Assembly (NCBI GenBank): GCA_963807035.1 | Contig: CAWEAL010000003.1 | Location: forward strand, 164,372 to 228,371 | Direction: 5' to 3' | Length of the DNA stretch: 64,000 nt | Origin: an uncultured Chloroflexia bacterium | GTDB lineage: Bacteria; Chloroflexota; Limnocylindria; Limnocylindrales; CSP1-4 | Notes under the pieces: model-generated | Told to the model about the DNA's origin: nothing | The model's input: only the letters and a program-made list of their open reading frames with translations | The model's database searches: none | Made by a program: the position numbers and the translations under genes | Shown: one piece after another, positions 1 through 64,000 of the stretch | Layout of the letters: every line of letters starts with the position of its first letter | How positions within the stretch are numbered: position 1 is the stretch's first letter

Positions 1-70
1 GCGGTTGACGACCGACTGACAGGCTGGGTTCACGGCAACGAAGGCCGTGACCACCTCACGAGGACCAGCC

Positions 71-478
71 ATGCCAGTTCGCTCCGCCGTCCGCAACGGC
101 ACTGCCCGCCTCGGTGTGACCCTGCTCGGGATCGCCGTCATCGCTGCGGCGTGCGCGGGCGCCACCGGTCGCGCCGCCAACACGGCCAGCTCCGGCCCGG
201 GCACGGACAGCCGCGCAGCCGCCGCCCAGAGTTCGGCCGGGCCGTCGGTCGACTGGGCCGAGCTTCTCAGCCCCGCACCGTCGCCGGCCGCCACGCCGGC
301 CGCGAGCTCGAGCCCGGCGGCGATTGCGGCCGCGACGCCGGCCCCGACCAGCCCGCCCTCGACGGCCGTCTCGACGACCAAGGCGGCCGCCCTGCTATCG
401 CAGGTGGATCACCTGCTCAACGAGCTCAATGGCGAGCTGTCGAATGCCGACGCCGCCGCCAGCAACCCGGGAGAGTGA
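71..478 (+). CDS. hypothetical secreted / lipoprotein-like protein, Ala-Pro-Ser rich
   Basis: ORF 47..478. The in-frame ATG at 71 follows GAGGA. The N-terminal hydrophobic stretch ends VIAAAC (lipobox-like). No family recognised. Confidence 0.5.
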   Translation: MPVRSAVRNGTARLGVTLLGIAVIAAACAGATGRAANTASSGPGTDSRAAAAQSSAGPSVDWAELLSPAPSPAATPAASSSPAAIAAATPAPTSPPSTAVSTTKAAALLSQVDHLLNELNGELSNADAAASNPGE

Positions 479-483
479 CTTCG

Positions 484-1314
484 ATGAACCTGCCCGCTTC
501 CACCCGGTTCGGCCGGGCCGTCCTTGCCGTCGGGGCCGCCGGCCTGCTCGCGCTCGGCTCGATCTCGTCGGTGGCCGCCGCCGGCCCGTCGGCCGGCTCG
601 ACCGTCGCCTCGACGACCACCACGGCAACGACCGCCGCGACCCATCGCTTCTGCGTTCCGGAATGGGCCGCTGCGCTCGCCCAGCCCCGGGTCGACCTGC
701 TGCGTGCCGTCGGCGACTGCGAGATCAACCGGCGGTTCGTCACCCTCGACACGCTGACCCGGCTGGTCAACCAGTCGGACGTCCTCACGGCCGACCACAA
801 GGTCGACCTGCGCGATGTCAATGCGCTCAATCCGGCGTCCTTCGCGGCCGAACGGACCGGGTTGACCGCGCTCAAGGCCAGGATCGACGCTGATACCACG
901 GTGGCCGCCCTGCGGGCCGACATCGCCAGGATCGCGCCCGCCTACCGGGTCTATCTGCTCGTCGTGCCCAAGACCCACCTCGTCGCCGCCGCCGACGCGA
1001 CCGAGAAGGCCTCGGCCCGGTTCGGCCCGCTCGCCAGCGAGCTCCAGAACCTGATCAACCTGGCCAAGGCGGCCGGCAAGGACGTGACTGCCGCCCAGGC
1101 GGCCCTCGACGACCTGAATGCCAAGGTTGCCCAGGTGAACGGCCTGATCGGACCGGTGGCCGGCTCGATCCTGCCGCTCAGCCCGGGCGATTGGAACGGC
1201 GGCACCGCCGGGCCGCTCCTGACTTCGGCACGGGCGACGATCCACGAGTCCAGGACCCTGCTGGCTGCGGCCAGCAAGGACGCCCACCAGGTGATCGCGC
1301 TGCTCGGCAGCTGA
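484..1314 (+). CDS. hypothetical secreted protein (signal peptide, Ala-rich helical)
   Basis: Internal ATG at 484 of ORF 151..1314, 5 nt after the upstream stop, with GGGAGAG upstream. N-terminus MNLPASTRFGRAVLAVGAAGLLALGSISSVAAAG looks like a signal peptide. Confidence 0.6.
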   Translation: MNLPASTRFGRAVLAVGAAGLLALGSISSVAAAGPSAGSTVASTTTTATTAATHRFCVPEWAAALAQPRVDLLRAVGDCEINRRFVTLDTLTRLVNQSDVLTADHKVDLRDVNALNPASFAAERTGLTALKARIDADTTVAALRADIARIAPAYRVYLLVVPKTHLVAAADATEKASARFGPLASELQNLINLAKAAGKDVTAAQAALDDLNAKVAQVNGLIGPVAGSILPLSPGDWNGGTAGPLLTSARATIHESRTLLAAASKDAHQVIALLGS

Positions 1315-1372
1315 CCGGCGGGCCGGCACCGGCGGGCCTTGGCGGCTCGCCGGCCGGCCAGATCGTCGATTG

Positions 1373-2293
1373 TCAGTCGGCGTCGAGCAGCTCCAGGACG
1401 GGACCGAGGGCCTCGATCGAGCCGAGGGTGATCGGGTCAAGGACGAGCTGGACCTCGTCGATGCCGGCCCGGGCGTAGGAGCGCAGCTCCTCGGCCATCT
1501 GCTCGATCGAACCGACCAGCGGCGGGATCCCTTCGCGGGTGTAGCCGCCCTGGAGGCGGCCCCGGCCGTCGGGCAGCCGGACGAGCACGGCGACGCTTCG
1601 CTCGATGTCGGATGGCGCTCGCCCGGCGGCGATCGCCGCCGCGTCGACCGCTGCCTGGAGCGGAGCAACGCCGTCCGGCCGGTTGCCGGTCGCGTCGTAC
1701 CAGGCGTTCCAGGCGTCGACGTACGGGGCGGTGATCCGAAGCATTCGCTCGCCGCTCGAGCCGAGCAGGAGCGGCGGGCCGCCCGGTCGAGTCGAACGCG
1801 GCAGCAGCTCGCAGTCGCGGGCCTGGTAGTAGGTCCCGTCGAAATCGACCGCGCCGTCGCGCAGCAGGGTCCGGATGATCGTGAACGCTTCCTCGAACCG
1901 GCTGATCCGATGGTCGAACGGGAAGCCGAAGGCTCGGTACTCGGTCTCGTTCCAGCCGGCGCCCAGACCGAGGACGAGGCGTCCCCCGCTGATCTCGTCG
2001 ACGGTCGCCGCCTGCTTGGCGAGCATCGCCGGGGCATGAAAGCTGGTCGAGGCGACGAGCGGGCCGATCGACACCCGGCTGGTCACGGCGGCGATGCCGG
2101 CCAGCGTCGTCCAGGCTTCCCACGGGCCGCGTGCTTCGGCCACGCCCGGCCAGCGGTAGAGGAGGTGGTCGCCGAGCCAGATCGCGTCGAAACCCAGGTC
2201 CTCGATCCGGCGAGCCATCGCCAGGATCTCCGGCCAGCGGACGACCCGCTCGACCTCGGGCAGCTGCACGCCAAGCCGCAGGGGGCGCGTCAT
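1373..2293 (-). CDS. LLM-class (luciferase-like) F420/flavin-dependent oxidoreductase
   Basis: 306 aa. N-terminus MTRPLRLGVQLPE...FDAIWLGDHLL and overall layout are typical of luciferase-like monooxygenase family proteins. Confidence 0.85.
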   Translation of the reverse strand: MTRPLRLGVQLPEVERVVRWPEILAMARRIEDLGFDAIWLGDHLLYRWPGVAEARGPWEAWTTLAGIAAVTSRVSIGPLVASTSFHAPAMLAKQAATVDEISGGRLVLGLGAGWNETEYRAFGFPFDHRISRFEEAFTIIRTLLRDGAVDFDGTYYQARDCELLPRSTRPGGPPLLLGSSGERMLRITAPYVDAWNAWYDATGNRPDGVAPLQAAVDAAAIAAGRAPSDIERSVAVLVRLPDGRGRLQGGYTREGIPPLVGSIEQMAEELRSYARAGIDEVQLVLDPITLGSIEALGPVLELLDAD

Positions 2294-2433
2294 TCGGGAT
2301 CGACTCCTGTCAACGGCCCGGACACGTCGGGAGTGTACCCGTCCACCCCGGACCGGGTCCCTCGACGCGGACCATCGAACAGATTCATACCAAACCTTCG
2401 TGCCCTGTCGGAGGGCGGCCCTGACCGGGCACG

Positions 2434-3093
2434 ATGACGGCGATCACACCGCTCGAGGGCACGATGTTCATCGACTTCACCGGCTTTGCCGGGGACTGCC
2501 TCGTCCACGGCAAGCTGGACCTTCGAGCGCCGCGGCTGACCGACCAGCTGAACGCCGAGCGGCTCGTCCAGCTTGTCGACGTCCAGCTCGAGGACCTGGG
2601 CAACGGCCGGCGGGTCGCCACGCCCGAGTTCGCGATCGAGCGCAGCCAGCTGTGCGCCGTCCGGGCGACCGGGCCGCGCGGCTCGCGGGCCCTCCGGATC
2701 GCCACCGCGCCCCACCGCCTGCGTGCCCAGATCGGGCCGTACACGATCCTCGGCCGGCTGCACGAGCCGGTCGGCGTCGATGCCCTGACGACGTTCGAGC
2801 AGCGCGACCTGATGGTGCCCCTGACCGATGCGACGATCGCGTTCATGGTCGGCGGGATCCTCGACGTGCGAGATTGGCCGGCGCTCGTGATCAACCGCGA
2901 GCTCGCGAGCTGGTACCAGCCCGTCGACGCCGAAGCCTCGCTCGACCTCGTGCCGACCGCCGGCCCGGCGGCGAGCGGACCGTCCAGCCCGAAGCTCGTC
3001 GCGGTCGGCGGCCGGGGCGCTCCGGCGCTACAGGCTGCCGATCGAGCGCGACGGCATGCGGGGAGCTCGCCGCGAGGGCCCAAGTCCCGCTAG
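2434..3093 (+). CDS. hypothetical protein
   Basis: 219-aa ORF. The first ~165 aa have balanced, protein-like composition. The 3' end overlaps the convergent glycosylase gene by 66 nt, so the true stop is uncertain. Confidence 0.45.
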   Translation: MTAITPLEGTMFIDFTGFAGDCLVHGKLDLRAPRLTDQLNAERLVQLVDVQLEDLGNGRRVATPEFAIERSQLCAVRATGPRGSRALRIATAPHRLRAQIGPYTILGRLHEPVGVDALTTFEQRDLMVPLTDATIAFMVGGILDVRDWPALVINRELASWYQPVDAEASLDLVPTAGPAASGPSSPKLVAVGGRGAPALQAADRARRHAGSSPRGPKSR

Positions 3094-3978
3094 GTCGCGA
3101 CTGCCGAGCTCGAGCCAGCGGACGACCCGGCCGCGCTGGCCCCGCCACGGCTCGAGCAGCTCGAGCATCCGCCGGTCGTCGCCGTCGTGCTCGCCGGCCA
3201 GGACGAAGCAGACCAGCCTGGGCAGGTGGTAATCGCCGATGCTGACGGCGTCCGCGTCGCCGAACGCCGCCCGGCCCACCTCTCCGGCCGTCCACGGCCC
3301 GATCCCGGGGATCTGCTGGAGCCGCCGGCCGGCCTCGGCCGGGTCGAGCGCCGCCAGGGCCTCGAGCCGGGCGGCGGCTCCGCCCAGGCGGCGGAGGAGC
3401 TCGGCCCGGCGGCGCTCGAGCCCGAGGGGGTGGTAGGCGTAATAGGGGAGGGCAGCCAGGACGGAGGGAGCCGGCGGAAGGCGCAGCTCGAACGGACCGG
3501 GCGCATCTTCGCCGTGGGCGTGGATCAGGGCGCGGTAGACCCGGCGTGCCTCGTCGCCGGTGATCTTCTGCTCGAGGATCGCGGGCACGAGGGCCTCGAG
3601 CACTGCATCGGTCCGGCCGATCCGGATCCCGGCGTAGCGGCGGGCCAGCTCGTCGAGGAGCGGTTGGCCGGGCATGAACGCGGCCGGCCGATCTCGGAGG
3701 CCGAGGAGGTCCGGCGCATGGGCGACCGCCCACGCCGCGCCGGGTCCCCACGCTCGAACGGTTACCCCCGGGCCGGTCCGGACGAGCTCTTCGGCGGCAG
3801 GCCCGGCGGGGGTCCGGGTCGCCCGCCGGACCCGGTCCGGCTCGATCCGGATCGTCGGATCGCCCCGACCATGGGCGAGCGGAGCGAGGGTCCGTTCGAG
3901 GTCGAACGGACCCTCGATCGGCAGGTTCGCGGTCGCCTCGGGCGGCTGGCGAGCGGTCGGGCCGTCGGGCGGTGTCAT
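3028..3978 (-). CDS. HhH-GPD superfamily DNA glycosylase (AlkA / 3-methyladenine glycosylase II-like)
   Basis: ORF 3028..3999. Contains QQIPGIGPWTAGEV ... GDADAVSIGDYHL, a helix-hairpin-helix plus Gly/Pro-Asp type motif. ATG at 3978 preferred over GTG at 3999. Confidence 0.75.
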   Translation of the reverse strand: MTPPDGPTARQPPEATANLPIEGPFDLERTLAPLAHGRGDPTIRIEPDRVRRATRTPAGPAAEELVRTGPGVTVRAWGPGAAWAVAHAPDLLGLRDRPAAFMPGQPLLDELARRYAGIRIGRTDAVLEALVPAILEQKITGDEARRVYRALIHAHGEDAPGPFELRLPPAPSVLAALPYYAYHPLGLERRRAELLRRLGGAAARLEALAALDPAEAGRRLQQIPGIGPWTAGEVGRAAFGDADAVSIGDYHLPRLVCFVLAGEHDGDDRRMLELLEPWRGQRGRVVRWLELGSRDLAGLGPSRRAPRMPSRSIGSL

Positions 3979-3990
3979 CGCCGGGCATGG

Positions 3991-3996
3991 TAGCGT
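3991..3996 (+). promoter_or_regulatory. -10-like hexamer TAGCGT, 8 nt upstream of ATG 4005 (leaderless-type start)
   Basis: TANNNT hexamer at the spacing expected for a transcription start at or near the start codon. No SD between them. Confidence 0.35.
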
Positions 3997-4004
3997 CACG
4001 ACTG

Positions 4005-4499
4005 ATGAACCTCCGCCCGCCGGTGCCTGCGCTCATCCTCGTCGGGCTCAGCTGGGCCCTCGCCGCCTGCGGCGGGCCGGTTGCGGTGGCGCCGTCACCG
4101 ACGGCGGGGATGCAGCCGGTCACCTTCGTCTACCTGATCGACGGGCCGGACGCCGGCATCGCCCATACGACCCACGTCCAGGTCGTCGACCAGGCGAATG
4201 CGCTTGTCCTCGAGACCACCCTCCAGGCGGCCGGATCGGTCGACACCGGTACGGTGGCGCTCAAGCCCGGCTCGTACGGCGTGATCGCCTGGGACGAGCG
4301 GCCGGCCTCTCCCGCCCCGATCGTGTCGGCGAAGTGCGGGGCGCCGTTCAGGATCGACGCCGGCCAGGCGATGGTCGTCACGATCACCAACTCCAGGGTC
4401 GGTGCCTGCCTGACCGACACGACCGAGCCAGGCGCCTCGGAAGCTCCCGGCACGTCCGGCTCGCCGGGACCGTCGGTCTCGACCCCCGGGCCATCCTAG
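4005..4499 (+). CDS. lipoprotein, function unknown
   Basis: MNLRPPVPALILVGLSWALAACGGP has a canonical lipobox (LAAC). In-frame ATG inside ORF 3972..4499. Confidence 0.6.
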   Translation: MNLRPPVPALILVGLSWALAACGGPVAVAPSPTAGMQPVTFVYLIDGPDAGIAHTTHVQVVDQANALVLETTLQAAGSVDTGTVALKPGSYGVIAWDERPASPAPIVSAKCGAPFRIDAGQAMVVTITNSRVGACLTDTTEPGASEAPGTSGSPGPSVSTPGPS

Positions 4500-4599
4500 G
4501 CGTCCCGGCCGGGCTCCCAGCCGTCCGCAGCCAGCTCGAACCCGGCGAATTCGAATGCGGGTCTGACGGTGCAGCCGACGAGGCCCCACGCACCAGGGC

Positions 4600-5661
4600 T
4601 CACTGCCTGGCCGCCTGCCGGCGCGGGCTGTCGTTCCAGCGTGCCTCTGGGGCCAGGACCAGGCTCGACAGCCGGAGCAGGGCATCCTCGTAGTTCACCC
4701 GCCAGCCGGCGAAGTCGCGCCAGGCCTGGTCCCGGTCCGGCCGCATCGGCAGGCCGGCTGCAGCGAGCTCGTCGGCCGCGGCATCGAACTCGCTGCGCGA
4801 GACCCGGATCGGATCGCCGGCTCGAGCCGGCCGGGCGATCGTCGGGATCCGGAAGAAGGCGGCGATCTGGTCGAGGGCCGCGTAGCCGGCAGTGATCGCC
4901 AGGTCGGCCCGGGCCTCGACCGGGACGTCGATCGTTGATCGGAGCAGCGACGCGCCGTCGAGGATCGCCCCGGCAGCGGTGACCCACGACCGGCTCGAGC
5001 GGGGCGAGCGGTAGAACGGCAGGGCCGCCAGGGTCGTATGACTCTCCTCGAGATCGATGAACCAGGCCTCCGCCTCGGTCCACAGCTCGACCAGGGCCCC
5101 GGGCAGGCCGGCCGACCAGAACCGGATCAGCAGCTCGGTGCCCGAGGCCGGGCTGCCGGCCCGGACGTCGAGCTTGGCCACGAACGCCTCTCGCCGCTGG
5201 AAGGCGGTGTACATCGTCGGCAGGTAGGCGATCAGGAGGGCGACGAGGATCAGGCCGATTGCCGCCTCGCCGACCGACAGGATGAGCGCCGGCCAGCCGT
5301 TGACCGGCGCGAAGCCGAGGGTGAGCAGCGCCGAACCGCTCTCCCGGACGGCCGCCTCGGCGGTCGTCGGCCCGATCGCCCAGAACATCGCGGCGAAACC
5401 GGCCAGGACCAGGGCCAGGAGGAAGAGCGGCAGGACGAACAGGGCGATCGGCGCGAAGAGGGCCATGATCGCGTCCCGACGCTCGTACCCGAGGCCGGGC
5501 CGGGCGGCCGCCCGGAACAGGCGGCCGAAGACCCGGAATTCGGCCGAGCTGATCTGGTCGTAGGCGCCCCGCGGCACGACGAACGTTCTCACCGCCGACA
5601 GGAGCGCCCGCAGGGCGAGGACCAGCCCGGCCACGAACACGACGACCTGGATGGCGAGCAT
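4600..5661 (-). CDS. integral membrane protein, function unknown
   Basis: 353 aa with four or more hydrophobic helices in the N-terminal half and a soluble C-terminal half. No family recognised. Confidence 0.65.
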   Translation of the reverse strand: MLAIQVVVFVAGLVLALRALLSAVRTFVVPRGAYDQISSAEFRVFGRLFRAAARPGLGYERRDAIMALFAPIALFVLPLFLLALVLAGFAAMFWAIGPTTAEAAVRESGSALLTLGFAPVNGWPALILSVGEAAIGLILVALLIAYLPTMYTAFQRREAFVAKLDVRAGSPASGTELLIRFWSAGLPGALVELWTEAEAWFIDLEESHTTLAALPFYRSPRSSRSWVTAAGAILDGASLLRSTIDVPVEARADLAITAGYAALDQIAAFFRIPTIARPARAGDPIRVSRSEFDAAADELAAAGLPMRPDRDQAWRDFAGWRVNYEDALLRLSSLVLAPEARWNDSPRRQAARQ

Positions 5662-5923
5662 CGCCGCTCAGCGTAGCCGGTCGCGCCGCGCGGTTGGGCC
5701 GGTCGGGGACGAGTCGGGCCCGATCGGGGCCTGCCTCGCCTGGCCCTCGCCCAGGCCACGCAACGCCGCCTGGGCGGGCTCGGGCCATCGGTCTTGTCCA
5801 CGCACCAAACGCGCGGTTTCAGGGTTCGAGCGGGTCGGCGCGGAGCGCCTCGCCCTGCCGTATCTCCCGCCGCCCACCCGCGCCGCGTCGTAGGATCGGG
5901 CTTCCAGCCGCAGGGAGGACCCG

Positions 5924-6472
5924 ATGCCCGCAACCGCCGAATCGCTGGCCCAGGGCCGCGCCTATCAGCAGACCCTCCTGGCCGCCCTGGGCGAGGACGA
6001 TCCCGCAGTCGCCCAGGCCGAGACGCCGGCCAACCTCCGGCGCCTGATCGAGGACTCCGGCGTCGACCTTCGGACGCGTCCCGAGCCGACGGAATGGTCG
6101 GTGGTCGAGTTGATCGGCCACGTGGTCGACGCCGAGCTGGTGTCGTCCGCCCGCTATCGCTGGATCCTGGCCGAGGACGAGCCCGAGCTGATGCCCTATG
6201 ACCAGGATCGCTGGGCGACGCGGTTCCATCCGGCCGGCGAGCCGGTCGAGGAGCTCCTGTCCCTGTTCGAGCCCCTGCGCGCGGCCAACCTGCGGCTGTG
6301 GCGGGCGACGCCGGCGGCGGATCGGGCGCGGGTCGGCCAGCATCTCGAACGCGGCCCGGAGAGCTACGACCTCACGTTCCGGCTGCTGGCCGGCCACGAC
6401 CGGGTCCACATCGCCCAGGCCCGCGCCGGACTCGCCCGGATTCGTGTTCGCGGCGCAGGTGCGCGAACCTGA
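5924..6472 (+). CDS. DinB-family (DinB_2-like) metal-dependent four-helix-bundle protein
   Basis: 182 aa. Motifs WSVVELIGHVVDAE ... LLAGHDRVHIAQ match the His-triad spacing of DinB-like proteins. GGGAGGA SD upstream. Confidence 0.8.
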   Translation: MPATAESLAQGRAYQQTLLAALGEDDPAVAQAETPANLRRLIEDSGVDLRTRPEPTEWSVVELIGHVVDAELVSSARYRWILAEDEPELMPYDQDRWATRFHPAGEPVEELLSLFEPLRAANLRLWRATPAADRARVGQHLERGPESYDLTFRLLAGHDRVHIAQARAGLARIRVRGAGART

Positions 6473-6583
6473 TCGATTCCTGAATCTCGGGGCTTGTGCG
6501 ACGGGCCAAGGTGGTCTAGGCTTGATTCGTCCCCGCCAGGGGGCCAAAGTGAATTGCACGGCGAACACGGTCACTCCTCTCAC

Positions 6584-6611
6584 GGTTTCCGCGAGATCGA
6601 TCGCGGAAACC
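6584..6611 (+). promoter_or_regulatory. perfect 10-bp inverted repeat (GGTTTCCGCG n8 CGCGGAAACC) in the leader of the zinc-ribbon gene
   Basis: Read directly from the sequence. Lies 24 nt upstream of the TTG start at 6635 and just before the AGGAG SD, so it could be an operator or a 5'-UTR hairpin. Confidence 0.3.
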
Positions 6612-6634
6612 GGGCATAGTAGGAGTGATTTTCA

Positions 6635-7004
6635 TTGTACGCGGACAAGACCCTGACCTGCGCTGATTGCGGCCAGGAGTTCACGTTCACCTCGAGCGAG
6701 CAGGAGTTCTACTCGCAGCGCGGCTTCAGTGAGCCGCGCCGTTGCAGCAGCTCGCCGAGCCAGCCGCAAGGCAGCTCGGGGCGAGAGCGGGGGCTCCAGC
6801 TACGGCGGCAGCTCGAGCTATGGCTCGGGCGGCGGATACGGTGGTGGCGGCGGATACGGTGGCGGCGGGAGCCGTGATCGTGGCCCGCGCGAGATGTTCT
6901 CGGCCACCTGCTCGAGCTGCGGCAAGGAGGCCCAGGTCCCCTTCCGTCCCACGAGCGGCAAGCCCGTCTATTGCGCGGACTGCTTCGCAACGCAGCGCCG
7001 CTAG
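6635..7004 (+). pseudogene. zinc-ribbon (CxxC...CxxC, two-domain) protein with Gly-rich linker, frameshifted
   Basis: N-terminal module MYADKTLTCADCGQEFTFTSSEQEFYSQRGFSEPRRCSS is in frame 2. The linker and C-terminal module ...RRASRKAARGESGG..GGYGGGGGYGGGG..FSATCSSCGKEAQVPFRPTSGKPVYCADCF are in frame 3. The intact paralog at 40546..40884 reads RCSSCRASRR across the same point. An apparent 2-nt deletion at about 6752 removes the second Cys codon. Confidence 0.7.
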
Positions 7005-7050
7005 CTTGACGTTGGACGGCGTTCGCGCCGCCTGACCTCGAACCGAACAG

Positions 7051-7080
7051 ACGCCCCGGCCCCGGCCGGGGCGTTTCTCG
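7051..7080 (+). terminator. rho-independent terminator-like hairpin after the zinc-ribbon gene
   Basis: ACGCCCCGGCC cc GGCCGGGGCGT stem followed by TTCTCGTT. Confidence 0.5.
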
Positions 7081-7180
7081 TTCCCTGCGCCGGGACTCCC
7101 CGGGCGCCCGCCGTCCAGCCCGGCCAGACTGGGCGGACCGGGGGCGGACCGCCACCGCGCCGACCGCAGGAGAGACCGCC

Positions 7181-8299
7181 ATGGCCCGCCGACACACGCC
7201 CTACTACCACCAGTTCGTGGCGCTCGGCGCCGAGATCGTCGACCGGATCGGCTTCGACGCCGCGTTTCGGTTCAGCACGGTCGAGGAGGAGCACCTGGCG
7301 ACACGGACGGCGGCCGGCATGTACGACGTCTACTACCAGGGCGCCGTCGACGTGAAGGGCCTCGAGGCCGAGGCGTTCCTCAACTCGGTCCTCGTCAACG
7401 ACGTCCGGAAGCTGACCGACGGCGGGGTCCTGTACAGCTCGGCCCTGAACGAGGCCGGCGGGATGATCGACGACCTCACCGTGTTCCGCTTCTCGGCCCG
7501 CCACTACTGGCTGTGCCCCACCCCGTCGCGGGTCGACCGGATCGTCGCCCACCTGGCCGAGCAGGCGCGCGGCAGGCTCGCCTACGTCACGAACTGCGTG
7601 TCGGGCACGGCCTACCTGTCGATCCAGGGGCCCGCCAGCCGGCAGCTCCTGGCCGGCCTGACCGAGATCGACCTGTCGACGACGGAGCTGCCCTACTACC
7701 GGTTCTGCCAGGGGATCCTGGCCGAGGTCCCGGTCGTCCTCTCGAGGACCGGCTACTCGGGCGAGCTCGGCTACGAGCTGTTCTACCCGCGTGACTACGC
7801 CGACCACATGTGGACGGCGCTCCTCGAAGCCGGCCAGGAACACGGCCTGCGGCCGGCCGGCCTGGGTGCGCTGCGGAGCGTCCGGATGGAGAAGAAGTAC
7901 CCGCTCTACGGGCTCGACCTCGACGAGACGACCAGCCCGTACGAAGCCGGCCTCGGCTGGACGGTCCATCTCGACAAGGGCGAATTCATCGGCCGGGACG
8001 CCCTCCTCCGCCAGCGCGAGGCCGGCCTGACGAGATCGCTCGTCGGGATCGCCTTCGACGGCGTCGGATTCCTGCCCAGGCCCGGCGATGCCGTATCGAT
8101 CGACGGCCGCGCCGTTGGCAGGATCACCTCGGCCGACACCGGCTACGCCCTCGGCCGGACGCTCGCCCTCGGCTACCTCGAGCCGTCGGTCGCCGAGGGT
8201 GCCATGGTCACCGTGACGACCGGCGACGGTGCCAAGGCGGCCGGCACGGTCCACCATGCCGCGCTGTACGACCCGGAGCGCCGACGGCTCCGGGCCTGA
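7181..8299 (+). CDS. aminomethyltransferase family protein (glycine-cleavage T-protein fold)
   Basis: 372 aa. RHTPYYHQFVALGAEIV...EEEHLATRTAAGMYDV...GYSGELGYELF are characteristic GcvT-family motifs. No gcvH or gcvP nearby, so the substrate is uncertain. Confidence 0.85.
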   Translation: MARRHTPYYHQFVALGAEIVDRIGFDAAFRFSTVEEEHLATRTAAGMYDVYYQGAVDVKGLEAEAFLNSVLVNDVRKLTDGGVLYSSALNEAGGMIDDLTVFRFSARHYWLCPTPSRVDRIVAHLAEQARGRLAYVTNCVSGTAYLSIQGPASRQLLAGLTEIDLSTTELPYYRFCQGILAEVPVVLSRTGYSGELGYELFYPRDYADHMWTALLEAGQEHGLRPAGLGALRSVRMEKKYPLYGLDLDETTSPYEAGLGWTVHLDKGEFIGRDALLRQREAGLTRSLVGIAFDGVGFLPRPGDAVSIDGRAVGRITSADTGYALGRTLALGYLEPSVAEGAMVTVTTGDGAKAAGTVHHAALYDPERRRLRA

Positions 8300-8313
8300 C
8301 CGCGCCCCTGGCG

Positions 8314-8319
8314 TAGGAT
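8314..8319 (+). promoter_or_regulatory. -10-like hexamer TAGGAT, 6 nt upstream of ATG 8326 (leaderless-type start)
   Basis: Hexamer and spacing read directly. No SD. Confidence 0.35.
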
Positions 8320-8325
8320 CTGGAC

Positions 8326-8523
8326 ATGTGCCGAAGCATCAAGACCCTCCGCCGACCCGAGACCAAGGCGACCGACGAAGAGGTTGCCGCGGCCGCACTC
8401 CAGTTCGTGCGGAAGGTGAGCGGCTATCGCGTCCCGTCCCGGAAGAACGCCGAGGCGTTCGACGGTGCGGTGGCCGACATTGCCGCCGCCTCCCGCCGCC
8501 TGCTCGACTCGCTCGCCTCCTGA
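8326..8523 (+). CDS. DUF2277-family small protein
   Basis: 65 aa. MCRSIKTLRRPETKATDEEVAAAALQFVRKVSG... matches the conserved N-terminus I recall for DUF2277 proteins. Confidence 0.7.
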   Translation: MCRSIKTLRRPETKATDEEVAAAALQFVRKVSGYRVPSRKNAEAFDGAVADIAAASRRLLDSLAS

Positions 8524-8541
8524 CCGGGGCTCCTGGATCGG

Positions 8542-9021
8542 CTAGCCGTCCGCGGCGGCCCAGCGGACCGCGGCGGTGATCTCGACCGCGATGATCGGCC
8601 GGGCCTCGAGGTCGTGGTCGCGGTACTGCGGGTAACGCCTCCGCAGCAGGTCGATCGCCAGGCGCCGCTCGCGGACGGCCCCGGGTTCGTCCGGCTCGAG
8701 GAGGGCCGCCGTGCCGTGGAGCCGGAGCCAGGCCAGCTTCGACCAGTCCTCCGACCACCGGTCGACGAGCAGGCTGACTGCCGGCCAGGCGGCAAGGTCG
8801 GCGACGCGGCCCAGCTGGCGCGGATCGGCCGAGCGCTTCGGCTTCTGGTCGATCGGCGTCCAGAGCATGTCTCGTTCCGGGTCGGGCGCGAAGCAGCACG
8901 GCACGAGCCTCGGGCGGCTGTTCGGGTCGAGCGTCGCGAGGGTCGCCGTCCGGCTCGACAGCAGGAGGCGACGGTCGGACGCGGTGAGGATCGGCGGGGG
9001 CAGGCTGGTCATCGCGCCCAT
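8542..9021 (-). CDS. PPOX-class (pyridoxamine 5'-phosphate oxidase-like) probable F420-dependent enzyme
   Basis: 159 aa. ATLATLDPNSRPRLVPCCF...WLRLHGTA has a split-barrel PPOX-like pattern. Confidence 0.7.
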   Translation of the reverse strand: MGAMTSLPPPILTASDRRLLLSSRTATLATLDPNSRPRLVPCCFAPDPERDMLWTPIDQKPKRSADPRQLGRVADLAAWPAVSLLVDRWSEDWSKLAWLRLHGTAALLEPDEPGAVRERRLAIDLLRRRYPQYRDHDLEARPIIAVEITAAVRWAAADG

Positions 9022-9023
9022 CG

Positions 9024-9029
9024 TAGACT
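9024..9029 (+). promoter_or_regulatory. -10-like hexamer TAGACT, 6 nt upstream of GTG 9036 (leaderless-type start of fdhD)
   Basis: Hexamer and spacing read directly. Confidence 0.35.
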
Positions 9030-9035
9030 TCGAGC

Positions 9036-9866
9036 GTGATCGAGCCCACCCGCCGCGTCTCGCGCAACCGGATCCTGGCGGTCCGGGGGGAACAGGTCGA
9101 GGAGCGCGACGACACGCTCGTTGGCGAGGAGCCGATGGAGATCCGCGTCGCGGGGCCCGGGCAGCCCGAGGTCCCCGTGGCGATCACGATGCGGACGCCG
9201 GGCTCGGAAGCCGAGCTTGCCGTCGGCTTCCTGCGAACCGAGGGCCTGATCGGCGACGGCGACGTCGCCGCGATCGAGTTCGGCGATCCGGCCGCGCTCG
9301 CGCAGCCGGACGACACGGTGATCGTCCGGCTCAACCGGCCGTTCGATGCGTCCGTCGTACCCGAGCGCCACTTCGTCGCAACGGCCAGCTGCGGGATCTG
9401 CGGCAAGGCCTCGCTCGACGAGGTCGCCGTCCGGTGCGGCCCGATTCCAGCCGGACCGCTCGTGACCCGAGGCACGATCCTGGCTCTGCCCGGCCGGTTG
9501 CGCGAGGGGCAGGCGGTCTTCGAGCGGACCGGCGGGCTCCACGCCGCGGGCCTGTTCGATCCGGCCGGGGCCCTGCTCGCCCTGCGCGAGGACGTCGGCC
9601 GGCACAACGCCCTGGACAAGCTCGTCGGCTGGGCGGTCCTGGCCGGCTTGATGCCGCTGAACGACCGGATCCTGATGGTCAGCGGCCGGGTCAGCCTCGA
9701 GATCGTCCAGAAGGCGGCCGTCGCCGGGATCCCGATCGTGTGCGCAGTCTCGGCTCCGTCCGATCTCGCCGTCGAGGCGGCCGAGCAATTCGGCCAGACC
9801 CTGGTCGGCTTCCTGCGCGGCGACGGCTTCAACGTCTACGCGGGCCGTCAGCGCCTCGCCGTCTGA
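9036..9866 (+). CDS. fdhD: formate dehydrogenase accessory sulfurtransferase FdhD
   Basis: 276 aa. SCGICGKASLDEV, GGLHAAGLF and DVGRHNALDK motifs are diagnostic of FdhD. Confidence 0.9.
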   Translation: MIEPTRRVSRNRILAVRGEQVEERDDTLVGEEPMEIRVAGPGQPEVPVAITMRTPGSEAELAVGFLRTEGLIGDGDVAAIEFGDPAALAQPDDTVIVRLNRPFDASVVPERHFVATASCGICGKASLDEVAVRCGPIPAGPLVTRGTILALPGRLREGQAVFERTGGLHAAGLFDPAGALLALREDVGRHNALDKLVGWAVLAGLMPLNDRILMVSGRVSLEIVQKAAVAGIPIVCAVSAPSDLAVEAAEQFGQTLVGFLRGDGFNVYAGRQRLAV

Positions 9867-9880
9867 TTCGGGTCGGTCGA

Positions 9881-10873
9881 TCAGCCGCCGGGCGTGCGGC
9901 TCTGGACGAAGTCGAAGCCGAAGCGGCCCTTCACGCACAGGTGCCCGTCGCTCACCGACGAATCGAGGGGCGAGGTGACCTTGACGATCGCATTGTCCTG
10001 GACGTGCAGGCTGAGCGTGCAGCCGACGCCGCAATACGGGCAGATCGTGTCGGTGACGGTCTGGTCCGATTCGTCCCAGGTGCCGGCCTCGCGCATCTCG
10101 TACTCGGAGCGGAACATCAGCGCGCCGGTCGGGCAGACCCCGATGCAGTTGCCGCAGTAGACGCAGGCCGAATCGGGCAGGCCGACGTTCCACTCGGTCG
10201 AGATCCGGGCATCGAAGCCACGCCCGGCCACGGCGATCGCGAAGGTGTTCTGGGCATCGACGCCGCAGGCCTCGACGCACTTGTAGCAGAGGATGCACTT
10301 GCCGTAGTCGCGGACGTACAGCTCGTTGTCGATCTTGATCGGCTGGCCGACGGTCGCCGCCGTCGGCTCTCCGCCGGCGGGGTGATGGTGGCCCGCCTCG
10401 TGCCCGTCGCGTTCGTTCGGGCCGGCCGGCGCTGCGGCCGCGCCGAAGCGTTCGGGGTCGGCGCCGTACCGCTCGAAATAGGCGGGGGCCTGGGGCGCGG
10501 TCGACAGGTCGACCGACGACCCGAGGAGCTCGAGGACGACCCGGCGCGACAGGCGGACCCGCTCGGTATCGGTCTCGACGGCCATCCCCGCCTCGACCTT
10601 GCGCGAGCAGGCCGGCGCGAGGACCCGCGAACCGGCCACCTCCACGACGCAGACCCGGCAGGCGTTCACCGGCGTGAGGTTCTCGAGGTAGCACAGCGTC
10701 GGCGTGTCGATGCCGTCCGCCCGGCAGGCGTCGAGGATCGTCGAACCGGCAGGCACGCTGACGGCTCGCCCGTCGATCGTCAGCTCGACCAGGGCGACCG
10801 GCGGACCCGGCGGCGGCTCGGGCGTGCGCGTGGACCGGGCCGGCGGGTAGAGCTGGATCGGGTCGACGCTCAT
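9881..10873 (-). CDS. NAD-linked formate dehydrogenase Fe-S subunit (NuoG-like 2Fe-2S and 4Fe-4S domains plus the Mo-bisMGD-type 4Fe-4S domain only)
   Basis: 331 aa from the internal ATG (MSVDPIQ) of ORF 9881..11911. ATGA overlap with the upstream NuoEF-like gene. Contains CYLENLTPVNACRVC, CILCYKCVEAC, CVYCGNCIGVCP and CPYCGVGCTLSLHV...CVKGRFGFDFV, then stops where homologs continue into the catalytic domain. Confidence 0.85.
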   Translation of the reverse strand: MSVDPIQLYPPARSTRTPEPPPGPPVALVELTIDGRAVSVPAGSTILDACRADGIDTPTLCYLENLTPVNACRVCVVEVAGSRVLAPACSRKVEAGMAVETDTERVRLSRRVVLELLGSSVDLSTAPQAPAYFERYGADPERFGAAAAPAGPNERDGHEAGHHHPAGGEPTAATVGQPIKIDNELYVRDYGKCILCYKCVEACGVDAQNTFAIAVAGRGFDARISTEWNVGLPDSACVYCGNCIGVCPTGALMFRSEYEMREAGTWDESDQTVTDTICPYCGVGCTLSLHVQDNAIVKVTSPLDSSVSDGHLCVKGRFGFDFVQSRTPGG

Positions 10874-12768
10874 GCCGGAACGATACCTGCGCGGACGGCA
10901 CTCTCGATCGCCGACGAGGCAGTCTGGCCGAGCCCGCAGATCGAGGCGTCGCGCATCACCTGGCCGATCTCGCCGAGGAGGCGGAGCTCGTCGGCCCGCG
11001 ACCCGTTCGGCCTGTTCCCGGCCAGCCTGGCCAGCAGCTCCTCCTGGCGGACGGTCCCGACCCGGCAGGGCACGCACTGGCCGCACGATTCGTCGCGGAA
11101 GAAGGCGGCGATCCGGCGCAGGATGCCGAGCAGGTCGGTCGACTGGTCGAAGACCAGGACCACCCCGGAGCCGAGGGTCGCCCCGATCGCCCGGGTGCCC
11201 TCGAACGTGAGCGGGGTATCGAGGGCGTCCGGGCCGACGAAGACGCCGGCCGCGCCGCCCAGGAGGATCGCCCGGATCGACTCCGCGGGTGGTCCGCCGG
11301 CCAGCTCGAGCAGTGCCCGGAGGGTCGTCCCGAATGGGACCTCGTAGGTGCCCGGCCGGCCGACGTGACCCGACACGCAGAACAGCTTCGGACCGGTCGA
11401 GCCCTCGGTGCCGATCGCCGCATAGGCGGCGCCGCCGGCCAGGACGATGAGCGGCACGTTCGCCAGCGTCTCGACGTTGTTGACCGCGGTCGGCTGGCCG
11501 AACAGCCCGACCTCGACCGGGAACGGCGGCTTGTTGCGCGGCTCGCCGCGCCGGCCCTCGATCGAGTTGAACAGGGCGGTCTCCTCGCCGCAGATGTAGG
11601 CGCCGGCTCCGATCCGGAGCTCGATCTCGAAGCTGAAGCCCGAGCCGAGGATGTCCGGGCCGAGCAGGCCCGCCGCGCCGGCCCGGGCGATCGCGTTGCG
11701 CAGGCGTTGCGCGGCGAGCGGGTATTCGCCGCGCAGGTACAGGAAGCCGCGCTCGGCGCCGGTGGCGAATGCCTCGATCGTCATCGCCTCGACCAGCCCG
11801 AACGGGTCGTTCTCGAGCAGGACCCGATCCTTGAACGTGCCCGGCTCGGATTCGTCGGCGTTGCACACGACGTACCGGGGCGAGCCACCGGCCGCCCGGA
11901 CGGCCGCCCATTTCCGGCCCGTCGGGAACGCTGCCCCGCCCCGGCCGACCAGCTTCGCGGCGGTCACCTCGGCGATCACGGTTTCGGGCCCGATCTCGAA
12001 TGCCCTGGCCAGGGCCCGGTAGCCGCCGGCCGCCCGGTACGCCTCGAGCGAGGTCGGATCGATCCGGCCGACCCGGGCCAGGAGGCGGAGGCCGTCGTCG
12101 CCCGCCTGGGGCACGGAGGCCCGGACGGCGGCAAGGCGGTCCGCCTCGCTCGATCCGGGCCGATCGGCCGTCGCGGCGAGGGACTGGCCGGCGGCCGCCG
12201 AGGCCAGCCTGGCGGCGACGCCGACGGCGTCGATCGGGGCGGCCGCGACGTGCTCGGGCGCTTCACCCGCGATCGTGAACAGGGCCGCCGGGGCCTGCTC
12301 GCACAGGCCCAGGCACGGGCTGCGCAGCCAGGTCGTGCTGCCGTCGGCGCTCGGGCTGCCGGCCGGCCCGTGGGTCCGGGCCAGGTCCGCGCAGGTCTCC
12401 TCCGCCCCGGCCAGCCGGCAGGCGATGTCGTCGCACACGTGGGCCACGACCGGAGCTCGCTGTCGCGTCGTGAGGAGGGCGTAGAAGGTCGCGACGCCGT
12501 ACGCCTCGGCCGGCGGGATCGTCAAGCGCCGGCAGACGTAGGCGAGCGCCGGCTGGCTGATCCAGCCGATCCGATCCTGGACCGCGTGGAGCGCCGGCAG
12601 GAGCAGGTCGCGGTCGGCCCGGGCGGCGTGCCCGCCGTGCGCAGCGTGGCCGTCGGTCGCGGAATCCCGGCTGCCGCCCGCCCAGCCCGACCTGGCCGGT
12701 CCGAGGAGGGCATCGACCGCGGCTCGCTCGGCGGGGCTGGCCAGCGGTGCGACGACATGGAGGTCCAT
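10870..12768 (-). CDS. NuoE-like / NuoF-like fusion (FDH diaphorase, FdsG-FdsB type; NAD(H), FMN, Fe-S)
   Basis: 633 aa from ATG 12768 (MDLHVVAPL). NuoE-type Cys pattern (VCDDIAC ... SPCLGLC). NuoF motifs GRGGAAFPTGRKW, CNADESEPGTFKDR and ESCGQCVPCRVG. Confidence 0.9.
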   Translation of the reverse strand: MDLHVVAPLASPAERAAVDALLGPARSGWAGGSRDSATDGHAAHGGHAARADRDLLLPALHAVQDRIGWISQPALAYVCRRLTIPPAEAYGVATFYALLTTRQRAPVVAHVCDDIACRLAGAEETCADLARTHGPAGSPSADGSTTWLRSPCLGLCEQAPAALFTIAGEAPEHVAAAPIDAVGVAARLASAAAGQSLAATADRPGSSEADRLAAVRASVPQAGDDGLRLLARVGRIDPTSLEAYRAAGGYRALARAFEIGPETVIAEVTAAKLVGRGGAAFPTGRKWAAVRAAGGSPRYVVCNADESEPGTFKDRVLLENDPFGLVEAMTIEAFATGAERGFLYLRGEYPLAAQRLRNAIARAGAAGLLGPDILGSGFSFEIELRIGAGAYICGEETALFNSIEGRRGEPRNKPPFPVEVGLFGQPTAVNNVETLANVPLIVLAGGAAYAAIGTEGSTGPKLFCVSGHVGRPGTYEVPFGTTLRALLELAGGPPAESIRAILLGGAAGVFVGPDALDTPLTFEGTRAIGATLGSGVVLVFDQSTDLLGILRRIAAFFRDESCGQCVPCRVGTVRQEELLARLAGNRPNGSRADELRLLGEIGQVMRDASICGLGQTASSAIESAVRAGIVPA

Positions 12769-12776
12769 GGCCTGCC

Positions 12777-12782
12777 AGTGTA
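12777..12782 (-). promoter_or_regulatory. -10-like hexamer TACACT, 8 nt upstream of ATG 12768 (leaderless-type start)
   Basis: Minus-strand reading ...GATCGCTACACTGGCAGGCCATG. Confidence 0.3.
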
Positions 12783-12977
12783 GCGATCCGGGTCGAGATC
12801 GAGCCCCGCGGTCGAGTCCGGGATGTCCCCGCATTGCGGGCCGGCTCCACGAGATGCGCGATCGACGCCCGGGAGGCAATTCGGCAGCGTAGGCTAGCGA
12901 CGCGCACCGGGGGGAATCCCGATGGCGGCGCGGCCGAGCCTGCGCCCCTGGCTCCGGCAGCCCAGCGAGGAGTTGAG

Positions 12978-15861
12978 ATGCTTCGGTCGTCGATCGGCGC
13001 GCGGTTGGCCAGCCTGGGAGCTGCGATGCTGCTCATCAGTGGCCTGTTCGCCCAGGTCGCTCCGGTCCTCGGCGCAAGCCCGAGTCACAGCGCGCCGTTC
13101 GTTCAAGGCGCGGCAAAGGCGAGCCCGAAGCTGGTCAGCCGCGGAACGATCAATGTCCGCCAGCTCCTCGCCCAGCCGGCGGCCAAGGGGTCGTCCGACC
13201 CAGCCGCGACTGCGGCCCTGGCGAAGCTCGAGGCGAGCCTGCGCCCCGCCGGGTCGGCACCCAAGGCGAAGCCGGATGTCGTCGTGCCGCCCCCGCCGGA
13301 CCTGGCCACGGACTCGGGCCAGCCGGTTCCGACGATCGCGGTGGCCGCAGCCGGCCAGACGGAGGCCGGCGTGGGCAGCGTCGAGCCGGCCGATCCCGGG
13401 ATTGCGGTCGGGCCGGATGAATCGATCCAGGCCAACAGCAGCTCGCTCCGGTTCATCGACCGGGCGGCCAGCGCCGTATCGTCCCTCGGCACCGCGAGCT
13501 TCTTCCTGCTCCCCGAAACGTTCGGCTTCACGACCTTCGATGCCGCCCCGCGGGTCCACTTCGACACCTTGCGCCAGCGCTGGATCGCGACCGAGCTGAG
13601 CTGGGACTGCTACACGGACTATGTCGGCAACACGGCGACGTACGGACATGGCGGCCTCAACTTCGCGATCTCCGATACGCCCGATCCGCTCGGCAGCTGG
13701 TCCGTGGCGGTCTTCCCGATCGACGATGCGGTTCCGGTCGCTCCGAACTTCGGAACCTCGACCGACAAGCTCGGCCTGGCGACGACGCTGTTCGCGATGG
13801 GCTCTGGGGGAGGGCCGGACGATCCGGGCTGTGCCAACGGAGATTCCACCGAAGCCGACCTGCTCGTGATGGACTGGGCGCAGCTCGGACCGTTCTTCGA
13901 CCCGAGCAAGGTCGCCGTCACTGAGGCTTCGTTCATTCCGCTCGTCCTGAGCCTGGCGGTCCAGGAGCCCGTCACCAGCCCTGACCTGCGCCTGGTCACC
14001 TCGGTCGACGGCACCGGGATCGGCGGTACCACGTCCGACGTGTTCATCCTCGATCTAAGCGGGTCGGCCGCCAAGAAGACGGTCGTCATCAACGAATTCG
14101 ACCTGACCGACGACGCGATCGTTCCCCAGTTCCTCGACGCACCGAGCCCGCAGCAGCCGGGCGGATCGCTCACCGGCACGGTCGCGACAGTCCCCGACAG
14201 TGTCATCTACCACGACGGCACGCTCGCCTTCACGACAACGTATCCATGCATTCCCGCCGGCGACTCCACGACCCGCGACTGCGTCCGGGTCGTGACCCTC
14301 GCCACGACGACTGCCGCTGCCGAGCCGACCCGGCTGGGTGACACGCTCCTCGGCACGAACGGCTTCGATGACTCGTTCGGCGGGATCGCCTTCTCGGGCA
14401 GCGGCGTCCTCCACGCCGTCTATACCCAGTCCTCGGCGACCGCCGACGCCTCCTCGTACGAGACGTACAACCTGCCCACCGACGCAGCCAGCGCCTGGAG
14501 CGCCCAGCAGCTCCTGACCGCCGGGGCCGGCACCTACGGCGGCACCGAGTGGGGCGCCTACCTCGGCGTCGCCTCGGATCCCCAGGATCCGGGAGCCGTG
14601 TGGGTCGGCGATCCGTACGCGGCCGCCGATGGCACCTGGGCGACGACGATCCATGAGATCGTCGTCGGTGGCGGCGGGGCCGGCTACTTCCCGATCACCC
14701 CGATCCGGGTCCTCGACAGCCGCGACGGGACCGGCCTAACCGGCCACATCCCGGCCGTGTTCAGCTCGAACGTGCCCAAGACGTTCCCGGTCGCCGGGGT
14801 CACGATCAACACGATCACGATCCCGTCGGACGCCGTCGCGATCACCGGCAACCTGACCGTCACCGGCCAGACAGCGGCGGGTTTCCTGGCCCTGACCCCG
14901 ACCCCGACGACCACCCCGTCGAGCTCGACCCTGAACTTCCCTCTGGCCGACATCCGGGCGAACAACGTCACGATCGCGCTCGGCCCCGATGGCTCGCTGT
15001 CGGCCGTCTACAAGGCGGTCGCCGGCAAGCACACGAACGTGATCCTCGACGTGACTGGTTACTTCCGCACGGGTGCCGGCCAGACCTACTTCCCGATCGC
15101 CTCGACCCGGATCCTCGACAGTCGCGACGGGACCGGCCAGCCGAGCCATACCCCGGCCCCGTTCGTCGCCAACGTCGCCCAGAGCTTCCCGGTCCAGGGC
15201 TTCGGCGGCGGCCTGATCCCGATCACGGCGACCGCGATCACCGCCAACCTGACGGTCACCGGCCAGACGAAGCCGGGCTTCGTCGCCGTGACCCCGGCGC
15301 CGGACAACGCCCCCGGGACCTCGACGCTCAACTTCCCCCTCCACGACAACCGGGCGAACGGGCTGACGATCCCGATCAACGCCGACGGCACGGTCTCGGC
15401 CGTCTACAAGGCGGTGAGCGGCACGGCCAACCTGATCCTTGACGTGACCGGCTACTACTCGAACGCCGGTGGCGGCCTGCTCTTCCACCCGCTCAATCCG
15501 GGCCGTCTCGTCGACACCCGGCAGGCCCTCGGGCTCGACGGCCTGGGGAACGGCCTGCACGGGGCCCAGGGCACGACGCCGCGCCAGGTCGTGGTCAGCG
15601 GCCACTTCGCCGTGCCGGCCGGAGCCGCCGCGATCACCGGCAACCTGACGATCACCGCCCAGACCGGGCCCGGTTTCGTGGCCGTGACCGATGCAAACGT
15701 GCCGTTGCCGACCGACGTCGACGATCAACTTCCCGCTCGGCGACACCCGGGCCAACGGGATCACGACGACCCTCGGCTCGGGCAACCTCTGGTTCGTCTA
15801 CCGGCCGACCGCCGGCAAGACGGTCCAGCTGATCCTCGATATCACCGGCTACTTCCAGTGA
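12978..15861 (+). CDS. large secreted protein with three C-terminal tandem ~130-aa repeats; apparent +1 frameshift in the last repeat
   Basis: ATG 12978 after GAGGAG, with a signal-like N-terminus MLRSSIGARLASLGAAMLLISGLFAQVAPVLGA. The ORF frame runs to 15998, but repeat homology (TSTINFPLGDTRANG...LILDITGYFQ*) continues in the +1 frame from about 15714 to the stop at 15859..15861. Confidence 0.7.
14685..15858 (+). repeat. three tandem coding repeats (~402 nt / 134 aa period) of a YFP(I/L)xPxR(I/V)LD(S/T)R ... TGQT..GF(L/V)A(L/V)TP ... STLNFPL...RAN ... ILDVTGY module
   Basis: Repeat units start near 14685, 15087 and 15480. Conserved blocks were aligned by eye. Confidence 0.8.
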
Positions 15862-17868
15862 GCCGACCCCGGCCACTGAATCGGAGAGCGGCGCCCTCAC
15901 CGGCGCCGCTCTTCGATGTCTCCACGCCGGGCCCGGCGGGTCAAGGGGCCGGGACGGCCGACTCCCGAGCTTCTCGATCCGGATCGCCGTCGCCTTGAAT
16001 TCGGCAGTGCCCGACTTCGGGTCGGTCGCGTCGATCGTCAGCAGGTTGACCGCGACCTCGTCCTGGAAGTGCATCGTCATGAACGTCAGGCCCGGGCGGA
16101 GCGACGGGTCGACCCGGACCGGGACCTCGATCCGGCCGCGCCGCGAGACGACCCGAACCCGCTCGCCATCGGCCAGCTCGAGGCGGGCCAGGTCCTCGGG
16201 TGAGATGTCGAGCGACTCGCCCCTTCGCAGCGGCGAGCGGTAGCCGCCGCTCTGGACCCCGGTGTTGTACGAGTCGAGCCGCCGGCCGGTCGTGAGCCGG
16301 ACCGGGAAATCGGCATCGAGCCGGTCGACCGGCGGGTCGTGGTCGACCGGGACGAACGGTGCCCGGTTGCCCGGCACCGGATCCTCCCACAGGCGCGAAT
16401 GGAGGAACAGCTCACCGGGGTGGGTCTCGTCGTAGCACGGCCACTGGATTCCGCCGAGCTCCTCGAGCCGCTTGTAGCTCATCCCGGCGAACGCCGGGGC
16501 GAGCGAGCGGACCTCGTCCCAGATCTCCTCGGGCGTGCTCGCCGGCCAGTTCCCGCCCATCCGCCGGGCGAGCTCGACCACGATCGCCAGGTCGTCGCGC
16601 GCCTCGCCCGGTGGAGCGAGCGCCCGCCGGACGCGCTGGACCCGCCGCTCCGAGTTGGTGACAGTCCCCTCGGTCTCGGCCCAGGCGGCGGTCGCCGGCA
16701 GGACGACATCGGCCAGCTCGCCGGTCCTGGTCAGGAAGATGTCCTGGACGACCAGGAACTCGAGGTTCGAGAGGAGCCGGATCGCCCGGTCCTGGTCGGC
16801 CTCGGACTGGACCGGGTTCTCGCCGATGCAGTAGACCGCGGTCAGGCCGCCGTGCTCCATCGCGTCGAACATCCCGGACAGGTGGAGGCCCCGCCTGGGC
16901 GGCACCGGGACGCCCCAGGCCCGGTCGAACTTCGCCCGGATCTCGTCGTTCTCGACATGCTGGAAGCCGGGCAGTCGATCGGGCAGGGCGCCCATGTCGC
17001 CGCCGCCCTGCACGTTGTTCTGGCCGCGCAGTGGGCAGATCCCGCTGCCGTAGCGGCCGACGTGGCCGGTGAGCAGGGCGAGCGAGATCAGGGCGAGGAC
17101 GTTGTCCACGCCGTTGTGGTGCTCGGTGATCCCAAGCGTCCAGCAGAGCATCGCCCGGGGCGCGGTCGCGTAGGCGTGGGCCAGCTCGCGGATCATTCCG
17201 GCCGGGACGCCCGTCTCACGCTCGGCGTAGTCGAGCGTGTAGGACTCGACCCTGGCCCGGTAGTCCTCGATCCCGCTGGTCGCCCCGGCGATGAACCCCC
17301 GGTTCTCGAGGCCGGCCGCCAGGATCTCCCGGCCGATCGCGTTGGCCAGGGCGATGTCCGAGCCGACGTCGAGCCCGAGCCAGCCATCGGACCACTCGGC
17401 CGAGCTCGTCCGGCGCGGGTCGACCGTGTACAGCTTCGCCCCGTTGTGGACGCCCTTGAGCAGGTGGTGGAAGAAGATCGGGTGGGTCTCGCGGGCGTTC
17501 GAGCCCCACAGGATCACCAGGTTGGTGTCCTCGACCTCCTGGTATGAGCTTGTGCCGCCACCGGCACCGAAGACGGTCGCCAGACCGGCGACGCTAGGGG
17601 CGTGTCACGTCCGGTTGCAGCTGTCGATGTTGTTGCTGCCCAGGATCGTCCGGCTGAACTTCTGGGAGGCGTAGTTCAGCTCGTTGGTCGCCTTGGAGCA
17701 GCTGAACGTGCCGAACGTGGCCGGGCCGTGCGCCGCGCCCGCGCGCCGGAACCCGTCGACGGTCCGCTCGAGGGCCTCGTCCCAGGTGGCCGGCCGGAAT
17801 GGGGCGCCGTCACGCTTGTCGCCGTCACGAACGAGCGGAGTCGTCAGTCGGGTGTAGGTCCTCGCCAC
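15652..17868 (-). CDS. fdhA: formate dehydrogenase catalytic (molybdopterin) subunit, selenocysteine-containing, lacking the N-terminal Fe-S domains
   Basis: GTG 17868 sits 7 nt after GAGGAGG. ...SNNIDSCNRT-UGA(17607..17605)-HAPSVAGLATVFGAGGGTSSYQEVEDTNLVILWGSNARETHPIFFHH is the conserved FDH active-site context with Sec (codon 88). Joins ORFs 17605.. and 15652..17517 in one frame. The last ~105 codons (below about 15965) look like non-homologous read-through. Confidence 0.88.
15885..15912. terminator. perfect 11-bp stem / 6-nt loop hairpin between convergent genes
   Basis: AGAGCGGCGCC ctcacc GGCGCCGCTCT. Lies 24 nt after the corrected stop of the + strand gene. Only a weak T-tract. Confidence 0.45.
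17576..17604 (-). promoter_or_regulatory. bacterial SECIS element downstream of the fdhA UGA
   Basis: 12 nt after UGA: GUCGCC GGUCU GGCGAC (6-bp stem, 17592..17576). The apical loop GGUCU resembles what I recall of the E. coli fdhF SECIS loop. Confidence 0.7.
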
Positions 17869-17954
17869 CTTGGAACCTCCTCGTCGGGAACGCGAACGCA
17901 GTTGATCATGGCACGTCGAGGGCGCGGTGGCGAGCCGGGCCGCTATCGGGCGTC

Positions 17955-19025
17955 CTAGCGGCCGAGTGCCACCGTGGGCTCGGCGCGACCGCCGAGCCCC
18001 TCGACCCGCCCGACCCGCCAGCTCGAGACACCGACCGCGGCGAAGCCCGCCTCGACGGCCGGCAGCACGGCCGGGTTGATGGCAGCCAGCAGCCCGCCCG
18101 AGGTCTGCGGATCGAAGGCAAGCGTGACGAGCTCCGGCACGACGGCAGGGTCGAGCTCGAGCGCCCGGGCCGCGAACCGGCGGTTGTGGCGCGCCCCGCC
18201 CGTCTCGGCGCCGGCCCGGGCCAGGTCGAGCGCGCCGTCCAGGGCCGGCAGGTCGTCGGCCTCGAAGACGAACCGGCTGCGCGAGGCGCGGGCCATCTCC
18301 AGCCCGTGGCCGAGCAGCCCGAATCCGGTCACGTCGGTCGCTCCCCGGACGCCGTTCGCGACGAGGATCTCGGCGGCGGCCCGGTTCAGGGCGCGCATGC
18401 CGTCGACCGCGGCCGCGAAGGCCGAACCAGTGGCCGCCGGCCGGCCCTGGCGCCGGCCACTGACGAGCAGACCGGTGCCCAGTCGCTTGGTCAGCAGGAG
18501 GACGTCGCCAGGCTGCGCACCGCCCTTCCGCAGGAGCCGGGCGGGATCGGCGACCCCGATCACCGCCAGTCCGTACTTCGGCTCGACATCGACGATCGTG
18601 TGGCCGCCGGCCAGGGTCCCGCCGGCCTCGCGGACCTTGCTGCTCGCCCCCGCCAGGATCTCGGCCATCACCGGCTGGGGCAGGTCGTCGGGAAAGGCCG
18701 CGATCGACAGCGCGAAGAGGACCCGGCCACCCATCGCGAACACATCCGACAGGGCATTCGCCGCGGCGATCTCGCCGTAGGTCCGGGGATCGTCGACGAG
18801 CGGCGGGAAGAAGTCGAGGGTGCCGATCACGGCCAGGCCGGGCGCGACGAGGTAGACGGCGCCGTCGTCGGGCGGGTTGAGCCCGGCGATCAGCTCGGCC
18901 GGGGCGTCGTCGGCGGCGAGGCCGGCGAGTGCCTCGGCCAGCACGTCCGCCCCGAGCTTGGCAGCGCACCCGCCGGAGGTGGTCAGCGAGGTGAGCGGCG
19001 GAGCGTCGATGAAGCGGAGGTTCAT
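17955..19025 (-). CDS. selD: selenide, water dikinase (selenophosphate synthetase), Cys-type
   Basis: 357 aa from ATG 19025 (MNLRFIDAPPLTSLTTSGGCAAKLG...). PurM-like fold motifs (DFFPPLVDDP, GGHTI, ATDVTGFGLLGH). Confidence 0.9.
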   Translation of the reverse strand: MNLRFIDAPPLTSLTTSGGCAAKLGADVLAEALAGLAADDAPAELIAGLNPPDDGAVYLVAPGLAVIGTLDFFPPLVDDPRTYGEIAAANALSDVFAMGGRVLFALSIAAFPDDLPQPVMAEILAGASSKVREAGGTLAGGHTIVDVEPKYGLAVIGVADPARLLRKGGAQPGDVLLLTKRLGTGLLVSGRRQGRPAATGSAFAAAVDGMRALNRAAAEILVANGVRGATDVTGFGLLGHGLEMARASRSRFVFEADDLPALDGALDLARAGAETGGARHNRRFAARALELDPAVVPELVTLAFDPQTSGGLLAAINPAVLPAVEAGFAAVGVSSWRVGRVEGLGGRAEPTVALGR

Positions 19026-19031
19026 CTTTCG

Positions 19032-19037
19032 ATGATA
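19032..19037 (-). promoter_or_regulatory. -10-like hexamer TATCAT, 6 nt upstream of selD ATG (leaderless-type)
   Basis: Minus-strand reading CACTATCATCGAAAGATG. Confidence 0.35.
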
Positions 19038-19049
19038 GTGGGGCCCCGG

Positions 19050-19055
19050 TAGACT
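19050..19055 (+). promoter_or_regulatory. -10-like hexamer TAGACT, 6 nt upstream of ATG 19062 (leaderless-type)
   Basis: GGTAGACTGGCCCCATG. The whole divergent intergenic region is only 36 bp. Confidence 0.35.
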
Positions 19056-19061
19056 GGCCCC

Positions 19062-19922
19062 ATGCCGACCGACCTGCGCGCCCACACGGGCCTGGCGTAC
19101 GACGACCTGCTGCCGTCCGGGTCACCGGAGGGCGAGCCGAGCGGCCGGCCCGTGCTCCTCGTCCATGCCGGGATCTGCGATCGGCGCATGTGGGACCCCC
19201 AGCTCGGGGTGCTGTCCAAGGACCGACGGGTCCTCCGGCTCGACCTGCGCGGGTTCGGAGCCTCCGACCGGAAGGCGGCCGGAGACTTCGCCCACTACCT
19301 CGAGGTCGCCGCGCTGCTCGATGAGCTCGGGATCGTCGGAGCCCATCTCGTCGGCGGATCGATGGCGGCGGGCGTGATCGCCGAGGTTGCCCTCAGCCGG
19401 CCCGAGCTGGCCGGATCGCTTCTCCTGGTCGCCCCCGGCGGCACCCTGCGGACCGAGGTCACGGCCGACCTCGAGGCCTTCTGGGAGGCCGAGGCCGAGG
19501 CCCTCGCGGACGAGGACCTCGACCAGGCCGTCGAGGCCAACCTCGAGACCTGGCTCGACGGCCCAGGCCAGCCCTCGGACCGGGTCCCGGCATCGGTCCG
19601 GGCGTTCGTCGGGCAGATGCAGCTCAAGGCGTTCGAGAACACCGACGGCTGGGATGACGAGGAGATCGAGGGGTCCCGGCTCGAGCCGGCCGTGGCGTCC
19701 CGGGTCGGCGATCTGCGGGTGCCGACACGGATCCTCGTCGGCGAGCTCGATGTCGCGGCCGTGGGGCGGACCGCCGAGCGGCTGGCCGAGCAGATCCCGG
19801 GAGCGAGCCTCGTTCGGTGGCCCGATGTTGCCCACCTCCCCTCGCTCGAGCGGCCCGACGACTTCAGCCGCCTCGCCCGGGACTGGTTCGCCGAGGTCGA
19901 GGCAGCCGCGTCCCCGGCCTGA
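19062..19922 (+). CDS. alpha/beta hydrolase
   Basis: 286 aa. PVLLVHAGICDRRMW ... HLVGGSMAAGV (nucleophile-elbow-like) pattern. Confidence 0.8.
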   Translation: MPTDLRAHTGLAYDDLLPSGSPEGEPSGRPVLLVHAGICDRRMWDPQLGVLSKDRRVLRLDLRGFGASDRKAAGDFAHYLEVAALLDELGIVGAHLVGGSMAAGVIAEVALSRPELAGSLLLVAPGGTLRTEVTADLEAFWEAEAEALADEDLDQAVEANLETWLDGPGQPSDRVPASVRAFVGQMQLKAFENTDGWDDEEIEGSRLEPAVASRVGDLRVPTRILVGELDVAAVGRTAERLAEQIPGASLVRWPDVAHLPSLERPDDFSRLARDWFAEVEAAASPA

Positions 19923-19941
19923 CGGCCTATCCTCTGGCCGT

Positions 19942-20038
19942 GGGAGCGGAGGGGTCCCGGTGGGTCCCCCGGTCTTCAAAACCGGTGGCGCCACGCTCCG
20001 CGTGACGCGGTGGGTTCGACTCCCACGCGCTCCCGCCA
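19942..20038 (+). tRNA. selC: tRNA-Sec (anticodon UCA)
   Basis: ~97 nt. Anticodon arm CCGGU-CUUCAAA-ACCGG gives U33-UCA-A37. Long variable arm (..CCGCG UGA CGCGG..). T arm GUGGG-UUCGACU-CCCAC. 5' GGGAGCG pairs with 3' CGCUCCC, followed by G-CCA. Sits between selD and selA/selB. Confidence 0.85.
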
Positions 20039-20047
20039 CGAAACGTG

Positions 20048-20075
20048 TTCAGACGGGTTCAGACGGCTCAGACGG
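20048..20075 (+). repeat. three direct copies of (T)TCAGACGG at 10-bp period, 10 nt after the tRNA-Sec 3' end
   Basis: TTCAGACGG g TTCAGACGG c TCAGACGG read directly. Confidence 0.8.
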
Positions 20076-20252
20076 CGGCGCGACGTCCGAGGCGCCGCTT
20101 CGTGCCGTGCGGCCGGAGCCGGTTGCTACGCGGTCCCCCACCCCAACAGCACCAGTACGGCTGCCACCGCGAGCAGAACGGAGCCGGCGATCGCCACCGG
20201 CCACCATCTGCCGAGCCGGCCGCCCGGTCGGGTGGGCCCGAGCGGGCGATCC

Positions 20253-20474
20253 TCACTCTGGTGCGGTGGGCATCCGCTTCCGACACTCCGGGCAGAGATC
20301 GCGGCCGGCGTCGCCCCGCCGAAGGTCGCGCAGCTCGATCCGCAAGCCAGCCGGGCAATCGAAGAACGTGTGGTAGCCCAGCCCAGGCGTCACCCGCCCG
20401 TCGTGATACGGCCGCCGGGCCATCCACGCGACGACCCCTGTTGAGATCTCCTCGAGGTCTTCTGCCGTGTGCAT
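20253..20474 (-). CDS. hypothetical small protein (73 aa)
   Basis: Internal ATG of ORF 20253..20816 (MHTAEDLEEISTGVVAWMARRPYHDG...CPECRKRMPTAPE). No family recognised. A C-terminal TM-like segment is encoded just downstream in another frame. Confidence 0.3.
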   Translation of the reverse strand: MHTAEDLEEISTGVVAWMARRPYHDGRVTPGLGYHTFFDCPAGLRIELRDLRRGDAGRDLCPECRKRMPTAPE

Positions 20475-20701
20475 GGCCTCCCTGAAGGTTCCAGTGTGGC
20501 GCGGGAGCCGCGCTCGCGCAACGGATGCGCGGTCGCCGATACACCCGCTGGTTCTCGAAGCGTGGGCGGGCCGGGGGGCCGTTGGCCTCAGGCACATAGG
20601 TCGTATGGCTCTGTTCCCAGAGCTTGCGTGGCGGGACGATCCCGACCGGGTGGCCGACACCCGCCCCGCGATCGGCCGCCACGAGACTGAGGGACAGGCG
20701 G

Positions 20702-21194
20702 ATGCGCTCCTTGCCGGAGACGGCTCACGAACATCGCAACCGGATCGAGGCGCACGTGGACCGGCTGCCCGAGCTCGCCGAGATGATCGGACGAGTCTCC
20801 CCGGACGAGTTCGCATCGAGCTTCGAGGTGGAATGCGGCTTCATCGTGGGTGAGCTCGTACCGCACATGGAGGCGATCGAGAAATCGCTCTACAGGCAGC
20901 TTGAGCAACTCATGGGCAATCGGCATTCGATGACCCCGATGCGACGCGAGCATGACCAGCTGCGGGGGCTTTTCAAGTCGCTTTGCGAGTATCGCAGGGA
21001 GGCAGCCGGCGGGACCCTGGATCAGGCGGGGGAGGTCGGGCTTCGGCGGGTCCTCTATCGGCTGTACTCGATCCTGAAGGTCCACCTCGCCGAGGAGGAG
21101 CTCTACCTGCGAGTGCTCGAGGGACAACCTCTCGGCGGAGGCGAAGGACGTCCTGGCCCGGGGCATCGATCACGCGGTCGCCAAGCCGCTCTAG
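20702..21194 (+). pseudogene. hemerythrin (HHE cation-binding) domain protein, frameshifted near 21125
   Basis: MRSLPETAHEHRNRIEAHVDRL...HMEAIEKSLY...RHSMTPMRREHDQL...LKVHLAEEELYLRVLEG is in frame 2. The conserved tail NLSAEAKDVLARGIDHAVAKPL* is in frame 0. It is a paralog of the 21799..22294 gene. Confidence 0.7.
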
Positions 21195-21206
21195 ACCGAG
21201 CCGGCG

Positions 21207-21775
21207 CTACCCGGACCCGGCCGGGCCAAACCGATCTGGGTGGCCCCGATCCCTCGGCTTGGTCACGGCTTCGAGGTACCGCGCGTTGAACTCGGCGATC
21301 AGCCGAGCGCGCTCCTTCATCACGGCCGCCCATTCGTCGATGGCCAGCGTAGCCGGCGCTGGTCAGCTCGTAGTCGCGCCGCTGTGGCCCAGCCGCCTCG
21401 GCCGACCATGAGGAGGTGACCATGTCCGGCCTCCTCGAGGTCGCGCAGCGTCCGGTAGACCTGCCCGACATCGACCGGCCCACCGGTGATGCCCATCTCT
21501 TCGAGCTGGGCCGTGATCGCGTAGCCGTGGGTACGCCCGCCCGCCAGCAGGACGAGGACGAACGGCTCCATCCAGCGACGCCGGCTACCGAGCGGTGCCC
21601 ACCCTCGGTGGATCGGGGTCCCCGCCGAATCGCGATCGGAGCTGAGAGCGTCGTTGTTCGCGTCCGGCTGGGCGGCCGTGCCCGCGGGGTCGCCACCTAC
21701 TTCCCCTCCCGACCTTGGGTGATATCTCGACGCACTCATCTGCGTCTGGAGCATAGTCGCCTCTGGGAGGTGCAT
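21207..21775 (-). pseudogene. PadR-family transcriptional regulator, two frameshifts (about 21421 and 21345)
   Basis: WMEPFVLVLLAGGRTHGYAITAQLEEMGITGGPVDVGQVYRTLRDLEEAGH / VTSSWSAEAAGPQRRDYELTSAGYA / AIDEWAAVMKERARLIAEFNARYLEAV...* are read in three successive frames. Start uncertain. Confidence 0.7.
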
Positions 21776-21798
21776 CGAAGCGGGACCCGGGTCGGCGG

Positions 21799-22294
21799 TC
21801 AGGCCCCGGCGATCCCTGGGTGCTTCATCGCCGCCGCGAGCGCGTCGGCGGCTTCAGCCGACACGCCGTGGTCGACGATTCCTGCATAGAGCTCCTCCTC
21901 GGCGAGGTGGACCTTCAGGAGGGCGTACAGGCCGGAAGATGACCCGCCGCAGGGCGACGGCTTCGCCGGTCGAGAGCCGACCACCGTCCACGTCCTTCTG
22001 CATGCGCAGAAGGTCGTCGATCAGCTTGCGAATCTCCCCGTGCTCCCGTCGCATCGGGGTCATCGAGTGGCGGTTCTGGAGCATTCGCTCGAGCTCCGGG
22101 TAGAGGGTCCGCTCGGCCGCCTCCATGTGGGGGATCAGGAGCCCGGTCAGGAACGACGCGATCTCGTCCAACGGCGGTGCCAACTCCGCGACGGGCACGG
22201 AGCCGATCCGGTCGCCGAGGACCGGCATCCGGTCGACATGCCGCATCAGTCGCTCGTGGTGTTCGTGTGCCACGCCTTGCAGGGTCGGAATCAT
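21799..22294 (-). pseudogene. hemerythrin (HHE) domain protein, frameshifted near 21931
   Basis: MIPTLQGVAHEHHERLMRHVDRM...HMEAAERTLY...RHSMTPMRREHGEI...ALRRVIF in one frame, then LYALLKVHLAEEELYAGIVDHGVSAEAADALAAAMKH...* in the next. Confidence 0.7.
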
Positions 22295-22432
22295 CGAAGA
22301 CCTCCTCGGCGCCTGGCCGGCTTCCCATCCCGGACCTGTCTTCCAGCCGGGCATGTCGAGAACGTGGCACGGGCGTGGGCCCGGCCAAAGATCGAAACGC
22401 GCGTCGTCGCGGTCGGCGGCCGAATCGCGCCG

Positions 22433-23623
22433 CTACCCATGGTCGGCCCCCTTCGGCCCCTCCTGTGGAGCTTCGGCCAGCGCGAGGAAGAACAGCGCGA
22501 CGGGCCGGTACACGGCGTGAGCGAACTTCATGAATGGGGCGAGCAGGACGAGCTCCATTGCGACGGCGACATGGAACAGGAACACCCAGTAGCCCCAGCC
22601 GGGCGCGCTCGGGAGGTACAGGGCGAGCTCGATCGCGAAGCCGGTCACGCCGGTGATCCAGAGCAAGGCGAGGAACGTCCAGTCGGCGGCCGTCGAGTGG
22701 CGGACCGATCGCTCGTCGCCGCGCAGTCGCTGGAGGATGAGCATGCTCACGCCGTAGACGAGCAGCAAGCCGGCGACGGTGCCCAGCAGGCGGACGGGAT
22801 ACCAGACCGGGACTGGCGTACCGGTGGCCTTGATCCCGATCACGGCCAGGCCGTAGTCGAGGATCGTGGCGGCCAGCAACCCGAGGAAGCCCCACATCGT
22901 CGCGGCATGGAGGAACCAGCGACGGCGGAACCAGGGCAGCCGATCCGCGTCCGGGTCGCAGTCGGCGCGGTAGCGGCGTTGTCCGAGCGACTCGACGCCC
23001 AGGGCGCTCCACAGGGCGCCCAGGGATCGGCGCAGCGCGGGCCGGCTGCCGACGACGGAGCGCCAGCCGACGCCGCCTTCGCGGGCGAGCCGGCGAGCCA
23101 TCGTCACGACCCCGGCCAGGCCGGCCACGAACACGAGGACCATCACGCCGATCCCGATGTTGTGGATGAGCTCCTCGGGGATGAACCCGAAGATGTCGAG
23201 CGACTCGACGCTCTGGGCGCCGTGCGCTGCATACATGAACAGGGCGAAGAAGGCGGCCAGCGCCACCGCGATGAATGTTCCCAGGAACGGGCGGGTGTAC
23301 ATCGTCCGGGCGAGCCCCGTCCGGTCATAGCCGGCGATCGCGTAGCGGCGGGCGGCGGCCATGAACTCGCTCGGCTCGGCCTGGGTCGGGCACGTCTCGG
23401 AGCATTCGCCACAGGCGTAGCAGGTCCACAGCTCCTTGCTCGAGAGGAGCTTGTCGCGCAGGCCGACCTGGGCGTAGCGGATCATCCGCCGCGGGAACGT
23501 CGCGTCGTTCGTGACGAGCGGGCAGGTCGCCGTGCAGGTCCCGCAGCTGAAGCAGGCCGACACGTCTGCCGCGCCGAAGCGCTGCAGGTCGGTGAACAGG
23601 CCGGTGTCCACCTGGGTCGTCAT
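22433..23623 (-). CDS. QmoC-like membrane redox subunit (HdrC-like 2x[4Fe-4S] domain fused to an HdrE/DsrM/NarI-like cytochrome b membrane domain)
   Basis: 396 aa. CFSCGTCTATCP and CYACGECSETCP motifs, then about six TM helices with conserved His (FLHAATMWGF, FLFHVAVAMEL, KFAHAVYRP). Confidence 0.8.
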   Translation of the reverse strand: MTTQVDTGLFTDLQRFGAADVSACFSCGTCTATCPLVTNDATFPRRMIRYAQVGLRDKLLSSKELWTCYACGECSETCPTQAEPSEFMAAARRYAIAGYDRTGLARTMYTRPFLGTFIAVALAAFFALFMYAAHGAQSVESLDIFGFIPEELIHNIGIGVMVLVFVAGLAGVVTMARRLAREGGVGWRSVVGSRPALRRSLGALWSALGVESLGQRRYRADCDPDADRLPWFRRRWFLHAATMWGFLGLLAATILDYGLAVIGIKATGTPVPVWYPVRLLGTVAGLLLVYGVSMLILQRLRGDERSVRHSTAADWTFLALLWITGVTGFAIELALYLPSAPGWGYWVFLFHVAVAMELVLLAPFMKFAHAVYRPVALFFLALAEAPQEGPKGADHG

Positions 23624-23657
23624 CGGACCGATTCCGTGGGCTGGCTCGGGCTGGCAG

Positions 23658-23906
23658 TCATGCCGGCTCCTTCTCGATCGATTCGTAGCGGAAGTAGCCT
23701 TCGTCGGTCGCCCCCTTGACTTCCCGGAGGTGGCCGTAGCGACGCATGCCCATCACCCAGAAGACGACTTCGTGGGTCGGGCAGCCGAGGGCCGCGGCAA
23801 TCTCGGGCACGGTCCGTGGCCCGTCCCGGAGGATGGCCAGGATCTGGGCGCGCATGACCGGCTCCTCGCGGACGATCTCGCGGAGCTCGCGGTTCGGTCC
23901 GTTCAT
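23658..23906 (-). CDS. small winged-helix-like protein (82 aa) inside the hdr/qmo-like operon
   Basis: ATGA overlap with the hdrA-like stop. ...ILAILRDGPRTVPEIAAALGCPTHEVVFWVMGMRRYGHLRE... is HTH-like. Family not recognised. Confidence 0.5.
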   Translation of the reverse strand: MNGPNRELREIVREEPVMRAQILAILRDGPRTVPEIAAALGCPTHEVVFWVMGMRRYGHLREVKGATDEGYFRYESIEKEPA

Positions 23907-25645
23907 GCCACCGGGACCTCCAGCAGGCTGTCGATCATCGCGCTGATCTGGGCATCGGTGTAGCCACGCAGATCGATCGCGTTCTCGGGGCAGATCGGGA
24001 CGCACCCGCCGCATCCCTTGCAGCCGGTCTCGCTGATGATCGCCGTCGCCTTCGATCCGCCGGTGGCCATCTCGATCGCTCCGTACGGGCAGGCGTCGAG
24101 GCACGCGCCGCAGGCCGTGCAGGCATCCGGATCGACCGTGGCGACGAGCGGATCGAGCTCGGCGAAGCCCTTCTTCAGGATCACCGCACTCTGGGTGACG
24201 GCGGCCAGGCCCGAAGCGACGCTCTCGCTCGAGTTCTTCGGGCCCTGGCAGGCGCCCGCGATATAGACCCCATCGACGACGGTCTCGACCGGCCGGAGCT
24301 TGGGGTGGATCTCGTTGAAGAACCCGTCCGCTCCGAGCGGCAGCTTGAGGATCCCGATGAGCTCCTCGTTCTTGCGCGGGATCATGCCGGTGACGAGGAC
24401 GACCAGGTCGGCTGGAATGGCCAGCTCCTCGCCCCCGGTGAGTAGGTCGCGCACGGTGACGACCAGGCGCCCCGCGGCGTCGCGGGCCACGGCCGGAGGC
24501 GCGTCGTCGGCGAACTTCAGGTAGACCGAGCCGAGCTTGCGCGACTCGGTGTACATCAGCTCGAACTTGCCGTAGGTCCGCATGTCGCGGTACAGGTGGT
24601 ACTGGTGGACCTGGGCGTCCCGGGACGCCAGCTGGACCGACGTGGCGACCGTCGCCGCACAGCAGTAGCGCGAGCAATAGGTGTTCGCGCCCGGCTTGTC
24701 CGCCGCTTCGCGGCTGCCGACGCAATAGACGTAGACGACGTTGCGCACCGGCTTTCCGCCGTAGGTGAGCGGGCCCGTGGAACGGTCGACCAGCTCCTTG
24801 AACTCGGGCAGCGTGACGACGCCGTCGATCCCGTAGCCGTAGTCGCCCACCTCCGGCTGGTAGGTCTCGAACCCGGTCGCCACGATGATCGAGCCGACCT
24901 CGACCGAGAGCGTCTCGGGCGTGGGCCCGCTGATCCGGAGCCCGACCTGGTAGTTCCCGAAGCCGCCCGACTTGCTCACGAGCTCGGTCCCGGTGAAGAC
25001 GGTGATCGCCGGGCGCCGGCGGACCTGCTCGATCAGGGAGGCGATCAGTGCCCGGCCGTTCTTGCCGGTCGGATACATCTGGTCGAACCGGCCGACCCAG
25101 CCGCCGAGCTCGGCCTGGCGTTCGACCAGGAAGACGCCCAGCCCGATGTCGGCCAGCCCGATGGCCGCCCTCAGCCCGGCGACGCCGCCGCCGACCACGA
25201 GCGTCTTCTGGGTGGTCTCGACGACGAGCGGCTCGAGCGGATCCGACAGCCGGGTCCGGGCAATGCCGGCCTTGACCAGGCTGATCGCCTTGTTCGTCGT
25301 CCCTTGTGCATCGTCCGACTGGACCCAGGAGTCCTGCTCCCTGACGTTGACCTGGGTGTACTCGTACGGGTTGAGGCCGGCTCGCTTGGCCACGCCCCGG
25401 AAGGTGACCACGTGGAGCTTCGGCGAGCACGACGCGACGACGAGACCGTCGAGGTGCTGCTCCTCGATGTCGCGCTCCATCTCGCCCTGGCCCGAGTCCG
25501 CACAGGCAAACATCATCTGGCGGGCGACTACCACACCTTCCTCGGCCTGGGCCGCGGCGACGACCTGGTCGATGTCGACGTGGTCGGAGATGTTGCCGCC
25601 GCAGTGGCAGACGTAGACCCCGATCCGACGCTCGCGCCCGGTCAT
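23903..25645 (-). CDS. hdrA: HdrA-like FAD/Fe-S flavoprotein (QmoB-like without the MvhD domain)
   Basis: 580 aa. N-terminal IGVYVCHCGGNISDHVD Cys-cluster domain, dinucleotide fold TLVVGGGVAGLRAA, CSRYCC motif, and C-terminal ferredoxin CTACGACLDACP / CKGCGGCVPICP. Confidence 0.85.
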   Translation of the reverse strand: MTGRERRIGVYVCHCGGNISDHVDIDQVVAAAQAEEGVVVARQMMFACADSGQGEMERDIEEQHLDGLVVASCSPKLHVVTFRGVAKRAGLNPYEYTQVNVREQDSWVQSDDAQGTTNKAISLVKAGIARTRLSDPLEPLVVETTQKTLVVGGGVAGLRAAIGLADIGLGVFLVERQAELGGWVGRFDQMYPTGKNGRALIASLIEQVRRRPAITVFTGTELVSKSGGFGNYQVGLRISGPTPETLSVEVGSIIVATGFETYQPEVGDYGYGIDGVVTLPEFKELVDRSTGPLTYGGKPVRNVVYVYCVGSREAADKPGANTYCSRYCCAATVATSVQLASRDAQVHQYHLYRDMRTYGKFELMYTESRKLGSVYLKFADDAPPAVARDAAGRLVVTVRDLLTGGEELAIPADLVVLVTGMIPRKNEELIGILKLPLGADGFFNEIHPKLRPVETVVDGVYIAGACQGPKNSSESVASGLAAVTQSAVILKKGFAELDPLVATVDPDACTACGACLDACPYGAIEMATGGSKATAIISETGCKGCGGCVPICPENAIDLRGYTDAQISAMIDSLLEVPVA

Positions 25646-28353
25646 GCCGGCACCTTCGCCTGTTCCAGGTAGGCCGCCACCTGGGCCACGGTCGAGCCCG
25701 CGTGGAGGATCGAATCGGCGATGTCCTTGGCGCCCGAGGCGGCCCCGGCGACGTACACGCCGGGGATGCTGGTCTGGCCCGGATTGGCGTCCTCGTCGGT
25801 CTCCGCCACGTAGTGGAATTCGTCCTCGGCCAAGCCGCCCAGGGGGAAGAGCGCCTGGGCATCGCTGTTCGGTTGGACCCCGACGGCGAGCACGACCAGG
25901 TCATACTCGGCCTCGACCAGGCCGCCGCCGTTCTCGATGTCCTCGTAGCGCAGGACCAGGTCGCCGTTGTCCTTCTCGGTGATCTTGGCCACCCGGCCCT
26001 TGACGTAGTTGGCACCCATCGCCCGGGCCTGCTGGTAGAACTCCTCGTAGCGCTTGCCGGGTGCCCGGATGTCCATGTAGTGGACGGTCACGTCGGCGAT
26101 CGGCAGGGCGCCCATGATCAGCTGGTTCTGCTTGATCGAGTACATGCAGCAGAAGCGCGAGCAGAGCGGATTGCCGACCGTCTCGTCGCGCGAGCCCGTG
26201 CACAGCACGTAGGCGATCCGCTCGGGGACCTTGCCGTCGCCCGGCCGGAGGATCGTGTTGAACGGCCGGGTCGGGGCGAGCAGGCGGTCCATCTGCATCC
26301 CGGTGATCACGTTCTTGAACGCGCCATAGCCGTACTCCGGCTTGAGGTCGGCCGCGAAGAGCTTGAAGCCCGTGGCAACGACGACCGCGCCGACTTCGAT
26401 ATCGAGCACCTGGTCGCGGGCGTGGAGGTCGATGCAGCCGTCGACCGGGCAGGCGTCGACGCACTCGCCGCACTCCGAGCAGACGCCGCAGTCGAGGCAC
26501 AGGCCGGCGCCACGATGGGCCTCCGCTTCGGTCATCGGCAGCTCGACCTCGCGGAAGTCGGTGGGTGCGGCGCTGATCACCTCGCTCGGCTCGAGCGGGA
26601 CGGCCAGGCGGTACGCCTTCTGGCGTGCCAGGACCTGGGCCTTGTCGACGACCGGCAGGCGCCGGTCGAACCCGTCGAGCGCCTCGCCGTTGACCCAGCG
26701 ATCGATCATGTGCGCGGCACGCTGGCCCTGGCCGGTCGCCCGGGTGATGTCGGATGCGCCCGACACGACGTCGCCGGCCGCGAACAGCCAGGGAACGCCG
26801 CTCTGGAGCGTTTCGGGATCGACCGCAAGCGTGCCGCCCGGATTGGCCTGCACCTGCGCCGAGAACCCGCTCGTGTCGGGGGCCATCCCGATCGCGGTGA
26901 TGATCACCTCGCAGGCGATCTCGAAATCACTGCCCGGCACCGGCTCGGGCCGGCTCCGGCCGGACGCGTCCGGCCGGGCCGGCGCCATCCGGCTGCAGCG
27001 CAGGGCACGGGTCGCTCCGTGCCCGTCGTCGAGGACCTCGACCGGCGCGGCCTCGAAGACGAACCCGACCCCCTCCTGTTCGGTGTCATCGGCTTCGACA
27101 TGGTGGGCCGGCATCTCGGTCCGGGTGCGCCGGTAGACGACCGTGACGTCCTCCGCGCCCAAGCCGGCGGGCCGTCCGGGCCGTGTCCATGGCAACGTTC
27201 CCGCCGCCGATCACGACGACCCGCTTGCCCGACAGGTCGATGCCCTCACCGAGCTTGACCGCCCGCAGGAAGGCGACGCCGCTGAGCACGCCGTCGAGCT
27301 GCTCGCCGGGTACGCCGAGCTTCGTCGAGAGCGGGGTGCCGGTCGCCACCAGGACGGCGTCGTAGCCTTCGCCGTGGAGCGCCTCGAGGTCCTCCACCGG
27401 CGTGTTCGTGGCGATCTCGACGCCGAGCGCGGTGACATTCGCGATGTCCTGCTCGACGACCTCGGATGGCAGCCGGTAGGCCGGGATCGCGAGGCGCAGG
27501 AATCCGCCGGCCTTCGGCGCCGCGTCGAACATCCTGACCGCATAGCCCTTGCGGGCGAGCTGCCAGGCGGCAGTCAGGCCGGCCGGGCCGGTGCCAACGA
27601 TCGCCACCCGGTGTCCGTTGGGTTCGGGGATCGCGATGCCGGGACCATCGAACGCGTCGTAGTGGATGTCGGCGATGAACCGCTTGAGGCGGCGGATCGG
27701 AAGCGGTCCCTCGAGCGAGCCACGCGTGCATTCGAGCTCGCACGGCGCGTAGCAGGCCCGCCCGAGCGTACCGACGAGTGGCGTCGCGTCGAGGACGAGC
27801 TGGAACGCCTTCTCGTACTCGCCGCTCCGGATGAGCGACACGTAGCCGTGGGCCTGGATCCCGGCCGGGCAGGTGTACGAGCAGGGCGAGGATCCGGCCC
27901 GCTCGATGACGGCTTTCTTGGGCACGGCCTGGGGGAACGCGATGTAGGCCGCCCGGCGCTGCGATCATGTCGGCGTTGAACTGGTCGGGGACCGCCACGG
28001 TGCAGGCCGTCTCGCACTGCTGGCAGCCGGTGCAGGTCGCCTCGTTCGACGAATCGGGCCTTGCGGGTGACTTTCGCCTTGAATCGGCCTCCGGCACTGG
28101 GCGTGATGCCGTCGACTTCGCTGTAGGTGAGGGTGGTGACGTTCGGATGGTGGATCGAGGCGGCCATCTTCGGCGTCGAGATGCAGCTCGCGCAGTCGAG
28201 GGTCGGGAAGACCTTGCTGAGCAGGATCATCTTCCCGCCCACGCTCGCCTCCTTCTCGACGAGAAGGACGCGGTAGCCCATGTCGCCCAGCTTCAGGGCG
28301 GATTCCATGCCGCCGATGCCCGCCCCGACGACGAGGACGTCGTAGTCGGTCAT
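25642..28353 (-). pseudogene. giant HdrA-like flavoprotein with an inserted GltD/NfnB-like NAD(P)H-binding module ('HdrL'-like); three apparent frameshifts
   Basis: Domain continuity runs across four frames. (1) MTDYDVLVVGAGIGGMESALKL...KVFPTLDCASCISTPK...KARFVE. (2) EATCTGCQQCETACTVAVPDQFNADMIA. (3) RRAAYIAFPQAVPKKAVIERAGSSPCSYTCPAG...GRACYAPCELEC...VAIVGTGPAGLTAA...VVVIGGGNVAMDTARTARRLG. (4) AEDVTVVYRRTRTEMPAH...AAGDVV...CLDCGVCSECGECVDACP...CSRFCCMYS...GVYVAGAASG. Breaks at about 28044, 27959 and 27157. 4-nt overlaps with both neighbours. Confidence 0.75.
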
Positions 28354-28796
28354 GACGTCACCGCCGAGGGCCCCAGTTCGGCCAGGGCCTGGCCGAACTG
28401 CTGGACGTGCCTCGTGAACGGCTCGGCACAGACCGAGCAGATCGCCGCCATCTTGAGCCGCTGCGGCTGGTGGCCGCCCTGCTGCAGGAGGGCCTGGGCC
28501 TGGGCGACGATCCGCGATGCCCGTGCCGAGCAGTCAGGCAGGTAGGCGCACTCGTCGCCGTCGGATGCGATGAAGACGCCGTCGAAGCCACCCTCGATCG
28601 CCTGGAGGATCCAGCTCGGCCGGATCCCGCTCGTGCATGGCAGGCTGATGACGACGACGCCCGGTGAGTAGCTCATGTGCGAGCTGCCGGCCAGATCGAT
28701 GCCGGGGTCCGAGATGTTGTTCGTGGAGAAGACGAGGATCCGGGGGACGAATGTCCGGGCCTGATCTGCTGGCTTCAGCGGGGCGAGCGTCGTCAT
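28350..28796 (-). CDS. MvhD/FlpD-like (methyl-viologen-reducing hydrogenase delta subunit family) protein
   Basis: 148 aa. ILVFSTNNISDPGIDLAGSSHMSYSPGVVVISLPCTSGIRPSWILQAIEGGFDGVFIASDGDEC has the MvhD layout, but the usual N-terminal CCxxC is replaced. Confidence 0.65.
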   Translation of the reverse strand: MTTLAPLKPADQARTFVPRILVFSTNNISDPGIDLAGSSHMSYSPGVVVISLPCTSGIRPSWILQAIEGGFDGVFIASDGDECAYLPDCSARASRIVAQAQALLQQGGHQPQRLKMAAICSVCAEPFTRHVQQFGQALAELGPSAVTS

Positions 28797-28835
28797 CGAA
28801 GGGTGCTCCTTGGCCGGCCGGGGCAGCCCGGTGCC

Positions 28836-29111
28836 CTACTTCTGGCGCCGGACGAAGACCCGCTCGTAGCCTTCACCGGGCAGGTGTCCGAGGAAGACGT
28901 GGCCGACCTTTGTCGACCAGGCGCCGATGTCGCCCTTCGTAGCCGGATCGCTCGACCAGATCTCGATGACCTGGCCGATCTGGATCGTGCCCATTGCCTT
29001 CTTGGCCTCGAGGAGCGGTCCCGGGCAAGCGCTGCCGCGTGCGTCGACGACCTTGGCGCTCTCGAGGGCCATCAGGTCCGTGTCGCTGAGCGGGGTTGTG
29101 ATTGCGATCAT
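28836..29111 (-). CDS. tusA: TusA/SirA-family sulfur-carrier protein
   Basis: 91 aa from ATG 29111, preceded by GGAGAGGAG. VVDARGSACPGPLLEAKKAM contains the conserved CPxP persulfide-carrier motif. Confidence 0.8.
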   Translation of the reverse strand: MIAITTPLSDTDLMALESAKVVDARGSACPGPLLEAKKAMGTIQIGQVIEIWSSDPATKGDIGAWSTKVGHVFLGHLPGEGYERVFVRRQK

Positions 29112-29206
29112 TGGATTGATCTCCTCTCCGATCGCCGAGCCGCGTCCTGCGCGGCCGGCGAGCTGTGGGTCAGTGGACGTAGGCATTTCCCGAGACTGCC
29201 AGGCAC

Positions 29207-29614
29207 CTAGATGAAGACCGGCGAGCCATCGCCCATGTCGAGGAAGAACGTGGCGATCCCGCACACGTCGTCGACGATCGGATCGAGCTCGCCGGGAACG
29301 ATCCCGAGGAACTTCATCGAGGCCGAGCAGGCACGGATCCGGACGTCGCCGAGCTCCTTGGCCTGCCGGAAGGTCTCAGCCCACGGCAGCGATCCGGCCG
29401 GCGCCGTCGCCATCGGCGATCCAGCTTGGGCCGCGTCGAAGGCGAGCCCATGGTCCTTCGCGATGCTCTCCTTGCGAAATGCGTCGAGCGCCCAGAACTG
29501 CAGCAGGACGTTCACCGGCCGGCCCATCGCCGAGGCGCCGGCCGCGATCGTGGCCGCCGCATGGAGCTTGTCATCAGTACCGGAAAAGAGGACGACGGAG
29601 ATTGTTTCGCTCAT
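29207..29614 (-). CDS. DsrE/DsrF-like (DrsE_2-type) sulfur-relay family protein
   Basis: 135 aa. ISVVLFSGTDDKLHAAATIAAGASAMG ... IRACSASMKFLG pattern. ATGA overlap with the upstream arsR stop. Confidence 0.7.
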   Translation of the reverse strand: MSETISVVLFSGTDDKLHAAATIAAGASAMGRPVNVLLQFWALDAFRKESIAKDHGLAFDAAQAGSPMATAPAGSLPWAETFRQAKELGDVRIRACSASMKFLGIVPGELDPIVDDVCGIATFFLDMGDGSPVFI

Positions 29615-30045
29615 GTCGGACGTACCTCGGTAGGGGAGTAGCCGGCCAGGGCCGGTTCCTTGGCGGCGGCCGCAAGATCACCCAGCCTCGACAGCCGGCG
29701 GACGAGAACCTCGCGCATCAGCTCGCAGGCTCGGAGGACTTGGGGATCCGTCAACTGATAGCTGACCGATCGCCCTTCGCGAAGAGGCTCGACCAGACCG
29801 ACGGCCCGCATTGCGCCCAGGTGCTGCGACGCCGCAGCCTGACTGATGCCCAGCTCGCCTGCGACCTGATTGGCTCCGCACGGCCGGACGCCCAGGAGAT
29901 GGAGGATCTGCAGGCGCTGGGCGCTCGCAAGCGATCGCAGCAGCGAGGCCTGAAGCTCGTCGATATCGTGCGTCGCGCTTGCCATGGCCGGCTCCATCGC
30001 AGGGGCTTGATCCCCAGCCCGAGATGCCAGGTATCCCTGACTCAT
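29611..30045 (-). CDS. ArsR/SmtB-family transcriptional regulator (first gene of the hdr/qmo-like operon)
   Basis: LQILHLLGVRPCGANQVAGELGISQAAASQHLGAMRAVGLV is a wHTH. The start could instead be the internal MEPAM. Confidence 0.8.
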   Translation of the reverse strand: MSQGYLASRAGDQAPAMEPAMASATHDIDELQASLLRSLASAQRLQILHLLGVRPCGANQVAGELGISQAAASQHLGAMRAVGLVEPLREGRSVSYQLTDPQVLRACELMREVLVRRLSRLGDLAAAAKEPALAGYSPTEVRPT

Positions 30046-30061
30046 ATGATCTCTGAGCAGT

Positions 30062-30082
30062 TATATGCCATCGACACATATA
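30062..30082. promoter_or_regulatory. candidate operator: TATATG n9 CATATA inverted repeat in an AT-richer divergent arsR/osmC region
   Basis: Read directly. The only markedly AT-rich stretch in this part of the window. Confidence 0.25.
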
Positions 30083-30280
30083 CGCCATGGGCCGTTCGTC
30101 ACGCGACGACGGGCCAGGTGGACCGTTGCTGGTCGCGATCTATCCAGGACAGCCAGGAGGGCCCCGGCGGGGATCGAACGAGATGTCGCCCTGTGGCCCG
30201 CGCAGTTCGGGCCGGACGGCTCTTCAGCTAGCGCCGGAACGGGGCCCAGGCTGGCAGCCAGACGCACGGGAGGAACTCGC

Positions 30281-30790
30281 ATGGGAGTACGCACGGCGTC
30301 CGCGAGGCTCGACGGCGACGGGATGCGGCTCGTCGCGCTGACCGGCAGTAATCACTCGATCGTGATGGACAGCGCCGAGGGCGACTCGGGACCTCGGCCG
30401 GCCGAGCTCCTGCTGGTCGCCCAGGCCGGCTGCACCGCAATGGACGTCATCTCGATCCTGCGCAAGATGCGGCAGGCGGTGAGCGGCTACGAAGTCCGCG
30501 TCTCTGGCGAGCAGCGCGACGACCCACACCCGCACGTCTTCGAACGGATCCGGGTCGTCCACGTCGTCGAGGGGAACGTCGAGGTCGAGGCGGTCCGTCG
30601 CGCGATCGAGCTCTCCGCGACCCGCTACTGCACGGTCACGGGGAACCTCGCTTCGGGCGTCGCCGAGATCCGACACGAGTACCAGGTCCGCGACTCAGCT
30701 GGAGAGGAGCACCGAGGCGAGGTTGTCGTCACGGGCCCCGGTGACAGCCCCGACCACCTCGGCTTACGGCCCGCCTCAGCGGTCGTTTGA
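30281..30790 (+). CDS. OsmC/Ohr-family peroxiredoxin-like protein
   Basis: 169 aa from ATG 30281 after GGGAGGA. PAELLLVAQAGCTAMDV ... ATRYCTV carries the two conserved Cys of OsmC. Confidence 0.8.
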   Translation: MGVRTASARLDGDGMRLVALTGSNHSIVMDSAEGDSGPRPAELLLVAQAGCTAMDVISILRKMRQAVSGYEVRVSGEQRDDPHPHVFERIRVVHVVEGNVEVEAVRRAIELSATRYCTVTGNLASGVAEIRHEYQVRDSAGEEHRGEVVVTGPGDSPDHLGLRPASAVV

Positions 30791-30877
30791 GCTTCGGGCG
30801 ATGTATCCATCGAGGCTCGCATCTCGTCCCCTGAGTAGGAACGGGTGAGCGCCCGTCAGGAAGATGAGGACACCGAG

Positions 30878-31090
30878 ATGAAGTTCAGTACCAACGAAGC
30901 ACCGATCGATCGCGTCATCCGGATCGTGCTGGGGATCGCCCTCGCTGCGATTGCTCTCACGGGCTCCGTCAGCGCACCGTGGCTGTACGTCGTGTGGGCG
31001 TTGGCGGCAATTGCGCTCGTGACGGGCGTCATCGGCTTCTGCGCGCTGTATGCCCTGTTCGGCGTCAGCACGAAGTCGACAGCCGGGTGA
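30878..31090 (+). CDS. DUF2892 (YgaP-C-like) small membrane protein
   Basis: NEAPIDRVIRIVLGIALAAIALTG...LAAIALVTGVIGFCALYALFGVST is a typical DUF2892 two-helix pattern with the conserved Cys. Confidence 0.6.
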   Translation: MKFSTNEAPIDRVIRIVLGIALAAIALTGSVSAPWLYVVWALAAIALVTGVIGFCALYALFGVSTKSTAG

Positions 31091-31153
31091 GCAGCTCCAG
31101 GCGCGGATGAGGTGAAGGTGGCGCGCTATGGGGTGGCCGAGAAGGTCGAGCCG

Positions 31154-31936
31154 ATGACCAACGGCGACGAGTTCGCCGCGGAGCTCGTGCGCGCGCTGCC
31201 TTCCCTCGTCCGCCTCGCGAGCCGGCTCGTCCGCGACCCGGACCAGGCCGAGGATTGCGCGCAGGAGACGATCGTCGGAGCATGGCGCCGGCAGGACCAG
31301 CTTCGTGACCCGGCGGCCCTCGCCGGCTGGCTCCGGCGAAGTCTTGTGAACCGGATCATCGACCGTTCCCGGGCCCACCACGACGAGCTCGACATTGATG
31401 CAGTCGAGGCCGATTGGCGCGATGACCGCTATTCCGTCGCCCCGGATCGGGTCCTCGAACGAGCCGAGTTGCGGGATGCGCTCGAGGATGCGCTCGCGCG
31501 GCTGCCGGTGATCTATCGCGTCCCAGTCGTGCTCCACGATGCCGTCGGTTGGACGGCGGTCGAGATCGCGAGCGCGATGGATGCTGGATTGCCCGCAACC
31601 AAACAGCGCCTGCGACGGGGGCGGATGATGCTGGTGAGCGCGCTCGGCGAGGATGACGAGCGTCGCCAGGCGAGCCTCGCCCAGCCCCTCCGCTGCTGGC
31701 GGGCTCGTCGGCACATTTCTTCATACCTCGACGACGAGCTTGACCAGACGACGCGCACGGCGGTCGAGGCGCACCTCAAGACCTGCCCGACGTGTCCGCC
31801 TCTGTACGCGAGTCTCGTTGGTGTCATGGCAACGCTTGGCGGCTTACGCGACCCCGACACCGTGGTTGAGGAGGCGATGGCCGGGCGGATCCGCCAGCAT
31901 CTCGACCGCCAGGCCGGTCGACGAGGCGAGTCCTGA
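31154..31936 (+). CDS. ECF sigma-70 factor fused to a C-terminal zf-HC2 (ZAS) anti-sigma-like domain
   Basis: Region 2 (DPDQAEDCAQETIVGAWRR) and region 4 (VLHDAVGWTAVEIASAMDAGLPATKQRLRRGR) are followed in the same ORF by CWRARRHISSYLDDELDQTTRTAVEAHLKTCPTCP (H-x3-C-x2-C). Confidence 0.8.
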   Translation: MTNGDEFAAELVRALPSLVRLASRLVRDPDQAEDCAQETIVGAWRRQDQLRDPAALAGWLRRSLVNRIIDRSRAHHDELDIDAVEADWRDDRYSVAPDRVLERAELRDALEDALARLPVIYRVPVVLHDAVGWTAVEIASAMDAGLPATKQRLRRGRMMLVSALGEDDERRQASLAQPLRCWRARRHISSYLDDELDQTTRTAVEAHLKTCPTCPPLYASLVGVMATLGGLRDPDTVVEEAMAGRIRQHLDRQAGRRGES

Positions 31937-32127
31937 GGAGCTCGGACGATTGTTCTTCGCGGCCGAGCCGCCGGTCGCATTGTGAGCGAGCGATCCACAT
32001 CGCCCCAGTGGACGCGACGCAGCAGACGGCCCGCTGGCGATCACCCCGGAATCGACATCCGGCACCCTGAGGCGATGCCTTTTGGCCCTCCGACATCTCG
32101 ACCTGGAATGACACACTTCAACCTGAG

Positions 32128-32475
32128 ATGACCATCCACCAGCGCGCTCTGCCCGTCCTGCCTGAACTCCGCCTCGACCTGCTGACGCCGGAGGTCGAGG
32201 ACGTGGTAGCCGCTGCGGCCCTCGTCGGCGACCGGACTCGGGCCGGGATCCTGCGGATCCTCTCCGACGGCCCCCATTGCGTCTGCGAAATGGCGGCCGC
32301 GCTGGGCGAGCGCCAGAACAACGTCTCGAACCACCTGGCGCGGCTTCGTGAGGCCGGAGTCGTCCGTGCGAGCCGGCACCGGGTCGATGCCCGCTGGGTC
32401 TACTACGAGCGCGACGAAGCGGCCTGCTTGGGACTTCTGGCCGAGCTCAGGAGCCTCCTGGAGCCAAGACGATGA
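32128..32475 (+). CDS. ArsR/SmtB-family transcriptional regulator
   Basis: 115 aa. RILSDGPHCVCEMAAALGERQNNVSNHLARLREAGVV is a wHTH with a CVC metal/metalloid-type site. Confidence 0.8.
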   Translation: MTIHQRALPVLPELRLDLLTPEVEDVVAAAALVGDRTRAGILRILSDGPHCVCEMAAALGERQNNVSNHLARLREAGVVRASRHRVDARWVYYERDEAACLGLLAELRSLLEPRR

Positions 32476-33524
32476 CCACGATCAACCTGCACCCAGCCCG
32501 CCGGTTCCAGCTGCCGATCAAAGGCGTCGTCGGCGCCTCGGTCGTGGCCTGGCTGGTCGCCTGGTTCAGCGAAGCGCCGCTCTCAGACTGGTTGACGTTC
32601 ACGGTTCTTGGTCTCGAGCGGGGATCCCAGGTTGGCGAGGCGATCTCGTTCTTCCTGCTCGACCTGCCCAAGGTGCTGCTGCTCCTCCTCGGCATCATCA
32701 CGGTCGTGACCCTGATCCGCGGCTTCTTCCCGCCGGAGCGCGTCCGGGCAGCGCTCGCCGGCCGGGGGCTCATGACCGGGACGGTGGCCGCGGCCTCGTT
32801 TGGGATCGTGACCCCGTTCTGCTCGTGCTCCGCCGTACCCCTGTTCATCGGGTTCGTGGAGGCCGGGATCCCGCTCGGCGTGACCTTTGCGTTCCTGATC
32901 AGCTCACCGATGGTCAACGAAGTGGCGCTGGTCCTGCTGTGGGGCCTGTTTGGACCCGGCATCGCGCTCGTCTACATGGCCGCTGGGCTGGCCGTGGCGA
33001 TCGTCGGCGGGCTCCTGATCGGAAGGCTGAGAATGGAGCGCTACGTCGAGGCGTACGTGTGGGGTCTCCAGGGCAAGGGCGGCGCGGTCGTTGCGATCCA
33101 GCTCACGTGGGCCGACCGGATCCACGACGCCTGGGCGTACACGAAGGATCTGGTTCGGCGGATCCTGCCCTACCTGCTGATTGGGATCGGGATCGGGGCG
33201 CTCATCCACGGCTACGCACCGACCGAGCTCGTGGCCGCCATCGGGGGACGTTCCAACCCGTTCGCGGTACCGATCGTCATTCTCATCGCCCTGCCGCTCT
33301 ACTCGAACGCGGCGGGCACGATCCCGATCGTCCAGGCCCTCCTGGGCAAGGGGATGCCGCTGGGGACCACGCTCGCGTTCATGATGGCGATCACCGCGAT
33401 CAGCCTGCCCGAGTTCATCATCCTGCGGCGGGTCATCCGCTGGCCGCTCATCGCTGTCTTCGCCGCGGTCGTGACGGTCGGGATCCTGATGATCGGCTAC
33501 CTCTTCAACTTCCTCATCTACTGA
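32472..33524 (+). CDS. permease of the DUF318 / ArsP-like family (TPFCSCS motif)
   Basis: 350 aa, multi-TM. GIVTPFCSCSAVPLFIGFVEAGIPLG is the hallmark motif. ATGA overlap with arsR. Confidence 0.8.
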   Translation: MTTINLHPARRFQLPIKGVVGASVVAWLVAWFSEAPLSDWLTFTVLGLERGSQVGEAISFFLLDLPKVLLLLLGIITVVTLIRGFFPPERVRAALAGRGLMTGTVAAASFGIVTPFCSCSAVPLFIGFVEAGIPLGVTFAFLISSPMVNEVALVLLWGLFGPGIALVYMAAGLAVAIVGGLLIGRLRMERYVEAYVWGLQGKGGAVVAIQLTWADRIHDAWAYTKDLVRRILPYLLIGIGIGALIHGYAPTELVAAIGGRSNPFAVPIVILIALPLYSNAAGTIPIVQALLGKGMPLGTTLAFMMAITAISLPEFIILRRVIRWPLIAVFAAVVTVGILMIGYLFNFLIY

Positions 33525-33567
33525 CATCACGCCCTGGTGCGCCCGGGGCACTGGAGGCAACGCTCCC

Positions 33568-33804
33568 ATGAAGAAGATCGAGGTCCTCGGACCCGGTTGC
33601 AGCAACTGCCAGCGGCTCGAGGCGAATGCCCGGGCGGCCGTCGCCCTGACCGGCGTCGATGCCGAGATCGTCAAGGTCACCGACTACGGCCGGATCATGG
33701 CCTACGGGATCATGAGCACCCCCGGGCTCGTGATCGACGGCACGGTCATGAGCTACGGCAGGATCCCCTCCGCCGCCGACATCGCCGGATGGCTGAGCGC
33801 GTGA
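33568..33804 (+). CDS. thioredoxin-fold 'redox-active disulfide protein 2' family small protein
   Basis: 78 aa. MKKIEVLGPGCSNCQRLE...STPGLVIDG is the typical partner of ArsR/permease pairs. Confidence 0.75.
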   Translation: MKKIEVLGPGCSNCQRLEANARAAVALTGVDAEIVKVTDYGRIMAYGIMSTPGLVIDGTVMSYGRIPSAADIAGWLSA

Positions 33805-33907
33805 TCCGTCGCAGGAGTGGCTAGGGGCATCAGCCGACGATGAGCGGCCCGGGACCCACGGATTGCCCTAGCATGGACCGTCGCGGACCCCGGGCTGCAA
33901 CGTCAAC

Positions 33908-33965
33908 GCCGGTGCCGCCACGCTCCGCGTGACGCGGTGGGTGCGGCTCCCACGCGCTCCCGCCA
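33908..33965 (+). repeat. tRNA-Sec 3'-half remnant (direct repeat of 19981..20038; att-like or decayed selC copy)
   Basis: 54/58 identical to the variable arm, T arm and acceptor 3' strand plus CCA of selC. The T-loop is mutated (GGGTGCGGCTCCC vs GGGTTCGACTCCC). No matching 5' acceptor strand lies upstream. Confidence 0.75.
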
Positions 33966-33987
33966 GTCGTGCGAGATGGAGGATCGG

Positions 33988-35370
33988 ATGGCGCGTTCCG
34001 GGACGCCTCGCCCGCCCGGCGTCGAACGGCTGCTGAGCGCCGTCCGGCCCCGGCTGGCCGGCGAGCGGGACCACCGCGCGCTGCTCGTCGCGGCCCAGGG
34101 CCTGATCGCCGAGGAACGCGCCCGGATCGGTGCGGGGGACCCTGGCCGCGGCATCGACGGCCTGGCCGATGCGCTGGTCGAGCGGCTCGAGCGGTGGGCC
34201 GGACCGGCCGGCTCCGGCCTGGTCCAGGTGATCAACGCCAGCGGGGTGATCCTCCACACGAACCTCGGCCGCGCACCCTGGCCGGCGGTCGCCATCGAGG
34301 CCGCCCGGGCGGCAGCGTCCGGCTATCCGCTGCTCGAGCTGGACCGCCGGACGGGCCGGCGGGGCGCCCGGTTCCGGGCTGCCGAGGAGCACCTCGTCGC
34401 GCTGACCGGGGCCGAGGACGCCTTCGTCACGAACAACAACGCGGCAGCCGTGGCCCTCGCCGTCGGCCTCGCGGGCCGCGGCGGGGGCGTTGCCGCCTCG
34501 CGGGGCGAGCTGGTCGAGATCGGCGGGGGCGTCCGGATCCCCGAGATCGTCCGGCGCAGCGGCGCCCGGCTGGTCGAGGTCGGTACGACGAACCGGACCC
34601 GGACCGGCGACTTCGAGGAGGCCCTCGCCGGCGGCCGGGCCCGGCTGGTTCTGCGGGTCCACCCGTCGAACTTCGTGATCGCCGGCTTCACCGAGACACC
34701 CGACCCGGCTGCCGTTGCGGCCACGGCCCATCGCCATGGCGCGATCGTCGTCGACGACCTCGGCAGCGGCGCCCTCCTGCCGACGGAGCGGTTCGGCCTG
34801 GCCCACGAGCCGATGCCGGCCGAGCGGCTGGCCGCCGGCGCCGACCTCGTGACGTTCAGCGCCGACAAGCTCGTCGGGGGGCCCCAGGCCGGACTGATCG
34901 TGGGTCGGGCGGACCTGATCGGCCGGCTGCGGCGCGACCCGCTGGCCCGGGCGATGCGGCCGGACAAGACGACGCTGGCAGCCCTCGGCGCGACCCTCGG
35001 CCTGTATCGAGCCGGCCTCGCCGAGCTTGAGATCCCGACCTGGCGGATGATCGCGACCGATCCGGCCGGCCTGCGTGCCCGTGCCGAGGCGATCCGCGCC
35101 GCCCTCCCGGTCGCGGTCCGCCGCACCGTGACGGTCGAGGCGATGGAGTCGACGATCGGTGGGGGCTCGCTGCCGGGCGAGACGCTCGCCTCGTTCGGGC
35201 TGGCGATCCGGACCGGATCCCCGAGCCGCCTCGTCGGCGAGCTGCGCCGCGGCGATCCGTGCATCGTCGCCCGGATCGCGGACGACGCCCTCCTCCTCGA
35301 CCTGCGCACCGTCGAGCCGGGCGACGACCGACCGCTCGGCCGGGCGATCGCCGCGCTCGTCGGGGCCTGA
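33988..35370 (+). CDS. selA: L-seryl-tRNA(Sec) selenium transferase
   Basis: VINASGVILHTNLGRAP, TNNNAAAV, FSADKLVGGPQAG (PLP-Lys) motifs. ATG 33988 after GGAGGA. The ORF extension to 33937 would run through the tRNA remnant. Confidence 0.9.
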   Translation: MARSGTPRPPGVERLLSAVRPRLAGERDHRALLVAAQGLIAEERARIGAGDPGRGIDGLADALVERLERWAGPAGSGLVQVINASGVILHTNLGRAPWPAVAIEAARAAASGYPLLELDRRTGRRGARFRAAEEHLVALTGAEDAFVTNNNAAAVALAVGLAGRGGGVAASRGELVEIGGGVRIPEIVRRSGARLVEVGTTNRTRTGDFEEALAGGRARLVLRVHPSNFVIAGFTETPDPAAVAATAHRHGAIVVDDLGSGALLPTERFGLAHEPMPAERLAAGADLVTFSADKLVGGPQAGLIVGRADLIGRLRRDPLARAMRPDKTTLAALGATLGLYRAGLAELEIPTWRMIATDPAGLRARAEAIRAALPVAVRRTVTVEAMESTIGGGSLPGETLASFGLAIRTGSPSRLVGELRRGDPCIVARIADDALLLDLRTVEPGDDRPLGRAIAALVGA

Positions 35371-35387
35371 CCGAAGGCCGGGTTGCG

Positions 35388-37340
35388 ATGACCGTCGTGA
35401 TCGGGACCGCGGGGCACATCGATCACGGCAAGACCGCCCTCCTTCGGGCGTTGACCGGGATCGACGCGGACCGGCTGCCCGAGGAGCGACGCCGCGGGAT
35501 GACGATCGACGTCGGCTACGCCCACCTCCGACTGGCGGACGGCACCGAGCTCGATTTCGTCGACGTCCCGGGCCACGACCGGCTCGTCGGGAACATGCTC
35601 GTGGGGGCCGGCGAGATCGATGCCGCGCTGCTCGTCGTCGCCGCCGACGACGGGCCGCGCGCCCAGACGGTCGAGCACCTCGAGCTCCTCGATGCCCTCG
35701 GCATCCGCGACGGGATCGTCGTCCTGACCAAGATCGATTCTGTCGACCCGGCCCGGGCCGGGGAGGCCGGGGCGCTCGTCCGGACGCTCCTGGCCGGGAC
35801 GACCCTCGAAGCCGCGCCGATCCTCGCCGTGTCGTCGGTCGCCGGCACCGGCCTGGCCGAATTGGCGGAGGCTCTGGTGGGCCTGCGCGACCGGGTCCTC
35901 GCGAGCTCGCCGGCCGGTCCGCCGCCGGCCGGGGCCCCGGTCCGGCTGGCGATCGATCGGGTCTTCGCGGTGAAGGGCCGGGGCACCGTCGTGACCGGCT
36001 CGCTCCGGGGCGGGCGCCTGACCAGGGGCGCCCAGCTGCGCCTCGTTCCCGGCGACCGGCCGGTCCGGGCGCGCGAGGTGCAGGTCCACGGCCGGGCAGT
36101 CGAAGCGGTCGAGGGCGGAGGTCGGGTCGCCTTGAACCTGGCCGGGATCGATGTCGACGAACTGGAGCGGGGCGGGATCCTCAGCACCGACGAGCTGATC
36201 GTGGCGAGCGCGAGGATCATCGCCGTGCTGGCCCCCGGCCGCGCGTTGCGCGGCGATCACGGAGGTCGCGGCTGGCCGCCTGCCCCGGGTGCTTCGTTCC
36301 GGCTCCACCTCGGCACGGACCAGGTGGAGGCGACGCTCGGTCGCGGCCGGCGCGATCGACTCGTCCTGCCCGACGGACGCGTCGTGGCCCGCCTCCGGTT
36401 CGGCCGGCCGATCGGCCTGGCGGCCGGCGATCGGTTCGTCCTCCGCCACGGGGCATCCGATGGCCCGGCGATCGGCGGCGTGGTAGCCGATCCGCTCCCT
36501 CCGACCGGCCCGTCGCGCCGCCGAGCCGATCCGGACCGCCTGGCCGCGCTCGCCTCGGCCGATCCGATCGAGCGGTCGCGCGGGCTGGTCGCGCTCCACG
36601 GCGTCCTCGATCCCGCGCGTCTGCCCAGGGCCGAGCCGGGCGCCCACCCCGGCGCCGGCATCGATGCCGGTCGGCTGGCCGGCCTGCTCGTCCAGCGTCC
36701 GCTCGTCGAGGGGCTCCAGGCCGCCGCCGTCGAGGTGGTTGCCGGTCACGCCCGCGAGCAGCCGGCCCGGCCGGGAATGTCGCGAGCCGAACTTCGGGCG
36801 GTGATCGTCCGGTCCCTCCGCCGGCAGGCGACCGTCGATCTCCACCGGGCCGGCCTGGTCGCCGACGCACTCCTGGGCGGCCTGGTCGACGCCGGGCGCC
36901 TCGTTCGGAGCGGCGACCAGCTGGACGAGCCGGGCGGCGAGGCAGGCCCGCCGGCCGCGGTAACGGTCGCGATGGGCCGCCTCGAACGCCTGCTGGCGAC
37001 GCCGGCGCCACCATCGCTGGCCGGAGCTGCCCGACAGGTCGGTTGTCCGCTCGAAGGCATCCGGGCCCTCGAATCGAGCGGGCGGATCGTCCGGCTCGAC
37101 GACGACCTGGCGTACGCGGCGGCGACCTACGGCGAGCTGGCCCGGACCGCCCTCACGATGGCGGCTGCCGGACCCCTCTCGCCGGCTGCCTACCGGGACG
37201 CGACCGGGACGAGCCGCAAGTACGTACTGGCGATCCTCGAGGACCTCGATCGGCGAGGCATCCTCCGGCGCACGCTCGACGGCCACCTGCCCGGGCCGCG
37301 GGCGGCGCTCATCGCCGGAATCGGCCGAGCCGACCCGTGA
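35388..37340 (+). CDS. selB: selenocysteine-specific translation elongation factor
   Basis: 651 aa from ATG 35388. G-domain GTAGHIDHGKTAL, DVPGH, TKID, and a long C-terminal winged-helix extension. Confidence 0.9.
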   Translation: MTVVIGTAGHIDHGKTALLRALTGIDADRLPEERRRGMTIDVGYAHLRLADGTELDFVDVPGHDRLVGNMLVGAGEIDAALLVVAADDGPRAQTVEHLELLDALGIRDGIVVLTKIDSVDPARAGEAGALVRTLLAGTTLEAAPILAVSSVAGTGLAELAEALVGLRDRVLASSPAGPPPAGAPVRLAIDRVFAVKGRGTVVTGSLRGGRLTRGAQLRLVPGDRPVRAREVQVHGRAVEAVEGGGRVALNLAGIDVDELERGGILSTDELIVASARIIAVLAPGRALRGDHGGRGWPPAPGASFRLHLGTDQVEATLGRGRRDRLVLPDGRVVARLRFGRPIGLAAGDRFVLRHGASDGPAIGGVVADPLPPTGPSRRRADPDRLAALASADPIERSRGLVALHGVLDPARLPRAEPGAHPGAGIDAGRLAGLLVQRPLVEGLQAAAVEVVAGHAREQPARPGMSRAELRAVIVRSLRRQATVDLHRAGLVADALLGGLVDAGRLVRSGDQLDEPGGEAGPPAAVTVAMGRLERLLATPAPPSLAGAARQVGCPLEGIRALESSGRIVRLDDDLAYAAATYGELARTALTMAAAGPLSPAAYRDATGTSRKYVLAILEDLDRRGILRRTLDGHLPGPRAALIAGIGRADP

Positions 37341-37987
37341 GCCGCGTGCCGGCGGTCTCCGGGATCGTGCTCGCCGGCGGCGCGTCGCGGCGCTTCGGGG
37401 GGGACAAGCTGGCCGAGCCGGTCGCCGGCGTCCCCCTCCTCGACCGGGCGGTCCGGGTGTTGGCCGAGGTGGCCGGCGAGGTCGTCGTCGTCGCGGCACC
37501 GGGCCGGCCGGTACCGGGGCTGGCCGGGATCGACGGCGGGCCCGCGATCCGCATCGTGACCGATCCGGAGCCTTTCGGCGGACCGCTCGCCGGGGTTCGG
37601 ACAGGGCTCGCCGCCGCTCGCGGCTCGATCGTCATCGTCGTCGGAGGCGACATGCCCTCGATCGTGCCGGCCGTCCTGCGGCGGCTCCTCGAGCGGGCCC
37701 CGGCGGCCCTCGCCGATGAGGCCGGCATCCTCCGCCCGCTGCCGTGCACCCTCGATCGCCGGGCGGCCCTGGTTGCCGCCGACCGCCTGCTGGGCGCCGG
37801 AGAACGCCGGCTCCGCTCGCTCCTGGCCGAGCTCGGAACGATCGCCCTGTCCCGCCCCGAATGGGCCGTCGACGACCCGGATGGGCTGACCCTCGTCGAT
37901 GTCGACGAGCGGACCGACCTGCCCGACAGGCAGCGAGGCCCCGACCTTGCGATCGGGGCCTCGCCGGAGGAGGAGCCCGGCCCCTGA
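37337..37987 (+). CDS. mobA: molybdenum cofactor guanylyltransferase
   Basis: The GTG overlaps the selB stop (GTGA). GIVLAGGASRRFGGDKL ... VVGGDMP motifs. Confidence 0.85.
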   Translation: MSRVPAVSGIVLAGGASRRFGGDKLAEPVAGVPLLDRAVRVLAEVAGEVVVVAAPGRPVPGLAGIDGGPAIRIVTDPEPFGGPLAGVRTGLAAARGSIVIVVGGDMPSIVPAVLRRLLERAPAALADEAGILRPLPCTLDRRAALVAADRLLGAGERRLRSLLAELGTIALSRPEWAVDDPDGLTLVDVDERTDLPDRQRGPDLAIGASPEEEPGP

Positions 37988-38096
37988 TGGGAGGAGGAGG
38001 ACCGGGACGAGGAGTACCTGACCAGAATCTGGACGCCGGCCGTTATCGCCGGCTGCACGGCCGGTTAACGCTGGGTGCGCGCCCGGAGCCGGCGCT

Positions 38097-38801
38097 TCAG
38101 ATCCGGAACGTGTCCCCGGCGCGCAGGCGCTCTCGATTGAGGCCCCGCCAGATCGTGACCCGGCCCCGACCGCGGACCTGCCAACTGTCGTTCCGGCCGA
38201 TCGCGGCCGTGTCCTCGTCGATCCCCAGAACGACCGTGCCCCGCGGTGCGCGGGCGACCCGCACCGCGGCCAGCGTCTCCGGGAACCGGTCGTAGTGGGG
38301 GAGGACGGCCGCTCCGCCGACGACGCCCAGCCCCGGCTCGAACCCGAGCGGCAGGTGGGGCGGATAGCGGAACCGCGCCATCTCGGCGCACAGGACCATC
38401 GCGCCGGCCGAGCAGCCCACCAGGACGCTGCCCCGGGCATGGGCGGCGACGGCCGCCGCCCAGACGGCGGTTCCCGCGAGGGTGGCCCGAAGGTGATCGG
38501 GCTTGCCTCCGGAGAGGTAGATCAGGTCGGCTTCCCCGACGGCTTGGGCGTTGGCCGGGTCATTCGCGTCGGCGCGCTCCCGGACGGGTACGAACTCCAC
38601 TTCGGCGCCGAGCCCCTCGAAGTGCTCGATGCCCATCGCCGCCCACCGCCGGAAGGTGGCATCCCCGTCGGGCCACGAGGCGGTCGGCAGGAGCGCCACC
38701 CGCGGCCGGACCCGCCCAACCGTCGCGAGCAGCTCGGCATCGATCTCGGCCATCGCGGGGAGGAACTCACCGGCGCCGACGAGCGCCACAGGGCCGGGCA
38801 T
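38097..38801 (-). CDS. peptidase S51 family (cyanophycinase / dipeptidase E-like, class I GATase-like fold)
   Basis: 234 aa. IYLSGGKPDHL and GCSAGAMV (Ser nucleophile context). Confidence 0.7.
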   Translation of the reverse strand: MPGPVALVGAGEFLPAMAEIDAELLATVGRVRPRVALLPTASWPDGDATFRRWAAMGIEHFEGLGAEVEFVPVRERADANDPANAQAVGEADLIYLSGGKPDHLRATLAGTAVWAAAVAAHARGSVLVGCSAGAMVLCAEMARFRYPPHLPLGFEPGLGVVGGAAVLPHYDRFPETLAAVRVARAPRGTVVLGIDEDTAAIGRNDSWQVRGRGRVTIWRGLNRERLRAGDTFRI

Positions 38802-38913
38802 CGGCCGAGTCTAGCGTGGGTTCGGGGAGCGGTCCGATTCGGGCCGGGCCGACCCGCCGGTGGCGCCGGTCGCGCCTTGCGCCGGGGGTGCCGGTCCTCG
38901 CACACTGCCGCCA

Positions 38914-40497
38914 ATGAACCTCCGCCAGCGCTGGACGATGGTCGCTGCCGTGCTCGGCTCGTCGATCGTCTTCCTCGACGGGACGATCGTGAACGTCGCC
39001 CTCCCGTCGATCGGCGAGTCGGTCCCCCATTCGATCGTCGGCGTCCTCGAAGGCCAGACCTACATCACCAGCGGGTACCTCGCAACCCTGGCGGCATTGC
39101 TGATCCTGGCCGGGGCACTGGCCGACTTCTATGGCCGCCGGCGGGTCTTCCTGATCGGCCTGGCCGGCTTCGGCCTGACCTCGATCCTGTGCGGGCTGTC
39201 ACCCAGCCTCGAGCTGCTCGTCGTGTTCCGGATCATGCAGGGGGCTGCCGGCGCGCTGCTCGTGCCCTGCTCGCTGTCGATCATCACGGCCACCTTCCAC
39301 GAGCCCCAGCGCAGCCGGGCGTTCGGGATCTGGGCCGCGGCCACGTCGGCCACCTCGATCCTCGGTCCGACCGTCGGCGGACTGCTGATCCAGGCGATCA
39401 GCTGGCGGGTCGCCTTCCTGATCAACGCACCGCTCGTCCTCCTCGCCCTCTACGCCACGCGCAGCTACGTCGAGGAGACCCGCGACGAGGAGGCGAGCGG
39501 ACGCTTCGACTGGCTCGGCGCCCTGGTCATCGCGCTGGCGGTCGGCGGCCTCACCTTCGGGGCGATCCGGGGCCAGGCCCAGCAATGGCGCGATCCGGTC
39601 TCGTTCATGGCCATCGGAATCGGCCTGCTCGCGATCATCGCCTTCCCGATCCTGATGAGCCGGCGGGTGAATCCGCTCGTGCCGCTCGGCCTCTTCCGGG
39701 TCCGCGGGTTCGCCACGATCAACCTGTCGACGCTGCTGATCTACGGCGCCCTGTACGTCACCTTCGGCCTCCAGAGCCTGTTCCTGCAGGGCACCCTGGG
39801 CTACGCGGCGTTTGCGGCCGGAGCGGTCGGCCTGCCGACCGGAATCCTGCTGACGCTCCTGTCGACCCGGATCGGCAGCCTCGCCGGCCGTCTCGGGGGC
39901 CGGCGCTTCCTGACGGCCGGTCCGATCGTCACCGCCGCCGGGCTGATCTGGCTGGCCCGGATCCCGGCGACCAGCCAGGCGTGGTCCGGCGGTCCGATCC
40001 CGCCGGTCGGCACGCTGGTCGACGTGCTCCCCGGGATCATCCTGTTCGGGATCGGCATGAGCATGGTCGTCGCGCCCCTCACGAGCACGCTGATGAGCTC
40101 GGTCCCGGTCCGCAACGCCGGCCTCGCCTCGGCCGTCAACAACGCCATCTCGCGCGTCGGGCAGCCCCTCCTCAGCGCCCTGTTCTTCATCGTCATCACG
40201 GCCACGTTCTACAACTCGCTGGCGGTCAAGGTGCCGGGCGTCGACCCGAACGACCCGGTCCTGCGGGCGGAGGTCCAACCGCTCAACAGGCCGCTGGCCG
40301 GCACGCCCGCGGCGATCGCCACGGCCGCCGACGAAGCCTCGACCGATGCCTTCCATCTGGCCATGATCGTCAGTGCCGTCCTGATGCTGGGCGGAGCGGC
40401 GGTGAACTTCGTCGGGCTGCGCGGCGGCGGACCATCGCCCGCCCGAGCCGTCGCGGATTCCGAGCCGGAGGGATCCGGCTCGACGACGTCCGGCTGA
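38914..40497 (+). CDS. MFS transporter, DHA2 (EmrB/QacA, 14-TMS) type
   Basis: MNLRQRWTMVAAVLGSSIVFLDGTIVNVALPSI ... LADFYGRRRVFLIGL pattern, about 14 hydrophobic segments. Confidence 0.85.
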   Translation: MNLRQRWTMVAAVLGSSIVFLDGTIVNVALPSIGESVPHSIVGVLEGQTYITSGYLATLAALLILAGALADFYGRRRVFLIGLAGFGLTSILCGLSPSLELLVVFRIMQGAAGALLVPCSLSIITATFHEPQRSRAFGIWAAATSATSILGPTVGGLLIQAISWRVAFLINAPLVLLALYATRSYVEETRDEEASGRFDWLGALVIALAVGGLTFGAIRGQAQQWRDPVSFMAIGIGLLAIIAFPILMSRRVNPLVPLGLFRVRGFATINLSTLLIYGALYVTFGLQSLFLQGTLGYAAFAAGAVGLPTGILLTLLSTRIGSLAGRLGGRRFLTAGPIVTAAGLIWLARIPATSQAWSGGPIPPVGTLVDVLPGIILFGIGMSMVVAPLTSTLMSSVPVRNAGLASAVNNAISRVGQPLLSALFFIVITATFYNSLAVKVPGVDPNDPVLRAEVQPLNRPLAGTPAAIATAADEASTDAFHLAMIVSAVLMLGGAAVNFVGLRGGGPSPARAVADSEPEGSGSTTSG

Positions 40498-40545
40498 ACA
40501 TCGTCGCCCGCCGGGCGGTCTGACCCGGCAGGTCCCGCCGTTCGC

Positions 40546-40884
40546 TCAGCTCGGCGAATGACTCCGGAAGCAATCGGAGCAGTAGACCGGACGGTCCATC
40601 CGCGGCTTGAACGGGACCTGGGCCTGGTTCCCGCAGGACGAGCACAGCACCGCAAAATACTCGCGGGCCGGTCGGTCGCCCCGCTCGAAGCCGCGCGGCC
40701 CGCCGATGTCGCGCAGGTCGTACTCCGACGACTCGCGACCGGCCCGCCGGCTGGCGCGACAGCTGCTGCAGCGCTTGGGATCGGAGACGAAGCCCTTCTG
40801 GACGTAGAACTCCTGGTCGGCGGCGCTGTGAATGAACTCGACGCCGCAGTCGACGCAGCTGAGAGTTCGATCGGCGTAGGTCAT
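40546..40884 (-). CDS. zinc-ribbon two-module protein (intact paralog of 6635..7004)
   Basis: 112 aa. MTYADRTLSCVDCGVEFIHSAADQEFYVQKGFVSDPKRCSSCRASRR ... FAVLCSSCGNQAQVPFKPRMDRPVYCSDCF. Confidence 0.75.
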   Translation of the reverse strand: MTYADRTLSCVDCGVEFIHSAADQEFYVQKGFVSDPKRCSSCRASRRAGRESSEYDLRDIGGPRGFERGDRPAREYFAVLCSSCGNQAQVPFKPRMDRPVYCSDCFRSHSPS

Positions 40885-41185
40885 CCGGTCCTCCAGGTCT
40901 GTCAGGTTCGGCGGGCCCGGGACAGGGCGCGGCTGAGGACGGAAGCGAGTCGGCGAGTCCCACGCAGGTGCCGCGCAATCCAGGTCCTGTTGCCGAAGGT
41001 CCCAGTCGGGGCACACCGGTGATTGAGCCGCGAGGATACCAAAGGTTCCGGATTCGAGCAGACGCCGGGTGCCATCGAACCTGTCACAATGCGGGTCGAG
41101 ACTCGGGCCGGCGGGCGAGGGCAAGGGGGCTCCTCGCCCGCACAAATCCCGCCACGGCGGACCAGCCCGGGCGCGGCCGCTCGAG

Positions 41186-42313
41186 ATGATCGACCCGATC
41201 CGCTGGAGGCGCCTGGCATTGCTCCGACTCCTGCAGACCTCGGACCTCCACCTCGGCGCACGCGACGTGGACCTGGGCGAGGCCGCCTCGATCCTGCGCG
41301 AGCGCCGGGCGGTCGCGTTCGAGCGCTCGCTGGCGCTGGCGACCTCCGAGAAGGTCGACCTCGTCCTGGTCGTCGGCGACCTGTTCGACTCGAACGCGGT
41401 GACCCGCAGCCTCGTCGACCGGGTGGCAGGCTGGCTCGCCGGCCTGGCCGGTGCCGGGATCCGGACGGTCATCCTGCCCGGCGATCACGATCGGCTCGAT
41501 GCCGCCTCGGTCTGGCGGGCCGTCGACCTGCCGGCCCTGGCCGGCGCGCCGGGCCTGGTCAGCGTGCTTGATCCATCCGCGGGCCCGTCCGGCGACCTGG
41601 CGATCGCGGAGCTCGGCCTGACGATCACCGGCCGGTTTCCGGCCCCCGACCTGCGCGACGACCGCTGGCGGGTCGGCCTCGTCCACGGTCCGGCCCGACC
41701 CAGGGACGACGAGATCGCCGGGGCCGGCGTCGACTACCTGGCGGTCGGCGGACAGCACGAGGCGGCCTCGGGCACGGCCGCCAACGTTGCCTGGGGTGCC
41801 AGCGGCGCACCCGAGATCGTCGACTGGCGGCGCGATCGGGCCGGCGAGGTGCTCCTCGTCCGGCTCGAGGAACACGGCGATCGCCGCTCGGTCGGGGTCG
41901 AGCGGCGCCGGGTCGGCACGACGCGCTACGAGTCGATCACGCTCGACCTGGCTGCCTTCCCGGATGATGCCGCCCTCGAGGCGGCGATCGTCGCCCGGGG
42001 CGATGGCGGGGCCGGGGCCGACCTGATCCTCGACGTTCGCCTGAGCGGCGCCTGGCCCGACGAGGTCGAGGCAGATCCGGAGCGGCTCGAGGCGGCCCTC
42101 CGGGGCCGTTTCCTCCAGGTCCGGGTCCGGAACGAGGCGAGCCCGACCTTGAGCGGTGCCGCGGCGCCTCCGGCAGAGACCGTCCTCGGGTCGTTCATCC
42201 GGGACCTCGAGGCCCGGATCGCCGCCCCGGGCGAAGGTGATCCGCCGCCGGACGAGCTGCGCGAGGCACTCCGGCTCGGCCGGCGTCTCCTGTCCGCGCC
42301 GGAGCGACGTTGA
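41186..42313 (+). CDS. metallophosphoesterase, SbcD/Mre11-like DNA repair exonuclease
   Basis: LLQTSDLHLG ... LVLVVGDLFD ... ILPGDHD motifs. Start taken at ATG 41186. Confidence 0.75.
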   Translation: MIDPIRWRRLALLRLLQTSDLHLGARDVDLGEAASILRERRAVAFERSLALATSEKVDLVLVVGDLFDSNAVTRSLVDRVAGWLAGLAGAGIRTVILPGDHDRLDAASVWRAVDLPALAGAPGLVSVLDPSAGPSGDLAIAELGLTITGRFPAPDLRDDRWRVGLVHGPARPRDDEIAGAGVDYLAVGGQHEAASGTAANVAWGASGAPEIVDWRRDRAGEVLLVRLEEHGDRRSVGVERRRVGTTRYESITLDLAAFPDDAALEAAIVARGDGGAGADLILDVRLSGAWPDEVEADPERLEAALRGRFLQVRVRNEASPTLSGAAAPPAETVLGSFIRDLEARIAAPGEGDPPPDELREALRLGRRLLSAPERR

Positions 42314-44499
42314 TGGCGGCCTTCCGGATCTACCGGGTCCAGCTGCGGGACCTGCGAATCCACCGCTCGCTCGATGTCGCCATCGCGCCGGGCCTGACGA
42401 TCGTGAAGGGGCCGAACGAGGCCGGCAAGTCGACCCTCGCCGACGCGATCGAGCTCGGCCTGACGGCCCCCACCGGGCGGACTGCCGACGAGCTTCGATC
42501 ATGGTCGGCCCCAGCCGAGGCGGAGCCGAGCGTGACGATCGACTTCAATGTCGACGCCGAGTCCGGCGACTCGCCCGGTCCGGCCGGCAGCGCAGGGATC
42601 CGGGCCGGCCAGATCAGCCGGACCTTCACGCCGGGCGGCGTGACCACCAGCCTGACGCTTGACGGGACCGCGATCACCGATCCGGCCGAGATCGACGCCC
42701 GGCTCGTCGAGCTGACCGGGTTGGCCAGCGCCGAGTTCTTCCGGGGCACGGCCTTCGTGCACCATGGCGAGCTGACCGGGATCTCGCCCGATCCGACCCT
42801 CCGCGAGCGGCTCGCCGCCTCGATGACCGCTGCCGATCGGCGGACCGCCGCAGCCAGGGCGAGCCTGGCCTCGACCCTCGCCGACCTGCGCGATCGCGGC
42901 GCCGGCAACCCGGGCCGCCTCGGCGTGGCCCAGGCGGCCGTCGATCGCTCGAGCACGCTCGTCGAGCAGGCCGACCATTCGCTCGAGAAGCTGGCCGCCG
43001 ATCGAGCCGCGGCGGTCGAAGCGGCCGAGGCGCAGATGGTCGCGGTGGGCCACCTCGCCGAGCTTCGCGACCTCCTCGAGCAGGCCCGCAAGGCCGAGCG
43101 GTTGACGGCCGAGCGCGACGCCGCGGCCGACCGCGCGAACCGCTACGCCGAGGCGATCACGACGGCGCGCGAGCTGGCCACGCTGAGCACGTCCCATCCG
43201 TCGAAGGAGCCTCTGCCGGTGCTCCGGCAGGTCGTCGGCCGGCTGGTCGGGGTCGATGCCCGGATCAACGAGCTGAGGCGCCTCCTCGCAGGCGAGGTGG
43301 AGGTCGATTTCGAGTCGATCGCCCCGAACCCGACCTGGCGCATGCCGATCCTGATCGGGGTGATCGGCGTCCTCGCCGGGATCGGGCTCGCCGCCGCAGG
43401 CGAGGTGGTCGTCGGCCGGTTCGCGCTGGTCGTGGGCGGGATCGGCCTCGCCCTGGTCGGGGCCGCCTTGGTGGTCTTCGCCCGGCGTCGAAGGAACGCA
43501 GCCCTGCGCGAGGACCGCAAGAAGCAGCTCGCCGACATCCAGATCGATCGCCGGCTCCGTGGGCGATCGCAGCTCGAGCACGAGCTGAAGGAGGCCGAGG
43601 CGGACTTCGTCCAGCAGCTCAACGCGATCAGCCAGCCGGACCTGCCCACGGCCCAGGCGGAGCTCGCTGCCGAGGAGGCCCACACGGCCAGGATCAACGA
43701 GCTCACCGCCAATCTCGAGCGGCTGGTCGGGCGCGATCCCGTTGAGGCCTTCCCGGCCAGCCGGGACTCGGCCCTGGCCACCGCTGCCGGCCGGTCGGCC
43801 GACCTCGCCAAGCTGGCCGACGCCGCCCGGGAGGAGGGTGCCCGGGCTCGCTTCGAGGCCGAGGTGGCCGACGCCGAGGGTGGCCTGGAGGTCGCCCGCC
43901 AGGCCGCGGCGACGACCCGGGCGACGGCCGATGCGAACCCCGTCGATTCCGACCAGGCCGCCGGCGAGGCGGAGCGCCTGGCCGTCTGGCAGGCGCAGCT
44001 CGGCGTCCTGCAGCGCCGGGCCCGGGTCCACGAGGTGGCGCTCCAGGCGATCGAACGGGCCGAGGCGGCGACCACGGCCCTGACCACCCGCTACGTCGAG
44101 CGGCGGATGAACGCCACGATCGGCACGATGACCGGCGGCCGCTATCGCCGGGTGGCGATCGAGGATGGATCCCTGGCGGTCCGGGTCTTCTCGGCCGAGC
44201 GCGGCGACTGGGTCCCGATCGAGGCGCTGTCCGACGGGACGGCGGAGCAGCTCCTTCTGGCGGCCCGGATCGGGCTGGTCAGCTACGCCACCCACGGACA
44301 GCTCCCGCCGCTCGTCCTCGACGACCCGTTCGCGGGCTACGACGAGGACCGGGCCGCCCGCTCGGTCGAGCTGCTCCGGGAGCTCGCGGCCGACGAGCAG
44401 ATCATCTACCTGACGACATCCAGCCGGTTCGATGGCGCCGGCGACACGATCGTCCAGCTGGCCGCCCCGACGGCCGTCGACGGAGCCGGCCCCTCCTGA
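42313..44499 (+). CDS. SbcC/Rad50-like AAA ATPase with internal transmembrane hairpin (YhaN/SbcE-like)
   Basis: Walker A GPNEAGKST, long coiled-coil, C-terminal LSDGTAEQLLLAARIGL ... LVLDDPF (signature and Walker B). Hydrophobic WRMPILIGVIGVLAGIGLAAAG...FALVVGGIGLALVGAALVVFA at about 43335..43490. TGATG overlap with sbcD-like. Confidence 0.75.
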   Translation: MAAFRIYRVQLRDLRIHRSLDVAIAPGLTIVKGPNEAGKSTLADAIELGLTAPTGRTADELRSWSAPAEAEPSVTIDFNVDAESGDSPGPAGSAGIRAGQISRTFTPGGVTTSLTLDGTAITDPAEIDARLVELTGLASAEFFRGTAFVHHGELTGISPDPTLRERLAASMTAADRRTAAARASLASTLADLRDRGAGNPGRLGVAQAAVDRSSTLVEQADHSLEKLAADRAAAVEAAEAQMVAVGHLAELRDLLEQARKAERLTAERDAAADRANRYAEAITTARELATLSTSHPSKEPLPVLRQVVGRLVGVDARINELRRLLAGEVEVDFESIAPNPTWRMPILIGVIGVLAGIGLAAAGEVVVGRFALVVGGIGLALVGAALVVFARRRRNAALREDRKKQLADIQIDRRLRGRSQLEHELKEAEADFVQQLNAISQPDLPTAQAELAAEEAHTARINELTANLERLVGRDPVEAFPASRDSALATAAGRSADLAKLADAAREEGARARFEAEVADAEGGLEVARQAAATTRATADANPVDSDQAAGEAERLAVWQAQLGVLQRRARVHEVALQAIERAEAATTALTTRYVERRMNATIGTMTGGRYRRVAIEDGSLAVRVFSAERGDWVPIEALSDGTAEQLLLAARIGLVSYATHGQLPPLVLDDPFAGYDEDRAARSVELLRELAADEQIIYLTTSSRFDGAGDTIVQLAAPTAVDGAGPS

Positions 44500-44660
44500 G
44501 CGTCGTCGTCCTCGGGCTGCTGGCGGCAATCAGCTGGGGTGCGGGCGATTTCGGCGGGGGGATCGCGGCCCGGCGCGGACGCCTGCTCGGGATCGTCATC
44601 CTCACCCAGTTCGTCGGAGCCGGCCTGACCCTGGCCGTCGCCCTGGCCAGGGCCGAGGCG

Positions 44661-45323
44661 GTGCCCCCGCCCTGGGAGATGGGCTGGGCACTGGCGGCCG
44701 GGGTCTTCGGCGGGGTCGGGATCATGGCGCTCTATCACGGCCTGGCGACCGGCCGGATGGGCGTCGTCGCCCCGATCAGCGGCGTACTGGCCGCGGCGAT
44801 CCCCGTCGCCCTCGGGATCGTGCTCCAGGGCCTGCCCGGACCGGCCCGGCTGGCCGGCATCGGGCTGGCCTTCGTCGCGGTCGTGCTCGTCTCCCAGGCT
44901 GGCGGCGGCGCCGCCCCGCGCGACGTCGGGCTGGGCCTGCTGGCCGGCTTCGGGATCGCCATCTTCAACGTCGCGGTGTCCCGGTTCGCGGCCGGCCAGG
45001 TCTTCGCCCCGCTGACGATCGTGCGCTCCTCGGAAGGGATCCTGTTCGCCCTGATCGTCGTCCTCGGCGGCCGGCCGTGGCGCCTGGCGAGACCGATCCT
45101 GCCCCTGGTCATCGTCGTCGGCGCGCTCGACATGGGCGGCAACGCGCTGTACATCCTGGCGACCCAGGCCGGCCGGTTGGATGTGGCCACCATCCTGTCT
45201 TCGCTCTACCCGGTCACGACGGTGATCCTTGCGGCCTGGATCCTGAACGAGCGGATCGTTGGCAGCCACCTCGTGGGGGTGGTCCTGGCCGCCGTGGCGA
45301 TCGTCCTGATCGGCGCCGGCTGA
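44661..45323 (+). CDS. EamA/DMT-family transporter (N-terminus probably extends upstream to about 44496)
   Basis: 10-TM-type DMT pattern. The first two helices (SVVVLGLLAAISWGAGDFGGG...) are encoded in frame upstream of the first canonical start (GTG 44661). Confidence 0.7.
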   Translation: MPPPWEMGWALAAGVFGGVGIMALYHGLATGRMGVVAPISGVLAAAIPVALGIVLQGLPGPARLAGIGLAFVAVVLVSQAGGGAAPRDVGLGLLAGFGIAIFNVAVSRFAAGQVFAPLTIVRSSEGILFALIVVLGGRPWRLARPILPLVIVVGALDMGGNALYILATQAGRLDVATILSSLYPVTTVILAAWILNERIVGSHLVGVVLAAVAIVLIGAG

Positions 45324-45326
45324 GGC

Positions 45327-46238
45327 TCAGGGCCAGCTGACGGTGATCGTCATCTCGGTGATCCCGAAGCCGCCCTCGAGGTTGGCGAGCGTCCCGTCAT
45401 AGACGGTGCCGGCCAGGGCGGGAAAGCTGGCGGTCGCTTCGGGGGCGTTGCCCGAGCTGGTCAGGCTGTGGGCCGGCGTCGATGCCGGCTCGACGAGCAG
45501 GGCGTAGTCGAACGGGTGGCCCCAACTGGCCGTCACCTTGATCGAGCCGGCGCTGTGGGCCGTCAACCGGAACGTCGCCCCGTCGTAGGGGTAGTCGGTC
45601 CCGTCGAACCGGCCGTTGCTCAGGGTGACCGACGGCTTCGACGTCCCGAAGGTCAGGCTGATGTCGAGGATGGGCGAGTCCGTGCCGCTGCCGATCGCGG
45701 TGACCAGCCAGTTCGTCTTCGAGCGGGTCGTCGTCCCGGTCAGGGTGGCGGCGGTCGAGGTCCGGCAGACGGCCGAGCCGCCGATCGGCTTGAGGCAGAA
45801 GATCGTCCGACCACTGGCGACGGTCGATTTCATCGCGGCGGTCACCGTCCCCGGGCCTTCGGTCGAGAAGGCGAACGTTCGGGCGAGGCCGGCGGCGGTG
45901 CCCTTCTGGGCATCGAGCCGCATCGAGGTGAACGTGATCGTGGTCAGGTTCGCCTGGGGCGTTGGGCTGGGCACCGGCGTCGGAGTGGCCGGAGCCGTCG
46001 ACGGGACCGGCAGTGAGGGGCCGCTGCTCGGGCCCGCCGACGCGCCGGCCGAGGCGCCGGCCGACGGCTGGCTCGATCCACCGGCCGCCGTCGTCGGGCT
46101 GGGCAGGACGGCCGGGCCGGGGCCGCCGTTGATCACGACCGCGGCGGCGATCCCACCGAGCAGGGCGAGGATCACCGCCAGGACGATCGCAATCGAGCGC
46201 CAGCGGTCGTTCACGGGTTGCGTCTCCTCCTTCGGCAA
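45327..46238 (-). CDS. membrane-anchored extracellular protein, function unknown
   Basis: 303 aa with one N-terminal TM (IAIVLAVILALLGGIAAAVVI), a Pro/Ser/Thr linker and a beta-rich C-terminal domain. Confidence 0.55.
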   Translation of the reverse strand: MPKEETQPVNDRWRSIAIVLAVILALLGGIAAAVVINGGPGPAVLPSPTTAAGGSSQPSAGASAGASAGPSSGPSLPVPSTAPATPTPVPSPTPQANLTTITFTSMRLDAQKGTAAGLARTFAFSTEGPGTVTAAMKSTVASGRTIFCLKPIGGSAVCRTSTAATLTGTTTRSKTNWLVTAIGSGTDSPILDISLTFGTSKPSVTLSNGRFDGTDYPYDGATFRLTAHSAGSIKVTASWGHPFDYALLVEPASTPAHSLTSSGNAPEATASFPALAGTVYDGTLANLEGGFGITEMTITVSWP

Positions 46239-46813
46239 GCGACGGGCGGTGCGGACAGGGTAGCCCGCCCGGCGGACGCCGTCAGGCGGAGGCTCGCCCG
46301 GGCGATCGCCTCGGTCGTGGTCATCGGCACGACCCGGTCGACTCCTTCGGCGGCGAGCCTGCCCCGATCGAGCGTCCGGCGCAGGGCGGCGAGCTGGCGC
46401 AGGACAGCCGACTCGGGCACGCTCCGGCCGGTTCGAGCGCCGTTGCGCTCGAGACAGGCGTCCGCCGGCAGGTCGAGGACGAGGGCGATCACGGCCCGGC
46501 CGTGGCTCGCGGCACGCTCGAGGAGCGGTCGCCGGGCGTAGGCGCTGACGTTCGTCGCATCGATCACCGTCAGCTTGCCCGCCGACAGCCGCCGATCCGC
46601 CTGGGCGTGGAGGATCCGGAAGGCCCGCGGGCTGGCCGCCTGGTCGGATTCGTCGCCGGTCAGCTGCCCGCGCAGGGCGTCCGACGAGAGGATCGCGTCG
46701 GACGGGAAGAGCCGCCCGGCAAGGGTCGTCTTGCCCGATCCGGCGGCGCCGACGAGCAGGACGAGGGCATCCCCGGGGACCTCGATCGGACCGGGATCAT
46801 CCGCCTCGTTCAT
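46211..46813 (-). CDS. P-loop kinase-like AAA-family ATPase (polynucleotide-kinase-like)
   Basis: LLVGAAGSGKTTLAGRLF is a Walker A motif; VIDATN is also present. The 3' end overlaps the next gene by 28 nt, so the tail is uncertain. Confidence 0.6.
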   Translation of the reverse strand: MNEADDPGPIEVPGDALVLLVGAAGSGKTTLAGRLFPSDAILSSDALRGQLTGDESDQAASPRAFRILHAQADRRLSAGKLTVIDATNVSAYARRPLLERAASHGRAVIALVLDLPADACLERNGARTGRSVPESAVLRQLAALRRTLDRGRLAAEGVDRVVPMTTTEAIARASLRLTASAGRATLSAPPVACRRRRRNP

Positions 46814-46873
46814 CCAGCGATGATGCACGCTGGGCGGCGCCGGCGGATCGCTGGTTCCGCTAGCCTTGGGCCG

Positions 46874-48172
46874 GTGAGCCCAGACCCTGCGGCCGAGACG
46901 ACTGCGCCCCCGGCCGAGACGGCCGCCCCCACGCCGGCAACCGGCCCCGGCCCCGGCCTTACCGGCCCACCCGGGCAGGACTGGCGGGTGCTCCTTGCGA
47001 TCTTCTGCGTCACCGCGGCGGTCGAGGGCCTCGGGGTCAACCAGATCTTCGCCTTTGCCCCTGCCTACCTAACCGAGATGGGCGTTTCGGGCGCCGACCG
47101 GTTGCACTTCATCGGGCTGTTCAGCGCCCTGATCTTCGTCGTCGGTGCACCCCTCGTGCCGCTGTGGGGGGTCTGGGCCGACAAGTACAGCCGCAAGGTC
47201 GTGATCGTCCGGAGCGCCCTGGTCGAAGCGGTCGTCTTCGCCTGCGTCGCGCTCAGCCGCGAGCCGTGGCAGCTGGCCGGGTCGATGCTCCTCGTCGGCT
47301 TCCAGCTCGGCAACACCGGGGTGATGCTCGCAGCGATCCGGGATTCGGTGCCCCGTGGCCGGCTGGGAATGGCGATCGCCCTGTTCGGAGCGAGCAGCCC
47401 GGTCGGGATGGCGATCGGCCCGGTGCTGGGGGGCCGGATCGTCGACGGCCTGCACCTGGGTCTGCCGGTCGTTTTCTGGGTCTCGTCGGCCCTGTCGGTC
47501 GGGACCGCCCTGCTCGTCACGTTCGGCTCGAAGGAGGTCCGGCCGGCGGTGATCCCCGAGGGCCGCCTGGTGACCCTCGCCTTCGGTGCGATCCGGGGCG
47601 TCCTGGCCGATCCTGCCATCCGCCGGATCTTCCTGATCTTCGGGGTGGCGTTTCTGGGCTCGCAGATGAGCCGGCCGTACCTGCCGGTCCTCGTCGAGCG
47701 CGCGAACGGGCCGGTCGACCTGGCGAGCGCGATCGGCTTCGTGACCGGAACGGCGGCCTTCGTCGGTGCCCTCGTCTCGCCGATCGGCGGCTGGATCGGT
47801 GACCGGGTCGGGTTCCGGCCGGTTCTCGTGGGCGGCCTCCTCGTCGGCGGGCTGGCCGCGCTGGCCCTGCCGTTCCTGCCGAGTGTCGGCACCCTCGCCG
47901 TCGGCGTCCTCGTCTTCGGAGCGTGCTATTCGATCGAGGCGGCGATGGTCTTCGGCCTGCTGGCCACCGAGGTTCCGCCGGAGCGCCGTTCGGCGACCCT
48001 CAACCTCGTCTACCTGCCGCTGTACGCGTCGGGGATCATCGGCCCGATCGCCGGCGCGATCGTCGTCGGCGTGGGGATCTGGGCGCCGTTCGCTGTCGCC
48101 TCGGCGGTCTTCATCGCCGGCGGGATGGCCGTCGCGATCGTCACATTGCGGGTCCGGCCGTCGACGGCCTGA
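46874..48172 (+). CDS. MFS transporter (12-TMS type)
   Basis: The hydrophobic core starts at WRVLLAIFCVTAAVEGLG. Start ambiguous (ATG 46820 or GTG 46874). The long 5' part of ORF 46502.. is antisense to the kinase gene. Confidence 0.8.
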   Translation: MSPDPAAETTAPPAETAAPTPATGPGPGLTGPPGQDWRVLLAIFCVTAAVEGLGVNQIFAFAPAYLTEMGVSGADRLHFIGLFSALIFVVGAPLVPLWGVWADKYSRKVVIVRSALVEAVVFACVALSREPWQLAGSMLLVGFQLGNTGVMLAAIRDSVPRGRLGMAIALFGASSPVGMAIGPVLGGRIVDGLHLGLPVVFWVSSALSVGTALLVTFGSKEVRPAVIPEGRLVTLAFGAIRGVLADPAIRRIFLIFGVAFLGSQMSRPYLPVLVERANGPVDLASAIGFVTGTAAFVGALVSPIGGWIGDRVGFRPVLVGGLLVGGLAALALPFLPSVGTLAVGVLVFGACYSIEAAMVFGLLATEVPPERRSATLNLVYLPLYASGIIGPIAGAIVVGVGIWAPFAVASAVFIAGGMAVAIVTLRVRPSTA

Positions 48173-48199
48173 GGCGGCCGCGGGCCGGCCGAACCGTGC

Positions 48200-49171
48200 T
48201 CAGCCAACCCGGCCGCGAACCCGCTCGCGAGCCGGCGTCGCCCGGGCGGGCAGGCGCACGACGGGCGTCAGCCGCTCCGGCAGCAGCCGGGCCCGCCCCG
48301 ACCAGCCCGCCAGCCGGCGCGGGTCGCGCAGCGGGATGACCCCGAGGAGGATCGCCAGCCCGCCGTACCAGAGGGCAGGCAGGGCGACCATCGCCGCGAC
48401 CGGCACGACCCAGCGACGATCGGTCCGGGCGCCCCACACGACGAGGATCACCGCGAACGGCAGCCGGATCAGGAGCGGGATCGGCAACGCTGCCCACGTG
48501 CCGCTCGTCTTGCCGGCGCTCGCGGCGACCACCCCGACCCACTCGAACCAAGCGTGCGGGTCGATCGCCAGCGAGACCACCGCGATCGCCGCCGTTGCTC
48601 CGAGGGCGATCAGCAGGGCGTGCCATTCGCGCCGGACGGCGAACCACAGCAGACCGATCCCGGGCGTGATCTTGGTCAGGAGGATGAGCGACCAGGCCGC
48701 CGGATAGCGGAAGCCGACCACGATCGCCACCGCGATCAGGAGGTGGATGTTGCCGCCGATCACCTCCGGTGCCGCGAGCAGGAGGGCGAGTGCGAACAGG
48801 CGCGGCCCGGACAGGAAGCGTACGGCGAGCAGGAGGAGGATCGTCCACAGGCCGAGGAAGGGCTCCCAGGCCAGGACCCGGAGCGGGGCGAGGAGCTGCA
48901 GGAACGCGGGCGAGTAGACGTAGGCGATCGGCGCCGTCCAGGCCGACAGGGCGTAGGGCGCGTCGTAGCCCGGGACCCAGTAGCAGCGAGCATCCTGGCC
49001 GGCGACGAGGAACTTGCTCCAGGGCTCGCCGAACGCCCAGACGACGATCCAGATCGCGAACGCGGCCACGATCCCGACGGTCTCGATCGAAGGCCGCCGG
49101 CGTTCGAAGCGAGGCCGCACGAGGCGGGGCCAGGCCCTGGAGCGGACCGGGCGGGTGTCCCCCTGGATCAT
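48200..49171 (-). CDS. polytopic membrane protein, GT-C / DUF2029-like putative glycosyltransferase
   Basis: 323 aa from the internal ATG (MIQGDTRPV) of ORF 48200..50107, with eight or more TM helices. The family call is tentative. Confidence 0.45.
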   Translation of the reverse strand: MIQGDTRPVRSRAWPRLVRPRFERRRPSIETVGIVAAFAIWIVVWAFGEPWSKFLVAGQDARCYWVPGYDAPYALSAWTAPIAYVYSPAFLQLLAPLRVLAWEPFLGLWTILLLLAVRFLSGPRLFALALLLAAPEVIGGNIHLLIAVAIVVGFRYPAAWSLILLTKITPGIGLLWFAVRREWHALLIALGATAAIAVVSLAIDPHAWFEWVGVVAASAGKTSGTWAALPIPLLIRLPFAVILVVWGARTDRRWVVPVAAMVALPALWYGGLAILLGVIPLRDPRRLAGWSGRARLLPERLTPVVRLPARATPARERVRGRVG

Positions 49172-49173
49172 GG

Positions 49174-50313
49174 TCAAGCGGGCAGGTCGCGGTCGAGCGG
49201 TCCGGTGTACCGCTGGTCGGGTCGGATCAACTTGTCGACCCCGGCCTGCTCGATCGCGTGGGCCGTCCAGCCGGCGTGGCGAGCCAGGGCGAATGTCGCC
49301 GGGAAGAGGTCCGGGGTGAGGCCGACGCCCTCGAGCACGGCCGCGGCGTAGTACTCGACGTTCGTCTTCAGGCTGCGTCCGGGCTTCAGCTCGGCCAGCA
49401 CGCGCAGGACGACGTCCTCGACGGCGATCGCCAGGTCGAGCCAGTCGGGCCGCTCGTCCATCGCTTCGGCCACCTGGCGAAGGGCCGCCGCGCGCGGGTC
49501 GTAGGCCCGGTAGACGCGATGGCCGAAGCCCATGATCCGGCCGTGGTTGGCCACGGTCGCCCGGGCCCAGGCCTCGGCGTGGTCGATCGAGCCGATCTCG
49601 TGGAGCTGGCTGACGACTTCGGCCGGTGCGCCGCCATGGAGCGGGCCCTTGAGCGCGCCGATCGCGCCGCAGACCGCCGACGCGAGGTCCGAGCGTGTGG
49701 CGATGATCACCCGGGCGGTGAACGTCGAGGCGTTCAGGCCATGCTCGGCGCCGACGATGAAGTAGGCCTCCAGGGCGCGCGCGGCGGCCGGGTCGGGCGC
49801 CTTGCCCGTCAGCTGCTGGAGGAAGCCGCCGGCCAGGTCGAGCGACAGGTCGGGCTCGACCGGCTCGAGACCCCGGCGCAGCCGGCCGAAGGCGGCCAGC
49901 GCCGACGGCGAGAACGCGGTCAGGTGGCGGGCCTGCTCGGGGGTCGGCGGCCAGGTCAGCTTCTGGGCCGCGCCCCAGACCGAGACGGCCGTCCGCAAGG
50001 CGTCCATCGGGTGAGCGTCGGCCGGGAGCTGGCGGAGGGTGGTGAGGACGGCCTCCGAGATCGGCTCGGGGTGGAGCTCGGCTCCCGGATGCCACTCGCC
50101 GGTCCACAGCAGGTCGGCGACCTCGGCGTAGGTGCCCTTGGTCACGAGCTGGCCGATCGGGTAGCCCCGGTACAGCAGCCGGCCACGGGCGCCGTCGACG
50201 AGGCCGATCGCACTCTCTGCCCCGATCACGCCGGCGAGGCCGGGCGAGTACGGCCGGCTATCGGCTGGGGAGGGTTCCGCCGGGACCGGACTGGCGACGG
50301 GGAATTCGTTCAT
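49174..50313 (-). CDS. citrate synthase / 2-methylcitrate synthase family
   Basis: 379 aa. GLAGVIGAESAI..VDG..G.LLYRGY, GAEHGLNASTF and GFGHRVY motifs. Confidence 0.9.
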   Translation of the reverse strand: MNEFPVASPVPAEPSPADSRPYSPGLAGVIGAESAIGLVDGARGRLLYRGYPIGQLVTKGTYAEVADLLWTGEWHPGAELHPEPISEAVLTTLRQLPADAHPMDALRTAVSVWGAAQKLTWPPTPEQARHLTAFSPSALAAFGRLRRGLEPVEPDLSLDLAGGFLQQLTGKAPDPAAARALEAYFIVGAEHGLNASTFTARVIIATRSDLASAVCGAIGALKGPLHGGAPAEVVSQLHEIGSIDHAEAWARATVANHGRIMGFGHRVYRAYDPRAAALRQVAEAMDERPDWLDLAIAVEDVVLRVLAELKPGRSLKTNVEYYAAAVLEGVGLTPDLFPATFALARHAGWTAHAIEQAGVDKLIRPDQRYTGPLDRDLPA

Positions 50314-51200
50314 GGTCTGATGGTAGCGCTCTCGTCGAGGAAGGCCTCGACGGCCTCAACGAACCCCGCCGGGTCGGTGTGATGGGCGGCGTGCCGTTGT
50401 CCCGGCAGGACGACGATCCGGCCGTTCGGCAGCACGCCGTCGAGCTGTGCGGTGCCGGCCCGGAACAGCTCCGAGCTGGAACCGCCGACCAGCTGGAGGA
50501 CGGGGATCCGAACCTCGCCGAGCCGTTCGACGGCCGCGTCCCGGCCGGCCTCGGCCCGTAGCTCGCGGATCGCTGTCGGCGCCGCCGCCGCGCGGATCGG
50601 CCAGGTCGGCGAGGTGCGATACGCCTCGATCTCGGCCGGGCCCAGCCCGACGACCTCGCCCATGAACGCCGCCAGCAGGCCGTCGAGGTCGCCGGCGGCC
50701 TCGAGCGCGTCGAGCCGGTCGAGCAGAGCCGGATCGTGGAACGATCGGCCACTGGGCGCCGGCGCACCCTCGTACACGACGAGCCGGCGGAGCCGATCGG
50801 TCAGTCGGGCGGCGCCCAGTCCGGTCCGCCCGCCGAACGAGTGGCCGACGACGTCGACCGGGCCGCCCGACTCGGCCGCCAGCCAGTCGACGATCGCGGC
50901 GACGTCCTGGTACTCGCGCTCGATCCCGTACGGCAGCCGGTCGCCGCTCGCGCCGCGGCCGCGCCGGTCGATCGAGACCACCGTCCGGCGCTCGGCGAAA
51001 CGGGGCCCGACCGCCCGGAAGGCGGTATGGTCGGCGGTCGCGCCATGGACCAGGAGGAGGACCGGCCGGTCCGGCAGGCGCCCGCGCCCCACTCCCGCTC
51101 GGCCGATCGACGGCGGATCCGTCCGGAACCAGGCGATCGAGGTCCCGTCGGCCGACTCGACGAAGCCGTCGGCCGGGCCCCTCCGGCCCGGCCGGGTCAC
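50310..51200 (-). CDS. alpha/beta hydrolase
   Basis: 296 aa. LLLVHGATADHTAF ... VVGHSFGG nucleophile elbow. 4-nt overlaps with both neighbours. Confidence 0.8.
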   Translation of the reverse strand: MTRPGRRGPADGFVESADGTSIAWFRTDPPSIGRAGVGRGRLPDRPVLLLVHGATADHTAFRAVGPRFAERRTVVSIDRRGRGASGDRLPYGIEREYQDVAAIVDWLAAESGGPVDVVGHSFGGRTGLGAARLTDRLRRLVVYEGAPAPSGRSFHDPALLDRLDALEAAGDLDGLLAAFMGEVVGLGPAEIEAYRTSPTWPIRAAAAPTAIRELRAEAGRDAAVERLGEVRIPVLQLVGGSSSELFRAGTAQLDGVLPNGRIVVLPGQRHAAHHTDPAGFVEAVEAFLDESATIRP

Positions 51201-52009
51201 GTCCGCGGTCGGAGCCCGGCACCCGCCGGAACGTCGACCAGCCAGGTCGCCGACGAGCGCCGGGCGAGCTGGGCCGGCAGGCCGTCGGGCGCGGCCGGAT
51301 CGAGGCGTGGGCCGTCCAGGATCCGAGCGGTGACGCCGGCCTTGGCCGCGCCCGTCACCATCACCAGGATGGCCGGGGCGGCGGCCAGGATCGAGGGGTT
51401 GAAGGTGACCCTCGGCAGGTGCGGCTCGACCTGGGTCGGCGCGGCGATCCCGAGGGCCAGCCGGTCCGAACCGACCGCCGGGCTGCCCGGGAAGACCGAC
51501 AGGAGGTGGCCGTCGGGTCCGATCCCGAGCAGGACCAGGTCGAATACCGGGACCCCGGCTGGATCGAGCGGCAGGGTCATCCGGGCTTCAGCCGCGTACT
51601 CGTCAGCGCACCAGCCCGGGCCGAGGTCGCCGGCGATCGCCCGGCCGGTGGGCCAGGGGTGGACGTGGTCGGCCGGGACGGGCACGCCATGGCCCTGCTC
51701 GAGGAGGATCTCGTCGACGCTGAACACGTTCGAGAGGGGATGGTCGCGCGGCACGAACCGATCGTCGCCCCACCACAGGTGAACCCGCTCCCACGGCACC
51801 CGGTCGCGTAGCGGGGGAGACGCCAGCCGGACGTACATCGCGGCCGGCGTCGAACCGCCGCTGGTCGCCAAGTCGGCCCGGCCGCGCCGCTCGACGGCCC
51901 GGACCAGGGCGTCAGCCACCCGGTCCGCCGCGGCCTCGGCAACAGCCGCCGGGTCGGCCAGGACCGACACGACCGGCTCGCCGAGGGGATCCGCGCCGCT
52001 TGTCGTCAT
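51197..52009 (-). CDS. pgl: 6-phosphogluconolactonase
   Basis: 270 aa from the internal ATG. ATSGGSTP ... WWGDDRFVP ... LLGIGPDGHLLSVFPG motifs. Confidence 0.85.
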   Translation of the reverse strand: MTTSGADPLGEPVVSVLADPAAVAEAAADRVADALVRAVERRGRADLATSGGSTPAAMYVRLASPPLRDRVPWERVHLWWGDDRFVPRDHPLSNVFSVDEILLEQGHGVPVPADHVHPWPTGRAIAGDLGPGWCADEYAAEARMTLPLDPAGVPVFDLVLLGIGPDGHLLSVFPGSPAVGSDRLALGIAAPTQVEPHLPRVTFNPSILAAAPAILVMVTGAAKAGVTARILDGPRLDPAAPDGLPAQLARRSSATWLVDVPAGAGLRPRT

Positions 52010-52026
52010 CGCGCCCTTCCGCCGCC

Positions 52027-53280
52027 CTACGACGCCGCGGCGATCAGGGCGGCCATCCGGACCGCACCGTCCGACACCTGGTCGTGGCCGGTCGACTCGA
52101 TCGCCTCGGCGAGCAGATCCGCCTCGGTCCGCCGGGCCGCGTTGAACCGTCGGTCGAGGATCTCGACGCCGTCCTGCCACGCCCGCACACCGACCGACTC
52201 GGCCTCCGCGGTGACGTCGACGCGGAGCTCCGAGCCCCGCCGCTCGCACAGGAGCTCGACCCGCAGGGTCGTTCCGGCCGGAGTTGGCGAGAGGACCGGG
52301 CGGATCACGACGGCGACGTCCGAGGAGCCCTGGCGCAGGGTGGCGGCGTGACCACGGCCGGGTCCGGGCTGGGCCCCAGGCCGGGCCGCGACCGGCGGGC
52401 CGGCCACCGGCGTGAGCGGCCTGCCGACCTGGAGGCCGAGCCGCGACGCCAGCCAGGCGACATGGTAGAGCGGCTTGACCAGGTTGGCGCGGCCGGGCTG
52501 GCCGCTCTCGTCGTGGGTGCTGTAGGTCACGGCCACCCGCCGGAGCGAGCGCAGGTACGGCAGGAAGTCGGGCATGTCGAAGGTCGACGCGATCGCCTCT
52601 CGCCAGCGGGACTGGCGGGCGAGCGCGAAGTCGAAGACCGCGATCCGGTTGGAGGCCGCCACCCGGGCCAGCTCGCGCAGGCGGGCCAGCCCGTCGCCAT
52701 GCCAGCTCGCGCCGTCGACGACCAGGCGATCGGCCGAGGCCAGCACGTCGCGCGCCTGCTGGCTCTCGAGGCGGGCCTCGCCGGGCCACCATACGGTGAC
52801 GGGCAGGTCGTGGATCAGGAGGGGCTCGACGATCGCGTCGAGGTGGCGGCCGGTCTCGCCGCCGGCGGTGATGTAGATCGTCTCGGCGCACGTCTCGGGG
52901 GCATCGGCCCGGGGCAGGATGCACTGGGCGGTGATCCGGGCGTCGAGCCAGCCCGGGCCGTCCGGGTCGGCCGAGCTGAGGATCAGCGTCCGCGACGGAT
53001 GCCGCCCGGTGAGCTGGCCGATCACGGCGGCGCCGTGCAGGCCGTCCTCGGACTGCTGGGCGATCACGACCAGGTTCATCACGCTCGTCCGGGCGGCGAT
53101 GTTTCGGACCTCGACGCCGTCGACTTCGGCGGTCAGCTTGGGTTGGGCCCAGATCCGGGACAGCTCGAGCTCGATCCCCTCGATCGTCGAGGCCCGCGAC
53201 GCCCAGCGCAGCTGGGCGACCCCGACCGAGGCGCCGTCCGGCAGCGCGATCGGCCCGCCGGCCAGCTCTTCCCGCGCCAT
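52027..53280 (-). CDS. opcA: glucose-6-phosphate dehydrogenase assembly protein OpcA
   Basis: 417 aa immediately downstream of zwf (TGATG overlap). ...IELELSRIWA ... RTSVMNLVV... has the OpcA pattern. Confidence 0.85.
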   Translation of the reverse strand: MAREELAGGPIALPDGASVGVAQLRWASRASTIEGIELELSRIWAQPKLTAEVDGVEVRNIAARTSVMNLVVIAQQSEDGLHGAAVIGQLTGRHPSRTLILSSADPDGPGWLDARITAQCILPRADAPETCAETIYITAGGETGRHLDAIVEPLLIHDLPVTVWWPGEARLESQQARDVLASADRLVVDGASWHGDGLARLRELARVAASNRIAVFDFALARQSRWREAIASTFDMPDFLPYLRSLRRVAVTYSTHDESGQPGRANLVKPLYHVAWLASRLGLQVGRPLTPVAGPPVAARPGAQPGPGRGHAATLRQGSSDVAVVIRPVLSPTPAGTTLRVELLCERRGSELRVDVTAEAESVGVRAWQDGVEILDRRFNAARRTEADLLAEAIESTGHDQVSDGAVRMAALIAAAS

Positions 53281-54884
53281 CAGATCCGCCGCCAGCGGCG
53301 CCCGTCGCGAGCCATCAGCTCGTCGGCGGCGTCCGGTCCCCAGGAACCGGCCTCGTAGTCGGGGAACGCCGGGGCCGGCATGTCCAGCCAGGTCTCGAGG
53401 ATCGGGGTGACGATCGACCAGGCCTCCTCGACCTCGTCGGCCCGGGTGAACAGCGAGGCGTCGCCGAGGAGCGCATCGAGGATCAGCGTCTCGTAGGCCT
53501 CGGGCAGGTCGACGCTGAACGCCGAACCGTAGGTGAAGTCCATGTTCACGTTGCGAACGTCGATCCCCAGGCCGGGCACCTTGGCGCTGAAGCGCAGGAG
53601 GATCCCCTCGTCCGGCTGGATCCGCAGCGCGAGCAGGTTCGGCTCGGGCTCGGCGTCGGTATCCCGGAAGAGCCGGTGGGGAACCTGCTTGAACTGGATC
53701 GCGATTTCCGAGGCGCGCTTGGGCAGGCGCTTGCCGCTCCGGACGTAGAACGGGACGCCGGCCCAGCGCCAGTCGTCGATCGTGAACCGGGCGGCCACGT
53801 AGGTCTCGGTCTCGGATTCGGGATCGACGTGCGGCTCGGACCGGTAGCCGGGGACCTTCTGGGCCGCCACCCAGCCCGGCCCGTACTGGCCGCGCACGAC
53901 GTCGCGGCGGATCTCATCGGGGGCCATCGGCGAGATCGCCCGGAGGACCTTGACCTTCTCGTCCCGGAGCGCGTCGGCCTCGAATGCCGCCGGTGGCTCC
54001 ATGGCCACGAGAGCGAGGAGCTGCATCAGGTGATTCTGGAGGAAGTCGCGCGACGCGCCGGTCTCCTCGTAGAACGCGCCCCGGTTCTCGACTCCGATCG
54101 CCTCGGCCACAGTGATCTGGACGTGGTCGACGTAGCGTCGATTCCAGAGCGGCTCGAAGATGCCGTTGCCGAACCGGAAGACCATCAGGTTGCGGACGGT
54201 CTCCTTGCCCAGGTAGTGGTCGATCCGGTAGACCTGTTTCTCGCGAAAGACCTTGCCCACCTCGCGGTTCAGCCGGGCGGCCGATTCGAGATCGCGCCCG
54301 AACGGCTTCTCGATCACGATCCTCCGCCAGCCCCCGCTGTGGACCTCGTGGTCGAGGCCCGCCCGTCCGAGCTGGCCGACGATCTCGGCAAAGGCCGACG
54401 GCTGGGTGGCCAGGTAGTACAGCCGGTTGCCGCGCGTGCCGTGCGCGCGGTCGATCTCGCCCAGGCGGGCCGACAGCTGGTCGAAGGCGGCCGGGTCGGT
54501 GAAGTCGCCGTGGTGGTAGACGATTCGGCCGATGAACTCGTCGACGATCGCCGGCTCGACCGGCACCCGCGAATTGGTCGCCAGCGAGGCCGCGATGTCC
54601 TGCCGGAAGACGGCCTCGTCGTACGGCCGCCGGCCGACGGCGACGAGCATGAACTCGTGGGGCAGCAGATTCGTCCGGCGGAGCTGGTAGAGGGCGGGCA
54701 GGACCTTCCGATGGGCGAGGTCGCCGGTCGCCCCGAACAGGACGACCACGCACGGGTCCGGGACGCGTTCGAGGCGGAGGCCCTGGCGGAGCGGATTGAC
54801 CGGCTTGCTCTCCTTCGGCTTGCGCTTGCCATCCCGGGCCAGGCGCAGCTCGCGGATCGTCTGGGAAGGCTCGCTGGCCGTCAC
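53280..54884 (-). CDS. zwf: glucose-6-phosphate 1-dehydrogenase
   Basis: 534 aa. VLFGATGDLAHRKVLPALY, RIDHYLGKE and EKPFG motifs. Confidence 0.95.
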   Translation of the reverse strand: MTASEPSQTIRELRLARDGKRKPKESKPVNPLRQGLRLERVPDPCVVVLFGATGDLAHRKVLPALYQLRRTNLLPHEFMLVAVGRRPYDEAVFRQDIAASLATNSRVPVEPAIVDEFIGRIVYHHGDFTDPAAFDQLSARLGEIDRAHGTRGNRLYYLATQPSAFAEIVGQLGRAGLDHEVHSGGWRRIVIEKPFGRDLESAARLNREVGKVFREKQVYRIDHYLGKETVRNLMVFRFGNGIFEPLWNRRYVDHVQITVAEAIGVENRGAFYEETGASRDFLQNHLMQLLALVAMEPPAAFEADALRDEKVKVLRAISPMAPDEIRRDVVRGQYGPGWVAAQKVPGYRSEPHVDPESETETYVAARFTIDDWRWAGVPFYVRSGKRLPKRASEIAIQFKQVPHRLFRDTDAEPEPNLLALRIQPDEGILLRFSAKVPGLGIDVRNVNMDFTYGSAFSVDLPEAYETLILDALLGDASLFTRADEVEEAWSIVTPILETWLDMPAPAFPDYEAGSWGPDAADELMARDGRRWRRI

Positions 54885-56716
54885 GAGCCGGCGACGGGCG
54901 CCGAGAGGGCTCGTTCGAGCGCCTGCTCGAGGGCGGCCAGGCCGGCGTCCGGGTCGGCCTCGAGGTGGACCCGCAGGACCGGCAGGTCGTGGCTCTCGAG
55001 GACCTGGAAGTCACCCGCGGCCTGGGCGTCGATCAGCTGGCCGAAGGTGTACGGCCAGCCGGGGATCTGGCGGTCGTCCGGGTGATCGGCGGTGAGCTGG
55101 AAGAAGAGGCCGATCGGGGCGCCCCCCTTGTGCAGCTGACCGGTCGAATGAAGGAATCGCGGGCCGTAGCCGGCGGTCGTCGCCCGGCCGGTCCGGTCGC
55201 GCAGGAGCGCCCGGATCCGGGCGATCGCCGCGTCCCGGGCGGGGGTTGCCCCGATGTACGCCTGGAGGCAGAGGTAGGCGTCCGGCCGGGCTCGGCCGAG
55301 GTGGCGGCGGAGGGCGGCCTCGGGCGTATCCGCCGGCCCCCCCGCGGCTAGCGCCCGGTCGCCGACGAGCGCCAGGCCGGCGCCGGCACCGAGGAGCTCG
55401 ATCGGCGCGCTGGGCGCCTCGTGGAGCCGCGCATCGGCCGCCTCGCCGTGCAGGGCGAGCAGCTTGCGGGTGAGGATCTTCGCCTCTTCCACGTTCGGCT
55501 GGTCGAACGGATCGATGCCCAGGACGATTCCGGCGATCGCGGTCGCGACCTCCCAGCGGACGAACTCGCCACCGATGTCGATCCGGTCGTCCAGGGTGAT
55601 CCGGATCACCGGATGACCGGCCGCCGAGAGCTGCTCGAGGAGGGCGTCCGCTCCGATCCCGCCGGGCGCCGGCGCGGGACCCGCCGAGCCGGCCAGGGCC
55701 AGCCGGACGAAGACCCGGTCGGGCCCGTAGGCCGAGCTGGCGCCGAGCGGTTCGAGATCGACCGGCACGATCCCGACGCCGTTCTTGCCGGTGCTCTCGG
55801 CGAGCAGCTGCTCGAGCCACGCACCGAGCGAGGCGACCTCCGGGTCGGCCACGAAGGTGACCTTGTCCCGGCCCGCGCCGGCCGGGGCGGGCCGGGCGAG
55901 CGCGCCGAGGGCGAGCCCGAGGGCGAGGCCGGGGTTGTCCGACGGCTCCGGTTCGCGGCAGCGGGCAAGCATCACCGCGGCCGACCCGAGGAGCTCGCCG
56001 ACCGACAGCCCGATCAGGGCCGCCGGCACGAGACCGACGTAGGTCAGGGCGGAGTAGCGGCCGCCGACGTCGGGCGGATTGAGGAAGACCTCGCGGAGGT
56101 CGTCGTGATGGGGAATCGCCTCGATGCCCTTGCCCGGGTCGCTGATGGCGGCCATCAGCGTGCCGGGCTGCTCGCGGTGCTCGTGGCGCGCGTCGAGGGC
56201 AGCCCGGATCCGGGCCCAGGCGTCGGCCTGGAAGGCGAGCGGCTCGGTCGTCGTGCCCGACTTGCTGGCCACGATGAACAGGGTCGACAGCGGGTCGAGA
56301 TCGTCGACAACGGCTCCGACGGCCTGCGGGTCGGTCGAATCGAGGACCCGCACGGCGAGCCAGCCGGGGGCCACCCCGAATATCGCACGGAGGACCTCGG
56401 GGGCGAGGCTGCTGCCGCCCATCCCGGCGACCACGGCGGACCGGAAGCCGGCCTCGCGCAGCCCGTCGGCAAAGCCCTCGAGGGCCGGCACCTGGTCGAG
56501 GAAGTGCTCCGGGGCGTCGAGCCAGCCGAGCCGCTCGGCGATGCCGGCCTGGACGACGGGATCGGCTGACCACAGCGACGAATCGCGATCGAACAGGCGC
56601 TCGGCCCAGGATTCCGCCCGGGCGCGCTCGGCCGCCGTGGCCCAGAGCTTCGCCTCGGCCGGCCCGAGCTCGATGCCGGCGGGCAGCCCATCGGGGGCGG
56701 GAACGCGGTCGGTCAT
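54881..56716 (-). CDS. pgi: glucose-6-phosphate isomerase (the PGI type that occurs fused to transaldolase in some bacteria; no transaldolase module here)
   Basis: 611 aa. GMGGSSLAPEVL, FIVASKSGTTTEP and GGRYSALT motifs. Confidence 0.85.
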   Translation of the reverse strand: MTDRVPAPDGLPAGIELGPAEAKLWATAAERARAESWAERLFDRDSSLWSADPVVQAGIAERLGWLDAPEHFLDQVPALEGFADGLREAGFRSAVVAGMGGSSLAPEVLRAIFGVAPGWLAVRVLDSTDPQAVGAVVDDLDPLSTLFIVASKSGTTTEPLAFQADAWARIRAALDARHEHREQPGTLMAAISDPGKGIEAIPHHDDLREVFLNPPDVGGRYSALTYVGLVPAALIGLSVGELLGSAAVMLARCREPEPSDNPGLALGLALGALARPAPAGAGRDKVTFVADPEVASLGAWLEQLLAESTGKNGVGIVPVDLEPLGASSAYGPDRVFVRLALAGSAGPAPAPGGIGADALLEQLSAAGHPVIRITLDDRIDIGGEFVRWEVATAIAGIVLGIDPFDQPNVEEAKILTRKLLALHGEAADARLHEAPSAPIELLGAGAGLALVGDRALAAGGPADTPEAALRRHLGRARPDAYLCLQAYIGATPARDAAIARIRALLRDRTGRATTAGYGPRFLHSTGQLHKGGAPIGLFFQLTADHPDDRQIPGWPYTFGQLIDAQAAGDFQVLESHDLPVLRVHLEADPDAGLAALEQALERALSAPVAGS

Positions 56717-56753
56717 CGTGATCCTCCGAACGTGATTGGGCGGCAGCGATCGG

Positions 56754-57227
56754 TCATCCCGGTTGCCGGCCGGCCTCGGCCGCTTCGATCGCCCGGACCT
56801 TGTCGACCCGCCGGCGATGGCGGGGCGCGTTGCTGAACGTGGCCCCGAGGTAGGCCCGCACGATCTCGAGGGCCAGCTCGATCCCCACGATCCGGCCGCC
56901 CAGGCACAGGACGTTCATGTCGTCGTGCTCGACGCCCTGGTGGGCCGAGTAGCTGTCGTGACACACCGACGCCCGGATCCCGACCATCTTGGACGCCGCG
57001 ATCGAAGCCCCGACGCCGCTGCCACAGACGAGCACTCCCCGATCAGCTTCGCCACCCCGGATCGCCGTGCCGAGGCGGACAGCGAAGTCGGGGTAGTCGT
57101 CGGTCGGGTCCGATCCGTCACCGCCGAGGTCGACCAGTTCGCCGGCCAGGACCTCGGCCCGCAGGCGGGCGAGGAGCTCGTCCTTCAGGGCGGCTCCGCC
57201 GTGATCGGCAGCGAATGCGACGCGCAT
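56754..57227 (-). CDS. rpiB: ribose-5-phosphate isomerase B
   Basis: 157 aa. MRVAFAADHGG..LK ... GVLVCGSGVGASIAASK ... HDDMNVLCLG motifs. Confidence 0.9.
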   Translation of the reverse strand: MRVAFAADHGGAALKDELLARLRAEVLAGELVDLGGDGSDPTDDYPDFAVRLGTAIRGGEADRGVLVCGSGVGASIAASKMVGIRASVCHDSYSAHQGVEHDDMNVLCLGGRIVGIELALEIVRAYLGATFSNAPRHRRRVDKVRAIEAAEAGRQPG

Positions 57228-57229
57228 CG

Positions 57230-59338
57230 TCAGGCCGGGTCCGCCGGTCCGGGTTCGGTCGGATGACCGAGACCGAGGCCGGCCGGTTGGTGGCCCGGAT
57301 CGAGGCTCGGGATCCGGCCCCGGAGGCCGTCGCGGACGACCCGCCGGCCGACCTCGGCGACCCGCCCGGGCGTGAACCCGAAGTGCTCGAAGACGGTCGC
57401 GCCGGGGGCCGATGCGCCGAAATGGTCGATCCCGATCATCGCCCCGCCGTCGCCGGCGTAGCGATCCCAGCCGAGGGTCACCCCGGCCTCGACCGTGAGC
57501 CGCTGGCGGGCGCCGCGCGGCAGGACCGACTCCCGATAGGCCTCGTCCTGGCGTTCGAACGCGGCGAAGCAGGGCAGGCTGACGAGCCGGGTCCGGATCC
57601 CATCGGACTCGAGCTGGTCCCGGGCCGCGGCGGCCAGGCCGAGCTCCGAGCCGGTCGCCACGATGATCAGGTCGATGCCGTCCGGGCCGCCGCTCGACTC
57701 GCGCAGGACGTAGCCGCCCCGCCGGACGCCCTCCCGGGCGGCCGCGGCGGTCTCGGGCAGGGTCGTCAGCTTCTGCCGGGTGAGGCCGAGGGCGACCGGT
57801 CCATCCCGTCGCTCGATCGCGAGGGCCCAGGCGGCCGCCGCCTCGTTCGCGTCGCCCGGCCGGACGTACCACAGGTTGGGGATCGTCCGGAGGGCCATCG
57901 GCTGCTCGACCGGCTGGTGGGTCGGCCCGTCCTCGCCCAGGCCGACCGAATCGTGGGTCCATACGTACGTCACCGGCAGTCCGGCCAGGGCGGCCAGGCG
58001 GACCGATCCGCGCATGTAGTCGCTGAAGGTGAGGAACGTGGCGCAGTACGGGTGGAACGAGCCGTGGTAGGCGATCCCGTTCGCGATCCCGCCCATCGCG
58101 TGCTCGCGGACGCCGAAGCGCAGGTTGCGGCCGGGCTCGTCGGTCGAGAAATCGCCGCCGCCCTGGATGTCGGTCAGGTTCGACTCGGACAGGTCGGCAG
58201 CGCCGCCGAACAGTCCGGGCAGGGGCCCGGCCAGGGCGTTGATCGTGGCCTGGCTCACCTGGCGCGTGGCGAAGTCCTGGCCGACGGCGTAGCTCGGCAG
58301 GTTCCGGTCCCAGCCCGCCGGCAGACCGCCCATCAGCCGGCGCTCGAACTCCGCCGCGAGGCCGGGTTGGTCGGTCCGGTAGCGCTCGAACTCGGCCTGC
58401 CACGCCTCGACCAGCGCCTGGCCCTCGGGGACCGCCCGGCGGAAGACGTCGAGGGCCTCGTCGGGGATGTAGAAGTGGCGGTCGGGATCCCAGCCGTAGG
58501 CCTCCTTGGTCAGGCGGACCTCGTCCTCGCCGAGCGGCGAGCCGTGCGCCTTCTGGCTGTCCTGCCTGTGGGGCGATCCGAAGCCGATGTGGGTCCTGAC
58601 CGCGATCAGGCTCGGGCGGCCGTCCTCGTGGGCGCGATGGATCGCCCCGGCGATCGCGTTGACGTCATTGCCATCGTCGACCCGCTGGGTATCCCAGCCA
58701 TAGGCGTCGAATCGCTCGACGACGTTCTCGGAGAAGGCCATCGCGGTCGGTCCGTCGAGCTGGATCCCGTTATCGTCGTAGAGGAGCACCAGCTTGCGCA
58801 GCTGGAGGTGGCCGGCCAGCGAGGCCGCCTCGGAGGCGATCCCCTCCTGGATGTCGCCGTCGGAGCAGATCGCGTACGTCCAGTGGTCGACGATGTCGTG
58901 GTCGGGCCGGTTGAACTCGTGGGCCAGGCGGCGTTCGGCGATCGCCATTCCGACGGCGTTCGCCACGCCCTGGCCGAGCGGGCCGGTGGTCGCCTCCACG
59001 CCCGGGGTGAGGCCCCGCTCGGGATGGCCCGGCGTGCGCGAGCCCCACTGCCGGAACTGCTCGATATCGGCCAGGGAGAGGTCGTAGCCGGTCAGGTGGA
59101 GAAGCGAGTAGAGGAGCATCGAGGCATGGCCGGCCGACAGCACGAAACGGTCACGGTTCGGCCAGTCCGGCACGCTCGGCGCGTGGCGCAGGAAGCGGGT
59201 CCAGAGCGTATACGCCATCGGCGCCATCCCCATCGGGGCGCCGGGGTGGCCCGAGTTCGCCTTCTGCACCGCGTCGATCGACAGCGTCCGGATCGTGTCG
59301 ATCGCCAGCAGGTCGAGGTCGTCCGGCGCGAGGGGCAT
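57230..59338 (-). CDS. tkt: transketolase
   Basis: 702 aa from the internal ATG ([37 protein letters not shown]...). GDGDIQEG TPP-binding motif. Confidence 0.95.
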
Positions 59339-59405
59339 TGAGGTCTCCGTGGTCGATCGACCGGGGGCACGGGTCGTGGTGGCCGGTTCTCCGGGCTGCC
59401 TCGGC

Positions 59406-59411
59406 ATTGTA
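59406..59411 (-). promoter_or_regulatory. -10 hexamer TACAAT upstream of tkt (about 60-nt leader)
   Basis: Minus strand reads GGCACTACAATGCCGAGG. Best -10 match in the tkt/pfkB divergent region. Confidence 0.35.
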
Positions 59412-59495
59412 GTGCCGTGGCTGCCGGCGTCCCGTCCCCGGGAGTTGCGATCCGAGGGTTGGCGGCAGGGCCATCCGCTGTCGCCCGCCCGTGGG

Positions 59496-59501
59496 TATCC
59501 T
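59496..59501 (+). promoter_or_regulatory. -10-like hexamer TATCCT, 7 nt upstream of GTG 59509 (leaderless-type)
   Basis: GGGTATCCTCCGAGACGTG. Confidence 0.3.
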
Positions 59502-59508
59502 CCGAGAC

Positions 59509-60504
59509 GTGCCGAACCGCCTGACCGTGCCACGCCGCCTCCCAGGACGGAGCGCCCGAGGGCGCCGCCCCGGCGTCCGGGTTGTCGTCGTCGGCGACCT
59601 GACCCTTGATGTCGTCCTGGGCCCCGCCGAACCGCTCGTCCGGGGAACCGATGTCCCGGGCACGGTCCGCCTCCGCCAGGGCGGATCCGCGGCCAGCACG
59701 GCCCGCTGGCTCGGGCGGCTCGGGGCACGTGTCCAGCTCGTCTGCGCGGTCGGACGGGACGGCCCCGGCCGGGCCCTCGTCGACGCGGTCCGGGCCGATG
59801 GCGTGGTCGTCCGGGTGATCCGGGTCGCCGGCCGGCCGACCGGCCGGATCGGGGTCCTCGTCTCGCCCGACGGCGAGCGCTCGTTCGTCGCCGACCGTGG
59901 CGCAGCCGACCGGCTCGCCCCGGCCGACCTTCGGGCGGCCTGGTTCGGCGGGGTCGACCTGGTCCACCTGCCCCTCTACTCGCTCCTGGGCGAACCCCTC
60001 GGCGCTGCCGGCCGCGAGGCGATCCGGCTGGCTCGCGCCGCCGGTGCGGCGCTGAGCCTCGACCTCGCCTCGGTCGGGCCGTTGCTGGCCGGCGGCCGCC
60101 CGGCGGCCCTCGCCCTCGTCCGCTCCGTTGCGCCGGACGTCCTGCTGGCGACGTCGTCCGAGCTCACGGCGCTGCTCGACTCGCCCAACCGGGCGGTGCT
60201 CGGCGCGCGGGCCCTGGCGATCGCCCCGGTGATCGTGGTCAAGCGCGGCAGCAACGGGGCGTCGGTCCACCTGCTCGACGCCTCGGGCGCGTCGATCACC
60301 TTCGAGGTGGCGACCCGGCCCCTTCCTCCGACCGATACGACCGGCGCCGGCGATGCCTTCGACGCAGGCTTCCTGATCGGCTTCGTCGAGGGCCGGCGCG
60401 CGGGTCGCTCGACCCCGGCCGGGCTGCGCCGGGCGGTGCTCGCCGGGCACCGGGCGGCCGCCCGGCAGCTTGGCGGCAGCTGGCCCGAGCTCGAGCTCGG
60501 CTGA
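59509..60504 (+). CDS. PfkB-family carbohydrate/nucleoside kinase (ribokinase-like; candidate pseudouridine kinase)
   Basis: [12 protein letters not shown] ... [13 protein letters not shown] motifs. Start chosen at GTG 59509 within ORF 59491..60504. Confidence 0.8.
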
Positions 60505-60507
60505 CCG

Positions 60508-62652
60508 TCAGCCCCTCGACCGGCCCGCGACGGCCAGGTGGCGGTCGAACCAGTCGAGCATCCGGGTCATCCGGTCGATCCGTCGATCGACCCGGCCGGC
60601 GGCCTGGTAGACATGCGATTCCTCGGGATAGAGCACATATTCGACGATCCGGCCGAGGATTTGCAGGGCGATGAAGAACTGCTCGTTATCGGCCTTCGGG
60701 CAGCGCGCGTCGGCCTCGCCCTGGAGGATCAGCAAGGGCGCGTGCACGTCGGCAACATGGGCCAGCGGCGACTGCCGCCACAGCCTGAGCATGCCCGCCT
60801 CGCTGAGCGGATCTCCCAGGAGCGATGTCCGACAGTAGTCCGGCCCGCTGTCGGAATTGGCCCAGGCGCTGACCTGGTTGGTCACCCCGTTCTCGCTCAC
60901 CCCGGCCGCAAACCGGTCGCTCGTTGCGACCAGCCAGTTGACCATGAATTCGCCGTAGCTCAGGCCGAGCAGGCCGAGCCGGGCCGGGTCGACCAGGCCG
61001 AGGCCGATTGCGTGGTCGAGCACCGCGTGGACGTCGTCGGCGTCGACCCCGCCCCAGTCGCCGAGCTGGGGCCGGATCCAGGCCCGCCCGTAGCCCGCCG
61101 ATCCCCGAATGTTGGGCAGCAGGACCCGGTAGCCGCGCGCGACGAGCAGCGCGACCTCCAGGCTCGGGGTGGGCGCCCAGGCCCCGAGCGGTCCGCCGTG
61201 GATGTCGACGACGGTCGGCAGCGGCCGATCCGCAGTGCCCGGCGGGGAGGCGATCCAGGTCTCGATCGGGCCTCCGGCGCCCGGAGCGAGGACCGAGCGC
61301 ATCTCCGGCAGGCGCGTCCCGCGCTGCCAGGCGGAGCCGATCCGGGTCCTGGTTCGGAGGCGCCCGCCCTCGGCCGTCATCACCTCGGGCGCACGGCCCT
61401 CGAGCGTGCCGACCACCACGACTTGCCGCCCGTCGGTCGAGATGGCGAGCTGGTCGCAGGCCACATCGCCGACGGCCAGCGGTGCCGGAGCGGCGGCCGC
61501 CAGGCCGGTGGCGGGATCAACCGGGAATCGCCACGGGCCGCACCGGCCGCGGTCCGAAACCAGGGCGACCAGGGCACCGTTGCCGGCCCAGGCCGGCCCG
61601 ACCCGCGGGCTCGCCTGCCAGCCCTGGAGGTCGGTGTCGACCCACGAGCCGACCGGCCGGTCGAGCCACGGTGCGAGGGCGGTGCCCGGTGACGAGCCGT
61701 CGGCCGGCGCGATCACGATGCCCGGGCTGAAGTCGTCAAGCGGGTCCACCGCGACGACCCCGACCGCCGCCAGCCAGCGCCCATCGGGCGAGATCACCGG
61801 GTGACTGGCACCCGACCCGAGGGCGAGGATCTGGACCGGCTCGTCGGCGTCGAGGCGGACCCGCCAGATCGTCGTCCTGGGGCGAACGTCGGCCGTTGTC
61901 GACCGATCGGCCGCGAAGACGATCGACCGCCCGTCCGGCCCCCAGCTCGGCTGGAGGACGCCCCAGTCGCCCCGCGTCAGCTGGCGGGCCCGGGCGCCCG
62001 GCCGGCTGCCGACCACGAAGAGGTGCTGCCAGCGATCGAGGTGGCCGGCATCGTCATAGCGCCAGTCGATCCGGCCGATCCGGCGTCCGAGCGGCTCCCG
62101 GTCCTCGTCCGCCGCCCGGCCGCGGCGGCGCGGCCGGCCTTCCTGGACCAGGAAGCGGGCCGGATCGACCTCAGCCGTGAACGCGATCCGGTCGCCCCGC
62201 GGCGACCAGGCCAGCGTCTCGACGCCGTGGGCCGGGGAGGCCAGGGTCCAGGATTCACCGGCGTTGCCACCGGCCGCGCCGGTCCAGCCGGCTGGCGCCA
62301 GGTCGACGATCTCGAGGGTCGGGACGGCGGCCCGGCCGTCGAGCCGCCTCCGCCGGAAGGCAATCCGCCGGCCGTCGGGGCTGATCCGCGGCCGGCTGTC
62401 GCGCACGGACCCGCCGGTCAAGGCTCGCACCCGGCCGGTGCCGCGCGCGAGGGGCACGAGCCACAGGTGCGAGACGTATCGATCGTCGCGGTCGACGGCA
62501 CGCCGGACGACGATCGCGAAACGACCGTCGGGCGAGACGTCGAGCTCCTCGAGGACCACCTGGCGCCGGATGATCGCGGGGGTGATCGCCCGCGGGACCG
62601 GCGGTTTGCCGCGTTGTCGGATGGACGGGCTCTCGGCCGGGATGGAGACCAT
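60508..62652 (-). CDS. S9-family serine peptidase (prolyl oligopeptidase / acylaminoacyl-peptidase-like, beta-propeller plus alpha/beta hydrolase)
   Basis: 714 aa with an N-terminal propeller-like repeat region. C-terminal LGLLGLSYGEFM (nucleophile elbow) ... LLILQGEADARCP. Confidence 0.85.
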   Translation of the reverse strand: MVSIPAESPSIRQRGKPPVPRAITPAIIRRQVVLEELDVSPDGRFAIVVRRAVDRDDRYVSHLWLVPLARGTGRVRALTGGSVRDSRPRISPDGRRIAFRRRRLDGRAAVPTLEIVDLAPAGWTGAAGGNAGESWTLASPAHGVETLAWSPRGDRIAFTAEVDPARFLVQEGRPRRRGRAADEDREPLGRRIGRIDWRYDDAGHLDRWQHLFVVGSRPGARARQLTRGDWGVLQPSWGPDGRSIVFAADRSTTADVRPRTTIWRVRLDADEPVQILALGSGASHPVISPDGRWLAAVGVVAVDPLDDFSPGIVIAPADGSSPGTALAPWLDRPVGSWVDTDLQGWQASPRVGPAWAGNGALVALVSDRGRCGPWRFPVDPATGLAAAAPAPLAVGDVACDQLAISTDGRQVVVVGTLEGRAPEVMTAEGGRLRTRTRIGSAWQRGTRLPEMRSVLAPGAGGPIETWIASPPGTADRPLPTVVDIHGGPLGAWAPTPSLEVALLVARGYRVLLPNIRGSAGYGRAWIRPQLGDWGGVDADDVHAVLDHAIGLGLVDPARLGLLGLSYGEFMVNWLVATSDRFAAGVSENGVTNQVSAWANSDSGPDYCRTSLLGDPLSEAGMLRLWRQSPLAHVADVHAPLLILQGEADARCPKADNEQFFIALQILGRIVEYVLYPEESHVYQAAGRVDRRIDRMTRMLDWFDRHLAVAGRSRG

Positions 62653-62741
62653 CGCCGAAGGGTAGCGATCCTGCCGCCAGCTCGGGCGACCTGTCGCGCC
62701 AAGTGGAGGCGGACGGAGGTGCCCGGCCGCCGGCCGGCGGC

Positions 62742-62747
62742 TAGGAT
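62742..62747 (+). promoter_or_regulatory. -10-like hexamer TAGGAT, 8 nt upstream of ATG 62756 (leaderless-type)
   Basis: GGCTAGGATGGCTCGCGATG. Confidence 0.35.
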
Positions 62748-62755
62748 GGCTCGCG

Positions 62756-63706
62756 ATGGAACGCTCGACGCAACTCGACCTTCGAGCCCGGCTCAGCCTC
62801 GGGGCGGAGGCCCGAACCGCCCTGGCGGCCGGCCGGCCGGTCGTCGCCCTCGAATCGACCCTGATCAGCCATGGCTTGCCCTACCCGGAGAACGTGGCCG
62901 TTGCCCGCGCGTCGGAGGCGGCCGTTCGGGCGGCTGGGGCAACGCCGGCGACGGTGGCGATCCACGCCGGCCGGATCCTGGTCGGGCTCGATGATGCGGA
63001 GCTCGAGGCACTGGCGACCGCCCCGCCAGGCAGCGTCCTGAAGGCGGCCAGGCCGAGCCTGGCCATGGCCCTGGCCGGGGGCGGCTGGGCGGCGACGACC
63101 GTCTCGGCCACGATGATCGCGGCGGCCGCCGCCGGCATCCGGGTCTTCGCCACCGGCGGGATCGGCGGCGTCCATCGGGGGGCATACGGCGCCGCGGCCA
63201 CCCTCGACGTCTCGTCCGACCTCGAAGAGCTCGCCCGGACCCCGGTCGCGGTCGTGTGCGCCGGGCCGAAGGCGATCCTCGACCTGCCGCTCACCCTCGA
63301 GTACCTGGAGACTCGCGGCGTCCCGGTTGTGGCCGTCGGCCAGGACGAGATCCCCGGCTTCTACTCCACCGACAGCGGCGTCCGGGCATCCCATGTCGCG
63401 GCCGGCGTCGCCGAGGCCGCCCGGATCACGGCCTCGCACCTCGGGCTCGGACTCGGATCCGGGATCCTCCTGTGCGTGCCCGTCCCGGCGGCCGTTGCCC
63501 TGCCCAGGGCGGAGGCTCGGGCCGCGATCGACCAGGCGATCGGCGATGCCGACGCGGCCGGCATCCATGGCCCGGATCTGACGCCCTGGCTGCTCGCCCG
63601 GGTCGCCGAGCTCACGAACGGGGCATCGATCCGGGCGAATACCGCCCTGATCGAGAACGACGCCCGGTTCGCCGGCCTGCTCGCGGTGGCCCTCGCCGGA
63701 GGATGA
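62756..63706 (+). CDS. psuG: pseudouridine-5'-phosphate glycosidase
   Basis: 316 aa. VVALESTLISHGLPYPEN ... FATGGIGGVHRG ... DVSSDLEEL motifs. Confidence 0.9.
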   Translation: MERSTQLDLRARLSLGAEARTALAAGRPVVALESTLISHGLPYPENVAVARASEAAVRAAGATPATVAIHAGRILVGLDDAELEALATAPPGSVLKAARPSLAMALAGGGWAATTVSATMIAAAAAGIRVFATGGIGGVHRGAYGAAATLDVSSDLEELARTPVAVVCAGPKAILDLPLTLEYLETRGVPVVAVGQDEIPGFYSTDSGVRASHVAAGVAEAARITASHLGLGLGSGILLCVPVPAAVALPRAEARAAIDQAIGDADAAGIHGPDLTPWLLARVAELTNGASIRANTALIENDARFAGLLAVALAGG

Positions 63707-63733
63707 CCGGAGCTCGAGGGCATGCCTGGGGCA

Positions 63734-63805
63734 TCGTCGTTGGCCTCGTCGTTGGCCTCGTCGTTGGCCTCGTCGTTGGCCTCGTCGTTGGCCTCGTCGT
63801 TGGCC
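63734..63805. repeat. perfect tandem repeat, 12 bp x 6 (TCGTCGTTGGCC)
   Basis: Read directly. Lies 28 nt after the psuG stop. In-frame multiple of 3, giving (ASSL)n, (GQRR)n or (TTRP)n in overlapping unsupported ORFs. Confidence 0.9.
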
Positions 63806-63840
63806 CGGCGTCGTCGTCGGCGTCCGGGATATCACCGGGG

Positions 63841-64000
63841 TGACTATCTGGCACGTTTCGGGGGCCAGCCTCTCCTGATCTTCGCTGGTCAAACCTGCTC
63901 AACTCGGCCCCGGACACGTTTCGTGCACGACCGCCGCCGGCCGTTCTGCGCGTCGGCCCGGCCAGAGGCCGCGCCGAACCCGAAACGTGCCATGTAGTCA
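63841..64000. mobile_element. MITE-like 160-bp element bounded by 22-bp terminal inverted repeats (truncated view at window edge)
   Basis: TGACTATCTGGCACGTTTCGGG (63841..63862) matches the reverse complement of 63979..64000 (TGACTACATGGCACGTTTCGGG) at 20/22. An internal third copy of CACGTTTCG lies at about 63915. Confidence 0.35.

Follow-up and report, generated by a model that had tools for sequence, protein, structure and literature searches.

A probable three-subunit formate dehydrogenase with selenocysteine, its alpha subunit divided at the FS0/MopB boundary and its genes in permuted order, in an uncultured Chloroflexia bacterium and its relatives

The window, a stretch of 64,000 nucleotides on contig CAWEAL010000003.1 from an uncultured Chloroflexia bacterium, contains the genes of a putative formate dehydrogenase together with fdhD, selD and a gene for tRNA-Sec (Table 1). 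On the minus strand the catalytic half of the alpha subunit comes first and the half with the iron-sulfur clusters comes last, after a NuoE-NuoF fusion; the permuted order in the original prediction therefore holds, as do its feature coordinates, the GAGGAGG-GTG at 17868 and the plus-strand gene lying between the halves. Each half also has the start of its own that had been claimed: the catalytic GTG follows GAGGAGG after a 7-nt spacer, while the ATG of the Fe-S gene overlaps the nuoEF stop as ATGA, by which the two genes are translationally coupled. The start of the NuoE-NuoF fusion (ATG 12768) was picked by aligning relatives, and its modules are a thioredoxin-like [2Fe-2S] domain, an FMN/NAD(H) site and a [4Fe-4S] cluster. 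The fdhD gene is convergent with the Fe-S gene, a synteny kept in a related locus (L001) and in most Limnocylindria loci, and selD likewise precedes the catalytic gene in many loci, L001 and L002 among them. A consensus promoter and terminator scan of positions 9700-19200 detected nothing, as expected because the DNA is about 72% G+C.

Table 1. Genes and elements of the formate dehydrogenase locus (positions in the window)
Feature	Position	Strand	Basis
fdhD (FdhD/NarQ family; helps formate dehydrogenase by sulfur transfer and Moco insertion)	9036..9866	+	Pfam PF02634, E 1.6e-63
Fe-S subunit, 330 aa	9881..10873	-	Pfam, FdsA alignment, TIGR01591
NuoE-NuoF fusion (diaphorase), 632 aa	10870..12768	-	Pfam PF01257, PF01512, PF10531, PF10589; NCBIfam NuoF and NuoE models
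Inserted gene, large protein with signal-peptide-like start	12978..15861	+	Translation
GC-rich stem-loop region, very stable, between two convergent genes	15862..15960	both strands folded	MFE versus shuffles
Catalytic subunit ORF, GTG start 17868	15652..17868	-	Translation, Pfam, PDB matches, TIGR01591
SECIS hairpin, fdhF-like	17576..17592	-	Conservation in relatives
In-frame TGA (selenocysteine codon)	17605..17607	-	Aligns with Sec/Cys active-site position of PDB formate dehydrogenases
Ribosome-binding site GAGGAGG	17876..17882	-	Sequence read directly
selD (selenophosphate synthetase), directly upstream of catalytic gene	17955..19085	-	Pfam AIRS and AIRS_C
tRNA-Sec, anticodon UCA	19942..20038	+	ARAGORN; Rfam RF01852, 71.3 bits, E 2.5e-13

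The alpha subunit is cleanly divided, as two proteins, at the boundary between the [4Fe-4S] "FS0" domain and the MopB domains. In alignment with FdsA from Rhodobacter capsulatus (6tg9_A), residues 20-303 correspond to the Fe-S protein and residues 307-933 to the catalytic protein. The NCBIfam model TIGR01591 is divided alike, with positions 1-50 matching Fe-S residues 276-325 and positions 51-672 matching catalytic residues 5-631. The predicted clean division inside the alpha subunit is confirmed by this agreement, and the FdsA alignment that had been proposed as a check places the junction between residues 303 and 307. From its first residues the catalytic protein takes up where fused formate dehydrogenases carry on, and its residue 6 aligns with residue 60 of Escherichia coli FdhF. 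The Pfam Molybdopterin domain (PF00384, E 1.5e-63) is matched from profile position 1 at residue 7 and Molydop_binding (PF01568, E 4.1e-27) at residues 524-627, and PDB matches to FdhF, FdhH and FdsA have E values of 1e-143 to 1e-126, with the formate dehydrogenases overall ranging to 1e-122. The catalytic residues are the pair Sec88 and His89 and Arg281 in RGQNNVQG. With TIGR01591 the catalytic protein reaches 638.7 bits, just short of the curated equivalog cut-off of 666.25, a deficit that corresponds to the 50 profile positions it lacks at the start; the Fe-S protein scores 54.6 bits. The original prediction depended on the catalytic half having no cluster domain of its own, and none appears on alignment: neither Pfam nor the sequence itself gives an Fe-S cluster motif in the catalytic protein, and among the relatives surveyed no CxxCxxxC was found in the in-frame sequence 5' of the catalytic start. 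The FS0 motif (CxxCxxxC...C-x-K) and the pterin domains are on separate polypeptides, unlike in TIGR01591-type alpha subunits.

The Fe-S protein ends in ...CVKGRFGFDFVQSRTPGG*, just past the FS0 domain. Pfam identifies Fer2_4 (29-103), a 4Fe-4S dicluster domain (192-252) and Molybdop_Fe4S4 (272-324), and no Molybdopterin domain. The clusters are a NuoG-like [2Fe-2S], two ferredoxin-type [4Fe-4S] and the FS0 [4Fe-4S], and the FS0 ligands (C278, C281, C285 and C313, then K315 in C-V-K-G-R) are all on this protein. In an alignment of 83 family members, 16 cysteines of the Fe-S subunit are kept in at least 90%, and all four ligands of a His-ligated cluster are missing. The missing cluster corresponds to A4 of RcFDH, which PMC7171172 places off the path from Mo to FMN. 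K315 is the equivalent of Lys44 in E. coli FdhH; for EcFDH-H, PMC12176258 describes Lys44 as strictly conserved in formate dehydrogenases and, among the Lys44 mutants, K44R alone as retaining activity (7.1% of wild type). An AlphaFold2 single-chain model of the Fe-S protein, built on a 27-row alignment, was of low quality, with a mean pLDDT of 54 and values under 50 both in FS0 and in the ferredoxin region.

Selenocysteine is encoded in the context CNRT-U-HAPS, and the active-site position is TGA in all 61 relatives with coverage. The hairpin GUCGCC-GGUCU-GGCGAC begins 12 nt past the UGA; its six pairs are intact in 61/61 loci, the loop GGUCU is found in 60/61, and its covariation comprises one double compensatory change and several G-U changes. 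The SECIS was judged by conservation over these 61 loci because the minimum-energy fold of the region 3' of the UGA, computed from the single sequence, did not choose the hairpin (z -0.97). The window also has tRNA-Sec, selD and fdhD, and selA adjoins the locus in L001; an in-frame UGA, a GGUC-type stem-loop and Sec machinery, the marks of fdhF-type selenocysteine recoding, are all present. Relatives are transcribed, with soil metatranscriptome contigs covering the catalytic gene including the TGA.

The stand-alone Fe-S protein was found in at least 520 species-genome loci. All of at least 8000 scored candidates match the Fe-S protein, and the 120 best are 329-422 aa long without a Molybdopterin domain; searching again with a query taken from an actinobacterial locus led to the same result. 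Hits of medium length were considered as other split forms and rejected, since nine of the ten checked turned out to be fused genes truncated at a contig end or at the Sec codon. Most of what a representative search turned up was fragmentary. Because the sequence probably comes from a metagenome-assembled genome and shows signs of indels close by, a chimeric contig or a mis-called frame might be suspected; however, the same split occurs in 82 of 82 independent loci, drawn from numerous studies and sequencing platforms, including contigs of 3.7 Mb and 7.1 Mb, and in all 82 the Fe-S gene stops 0-32 codons past the aligned FS0 end. The chance that assembly or gene calling created the split is practically negligible.

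The operon survey covered 67 loci, with the catalytic and Fe-S genes both located in 64, and each of these 64 has the catalytic gene first, then the NuoE-NuoF fusion and last the Fe-S gene. The set is contiguous in 36 of them, while one locus has a short gap (200-500 nt) and 27 have gaps of more than 500 nt. Every Planctomycetota, Actinomycetota, Thermomicrobiota and Binatota locus is contiguous, as are 15 of the 16 labelled Acidobacteriota; the exceptions outside the Chloroflexota are the Acidobacteriota locus with the short gap and a short contig labelled Saccharimonadota. The latter is the one gap above 500 nt that is not in a Chloroflexota-labelled or unlabelled locus (26/27). Depending on the locus, the cargo of the gap is a subtilase, a Na/Ca exchanger, an amino-acid permease, a serine dehydratase, a histidine kinase, or DUF2252 and a sulfate transporter. 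The original prediction had set a clean fission with rearrangement against a common, already described operon type. Common the split type is (36/67 loci contiguous, at least 520 species genomes), but full-text searches of the literature yielded neither a published description of a formate dehydrogenase split between FS0 and MopB nor a characterised member of this family.

The tree of both halves largely tracks phyla (Chloroflexota, Acidobacteriota, Planctomycetota, Actinomycetota and Thermomicrobiota), with seven label changes compared to a minimum of five and a shuffled mean of 19. The window locus is sister to L001, the early-branching Limnocylindria loci L011, L041 and L080 are contiguous, and insertions between the catalytic gene and nuoEF are mainly in one Limnocylindria subclade. 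The halves were originally held to have been separated by fission plus rearrangement at this locus, "not a simple insertion," which fits their distance of 4.8 kb with an opposite-strand gene between them; three Chloroflexota loci (L024, L040, L061) without the catalytic gene within 8 kb upstream show that further rearrangement does happen. Rearrangement of this locus is nevertheless most unlikely to be the explanation, as 64 loci share one gene order, with the genes contiguous in 36 of them, the interrupted loci group in one subclade with contiguous early-branching relatives, the gap contents are mutually unrelated, and nuoEF and the Fe-S gene are still coupled by ATGA. The invariant order and variable cargo argue that the fission and permuted order are ancestral and common to soil bacteria of at least five phyla, and that the 4.8-kb spacing here arose by a later insertion between the catalytic gene and nuoEF. 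The proposed survey of relatives thus upholds fission, the split form being general, and goes against a locus-specific rearrangement, the intervening gene not being general and its cargo varying; the claim that insertion was not enough is overturned for the spacing, and what is special to this lineage is only an unrelated gene between the parts.

Among the ten nearest longer hits checked outside the split family, Pfam shows FS0 running on into the Molybdopterin domain in nine; several of these hits end at about profile position 81, where the gene call is cut at the Sec codon, and the remaining hit (P0265) has no Molybdopterin hit at the E-value limit applied. The two halves could have come from separate ancestors, one FdhF-like minus FS0 and the other FdsA-like minus the MopB part, but a single fission is the simpler reading because the halves are exactly complementary at the junction and the nearest outgroups are fused, A4-less and of the Sec type. 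A simple route to the permuted order would be tandem duplication of an operon with the alpha subunit followed by the diaphorase, after which the outer halves were lost.

Within one subclade of the Limnocylindria, the stretch separating the catalytic gene from nuoEF seems to have become a site for unrelated gene insertions, and the putative insert in the window is the opposite-strand gene for a large protein. This protein has three C-terminal repeats of 132 aa (repeat spacing 396, 396 and 397 nt), is 56% identical to its homologue in L001 and has no match in Pfam, NCBIfam or the PDB. One extra base in the third repeat, near 15690-15714, extends the frame as sequenced to 15998; frame comparison with L001 puts the ancestral stop (DITGYFQ*) at 15859-15861. 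The conserved part of the catalytic ORF is 15961..17868 (636 aa), and its last 103 codons (15652..15960) are, from the 3'-end alignment with L001, an unconserved read-on because a 2-base difference from L001 shifts the usual stop out of frame. The read-on crosses a strong hairpin into the antisense of the inserted gene. The stem-loop there (MFE -70.7 and -69.9 kcal/mol on the two strands, z -4.4 and -4.5, 0/200 shuffles as stable) is probably a two-way transcript end.

The shift of the catalytic stop and the frameshift of the inserted gene are about 250 nt apart, and these indels are either real damage or errors of assembly; a search of sequencing runs found relatives only, sharing at most 9% of words. 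If the copy in this genome were decaying, with the operon broken, the catalytic stop lost and the enzyme no longer made, then the removal of the normal stop, the 103-codon read-on through the hairpin and the frameshift in the neighboring inserted gene would all be accounted for. Decay is very unlikely, however, given that the 636 conserved catalytic codons, nuoEF, the Fe-S gene, selD and fdhD have no frameshift or premature stop, that the Sec codon, SECIS hairpin and tRNA-Sec are intact, and that two indels so close together resemble local assembly error, with similar broken hits in many long-read MAG loci. The values of dN/dS relative to L001 (0.12 for the Fe-S gene, 0.13 for the catalytic gene and 0.21 for NuoEF) also speak against decay, and the genes of the split formate dehydrogenase are under purifying selection.

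The locus is likely to encode a cytoplasmic three-subunit formate dehydrogenase, probably NAD(P)-linked, of an old split and permuted design that an insertion appears to have interrupted here. Sequence features of the NAD-linked class are present, namely the NuoG-like extension with [2Fe-2S] and [4Fe-4S] clusters and a NuoF/NuoE-type subunit encoded alongside. Formate would be oxidized at a Mo- or W-bis-pyranopterin site of the catalytic subunit (Sec88, His89, Arg281) and the electrons would pass to the FS0 [4Fe-4S] on the Fe-S subunit. As FS0 and K315 are at the C-terminal end of another polypeptide, FS0 would have to dock in trans on the catalytic subunit. From FS0, electrons are predicted to move through the two ferredoxin-type [4Fe-4S] clusters and the [2Fe-2S] to the NuoE-NuoF [4Fe-4S] and FMN, and on to NAD(P)+. 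With the insert on the opposite strand, the genes of the enzyme would now be divided between two transcription units, selD-catalytic and nuoEF-FeS. Such separate units with variable genes between them in this lineage, and the three loci where the catalytic gene is not nearby, might instead mean that the halves are not partners, NuoEF and the Fe-S protein being a free NAD(P)H diaphorase for others while the catalytic protein feeds electrons elsewhere. This is highly improbable, since no role is known for an FS0 domain with C-x-K in the absence of a pterin partner, the catalytic protein itself lacks a cluster for passing electrons on, all three genes lie side by side in the other phyla surveyed, the tree built from the concatenated halves is well supported, and the gene set is flanked by fdhD and selD. 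For NarG and DmsA, that is, in nitrate and DMSO reductases, PMC5123574 reports that FS0 has to be inserted before the molybdenum cofactor can be. It is conceivable, although doubtful, that the cut after FS0 in the three-subunit enzyme is functional and not neutral: with FS0 and the conserved lysine shifted to the diaphorase side, a cluster-free Sec/pterin module could be matured apart (Sec decoding, cofactor loading by FdhD) and become active only once docked, with this module and a pre-assembled NuoEF-FeS diaphorase separately regulated in Limnocylindria, for example by the supply of selenium, molybdenum or tungsten.

To our knowledge, the Mo/W-bis-pyranopterin enzymes described so far have the proximal [4Fe-4S] and its neighboring lysine in the cofactor's own chain. 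The split family would be a widespread natural case of FS0 and cofactor on different proteins, in hundreds of species from several soil phyla, and offers a ready system for studying the order of cofactor insertion and FS0 function in trans as well as a template for modular engineering of formate dehydrogenases and CO2 reductases. The interrupted operon, the feature particular to the window, is of minor significance. The Fe-S protein is annotated as 'HndD', 'YjgC' or '2Fe-2S binding protein' and the catalytic gene is cut at the TGA by gene callers, so the capacity of abundant soil lineages to oxidize formate is probably under-counted.

The same module chain is found in FdsABG(D), the soluble NAD+-dependent Mo enzyme of R. 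capsulatus and Cupriavidus necator (PDB 6TG9/6TGA), which shares the NuoG-like [2Fe-2S] and [4Fe-4S] front, FS0, the MopB catalytic domains and the NuoE/NuoF diaphorase. However, FdsA is one 958-aa chain, whereas here the chain is cut and the gene order permuted; FdsA has Cys386 as its active-site ligand where Sec is found here, the His-ligated A4 that lies at the dimer interface of FdsA has no equivalent here, and NuoE and NuoF are fused, unlike in FdsABG. The tungsten enzyme Fdh1AB of Methylorubrum extorquens (PDB 7E5Z, 7VW6) is likewise cytoplasmic and NAD-linked, as is predicted here. Both halves are matched by its alpha subunit (E 1.8e-122 for the catalytic half, E 2.4e-35 for the Fe-S half), and NuoE and NuoF are fused in its beta subunit as they are in the 632-aa protein; Fdh1A is nevertheless a single chain of 989-995 aa with FS0 in cis and with Cys, not Sec, in the active site. 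FdhF (FdhH) of E. coli (PDB 1AA6/1FDO) matches the catalytic half with E 1.9e-136 and has in common the Sec-His pair and the RGQNNVQG arginine, and the fdhF SECIS has the spacing and GGUCU loop of the hairpin described here. FdhF has FS0 (C8, C11, C15, C42, K44) within its own first 60 residues, however, and no NuoG-like front end. Another MopB enzyme made from separately encoded pieces is formylmethanofuran dehydrogenase FwdB/FwdD (FmdB/FmdD). The match of FwdB to the catalytic half is weak, and the separate piece is the C-terminal dinucleotide-binding domain, FS0 staying with the pterin domains, whereas here FS0 is split off. In HylABC-FdhF2 of Gottschalkia acidurici, and in related NAD-linked complexes of clostridia and Desulfotomaculum, the NuoG-like HylA is apart from the Sec catalytic subunit, as outlined in PMC5736913. 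FdhA of this type is described there with its own Fe-S cluster-binding domains, while the catalytic protein here has none; as far as that account goes, the cut in those complexes therefore lies elsewhere, whereas the cut after FS0 here takes the proximal cluster and the conserved lysine out of the pterin-binding chain.

The alpha subunit of this formate dehydrogenase is divided between two proteins, as originally predicted, and the halves join cleanly. When aligned with FdsA, the alpha subunit of R. capsulatus formate dehydrogenase (6tg9_A, 958 aa), the Fe-S protein covers residues 20-303 and the catalytic protein residues 307-933, which confirms the junction (303 versus 307). NCBIfam TIGR01591 divides in the same way, its positions 1-50 matching residues 276-325 of the Fe-S protein and its positions 51-672 matching residues 5-631 of the catalytic protein; in both alignments no piece is absent across the junction and none is doubled. 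The Fe-S protein has Pfam Fer2_4, 4Fe-4S dicluster, and Molybdop_Fe4S4 domains, the last at residues 272-324, and stops six residues after it. In the catalytic protein, the Pfam Molybdopterin match opens at residue 7 with profile position 1, Molydop_binding occupies residues 524-627, and Sec88 (TGA 17605-17607), His89, and Arg281 within RGQNNVQG are present. The four cysteines of FS0, the proximal [4Fe-4S] domain (C278, C281, C285, and C313), are all on the Fe-S protein, as is K315, two residues past the last of them and equivalent to Lys44 of E. coli formate dehydrogenase H (FdhH). Lys44 is described as strictly conserved, and among the substitutions reported in the same source only K44R retained any activity, at 7.1% of wild type (PMC12176258). 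No in-frame upstream cysteine motif was seen in any surveyed catalytic gene, consistent with the proposal that the catalytic half lacks a cluster domain of its own.

Genes of the split formate dehydrogenase locus in the window (G+C about 72%)
Feature	Coordinates	Strand	Remarks
fdhD	9036..9866	+	convergent with the Fe-S gene
Fe-S protein, 330 aa	9881..10873	-	start codon and NuoEF stop share the bases ATGA
NuoE-NuoF fusion (NuoEF)	10870..12768	-	after the gap downstream of the catalytic gene; Pfam, NCBIfam
Inserted gene	12978-15998 (as sequenced)	+	between the catalytic gene and nuoEF
Catalytic formate dehydrogenase	start GTG 17868	-	GAGGAGG and a 7-nt spacer ahead of the start
selD	17955..19085	-	Pfam AIRS and AIRS_C; first of the minus-strand set, reading 5' to 3'
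tRNA-Sec	19942..20038	+	

The split form is common. All 8000 scored candidates from a length-restricted protein search with the Fe-S protein match it, and the best 120 of these are 329-422 aa long with the same domain set and without a Molybdopterin domain; database names among the matches include "Candidatus Limnocylindrales," "Chloroflexi," "2Fe-2S iron-sulfur cluster-binding protein," "YjgC," and "HndD." With each species represented by a single genome, the stand-alone Fe-S protein is found at at least 520 loci. Using tblastn with six window proteins, 82 loci were surveyed, and in every one the Fe-S gene stops 0-32 codons past the aligned FS0 region; four seeming exceptions are explained by alignment past a TAG stop (L047, L051, and L055) or by an open frame across fdhD on the opposite strand (L024). 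Both genes were found in 64 loci, always on a single strand in the order catalytic gene, NuoEF, Fe-S gene. Thus, of the possibility that this is a common and already described operon type, the first part is true, but no account of it was found: full-text literature searches returned no published description of an FS0/catalytic split, which is absence of evidence only, and the design is widespread and, apparently, undescribed. Three Chloroflexota loci (L024, L040, and L061) keep nuoEF, the Fe-S gene, and fdhD, and the catalytic gene was not found in the 8 kb upstream; in these genomes it may lie further away or have been lost. In one Limnocylindrales MAG (L003), the NuoF part of NuoEF has an in-frame TAG in place of a conserved Tyr at query position 393, in ELRIGAGAYICGEETAL, which probably reflects a sequencing error or marks a pseudogene.

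Among 50% clusters, the family members are the matches at 50% identity or more, the best full-length ones having 57-70%, and the next proteins beyond the family have 37-45%. Ten of these outside proteins were checked against Pfam. In nine, FS0 leads on into the Molybdopterin domain, and several of the nine end near profile position 81, where the gene call breaks off at the Sec codon; the remaining one (P0265) has no Pfam Molybdopterin match at the E-value limit used. The split is read as probably a single old event. A Limnocylindrales contig has a canonical fused alpha subunit (L021:9517-14528, minus strand), with 34-45% identity to the two halves, and a NuoF-like gene adjoining the split set, so both designs can coexist within one genome.

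The separation of the halves in the window has a different history from the split itself. With contiguous loci defined by a gap of 200 nt or less and interrupted loci by one above 500 nt, 36 loci are contiguous, including all five from Planctomycetota, 15 of 16 from Acidobacteriota, all five from Actinomycetota, one each from Thermomicrobiota and Binatota, and eight from Chloroflexota. The 27 interrupted loci comprise 24 labelled Chloroflexota, two unlabelled close relatives of the window, and one short contig labelled Saccharimonadota. A 49-row maximum-likelihood tree built from the two halves joined end to end mostly tracks phyla, with seven label changes against a minimum possible of five and a shuffled mean of 19, and places the window as sister to L001, a related locus, at 90% identity. 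The interrupted state requires about four changes on this tree and is concentrated in one Limnocylindria subclade; the relatives of this subclade that branch early (L011, L041, and L080) have the contiguous form. The gap in L001 holds the same large repeat protein as the window (56% identity), that in a 3.7-Mb contig holds DUF2252, a sulfate transporter, and an ion channel, and other loci have a subtilase, Na/Ca exchangers, an amino-acid permease, a serine dehydratase, or a histidine kinase. The gap cargos are thus unrelated to one another. Fission and permutation are therefore ancestral, and the window owes its spacing to a later event, an insertion between the catalytic gene and nuoEF. The original prediction of gene fission plus rearrangement rather than simple insertion is correct in its observation and its anatomy but wrong in denying that an insertion separates the halves, so its interpretation is only partly supported. 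The insertion behind the 4.8-kb separation is lineage-specific and of minor significance by itself. As for the fission, tandem duplication of an operon with alpha before diaphorase, in which the first copy then lost its Fe-S part and the second its catalytic part, would produce both the split and the permuted order by one route and would be a parsimonious origin.

In the window copy, the conserved parts of the genes are free of frameshifts and internal stops, and dN/dS against L001 is 0.12 for the Fe-S gene, 0.13 for the catalytic gene, 0.21 for NuoEF, 0.20 for selD, and 0.16 for fdhD. A 2-base difference from L001 just past ...IRIE puts the usual TGA of the catalytic gene out of frame, so that the ORF runs on for 103 unconserved codons (15652..15960, minus strand), across a very stable hairpin region and then antisense to the inserted gene. 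This region between the convergent genes (15862-15960) has a very stable fold on both strands (-70.7 and -69.9 kcal/mol, z -4.4 and -4.5). L001 lacks about 57 nt of this stretch, among them a long near-perfect GC-rich hairpin. The loss of the stop is either real or an assembly indel. The inserted protein (about 960 aa) has a signal-peptide-like start and three 132-aa C-terminal repeats with the consensus ...ITGNLTVTGQT..GF..VTP....STLNFPL.D.RAN......G..S.VYKA..G....ILDVTGY, and no match in Pfam, NCBIfam, or PDB. Its third 396-nt repeat has one extra base near 15690-15714 (spacing 396, 396, and 397), which puts the conserved end, DITGYFQ* at 15859-15861, out of frame in the sequence. The two indels are less than about 250 nt apart and may both be assembly errors; similarly broken matches occur in many long-read MAG loci of the survey, and a search for sequencing runs turned up none from this strain. 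Positions 15920-17835, TGA included, are covered by soil metatranscriptome contigs that come from relatives and are 85-99% alike; this shows transcription for the relatives and has no bearing on the window organism. Elsewhere in the window (22433-27210, minus strand), three neighbouring ORFs with 4Fe-4S dicluster and pyridine-nucleotide-disulfide oxidoreductase domains, one also with a weak nitrate-reductase-gamma-like match, resemble a distinct gene set for an Fe-S flavoprotein or a heterodisulfide-reductase-like system.

The selenocysteine part of the locus is ordinary. TGA occupies the Sec position in all 61 relatives with that position covered, and each has, 12 nt 3' of it, a 6-bp stem whose GGUCU loop is identical in 60 of the 61, and there is one double compensatory change; the spacing and loop are those of E. 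coli fdhF. Public gene calls split the catalytic gene at this TGA into pieces of 84-87 aa and 524-540 aa (L001:3069-4994 and, in another relative, L002:1909-3816), and the Fe-S protein goes under the names HndD, YjgC, or "2Fe-2S binding protein," so metabolic surveys can easily overlook the enzyme.

Exactly 16 cysteines are conserved in at least 90% of 83 Fe-S sequences, which suffice for one [2Fe-2S], two [4Fe-4S], and FS0. The His-Cys3 motif of FdsA (H117, C121, C124, and C130) is replaced family-wide by a cysteine-free segment (residues about 115-185) bearing a conserved ERD...GHH(H) motif; the NuoG His-cluster domain is also absent from some fused outgroups. The corresponding cluster A4 of the R. 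capsulatus enzyme is described as lying at the dimer interface, off the Mo-to-FMN path (PMC7171172), so its loss should leave the electron chain unbroken, and the FdsA-type dimer contact may be absent in the split family.

The modules are present, conserved, and co-located, and we infer from them an assembly, an electron acceptor, and a direction of catalysis. The catalytic, NuoEF, and Fe-S proteins would make up one soluble enzyme, in which electrons would pass from formate to the Mo/W-pterin site with Sec88, to FS0, which would dock in trans and place K315 next to the pterin, and on through two [4Fe-4S], the [2Fe-2S], the NuoF [4Fe-4S], and FMN to NAD(P)+. FwdB/FwdD are also split, at the opposite end of the fold. 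The locus resembles FdsABG(D) and Fdh1AB, but lacks one defining feature of the alpha-subunit family, FS0 in cis, and it falls just below the TIGR01591 cut-off for that reason. The catalytic chain of the known split complex HylABC-FdhF2 is described with its own Fe-S cluster-binding domains (PMC5736913), whereas the catalytic protein here has none. In NarG and DmsA, FS0 insertion is described as a prerequisite for cofactor insertion (PMC5123574), so a natural enzyme with FS0 in trans would be of mechanistic interest.

Follow-up and report, generated by a model that had tools for sequence, protein, structure and literature searches.

The selC islands of Enterobacteriaceae typically carry a P4-family integrase beside selC, and the cis-mobilizable elements (CIMEs) of streptococci, which are flanked by att sites and have no recombination module of their own, are mobilised by the integrase of a resident ICE. 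The LEE of E. coli is an example of a selC island (reviewed in PMC7545054), and the gene has been described as an integration site (PMC6174562). In the Islander approach (Hudson, Lau and Williams 2015, PMC4383910), an island is delimited by an intact tRNA gene and a displaced 3' fragment of it, and 2083 of 3919 islands have att sites centred on the anticodon. A preprint on Actinomarina (bioRxiv 10.64898/2026.04.03.716425) describes a hypervariable region that is bounded by selA and includes selC, for which its authors suggest tRNA-targeted integration.

The locus analysed here lies in a 64-kb stretch of DNA, referred to as the window, which is assigned to Candidatus Limnocylindria (Chloroflexota), a class known only from metagenomes. 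It holds an island of about 13.86 kb (20039-33902) between selC and selA, real but of an ordinary kind: a tRNA-targeted genomic island without its own integrase. The island resembles the anticodon-centred 'A' att-site class of Islander tRNA/tmRNA-gene islands in having its two ends marked by an intact tRNA gene and by a displaced 3' fragment in direct orientation, in the start of that fragment within the anticodon loop, and in the empty sites of relatives. The fragment boundary falls at one of the recognised crossover sublocations (anticodon loop, T-loop, T/acceptor junction), namely at position 35, and at position 33 in two inserts of other Limnocylindria, L046 and L044. Islander (PMC4383910) requires a tyrosine integrase gene and intact att sites, however, whereas the window island has no tyrosine integrase inside it, and its attR departs from attL at 5 of 63 positions, with mutations in the core. 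With the selC islands of Enterobacteriaceae it shares selC as a target hotspot that receives different cargos in different strains; those islands differ in their virulence cargo, in their proteobacterial hosts and in that selC does not adjoin selA, while the two genes are neighbours in relatives of the window. A sequence relationship with those islands is not to be expected. No P4-family integrase lies beside the window selC, where the adjoining 0.6 kb is non-coding and without a Pfam match. Like CIMEs and degenerate islands, the locus has cargo between att-type repeats and no recombination module, but the mutated attR core argues against present-day mobility. As far as the available portion of the Actinomarina preprint goes, the space around selC and selA is a hotspot of variable content there too, in a different phylum and in a much larger region, for which neither a displaced selC fragment nor precise junctions are reported.

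A single tRNA-Sec is called by both ARAGORN and Rfam (RF01852, 71.3 bits versus a gathering score of 47). Its 3' part, from the TCA anticodon (tRNA position 35) through the encoded CCA, recurs in direct orientation 13.9 kb downstream, with 58 of 63 nt identical (blastn-short E 8e-20; tRNA-Sec profile E 1.8e-8). An earlier, sequence-only reading of this DNA had reported the repeat as 58 nt at 54/58 identity; the direct repeat stands, and it reaches 5 nt further than was noted. That reading had also proposed a precise alignment with 100 nt of flank, in which similarity stops at the repeat limits: in the same register the upstream 100 nt are 22% identical and the downstream 100 nt 29%, against a chance expectation of 30%, and gapped local scores of the flanks lie inside the range of shuffled controls. 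Similarity is thus restricted to the tRNA's 3' portion. Five changes distinguish the right copy: A to C and A to G in the anticodon loop, G to C after the anticodon stem, and T to G and A to G in the T-loop. Two of them separate the anticodon-loop core of attL, TCAAAAC, from that of attR, TCAACGC, and the T-loop is ruined as previously described (TGCGG for TTCGA). No Rfam tRNA model recognises the right copy, even with the threshold relaxed to E<=10, in agreement with the earlier view that it is not a functional tRNA.

Because the right copy keeps the native spacing of 22 nt to the selA ATG, it is taken to be the displaced original 3' half, attR. Both this spacing and the downstream sequence agree with empty sites, and it is the sequence following attR, not that following attL, that matches the empty-site selC-selA spacer. 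In annotation, the displaced fragment is better labelled an att scar than a tRNA pseudogene. The 3' half of the intact selC (positions 35-97, the repeated part) is identical to that of L001, L003, L139, L140 and L142, and the 5' half differs by 1 nt in L139 and L140. [quoted passage not shown]

The block is a lineage-specific insertion. In 28 of 39 related loci containing selC, this gene lies 5-63 nt upstream of selA, so that the empty junction sought on the strength of the sequence-only reading is indeed found. The six closest relatives (L001-L003, L139, L140, L142) share the order fdhA-selD-hydrolase-selC-selA-selB-mobA, and the block is absent from all six. Their fdhA-selD flank is syntenic with the left host flank of the window, the hydrolase ortholog occupies the same position in the closest relatives, and the right host flank (33988..37987) is likewise syntenic in relatives. 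In five of the six (L002, L003, L139, L140, L142) selC is directly beside selA in the order hydrolase-selC-selA, with gaps of about 20-40 nt; the selC-selA junction of L001 holds 0.95 kb of unrelated DNA. The reported separation of selD-selC from selA-selB-mobA is borne out by the Pfam assignments and by this intact synteny. When 18 island genes were sought within 10 kb of selA in 54 related loci, none was found, and no relative carries the same block between selC and selA; its presence there without a repeat would have spoken against the earlier reading. Divergence between attR and selC is 8%, compared with 42-48% at fourfold-degenerate sites between the window and its nearest sampled relatives, which fits an insertion later than the lineage split.

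Features of the selC-selA locus (positions in the window)
Feature	Coordinates	Strand	Basis
Left host flank, selD then selenocysteine-containing formate dehydrogenase alpha subunit (fdhA)	15652..19085	-	Pfam Molybdopterin/Molydop_binding
selD	17955-19085	-	Pfam AIRS/AIRS_C
Alpha/beta hydrolase, host, directly upstream of selC	19062..19922	+	Pfam Abhydrolase_6/1
Intact selC, tRNA-Sec, anticodon TCA, CCA encoded; attL	19942..20038	+	ARAGORN, Rfam
Left repeat copy, within selC, anticodon to CCA	19976..20038	+	Alignment, blastn-short
tRNA-proximal island end, unique sequence, no coding-frame signal	20039..20575		GC3 flat in all six frames
Hemerythrin	20702-21191	+	Pfam
PadR	21225-21802	-	Pfam
Hemerythrin	21802-22294	-	Pfam
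Membrane subunit, 2x[4Fe-4S] domain fused to NarI-like domain	22433..23623	-	Pfam Fer4_8, Nitrate_red_gam
Small 82-aa ORF	23658-23906	-	
HdrA-like flavoprotein, intact, 580 aa	23903-25645	-	Pfam, alignment to L137
HdrA/GltD-type fusion flavoprotein	25642..28353	-	Comparison with relatives
MvhD/FlpD	28350-28796	-	Pfam
TusA	28836-29111	-	Pfam
DsrE-like	29207-29614	-	Pfam
ArsR-family regulator	29611-29985	-	Pfam
OsmC-like protein (ORF)	30065-30790	+	Pfam
ECF sigma factor fused to zf-HC2 anti-sigma domain	31112-31936	+	Pfam
ArsR-family regulator	32128-32475	+	Pfam
ArsP_1-family permease	32472-33524	+	Pfam
Small CxxC thioredoxin-like protein	33565-33804	+	Translation; L137 counterpart annotated Thioredoxin_3
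Distal island end, unique 92 nt	33811..33902		Comparison with related loci
Displaced original selC 3' part, attR; T-loop and anticodon-loop positions mutated	33903..33965	+	Repeat alignment, spacing to selA
selA (RBS GGAGG at 33978-33982)	33988-35370	+	Pfam SelA
selB	35367-37340	+	Pfam GTP_EFTU/SelB-wing
mobA	37340-37987	+	Pfam NTP_transf_3

Gene by gene, the cargo corresponds to an operon located elsewhere on the chromosome of other Limnocylindria, whose genes encode ArsR, DsrE, TusA, MvhD, hemerythrins, two HdrA-like proteins, and an ArsP-type permease together with a thioredoxin-like protein. These are redox and sulfur-handling functions: DsrE and TusA form a sulfur-relay set under ArsR regulation, accompanied by a flavoprotein complex of MvhD/HdrA type, the hemerythrins and an ArsR/ArsP-type permease/thioredoxin-like module. 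The gene order is that of an ordinary chromosomal region in L135 and L137, in which neither an att-like repeat nor a recombinase was found, so that the search yielded no vehicle. In other genomes, too, the surroundings of the homologous operon contained no att-like repeats or tRNA-Sec fragments. The membrane subunit is 88% identical to its L135 ortholog over the full length; homologs of the intact HdrA-like flavoprotein reach 92% identity, the named ones coming from Candidatus Limnocylindria MAGs; and the ArsR, ArsP_1 permease and thioredoxin-like genes at the distal end, all oriented towards selA, have L137 orthologs 78-90% identical. Near 29179-29203 a deletion of about 360 nt has removed a second DsrE gene that relatives have (comparison with L056, L135 and L137), and in L137 a TehB-like methyltransferase stands in place of the OsmC-like and ECF sigma genes (30065..31936). 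Both hemerythrins and PadR (20702..22294) are broken by single-base insertions near 21119, 21347, 21424 and 21932, as judged from frame switches relative to L137 and L135 and from base-level alignment against three relatives. The HdrA/GltD fusion, one ORF of 902 aa in relatives, is split by three +1 insertions near 28047, 27962 and 27160. Several cargo genes are either pseudogenes or affected by sequencing errors.

The cargo shares with sHdr/Flx-Hdr systems the HdrA-like flavoproteins with a CxGSRD...CSRxCC motif, MvhD, DsrE and TusA. In contrast to sHdr and Hdr, no HdrB/HdrC (CCG-domain) subunits and no lipoate-binding protein were detected in it; what it has instead is a NarI-like membrane subunit along with a GltD-type NAD(P)H module, and it does not therefore qualify as a canonical sHdr or Hdr complex. 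Selenoproteins of the island were rejected as a reason for its position among sel genes, since the HdrA-type motifs carry Cys and the gene breaks are +1 frameshifts, not in-frame TGA. The sole Sec codon found is that of the host fdhA (in-frame TGA at 17605-17607, context SCNRT-U-HAPSV). The composition check proposed with the sequence-only reading gave a divided answer: total GC is lower in the island than in the flanks (68.5% versus 73.1%; 2-kb windows, Mann-Whitney p = 3e-4), but gene GC3 is 0.87 versus 0.88, and because gene GC3 equals that of the flanks composition is weak evidence. The tetranucleotide signature was discarded as evidence of the donor; it is confounded, the compared loci being homologs of the island itself.

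That no integrase, excisionase or transposase lies inside the island had been proposed earlier and withstood a Pfam search of the island ORFs (PF00589 or other recombinase) and a six-frame Pfam scan of the tRNA-proximal 0.6 kb (20039-20660), which gave no match. The scan of some 45 predicted ORFs across the rest of the 64-kb window (about 20 kb left of selC and 30 kb right of attR) was also negative for recombinases, and no recombinase remnant turned up in any of these regions. The tRNA-proximal end, where an integrase gene would be expected, has no homology to any related locus and contains a tandem repeat of 10 nt x 3.4 at 20043-20076 (TRF). Cargo orthologs fill the remainder of the island, and the distal 92 nt have no homolog among related loci. 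Gene calls of L139, L140 and L142 include no recombinase, nor do the 34 ORFs sampled from inserts of relatives (L046, L037, L012, L044, L022, L018, L034, L025, L033, L001) include an integrase. Two other sources were considered and set aside: an integron-like cassette platform, no integrase gene adjoining the insertion site within the window, and a phage or provirus carrying the selC 3' half, for which there is no match in viral contigs. With no recombinase gene left the island would be locked in place, and the mutated attR core accords with the earlier description of an immobilised element.

Displaced selC fragments occur in four genomes, and in two or three other Limnocylindria genomes inserts of independent origin have a selC fragment that begins at the tRNA position seen in the window. 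In L046 a 6.2-kb insert lies between selC and a perfect 65-nt copy starting at position 33. The fragment of L044 is directly upstream of selA, and homology to the empty-site loci L026 and L016 starts at position 33; L033 has a shorter selC fragment, positions 55-97. A search ahead of the fragments for an attP arm common to the window, L046, L044 and L033 showed no conservation, and the idea was rejected. Unrelated cargo of 0.65-8.8 kb separates selC from selA in 11 of the 39 loci, and blocks A and B stand in opposite orders in L046 and L034.

It is likely that the island entered selC by site-specific recombination with a crossover in the anticodon loop and is now immobilised. The ancestor would have had selC about 20 nt upstream of selA, and the incoming DNA would have brought its own selC 3' part, from anticodon to CCA. 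Recombination would then have allowed the imported part to complete a functional selC at the left junction (attL) and moved the original part 13.9 kb away, to what is now the right junction (attR), 22 nt upstream of the start codon of selA. No longer needed, attR would since have gained its five substitutions, of which two lie in the core of the anticodon loop. A tyrosine integrase presumably carried out the integration and was later deleted or acted in trans.

It has to be asked whether an integrase was needed at all. Homologous recombination of the Campbell type, in which RecA would have inserted circular DNA from another Limnocylindria carrying a selC 3' part, would explain why an integrase is missing from the window island and the parallel inserts alike and why the cargo consists of DNA that is ordinarily chromosomal in relatives, and the selC 3' half, identical across relatives, makes the homology available. 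Such a route seems improbable to us, since in each of three independent inserts (window, L046 and L044) the fragment begins within tRNA positions 33-35, as predicted by site-specific crossover and not by random homologous fragments, and since RecA-mediated recombination would have had a short substrate in these 63 nt. The alternative named in the sequence-only reading, a decayed tandem duplicate of selC with the intervening 14 kb acquired separately, has a precedent in L037, where two identical full-length selC copies lie in 320-414-nt repeats about 2.7 kb apart. At the window locus, however, similarity does not extend over the whole tRNA but ends sharply at the anticodon, with the 100 nt upstream at chance level; the right copy retains its native spacing to selA and the same truncation point appears again in L046 and L044, all of which makes a duplicate very unlikely. 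There is similarly little probability that the block goes back to the ancestor and was lost from relatives by recombination between the repeats, even though excision between direct repeats would leave exactly the observed empty site. Parsimony disfavours it: six of six closest relatives and 28 of the 39 selC-containing relatives across the class are empty, none of 54 loci has an island gene near selA, and the operon lies in unrelated contexts in other genomes.

The source is a metagenome-assembled contig of 751 kb with several single-base insertions that are possibly sequencing errors, and a chimeric join at the repeated tRNA sequence might be suspected. The copies nevertheless differ at 5 of 63 positions, the right one with unique derived changes, so that they are not a collapsed or duplicated exact repeat, and both junctions are structured as expected for attL and attR; an artefact is extremely unlikely. 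The proximity of the fragment to selA, 22 nt before the start codon, and the confinement of all five changes to loop or junction positions, with variable-arm and T-arm stems intact, could instead indicate a tRNA-like element retained as a functional selA leader (tRNA mimic, processing site or promoter) and not a neutral scar. We give this scant credence. Four of the five changes are AT to GC at the few A/T sites, as neutral drift predicts where the genome has 73% GC; 33805-33990 does not fold more stably than shuffled sequence (z = -1.3); a search at attR for a promoter, a terminator or unusually stable structure gave nothing significant, and no promoter-like site was found; and relatives that have an insert without a fragment (L025, L034, L022, L018, L012) still keep selA. 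Site-specific integration into selC remains the preferred explanation.

A broader reading, suggestive only on the present data and in our judgement doubtful, is that the selC-selA junction may be a class-wide hotspot in Limnocylindria, where a recombinase encoded elsewhere would bring in integrase-less chromosomal blocks, stack them and change their order, every time with a crossover in the anticodon loop of selC. If this were true, the junction would be a route for exchanging ordinary operons among related genomes rather than the site of a series of decayed classical islands.

The locus documents a precisely bounded gene-transfer event in Candidatus Limnocylindria and indicates that selC is an integration hotspot well beyond the Enterobacteriaceae, where it has been studied. 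The insertion also parts selC from selAB. In relatives these genes, 5-63 nt apart, probably form one transcription unit; in the window lineage selAB would now be transcribed from island or junction promoters. Placement of selAB downstream of the ArsR-regulated permease operon may thus have rewired selenocysteine synthesis in this lineage.

The window encodes a single tRNA gene, selC for tRNA-Sec (called by ARAGORN and backed by Rfam RF01852 at 71.3 bits), and the 3′ part of this gene recurs in the same orientation at the far end of the 13.86-kb block that separates it from selA. A direct repeat of 58 nt had been noted from the sequence alone. It is present, but it is slightly longer: it starts at the TCA anticodon, ends with the encoded CCA, and is identical at 58 of 63 positions. 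The match is not a chance one, given its significance by blastn-short (E 8e-20) and with a profile of 40 tRNA-Sec sequences (E 1.8e-8). The distal copy had been taken to be non-functional, and indeed it lacks the 5′ half, has TGCGG instead of TTCGA in the T-loop, and finds zero matches among the Rfam tRNA models even at E ≤ 10. The island edge next to selC holds a tandem array, 3.4 copies of the 10-nt unit ACGGGTTCAG, beginning 5 nt past the CCA; it could be a remnant of recombinase arm-type sites, or chance.

The sequences that follow the two copies bear on which is the original. The right-hand copy is followed by GGAGG and, 22 nt past its CCA, by an ATG, and this stretch aligns with the selC–selA spacer of empty sites, where selC lies directly beside selA; the sequence 3′ of the intact selC does not align. 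Hence the original 3′ part of selC is the right-hand copy, pushed away by the insertion (attR), and the 3′ part of present-day selC arrived with the island (attL). A regenerated target with a displaced fragment is the signature by which tRNA-targeted islands are mapped, and about half of those mapped have sites centred on the anticodon (PMC4383910). The sequence-only reading of an element integrated at a tRNA gene thus holds. Its alternative, a decayed duplicate of selC, was rejected; in the same register, the 100-nt flanks of the two copies are 22% (upstream) and 29% (downstream) identical, with 30% expected by chance, and gapped local alignment gives the flanks scores no higher than those of shuffled sequence. 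All five differences between attL and attR are derived changes in attR, and the four that convert AT to GC are consistent with neutral drift in a genome of 73% GC. Two of the five fall in the anticodon loop, the would-be crossover core. With tyrosine recombinases, a mismatched core should prevent further recombination, and these changes should block it here.

Empty sites are common among relatives. A SelA search of species-representative genomes gave 54 loci, almost all of them in MAGs of Candidatus Limnocylindria or Limnocylindrales (Chloroflexota); selC is present in 39, and in 28 of these only 5–63 nt lie between its end and the start of selA. The nearest relatives are L001–L003 and three loci reached via the neighbouring hydrolase (L139, L140 and L142). 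All six share with the window the gene order fdhA(Sec)-selD/hydrolase-selC-selA-selB-mobA, and selC is immediately 5′ of selA in every one except L001, where 0.95 kb of unrelated DNA intervenes. When 18 island proteins were compared with the 54 loci by tblastn, none matched within 10 kb of selA. Because relatives have empty sites and the island genes are absent from these loci, the 13.9-kb block is an insertion particular to the lineage of the window. Beyond the sel genes, L139 and L140 have a gene for the organomercurial lyase MerB that separates mobA from an S51 peptidase gene; it is absent from the corresponding spot in the window and in L142.

The junction has received other DNA as well, 11 of the 39 loci carrying varied cargo of 0.65–8.8 kb. 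A tRNA-Sec profile search over all loci for further partial 3′ copies of selC found a perfect 65-nt copy in L046, starting at tRNA position 33 and lying 6.2 kb downstream of that locus's own selC; a fragment immediately upstream of selA in L044, where homology to the empty sites L026 and L016 also begins at position 33; and a shorter fragment (positions 55–97) in L033. Since the fragment starts recur in the anticodon loop, site-specific recombination is favoured over homologous recombination. The ORFs tested from inserts in related loci yielded no integrase, however. The clade of L046, L034, L025 and L033 has two cargo blocks between selC and selA, one with a LacI/ABC sugar transporter and one with an aldolase; their order varies, being opposite in L046 and L034, and the L046 fragment sits between the two blocks. 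The variable region of L033 also encodes a RES-domain protein (toxin-type domain) 5′ of selA. The two identical full-length selC genes of L037, about 2.7 kb apart in 99%-identical direct repeats (~320–414 nt) with a 769-codon ORF without Pfam match between them, are not the same type of event as the half-tRNA scars.

Total GC is lower in the island than in the flanks (68.5% versus 73.1%, significant over 2-kb windows), but gene GC3 is the same (0.87 versus 0.88), so composition adds little evidence. At fourfold-degenerate sites, the flanking host genes differ from their nearest sampled relatives by 42–48% and the island genes from their nearest homologs by 26–36%, and attR differs from selC by 8%. 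By these values the insertion is not recent, yet it postdates the divergence from all sampled relatives. The island's donor has no close relative among the sampled genomes.

The absence of integrase, excisionase and transposase genes from the island, remarked upon earlier, was borne out by Pfam searches of its ORFs and by a six-frame Pfam scan of 20039–20660. Each sizeable ORF is accounted for by Pfam or by a cargo ortholog; only two stretches lack assignment, and the left one gives no coding-frame signal. Approximately 45 ORFs predicted along the 64-kb window have housekeeping functions only, and none of the viral contigs searched carries this selC 3′ half. We interpret the feature as a tRNA-targeted genomic island that lacks an integrase. 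Features of this kind are well known; this one lies at selC in an uncultured class. As a target, selC is familiar chiefly through the pathogenicity islands of enterobacteria (PMC7545054, PMC6174562). In Actinomarina, the surroundings of selC and selA have been noted as a comparable variable region (bioRxiv 10.64898/2026.04.03.716425). A literature search found no paper covering Limnocylindria and selenocysteine together.

The core operon of the cargo is widespread in metagenomes (80 loci, 67–91% amino-acid identity), and its named homologs are from Limnocylindria MAGs. In L137, a locus that shares the cargo, collinearity with the island covers the entire segment that begins with hemerythrin and ends with the thioredoxin-like gene. 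The segment is placed there between unrelated chromosomal genes, and its surroundings contain no selC, att-like repeat or recombinase. Judged by domain content, the cargo resembles a redox module that responds to persulfides or chalcogens; a DsrE/TusA relay of sulfur would supply a flavoprotein complex of HdrA type, itself connected to NAD(P)H and the membrane. The hemerythrin genes are inverted paralogs flanking PadR, with one 44-nt arm pair 93% complementary, an arrangement that many copies of the operon from metagenomes share.

Four cargo genes contain single-base insertions relative to three homologous loci, and a second DsrE gene is also absent. Each of the three insertions in the HdrA/GltD gene adds a G to the coding strand, outside homopolymer runs; jointly they restore the frame, with stop codons intervening. 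No such insertions occur in the conserved sel-region genes (fdhA, selD, hydrolase, selA and selB; ~8 kb), the flanking genes have at least one (~15712), and protein-level divergence of the broken genes is not above that of intact neighbours. The frameshifts may be either recent pseudogenisation or sequencing error. Indel errors or pseudogenes seem common among these MAGs, since the L044 insert has its alpha-L-rhamnosidase gene divided between two reading frames, and comparison of L003 with the window and L002 shows several switches of frame.

Coordinates and features of the island, its flanks and the loci compared with it
Feature	Locus	Coordinates	Strand	Remarks
Conserved ~1000-aa ORF, no Pfam match	window	12963–15858	+	between NuoF-like gene and fdhA; also in L002, L003, L139, L140; +1 near 15712 shifts last 48 codons
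In-frame TGA, formate dehydrogenase alpha gene	window	17605–17607	−	context SCNRT-U-HAPSV
selC (tRNA-Sec)	window	19942–20038	+
attL	window	19976–20038
Stretches without assignment	window	20039–20575, 33811–33902
Tandem 10-nt repeat	window	20043–20076
Segments collinear with L137	window	20576–22324, 22397–30133, 32109–33810
Hemerythrin genes (inverted paralogous stretches)	window	20861–21105, 21887–22132		one minus-strand, the second divergent from minus-strand hemerythrin/PadR; insertions ~21119, ~21932
PadR gene	window		−	insertions ~21347, ~21424
ArsR regulator, DsrE, TusA, MvhD, HdrA-like protein	window		−
902-aa HdrA/GltD fusion flavoprotein	window	25642–28353	−	+1 insertions ~28047, ~27962, ~27160
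82-aa ORF, 2x[4Fe-4S]/NarI-like membrane protein	window		−
OsmC	window		+
ECF sigma factor (regions 2 and 4) fused to zf-HC2 anti-sigma domain	window	31112–31936	+	one ORF; also single in L065 and L083 (83–84% identity)
ArsR regulator, ArsP_1-family permease, CxxC thioredoxin-like protein	window		+
attR	window	33903–33965
Spot lacking MerB	window	37987–38097
MerB gene	L139	15146–15835
MerB gene	L140	15077–15766
Sugar-transporter and aldolase blocks	L046	991–9884
Sugar-transporter and aldolase blocks	L034	1133–9808
selC direct repeats	L037	4499–4912, 7233–7553
RES-domain protein	L033	8282–8947	−
Split rhamnosidase gene	L044	5714–8030

The insertion may bear on expression of the selenocysteine genes. 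The sole selenoprotein gene seen near the sel cluster is that of formate dehydrogenase alpha, directly downstream of selD, whose in-frame TGA is a selenocysteine codon. In relatives, selC and selAB probably form one transcription unit, because the gap between selC and selA is too small for a promoter. In the window, selA lies 183 nt after the arsR-arsP-trx genes at 32128–33804 in the same orientation, and no sigma-70-like promoter was detected near attR, though the consensus might not be valid for this phylum. It is plausible that selAB would be transcribed by read-through from the island.

Follow-up and report, generated by a model that had tools for sequence, protein, structure and literature searches.

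A TusA/DsrE-linked Qmo/Hdr-type gene cluster inserted at the tRNA-Sec gene of a Limnocylindria genome

Eight genes for redox proteins, small sulfur carriers and their putative regulator lie between selC and selA in the window, the 64,000-nucleotide stretch of Limnocylindria DNA analysed here. This raises the question of what the encoded proteins act on, and whether the company of selenium genes is informative about it. An earlier note had described the cluster as an unusual operon for an NAD(P)H- and/or menaquinone-linked reductase of a protein-bound persulfide or polysulfide, with a perselenide as the alternative substrate suggested by the position. The features of the locus are as follows.

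19942-20038, plus strand: tRNA-Sec gene (selC), left end of the inserted block (ARAGORN; Rfam tRNA-Sec, 71 bits)
20702-21191, plus strand: hemerythrin gene, conserved downstream neighbour
21219-21781, minus strand: PadR gene, conserved downstream neighbour
21802-22294, minus strand: hemerythrin gene, conserved downstream neighbour
22433-23623, minus strand: QmoC-like membrane subunit, 396 aa, HdrC-like 2x[4Fe-4S] domain and six-helix dihaem-b-type membrane domain
23658-23906, minus strand: small winged-helix protein (wHTH), 82 aa, conserved cassette member
23903-25645, minus strand: HdrA, 580 aa, N-terminal Cys domain, FAD domain and C-terminal 2x[4Fe-4S] ferredoxin domain
25642-28353, minus strand: HdrL, a QmoA-like HdrA paralogue with an inserted NfnB/GltD-like module, interrupted by three insertions
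28350-28796, minus strand: free-standing MvhD, [2Fe-2S] electron-transfer subunit, 148 aa (Pfam FlpD)
28836-29111, minus strand: TusA sulfur-carrier protein, 91 aa, Cys-Pro-Gly-Pro motif (Pfam TusA)
29179-29203: deletion scar, second DsrE gene (DsrE3-like) absent (blastn and MAFFT against L001, L004 and L006)
29207-29614, minus strand: DsrE2B-type sulfur-carrier-like protein, 135 aa (Pfam DrsE_2)
29611-30045, minus strand: arsR, ArsR/SmtB-family regulator, longest ORF 144 aa, likely true start at 29985 giving 124 aa
30064-30084: candidate ArsR operator, AT-rich palindrome TATATG-N9-CATATA about 80 nt upstream of arsR
33903-33965, plus strand: displaced copy of the tRNA-Sec 3' 63 nt, 92% identical, right end of the inserted block, 10 nt before the selA start
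33976 onwards: selA, which flanks the cluster together with selC

Gene content and spread of the cluster

The eight minus-strand, co-directional genes run arsR, dsrE2B-like, tusA, mvhD, the HdrA/GltD fusion gene hdrL, hdrA, the small winged-helix gene and qmoC-like. Four junctions, at 29611/14, 28350/53, 25642/45 and 23903/06, are ATGA overlaps of a start and a stop codon, legible in the sequence itself. The eight-gene operon is real: as the earlier note had proposed, an operon-like unit unites a DsrE/TusA relay with all modules of QmoABC, except that the fusion gene is not a single ORF here and carries three +1 frame changes. Pfam and NCBIfam searches confirmed every gene assignment of that note, and profile and structure matches agreed with the rearrangement it described, in which MvhD is free and a GltD/NfnB-like NAD(P)H module lies inside the QmoA-like subunit. 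A Pfam scan of the window ORFs found no apr, sat, dsrAB or hdrBC genes, again as stated earlier.

The arsR product matches Pfam HTH_5 and the NCBIfam model HTH_metalloreg (64 bits, cutoff 55), and its relatives are 120–124 aa long. All of 63 orthologues share one Cys, C107 in the numbering of the long ORF, and another is present in 37%, while the PDB matches are generic for the ArsR family, with SqrR as one of many. The TATATG-N9-CATATA palindrome is the sole match in the 64-kb window, where none is expected, and relatives have a comparable AT-rich imperfect palindrome upstream of arsR. Judged from these motifs, an ArsR-family repressor with a single invariant Cys would probably control the operon through this candidate operator, in response to a signal that we infer. 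The regulator is generically ArsR-like and lacks the conserved alpha2/alpha5 Cys pair of the BigR/SqrR-type persulfide-sensing repressors, an assignment that we rejected (BigR model 33 bits, cutoff 155); this is a point against the sulfur function favoured below.

Both small carriers have an invariant Cys. The 135-aa DsrE protein matches PDB 2QS7 over its full length (E 8e-22), which is SSO1126, a DsrE2B (PMC4175335), and its Cys96 is invariant in 66 orthologues. TusA scores 62 bits on Pfam TusA, with Cys29 invariant in 83 orthologues. YedF was considered as an identity for this protein and rejected, the match to TIGR03527 reaching 22 bits against a cutoff of 110 and covering the TusA-like part only. 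The second dsrE of the closest relatives (DsrE3-like, 111–121 aa) has been removed here by a deletion of about 360 bp near 29188. It is found in 57 of 84 related loci, and its homologue is the last cassette gene in other phyla.

The redox subunits are likewise well conserved, with all cofactor residues of the cluster proteins kept in 63–85 orthologues. MvhD matches Pfam FlpD over the whole profile (96 bits) and has five conserved Cys. The insert of HdrL comprises about 455 aa, with FAD, NAD(P)H and 2x[4Fe-4S] sites in a Fer4_20 domain and a FAD/NAD(P)-binding fold; it lies within the ferredoxin domain with boundaries near 162 and 619, and its nearest solved structures are StnA (9bov, 8oh5), NfnA (9n5u), NfnI-L (5jca) and GltD. 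HdrA matches the HdrA of PDB 5odc_A (E 5e-121) and NCBIfam HdrA2 (485 bits), and every cluster Cys is kept in 79 orthologues. The QmoC-like protein covers positions 5–360 of the 360 in the NCBIfam qmoC model, at 200 bits against a cutoff of 300. Its HdrC domain matches PDB 8rvv_C, its eight Cys are conserved, and its six hydrophobic segments bear four invariant His (His154, His239, His351 and His369). For the winged-helix protein, an AF2 model (pLDDT 82.6) gave an H-H-H-hairpin fold with Foldseek matches to SmtB, MarR and Zalpha at TM 0.6–0.68; its family spans 3082 clusters, none with a name, and the aligned orthologues share no conserved Cys.

HdrL relatives are encoded at at least 368 species-representative loci in Limnocylindria, with more than 120 intact homologue clusters of about 902 aa at 74–92% identity, and the cluster is colinear in 80+ species genomes of this class of Chloroflexota. 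Across the 84 loci analysed the gene order is constant, with hdrL present in 84, tusA and mvhD in 83 each, hdrA in 79, the winged-helix gene in 78 and qmoC in 75; tusA immediately precedes mvhD. Hemerythrin occurs in 59 and PadR in 57 of them. The core cassette tusA–mvhD–qmoA-like–hdrA–wHTH–qmoC–dsrE has counterparts in Planctomycetes, in genomes of the Thermodesulfobacteriota type and in a Heimdallarchaeaceae MAG. These cassettes (L131 and L132 from contigs of 2.66 and 4.87 Mb, L133 from a Planctomycetes MAG, L134 from the Heimdallarchaeaceae MAG, L135 and L136) are without the GltD insert, so that the NfnB/GltD-like module in the QmoA-like subunit sets Limnocylindria apart from the other lineages. 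The winged-helix proteins of L135 and L136 are of the type named in Thermodesulfobacteriota MAGs. Identity to the window proteins across phyla is 55–60% for TusA, 41–52% for QmoC, 38–44% for HdrA and 29–42% for the winged-helix protein. The displayed flanks of these six loci hold no apr, sat or dsrAB, and neither aprBA nor sat was seen beside the 84 loci, among recurrent neighbours whose families are partly identified.

"Unusual" was therefore too strong a word for a cassette conserved across phyla, whose HdrA/GltD fusion beside mvhD already bears the name HdrL (PMC2702500). No characterised system with this gene composition was found in the literature searched, which agrees with the earlier note. 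On gene content, the cluster belongs to a widespread, uncharacterised family predicted to couple small sulfur carriers to a membrane-bound Qmo/Hdr-type complex.

State of this copy

Whatever the family does, the operon in this genome could be a decaying remnant from which no functional complex is made. Compared with three relatives, hdrL has single-base insertions at 28047, 27960 and 27160, which truncate translation after about 100 native residues, and the ORF is uninterrupted in all 84 relatives. Frame changes in tblastn and DNA alignments revealed four more insertions in three downstream genes, at 21933 in the minus-strand hemerythrin gene, at 21425 and 21347 in PadR and at 21124 in the plus-strand hemerythrin gene. 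The deletion that took out a dsrE gene and the location of the operon on an acquired block also suit decay.

The form of these lesions argues the other way. All are single-base insertions outside homopolymers, and neither a small deletion nor a nonsense mutation accompanies them. Removal of the three bases from hdrL yields 2709 nt, exactly 902 codons without stops, at a dN/dS of 0.105, which is as low as in intact neighbours; by this measure the restored ORF is under purifying selection. Because taking out the insertions restores such an ORF, sequence error is as likely an explanation as decay. A comparable +1 shift occurs beyond the block, near 15722 in an unrelated gene, and the FdhA gene extends past its expected end; selD, selA, selB and genes as far as 43 kb show no such fault. 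A local sequence or assembly error fits this pattern at least as well. The possibility of a dead operon, which the earlier note had raised, is thus borne out on the face of the sequence by the hdrL frameshifts, and the insertion-only pattern and the low dN/dS allow it to be an artefact. We rate decay as a serious prospect, somewhat short of an even chance, and one that concerns this copy and not the family. This copy may do nothing, since hdrL is frame-shifted three times and a DsrE of the ancestral cassette is deleted.

Predicted function and substrate

For the family, we lean modestly towards a sulfur function. The cluster would be the Limnocylindria version of a widespread and self-contained cassette in which TusA/DsrE persulfide carriers are joined to a Qmo/Hdr-type membrane complex, similar to type II Qmo and linked to both menaquinone and NAD(P)(H). 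The earlier proposal of an NAD(P)H/menaquinone-coupled function on a sulfur carrier is a reasonable one, given DsrE/TusA and the QmoABC modules. We infer that HdrA, the QmoA-like HdrL and free MvhD form a cytoplasmic flavin/Fe-S module, with the 82-aa winged-helix protein probably as an accessory subunit. The QmoC-like subunit, with two [4Fe-4S] clusters, two haem-b-type sites and six helices, would exchange electrons with the menaquinone pool, and the insert confined to Limnocylindria would add an NAD(P)(H) site. The reaction might be a two-electron step, TusA-S-SH + 2e- + 2H+ <-> TusA-SH + H2S, or involve a related carrier-bound species, and could run in either direction. Menaquinone/menaquinol and NAD(P)+/NAD(P)H would be the partner couples in this redox chemistry of TusA sulfane sulfur, possibly via flavin-based bifurcation or confurcation. 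A precedent for interaction of TusA with Hdr-like complexes is the sHdr system (PMC11094781).

None of the subunits has a recognised catalytic site for sulfur chemistry, be it an HdrB CCG domain, a sirohaem site or an AprA-type site, which weighs against this reading. TusA and DsrE could also serve regulation or cofactor supply and not substrate delivery.

MvhD, HdrL, HdrA, the winged-helix protein and QmoC might instead make up a generic energy module, an NAD(P)H:menaquinone (possibly ferredoxin) oxidoreductase, perhaps bifurcating like FixABCX/EtfABCX, with a substrate other than sulfur. TusA and DsrE would then be co-regulated helpers, for example in the supply of sulfur for Fe-S clusters or cofactors, or in sensing. 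Such a complex would have an NfnB-like donor site, a quinone site in QmoC and a ferredoxin-type exit in the C-terminal 2x[4Fe-4S] domain of HdrA; it would carry more than 10 Fe-S clusters, and the lack of a sulfur-specific catalytic domain suits it as well. Outside Limnocylindria, however, the NAD(P)H module is missing, yet TusA still comes first and DsrE last in the operon. Few cassette members are as well conserved between phyla as TusA, and the position of tusA directly before mvhD (83 of 84 loci) also counts against a helper role. We consider a generic module unlikely.

Could the carriers hold selenium? TusA/DsrE might bind perselenide, which the complex would reduce to feed the synthesis of selenophosphate or Sec. 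In favour of this, the cluster is found between selC and selA, beside selD, selB and a gene for a Sec-containing formate dehydrogenase. In one other lineage (L071) it adjoins selC too, a few kb from tRNA-Sec and selA, on the 5' side of selC. The position in the window has another origin. A repeat search showed that the last 63 nt of tRNA-Sec occur twice, as a direct repeat (92% identical, spacing 13,927 nt; blastn-short E 5e-21 for the displaced copy). The GC content of the 13.9-kb block between the copies is 0.67–0.70, against 0.74–0.76 in 2-kb windows on either side, and most of the block is syntenic with L001, which is without sel genes. In 21 of 26 loci from relatives, selC precedes selA by 10–70 nt, and the displaced tRNA end in the window occupies the spot of this intact selC. 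A 13.9-kb block with the cluster and its usual neighbours has entered selC at its 3' end and broken up what was ancestrally a selD-selC-selA-selB arrangement. It is because of this insertion that the cluster sits among selenium genes, and the selC–selA placement says nothing about the substrate.

The selC gene is a classical insertion site of genomic islands in enterobacteria. The block shares with tRNA-targeted islands the insertion at a tRNA 3' end, the direct repeat, the lower GC content and the uninterrupted site in relatives. It differs in that no integrase, excisionase or other mobility domain was found in the ORFs of 20039-33900, and in its cargo, a chromosomal-type redox/sulfur block that is for the most part syntenic with a second Limnocylindria genome.

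A neighbourhood survey of the kind that the earlier note had suggested bore out co-occurrence with sulfur-carrier genes (tusA at 83 of 84 loci and in the cassettes of other phyla) and not with selenium genes. At 83 of the 84 cluster loci no sel gene or tRNA-Sec lies within about 10 kb, none of 46 sel loci carries the cluster genes, and the flanks of the cross-phylum cassettes (L131-L136) hold no sel genes. With TusA far below the YedF cutoff and the DsrE/TusA set resembling the sulfur carriers that flank sHdr clusters, the perselenide suggestion is largely refuted and selenium handling is highly improbable.

Comparison with known systems

The sHdr system shares with the cluster an ArsR-family regulator, DsrE2/DsrE3-type proteins (the window DsrE matching the DsrE2B structure) and TusA beside an HdrA-containing complex. 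There, TusA delivers sulfur to sHdr proteins and co-purifies with them (PMC11094781, PMC4175335). In contrast to sHdr, HdrB1/B2/C1/C2 with their CCG domains are absent from the operon and from the gene tables of relatives, and LbpA and maturation genes from those of L001 and L004; neither a lipoate-binding protein nor a ligase was seen among the partly identified recurrent neighbours of related loci. QmoC, MvhD and a second HdrA paralogue are present instead.

The module inserted in HdrL resembles that of the NfnB/GltD/DsrL flavoproteins, in which it forms a separate subunit and is not part of an HdrA-type protein. DsrL, which is NfnB-like, connects NAD(H) to the enzymes of dissimilatory sulfur metabolism; the NfnI of P. 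furiosus, when first isolated, was described as an NADPH:polysulfide "sulfide dehydrogenase". HdrL itself is known from Desulfobacterota as a fusion of HdrA and the glutamate synthase small subunit that has NAD(P)H sites and whose gene lies next to mvhD (PMC2702500, PMC5947623, PMC12142623), a pairing seen in genomes and proteomes (PMC2702500, PMC5947623). The window protein agrees with the definition of HdrL (PMC2702500), with an HdrA core and a GltD-like NAD(P)H module in one polypeptide and mvhD adjacent, the ORF being interrupted here. The Desulfobacterota modules accompany hdrABC, dsrABC or fdh genes, their hosts are strict anaerobes, and Sec is present in some of them. The window HdrL, from a member of the Chloroflexota, is found with HdrA, QmoC and TusA/DsrE and lacks Sec.

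A parallel to the small winged-helix protein is DsrD, an activator of DsrAB of about 80 aa that is encoded in a sulfur-enzyme operon and acts on the enzyme and not on DNA (PMC8794893). The cassette protein is similar in size and fold; sequence kinship is not detectable, and the Pfam scan gave no DsrD match for it.

Canonical QmoABC ("type I", in sulfate reducers and Chlorobi) connects sulfur chemistry in the cytoplasm with the menaquinone pool (PMC3333476). Common to both are two HdrA-related FAD/Fe-S flavoproteins (here HdrL and HdrA), an MvhD module, and a QmoC in which an HdrC-like 2x[4Fe-4S] domain is fused to a dihaem membrane domain. The cluster differs in that no aprBA or sat adjoins it here or in the relatives examined, and MvhD is a separate 148-aa protein, here and in all relatives, and not the C-terminus of QmoB. 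In addition, a full HdrA, N-terminal domain included, fills the QmoB-like position, QmoC falls short of the equivalog cutoff, an extra winged-helix gene is present, and tusA and dsrE are part of the operon proper.

In "type II" Qmo, represented by the QmoABC of Ammonifex degensii and Vulcanisaeta moutnovskia, QmoAB is nearer to typical HdrA than bacterial QmoAB is and goes with its own type of QmoC (Neukirchen et al. 2023, PMC10504309). The main text of that paper makes no mention of the TusA/DsrE/winged-helix linkage or of the NfnB-like insertion. With the likeness drawn from the description in PMC10504309, type II Qmo is the published category that the cassette resembles most.

The gene cluster and its wider cassette

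The cluster is no one-off; it represents a broad, uncharacterised cassette in a lineage-specific variant. The G+C content of the window is about 72%, and the proteins most similar to its own come from MAGs of Candidatus Limnocylindrales/Limnocylindria (Chloroflexota). Eight co-directional reading frames on the minus strand were confirmed at 22433-30045, each assignment by Pfam and NCBIfam, and the four ATGA start/stop overlaps named in the earlier note are all present in the sequence. As also claimed there, no apr, sat, dsrAB or hdrBC domain was found in the window ORFs scanned. A consensus scan for promoters and terminators yielded no promoter and one terminator at chance level, and Rfam gave nothing besides tRNA-Sec.

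Genes of the cluster, with their occurrence in 84 related loci (the best 80 species-representative loci and four metagenome contigs)
29611-30045, minus: arsR, long ORF of 144 aa, HTH_5/ArsR; 68/84
29207-29614, minus: DsrE-family gene, 135 aa, DrsE_2; 65/84
28836-29111, minus: tusA, 91 aa, TusA; 83/84
28350-28796, minus: mvhD, 148 aa, FlpD (MvhD); 83/84
25642-28353, minus: HdrA/GltD fusion (hdrL), 902 aa after restoration, Pyr_redox_2 + Fer4_20 + HdrA; 84/84
23903-25645, minus: hdrA, 580 aa, HdrA; 79/84
23658-23906, minus: winged-helix (wHTH) gene, 82 aa; 78/84
22433-23623, minus: qmoC-like gene, 396 aa, full-model qmoC match; 75/84

The qmoC-like product covers the full length of the NCBIfam model at 200 bits, against an equivalog cutoff of 300 bits. 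Since ArsR has 120-124 aa in relatives, the true start of arsR is probably 29985. The protein resembles the ArsR/SmtB family in a generic way only, with a single invariant Cys. The palindrome TATATG-N9-CATATA (30064-30084) upstream of arsR occurs once in the window, and an AT-rich imperfect palindrome of similar kind lies upstream of arsR in relatives. Kept in all orthologues are the eight Cys and four His cofactor ligands of QmoC, the latter on six hydrophobic segments; the N-terminal, central and C-terminal Cys sets of HdrA; those of the core, ferredoxin and Fer4_20 parts of HdrL; five Cys of MvhD; and one active Cys each in TusA and the DsrE protein. The window DsrE protein matches PDB 2QS7, which is DsrE2B of Sulfolobus solfataricus according to Liu et al. 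(PMC4175335), across its whole length (E 8e-22), and the nearest structure to TusA is an archaeal TusA.

In the species-representative genomes scanned, relatives of the fusion protein are encoded at no fewer than 368 loci; the top 80 share 69-89% identity and are nearly all labelled Chloroflexota/Limnocylindria. Gene order is constant across the 84 loci, and contig ends explain part of the missing counts. Recurrent neighbours encode hemerythrin (59 loci), PadR (57), rhodanese (23), OsmC (21) and an ArsP-type permease (12); among these neighbours, whose families were identified in part, no sulfur-oxidising or sulfur-reducing enzyme was recognised. Three loci binned as Steroidobacteraceae, Bacillota or Gemmatimonadaceae (L061, L068 and L082) carry a Limnocylindria-type cluster with 69-72% HdrL identity, which reflects either lateral transfer or mis-binning; in L068 the carrier genes are arranged divergently.

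Between the DrsE_2 gene and tusA, where about 360 bp are absent from the window, the closest relatives have another DsrE gene (111-121 aa, Pfam DsrE). Its product has two invariant Cys in an LVCGPC motif, matches the DsrE3A structure 3MC3 weakly and is a homologue of the DsrE that closes the cassette in other phyla. The gene was found in 57 of the 84 loci, with no match in the other 27; some of the contigs without it stop within the cluster, but others lack it although their flanks are complete, so the window is not alone in having lost it.

An exhaustive search with the QmoC-like protein returned 202 clusters at 50% identity (E <= 1e-30). The distant operons run tusA, mvhD, a gene for a QmoA-like HdrA paralogue, hdrA (640-686 aa), a small protein (93-105 aa), a QmoC-like gene and then usually dsrE. 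Such loci include L131 and L132, on contigs of 2.66 and 4.87 Mb; a Planctomycetes MAG (L133) with arsR-dsrE upstream as well; a Heimdallarchaeaceae MAG (L134) in which a contig end cuts the cassette; and L135 and L136, in which a divergent sigma-54 activator replaces arsR. In L131 a DsrC-family gene (13810-14127) follows about 3.7 kb downstream, which may point to a connection of the cassette with DsrC-type carriers in certain lineages. Identity to the window proteins across phyla is 55-60% for TusA, 41-52% for QmoC, 38-44% for HdrA, 29-42% for the wHTH protein and about 29% for MvhD. The cassette is older than Limnocylindria. The distant QmoA-like protein (442-456 aa) has no GltD module and aligns with residues 5-162 and 619-897 of HdrL, so that the Limnocylindria HdrL is a QmoA-like subunit with an insertion of about 455 aa inside its inserted ferredoxin domain. 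The nearest solved relatives of the insert are StnA, NfnA, NfnB and GltD. An AlphaFold2 model of HdrL built on a shallow 15-sequence alignment (mean pLDDT 58.7, pTM 0.43) was too poor for a fold search.

The wHTH protein has no conserved Cys, and its predicted model is a minimal three-helix winged helix (pLDDT 82.6) that gave only generic matches to SmtB, MarR and Zalpha domains in a fold search; a profile search against PDB sequences returned no significant match. The family comprises 3082 clusters annotated only as hypothetical, and its members are often mislabelled 'DprA/Smf' or 'PTS IIA' by JGI. Its gene lies between hdrA and qmoC in every context examined. This fixed position, from bacteria to an Asgard archaeon, and the ATGA overlap with hdrA in the window argue for a putative accessory subunit, for which DsrD is a precedent (PMC8794893).

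Proposed function

The earlier reading of a Qmo-like complex coupled to a sulfur relay holds up as an inference. Established are the parts list, the motifs, their conservation and the tight linkage of TusA/DsrE to redox genes across phyla. We infer that the cluster proteins form one membrane complex. QmoC would exchange electrons with menaquinone, HdrA, the QmoA-like subunit and MvhD would make up a flavin/Fe-S core, and TusA, loaded via DsrE proteins, would offer bound sulfur, as a cysteine persulfide or a related species, to accept or donate electrons; the NfnB-like module inserted in Limnocylindria would bring in NAD(P)(H). Textbook potentials are about -320 mV for NAD(P)H, about -270 mV for sulfane sulfur/sulfide and about -74 mV for menaquinone, so that either reaction direction is feasible. 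The carrier persulfide may be reduced by NAD(P)H and/or menaquinol, or sulfide may be oxidised to carrier persulfide with the electrons shared between menaquinone and NAD(P)+.

The main weakness of the sulfur-relay reading is that a recognised sulfur-active site is missing from every subunit. Its chief competitor is a generic NAD(P)H:quinone(/ferredoxin) module that TusA and DsrE merely assist. Against this rival, cassettes outside Limnocylindria lack the NAD(P)H module yet retain TusA and DsrE. Returning to the sulfur relay, we propose tentatively, and with somewhat less than even confidence, that the cassette tusA-mvhD-qmoA'-hdrA-wHTH-qmoC-dsrE may define a new, phylogenetically broad enzyme family, membrane-bound and based on HdrA, that spans bacteria and Asgard archaea and whose substrate would be TusA-bound sulfane sulfur and not a small molecule. 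Such an enzyme would be a 'carrier-persulfide:quinone oxidoreductase' working by flavin-based bifurcation/confurcation, into which the Limnocylindria variant would have recruited the NfnB-like module. If this is true, soil Chloroflexota would gain a direct link between NAD(P)H, sulfane sulfur and menaquinone, and confirmation would give the abundant, mostly uncultured Limnocylindria an added route to handle reactive sulfur, tied to NAD(P)H and the quinone pool.

Insertion at selC and frame disruptions

The 63-nt 3' end of tRNA-Sec (19976-20038) has a second copy, 92% identical, at 33903-33965. The two are 13,927 nt apart, and the displaced copy ends 10 nt before the start of selA (33976). The block between the copies has a G+C content of 0.67-0.70, against 0.74 and 0.76 in the adjoining 2-kb windows.

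Gene order of the block
first, downstream of qmoC: hemerythrin-PadR-hemerythrin
second, 22433-30045, minus: the eight-gene cluster
within 30281-33804, after the cluster: OsmC and a YgaP-like small membrane protein
within 30281-33804: ECF sigma factor with a fused zf-HC2 anti-sigma domain
within 30281-33804, last: ArsR-ArsP permease-thioredoxin-like (thioredoxin_3) genes

Most of the block is syntenic with contig L001 at 80-88% nucleotide identity, and the flanks of L001 contain no sel gene. The ArsR-ArsP-thioredoxin segment has the opposite orientation in L001, and two L001 methyltransferase genes are missing from the block. Directly after tRNA-Sec, at 20045-20077, stand three tandem units of about 10 nt (GTTCAGACGG GTTCAGACGG CTCAGACGG), followed by about 600 bp that have neither coding signal nor L001 counterpart.

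A SelA protein scan led to 46 metagenome loci encoding SelA relatives, 26 of them with tRNA-Sec and none with cluster genes; an exact-pattern metagenome scan for the selC/selA junction gave no match. In 21 of the 26, tRNA-Sec precedes the SelA match by 10-70 nt and shares its strand, usually in the order selD-selC-selA-selB. Because selC stands just before selA in these relatives, the ancestral order was selD-(hydrolase)-selC-selA-selB, and the 3' end of selC is where the block entered. No integrase or mobility gene was found at 20039-20700 or across the block, and the insertion could have been made by an integrase since lost or by recombination. Wider spacing between tRNA-Sec and selA (0.7-7.9 kb) in the SelA-type loci L101 (2-98 and 8001), L086, L103 and L087/L088 may reflect other insertions at selC; L101, with 7.9 kb the candidate for a second island, shows no clear repeat.

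Among the 84 loci, only L071, from a more distant Limnocylindria MAG, has tRNA-Sec and selA near the cluster. There the cluster (7011-15674) is found 5' of selC, some 2.5 kb upstream and on the strand of tRNA-Sec, a geometry unlike that of the window, and a DAO-family oxidoreductase gene separates selC from selA. One association in 84 is compatible with chance. The window's Sec machinery evidently serves a formate dehydrogenase, whose alpha subunit gene (about 15925-17874, minus) has an in-frame TGA at 17605-17607 after '...IDSCNRT'; FdhD (9036-9866) and a NuoE/F-like fusion (10870-12879) are encoded nearby. The suggestion that the substrate is a perselenide is refuted by the insertion evidence and comparative genomics. 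The placement shows that selC can act as an insertion site in Chloroflexota, as it appears to do in the lineage of the window, and for annotation a neighbourhood beside a tRNA gene is no ground for functional linkage.

The translation of 25642-28353 makes sense only with three frame changes, and a G+C-periodicity scan placed the same three switches. Alignment with three relatives, L001, L004 and L006, revealed exactly three extra single bases in the window (28047, 27960 and 27160), without which hdrL has 2709 nt and 902 codons, no stop and the length seen in relatives. Restored hdrL has a dN/dS of 0.105 against L001 (0.06-0.21 for intact neighbours). Relative to four relatives, single-base insertions were also called downstream of qmoC in the first hemerythrin (21933), PadR (21425 and 21347) and second hemerythrin (21124) genes, and just outside them at 20698. 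A +1 shift near 15722 affects an unrelated, large secreted protein (12747-15861, plus) with three internal repeats, about 45 codons before its end; since it falls outside the block, the insertions are not confined to the operon. The FdhA ORF overruns the end seen in relatives (about 15955) by about 100 codons, suggesting another putative indel near its 3' end. selD, selA, selB and genes out to about 43 kb are single frames. All events are single-base insertions, none within a homopolymer, and no common motif (methylation or homopolymer context) was found at the nine sites.

Programmed frameshifting is rejected, as the extra bases are missing from all 84 relatives, where hdrL is uninterrupted; an in-frame TGA at 27574-27576 is rejected as a Sec codon, as it falls in the out-of-frame stretch made by the first insertion. 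The concern that the operon might be dead holds for the copy as sequenced, which taken literally is dead. An insertion-only pattern without relaxed selection is unusual for decay, however, and local sequence error is at least as likely.

Comparison with known systems

Qmo- and Hdr-type complexes have a central place in the anaerobic energy metabolism of sulfur; to our knowledge, only Apr-linked Qmo and methanogen Hdr are understood among them. A literature search for the gene combination and for 'Qmo-like' terms found no description of the gene set, in agreement with the earlier statement that no characterised system with this composition is known. The separate parts have precedents in QmoABC (PMC3333476), in the Desulfobacterota pair HdrL-MvhD (PMC2702500, PMC5947623) and in the DsrE/TusA relay associated with the sulfur-oxidising heterodisulfide-reductase-like (sHdr) system (PMC4175335, PMC11094781). 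In the latter, DsrE3 proteins pass sulfur to TusA, which co-purifies with proteins of sHdr (PMC11094781), and sHdr clusters are flanked by the same DsrE/TusA carrier types as found in the window and its relatives. The defining HdrB/C and LbpA of sHdr are missing from the cluster, as are the apr linkage, fused MvhD and equivalog score of canonical Qmo and the defining features of YedF-type selenium proteins. The nearest published category, by the paper's description, is that of the 'type II' Qmo proteins, noted in organisms without Apr and Dsr and with their role left open (PMC10504309). As one possible answer, the cassette suggests a TusA/DsrE sulfur relay as the partner of type II Qmo, which can be tested with purified proteins.
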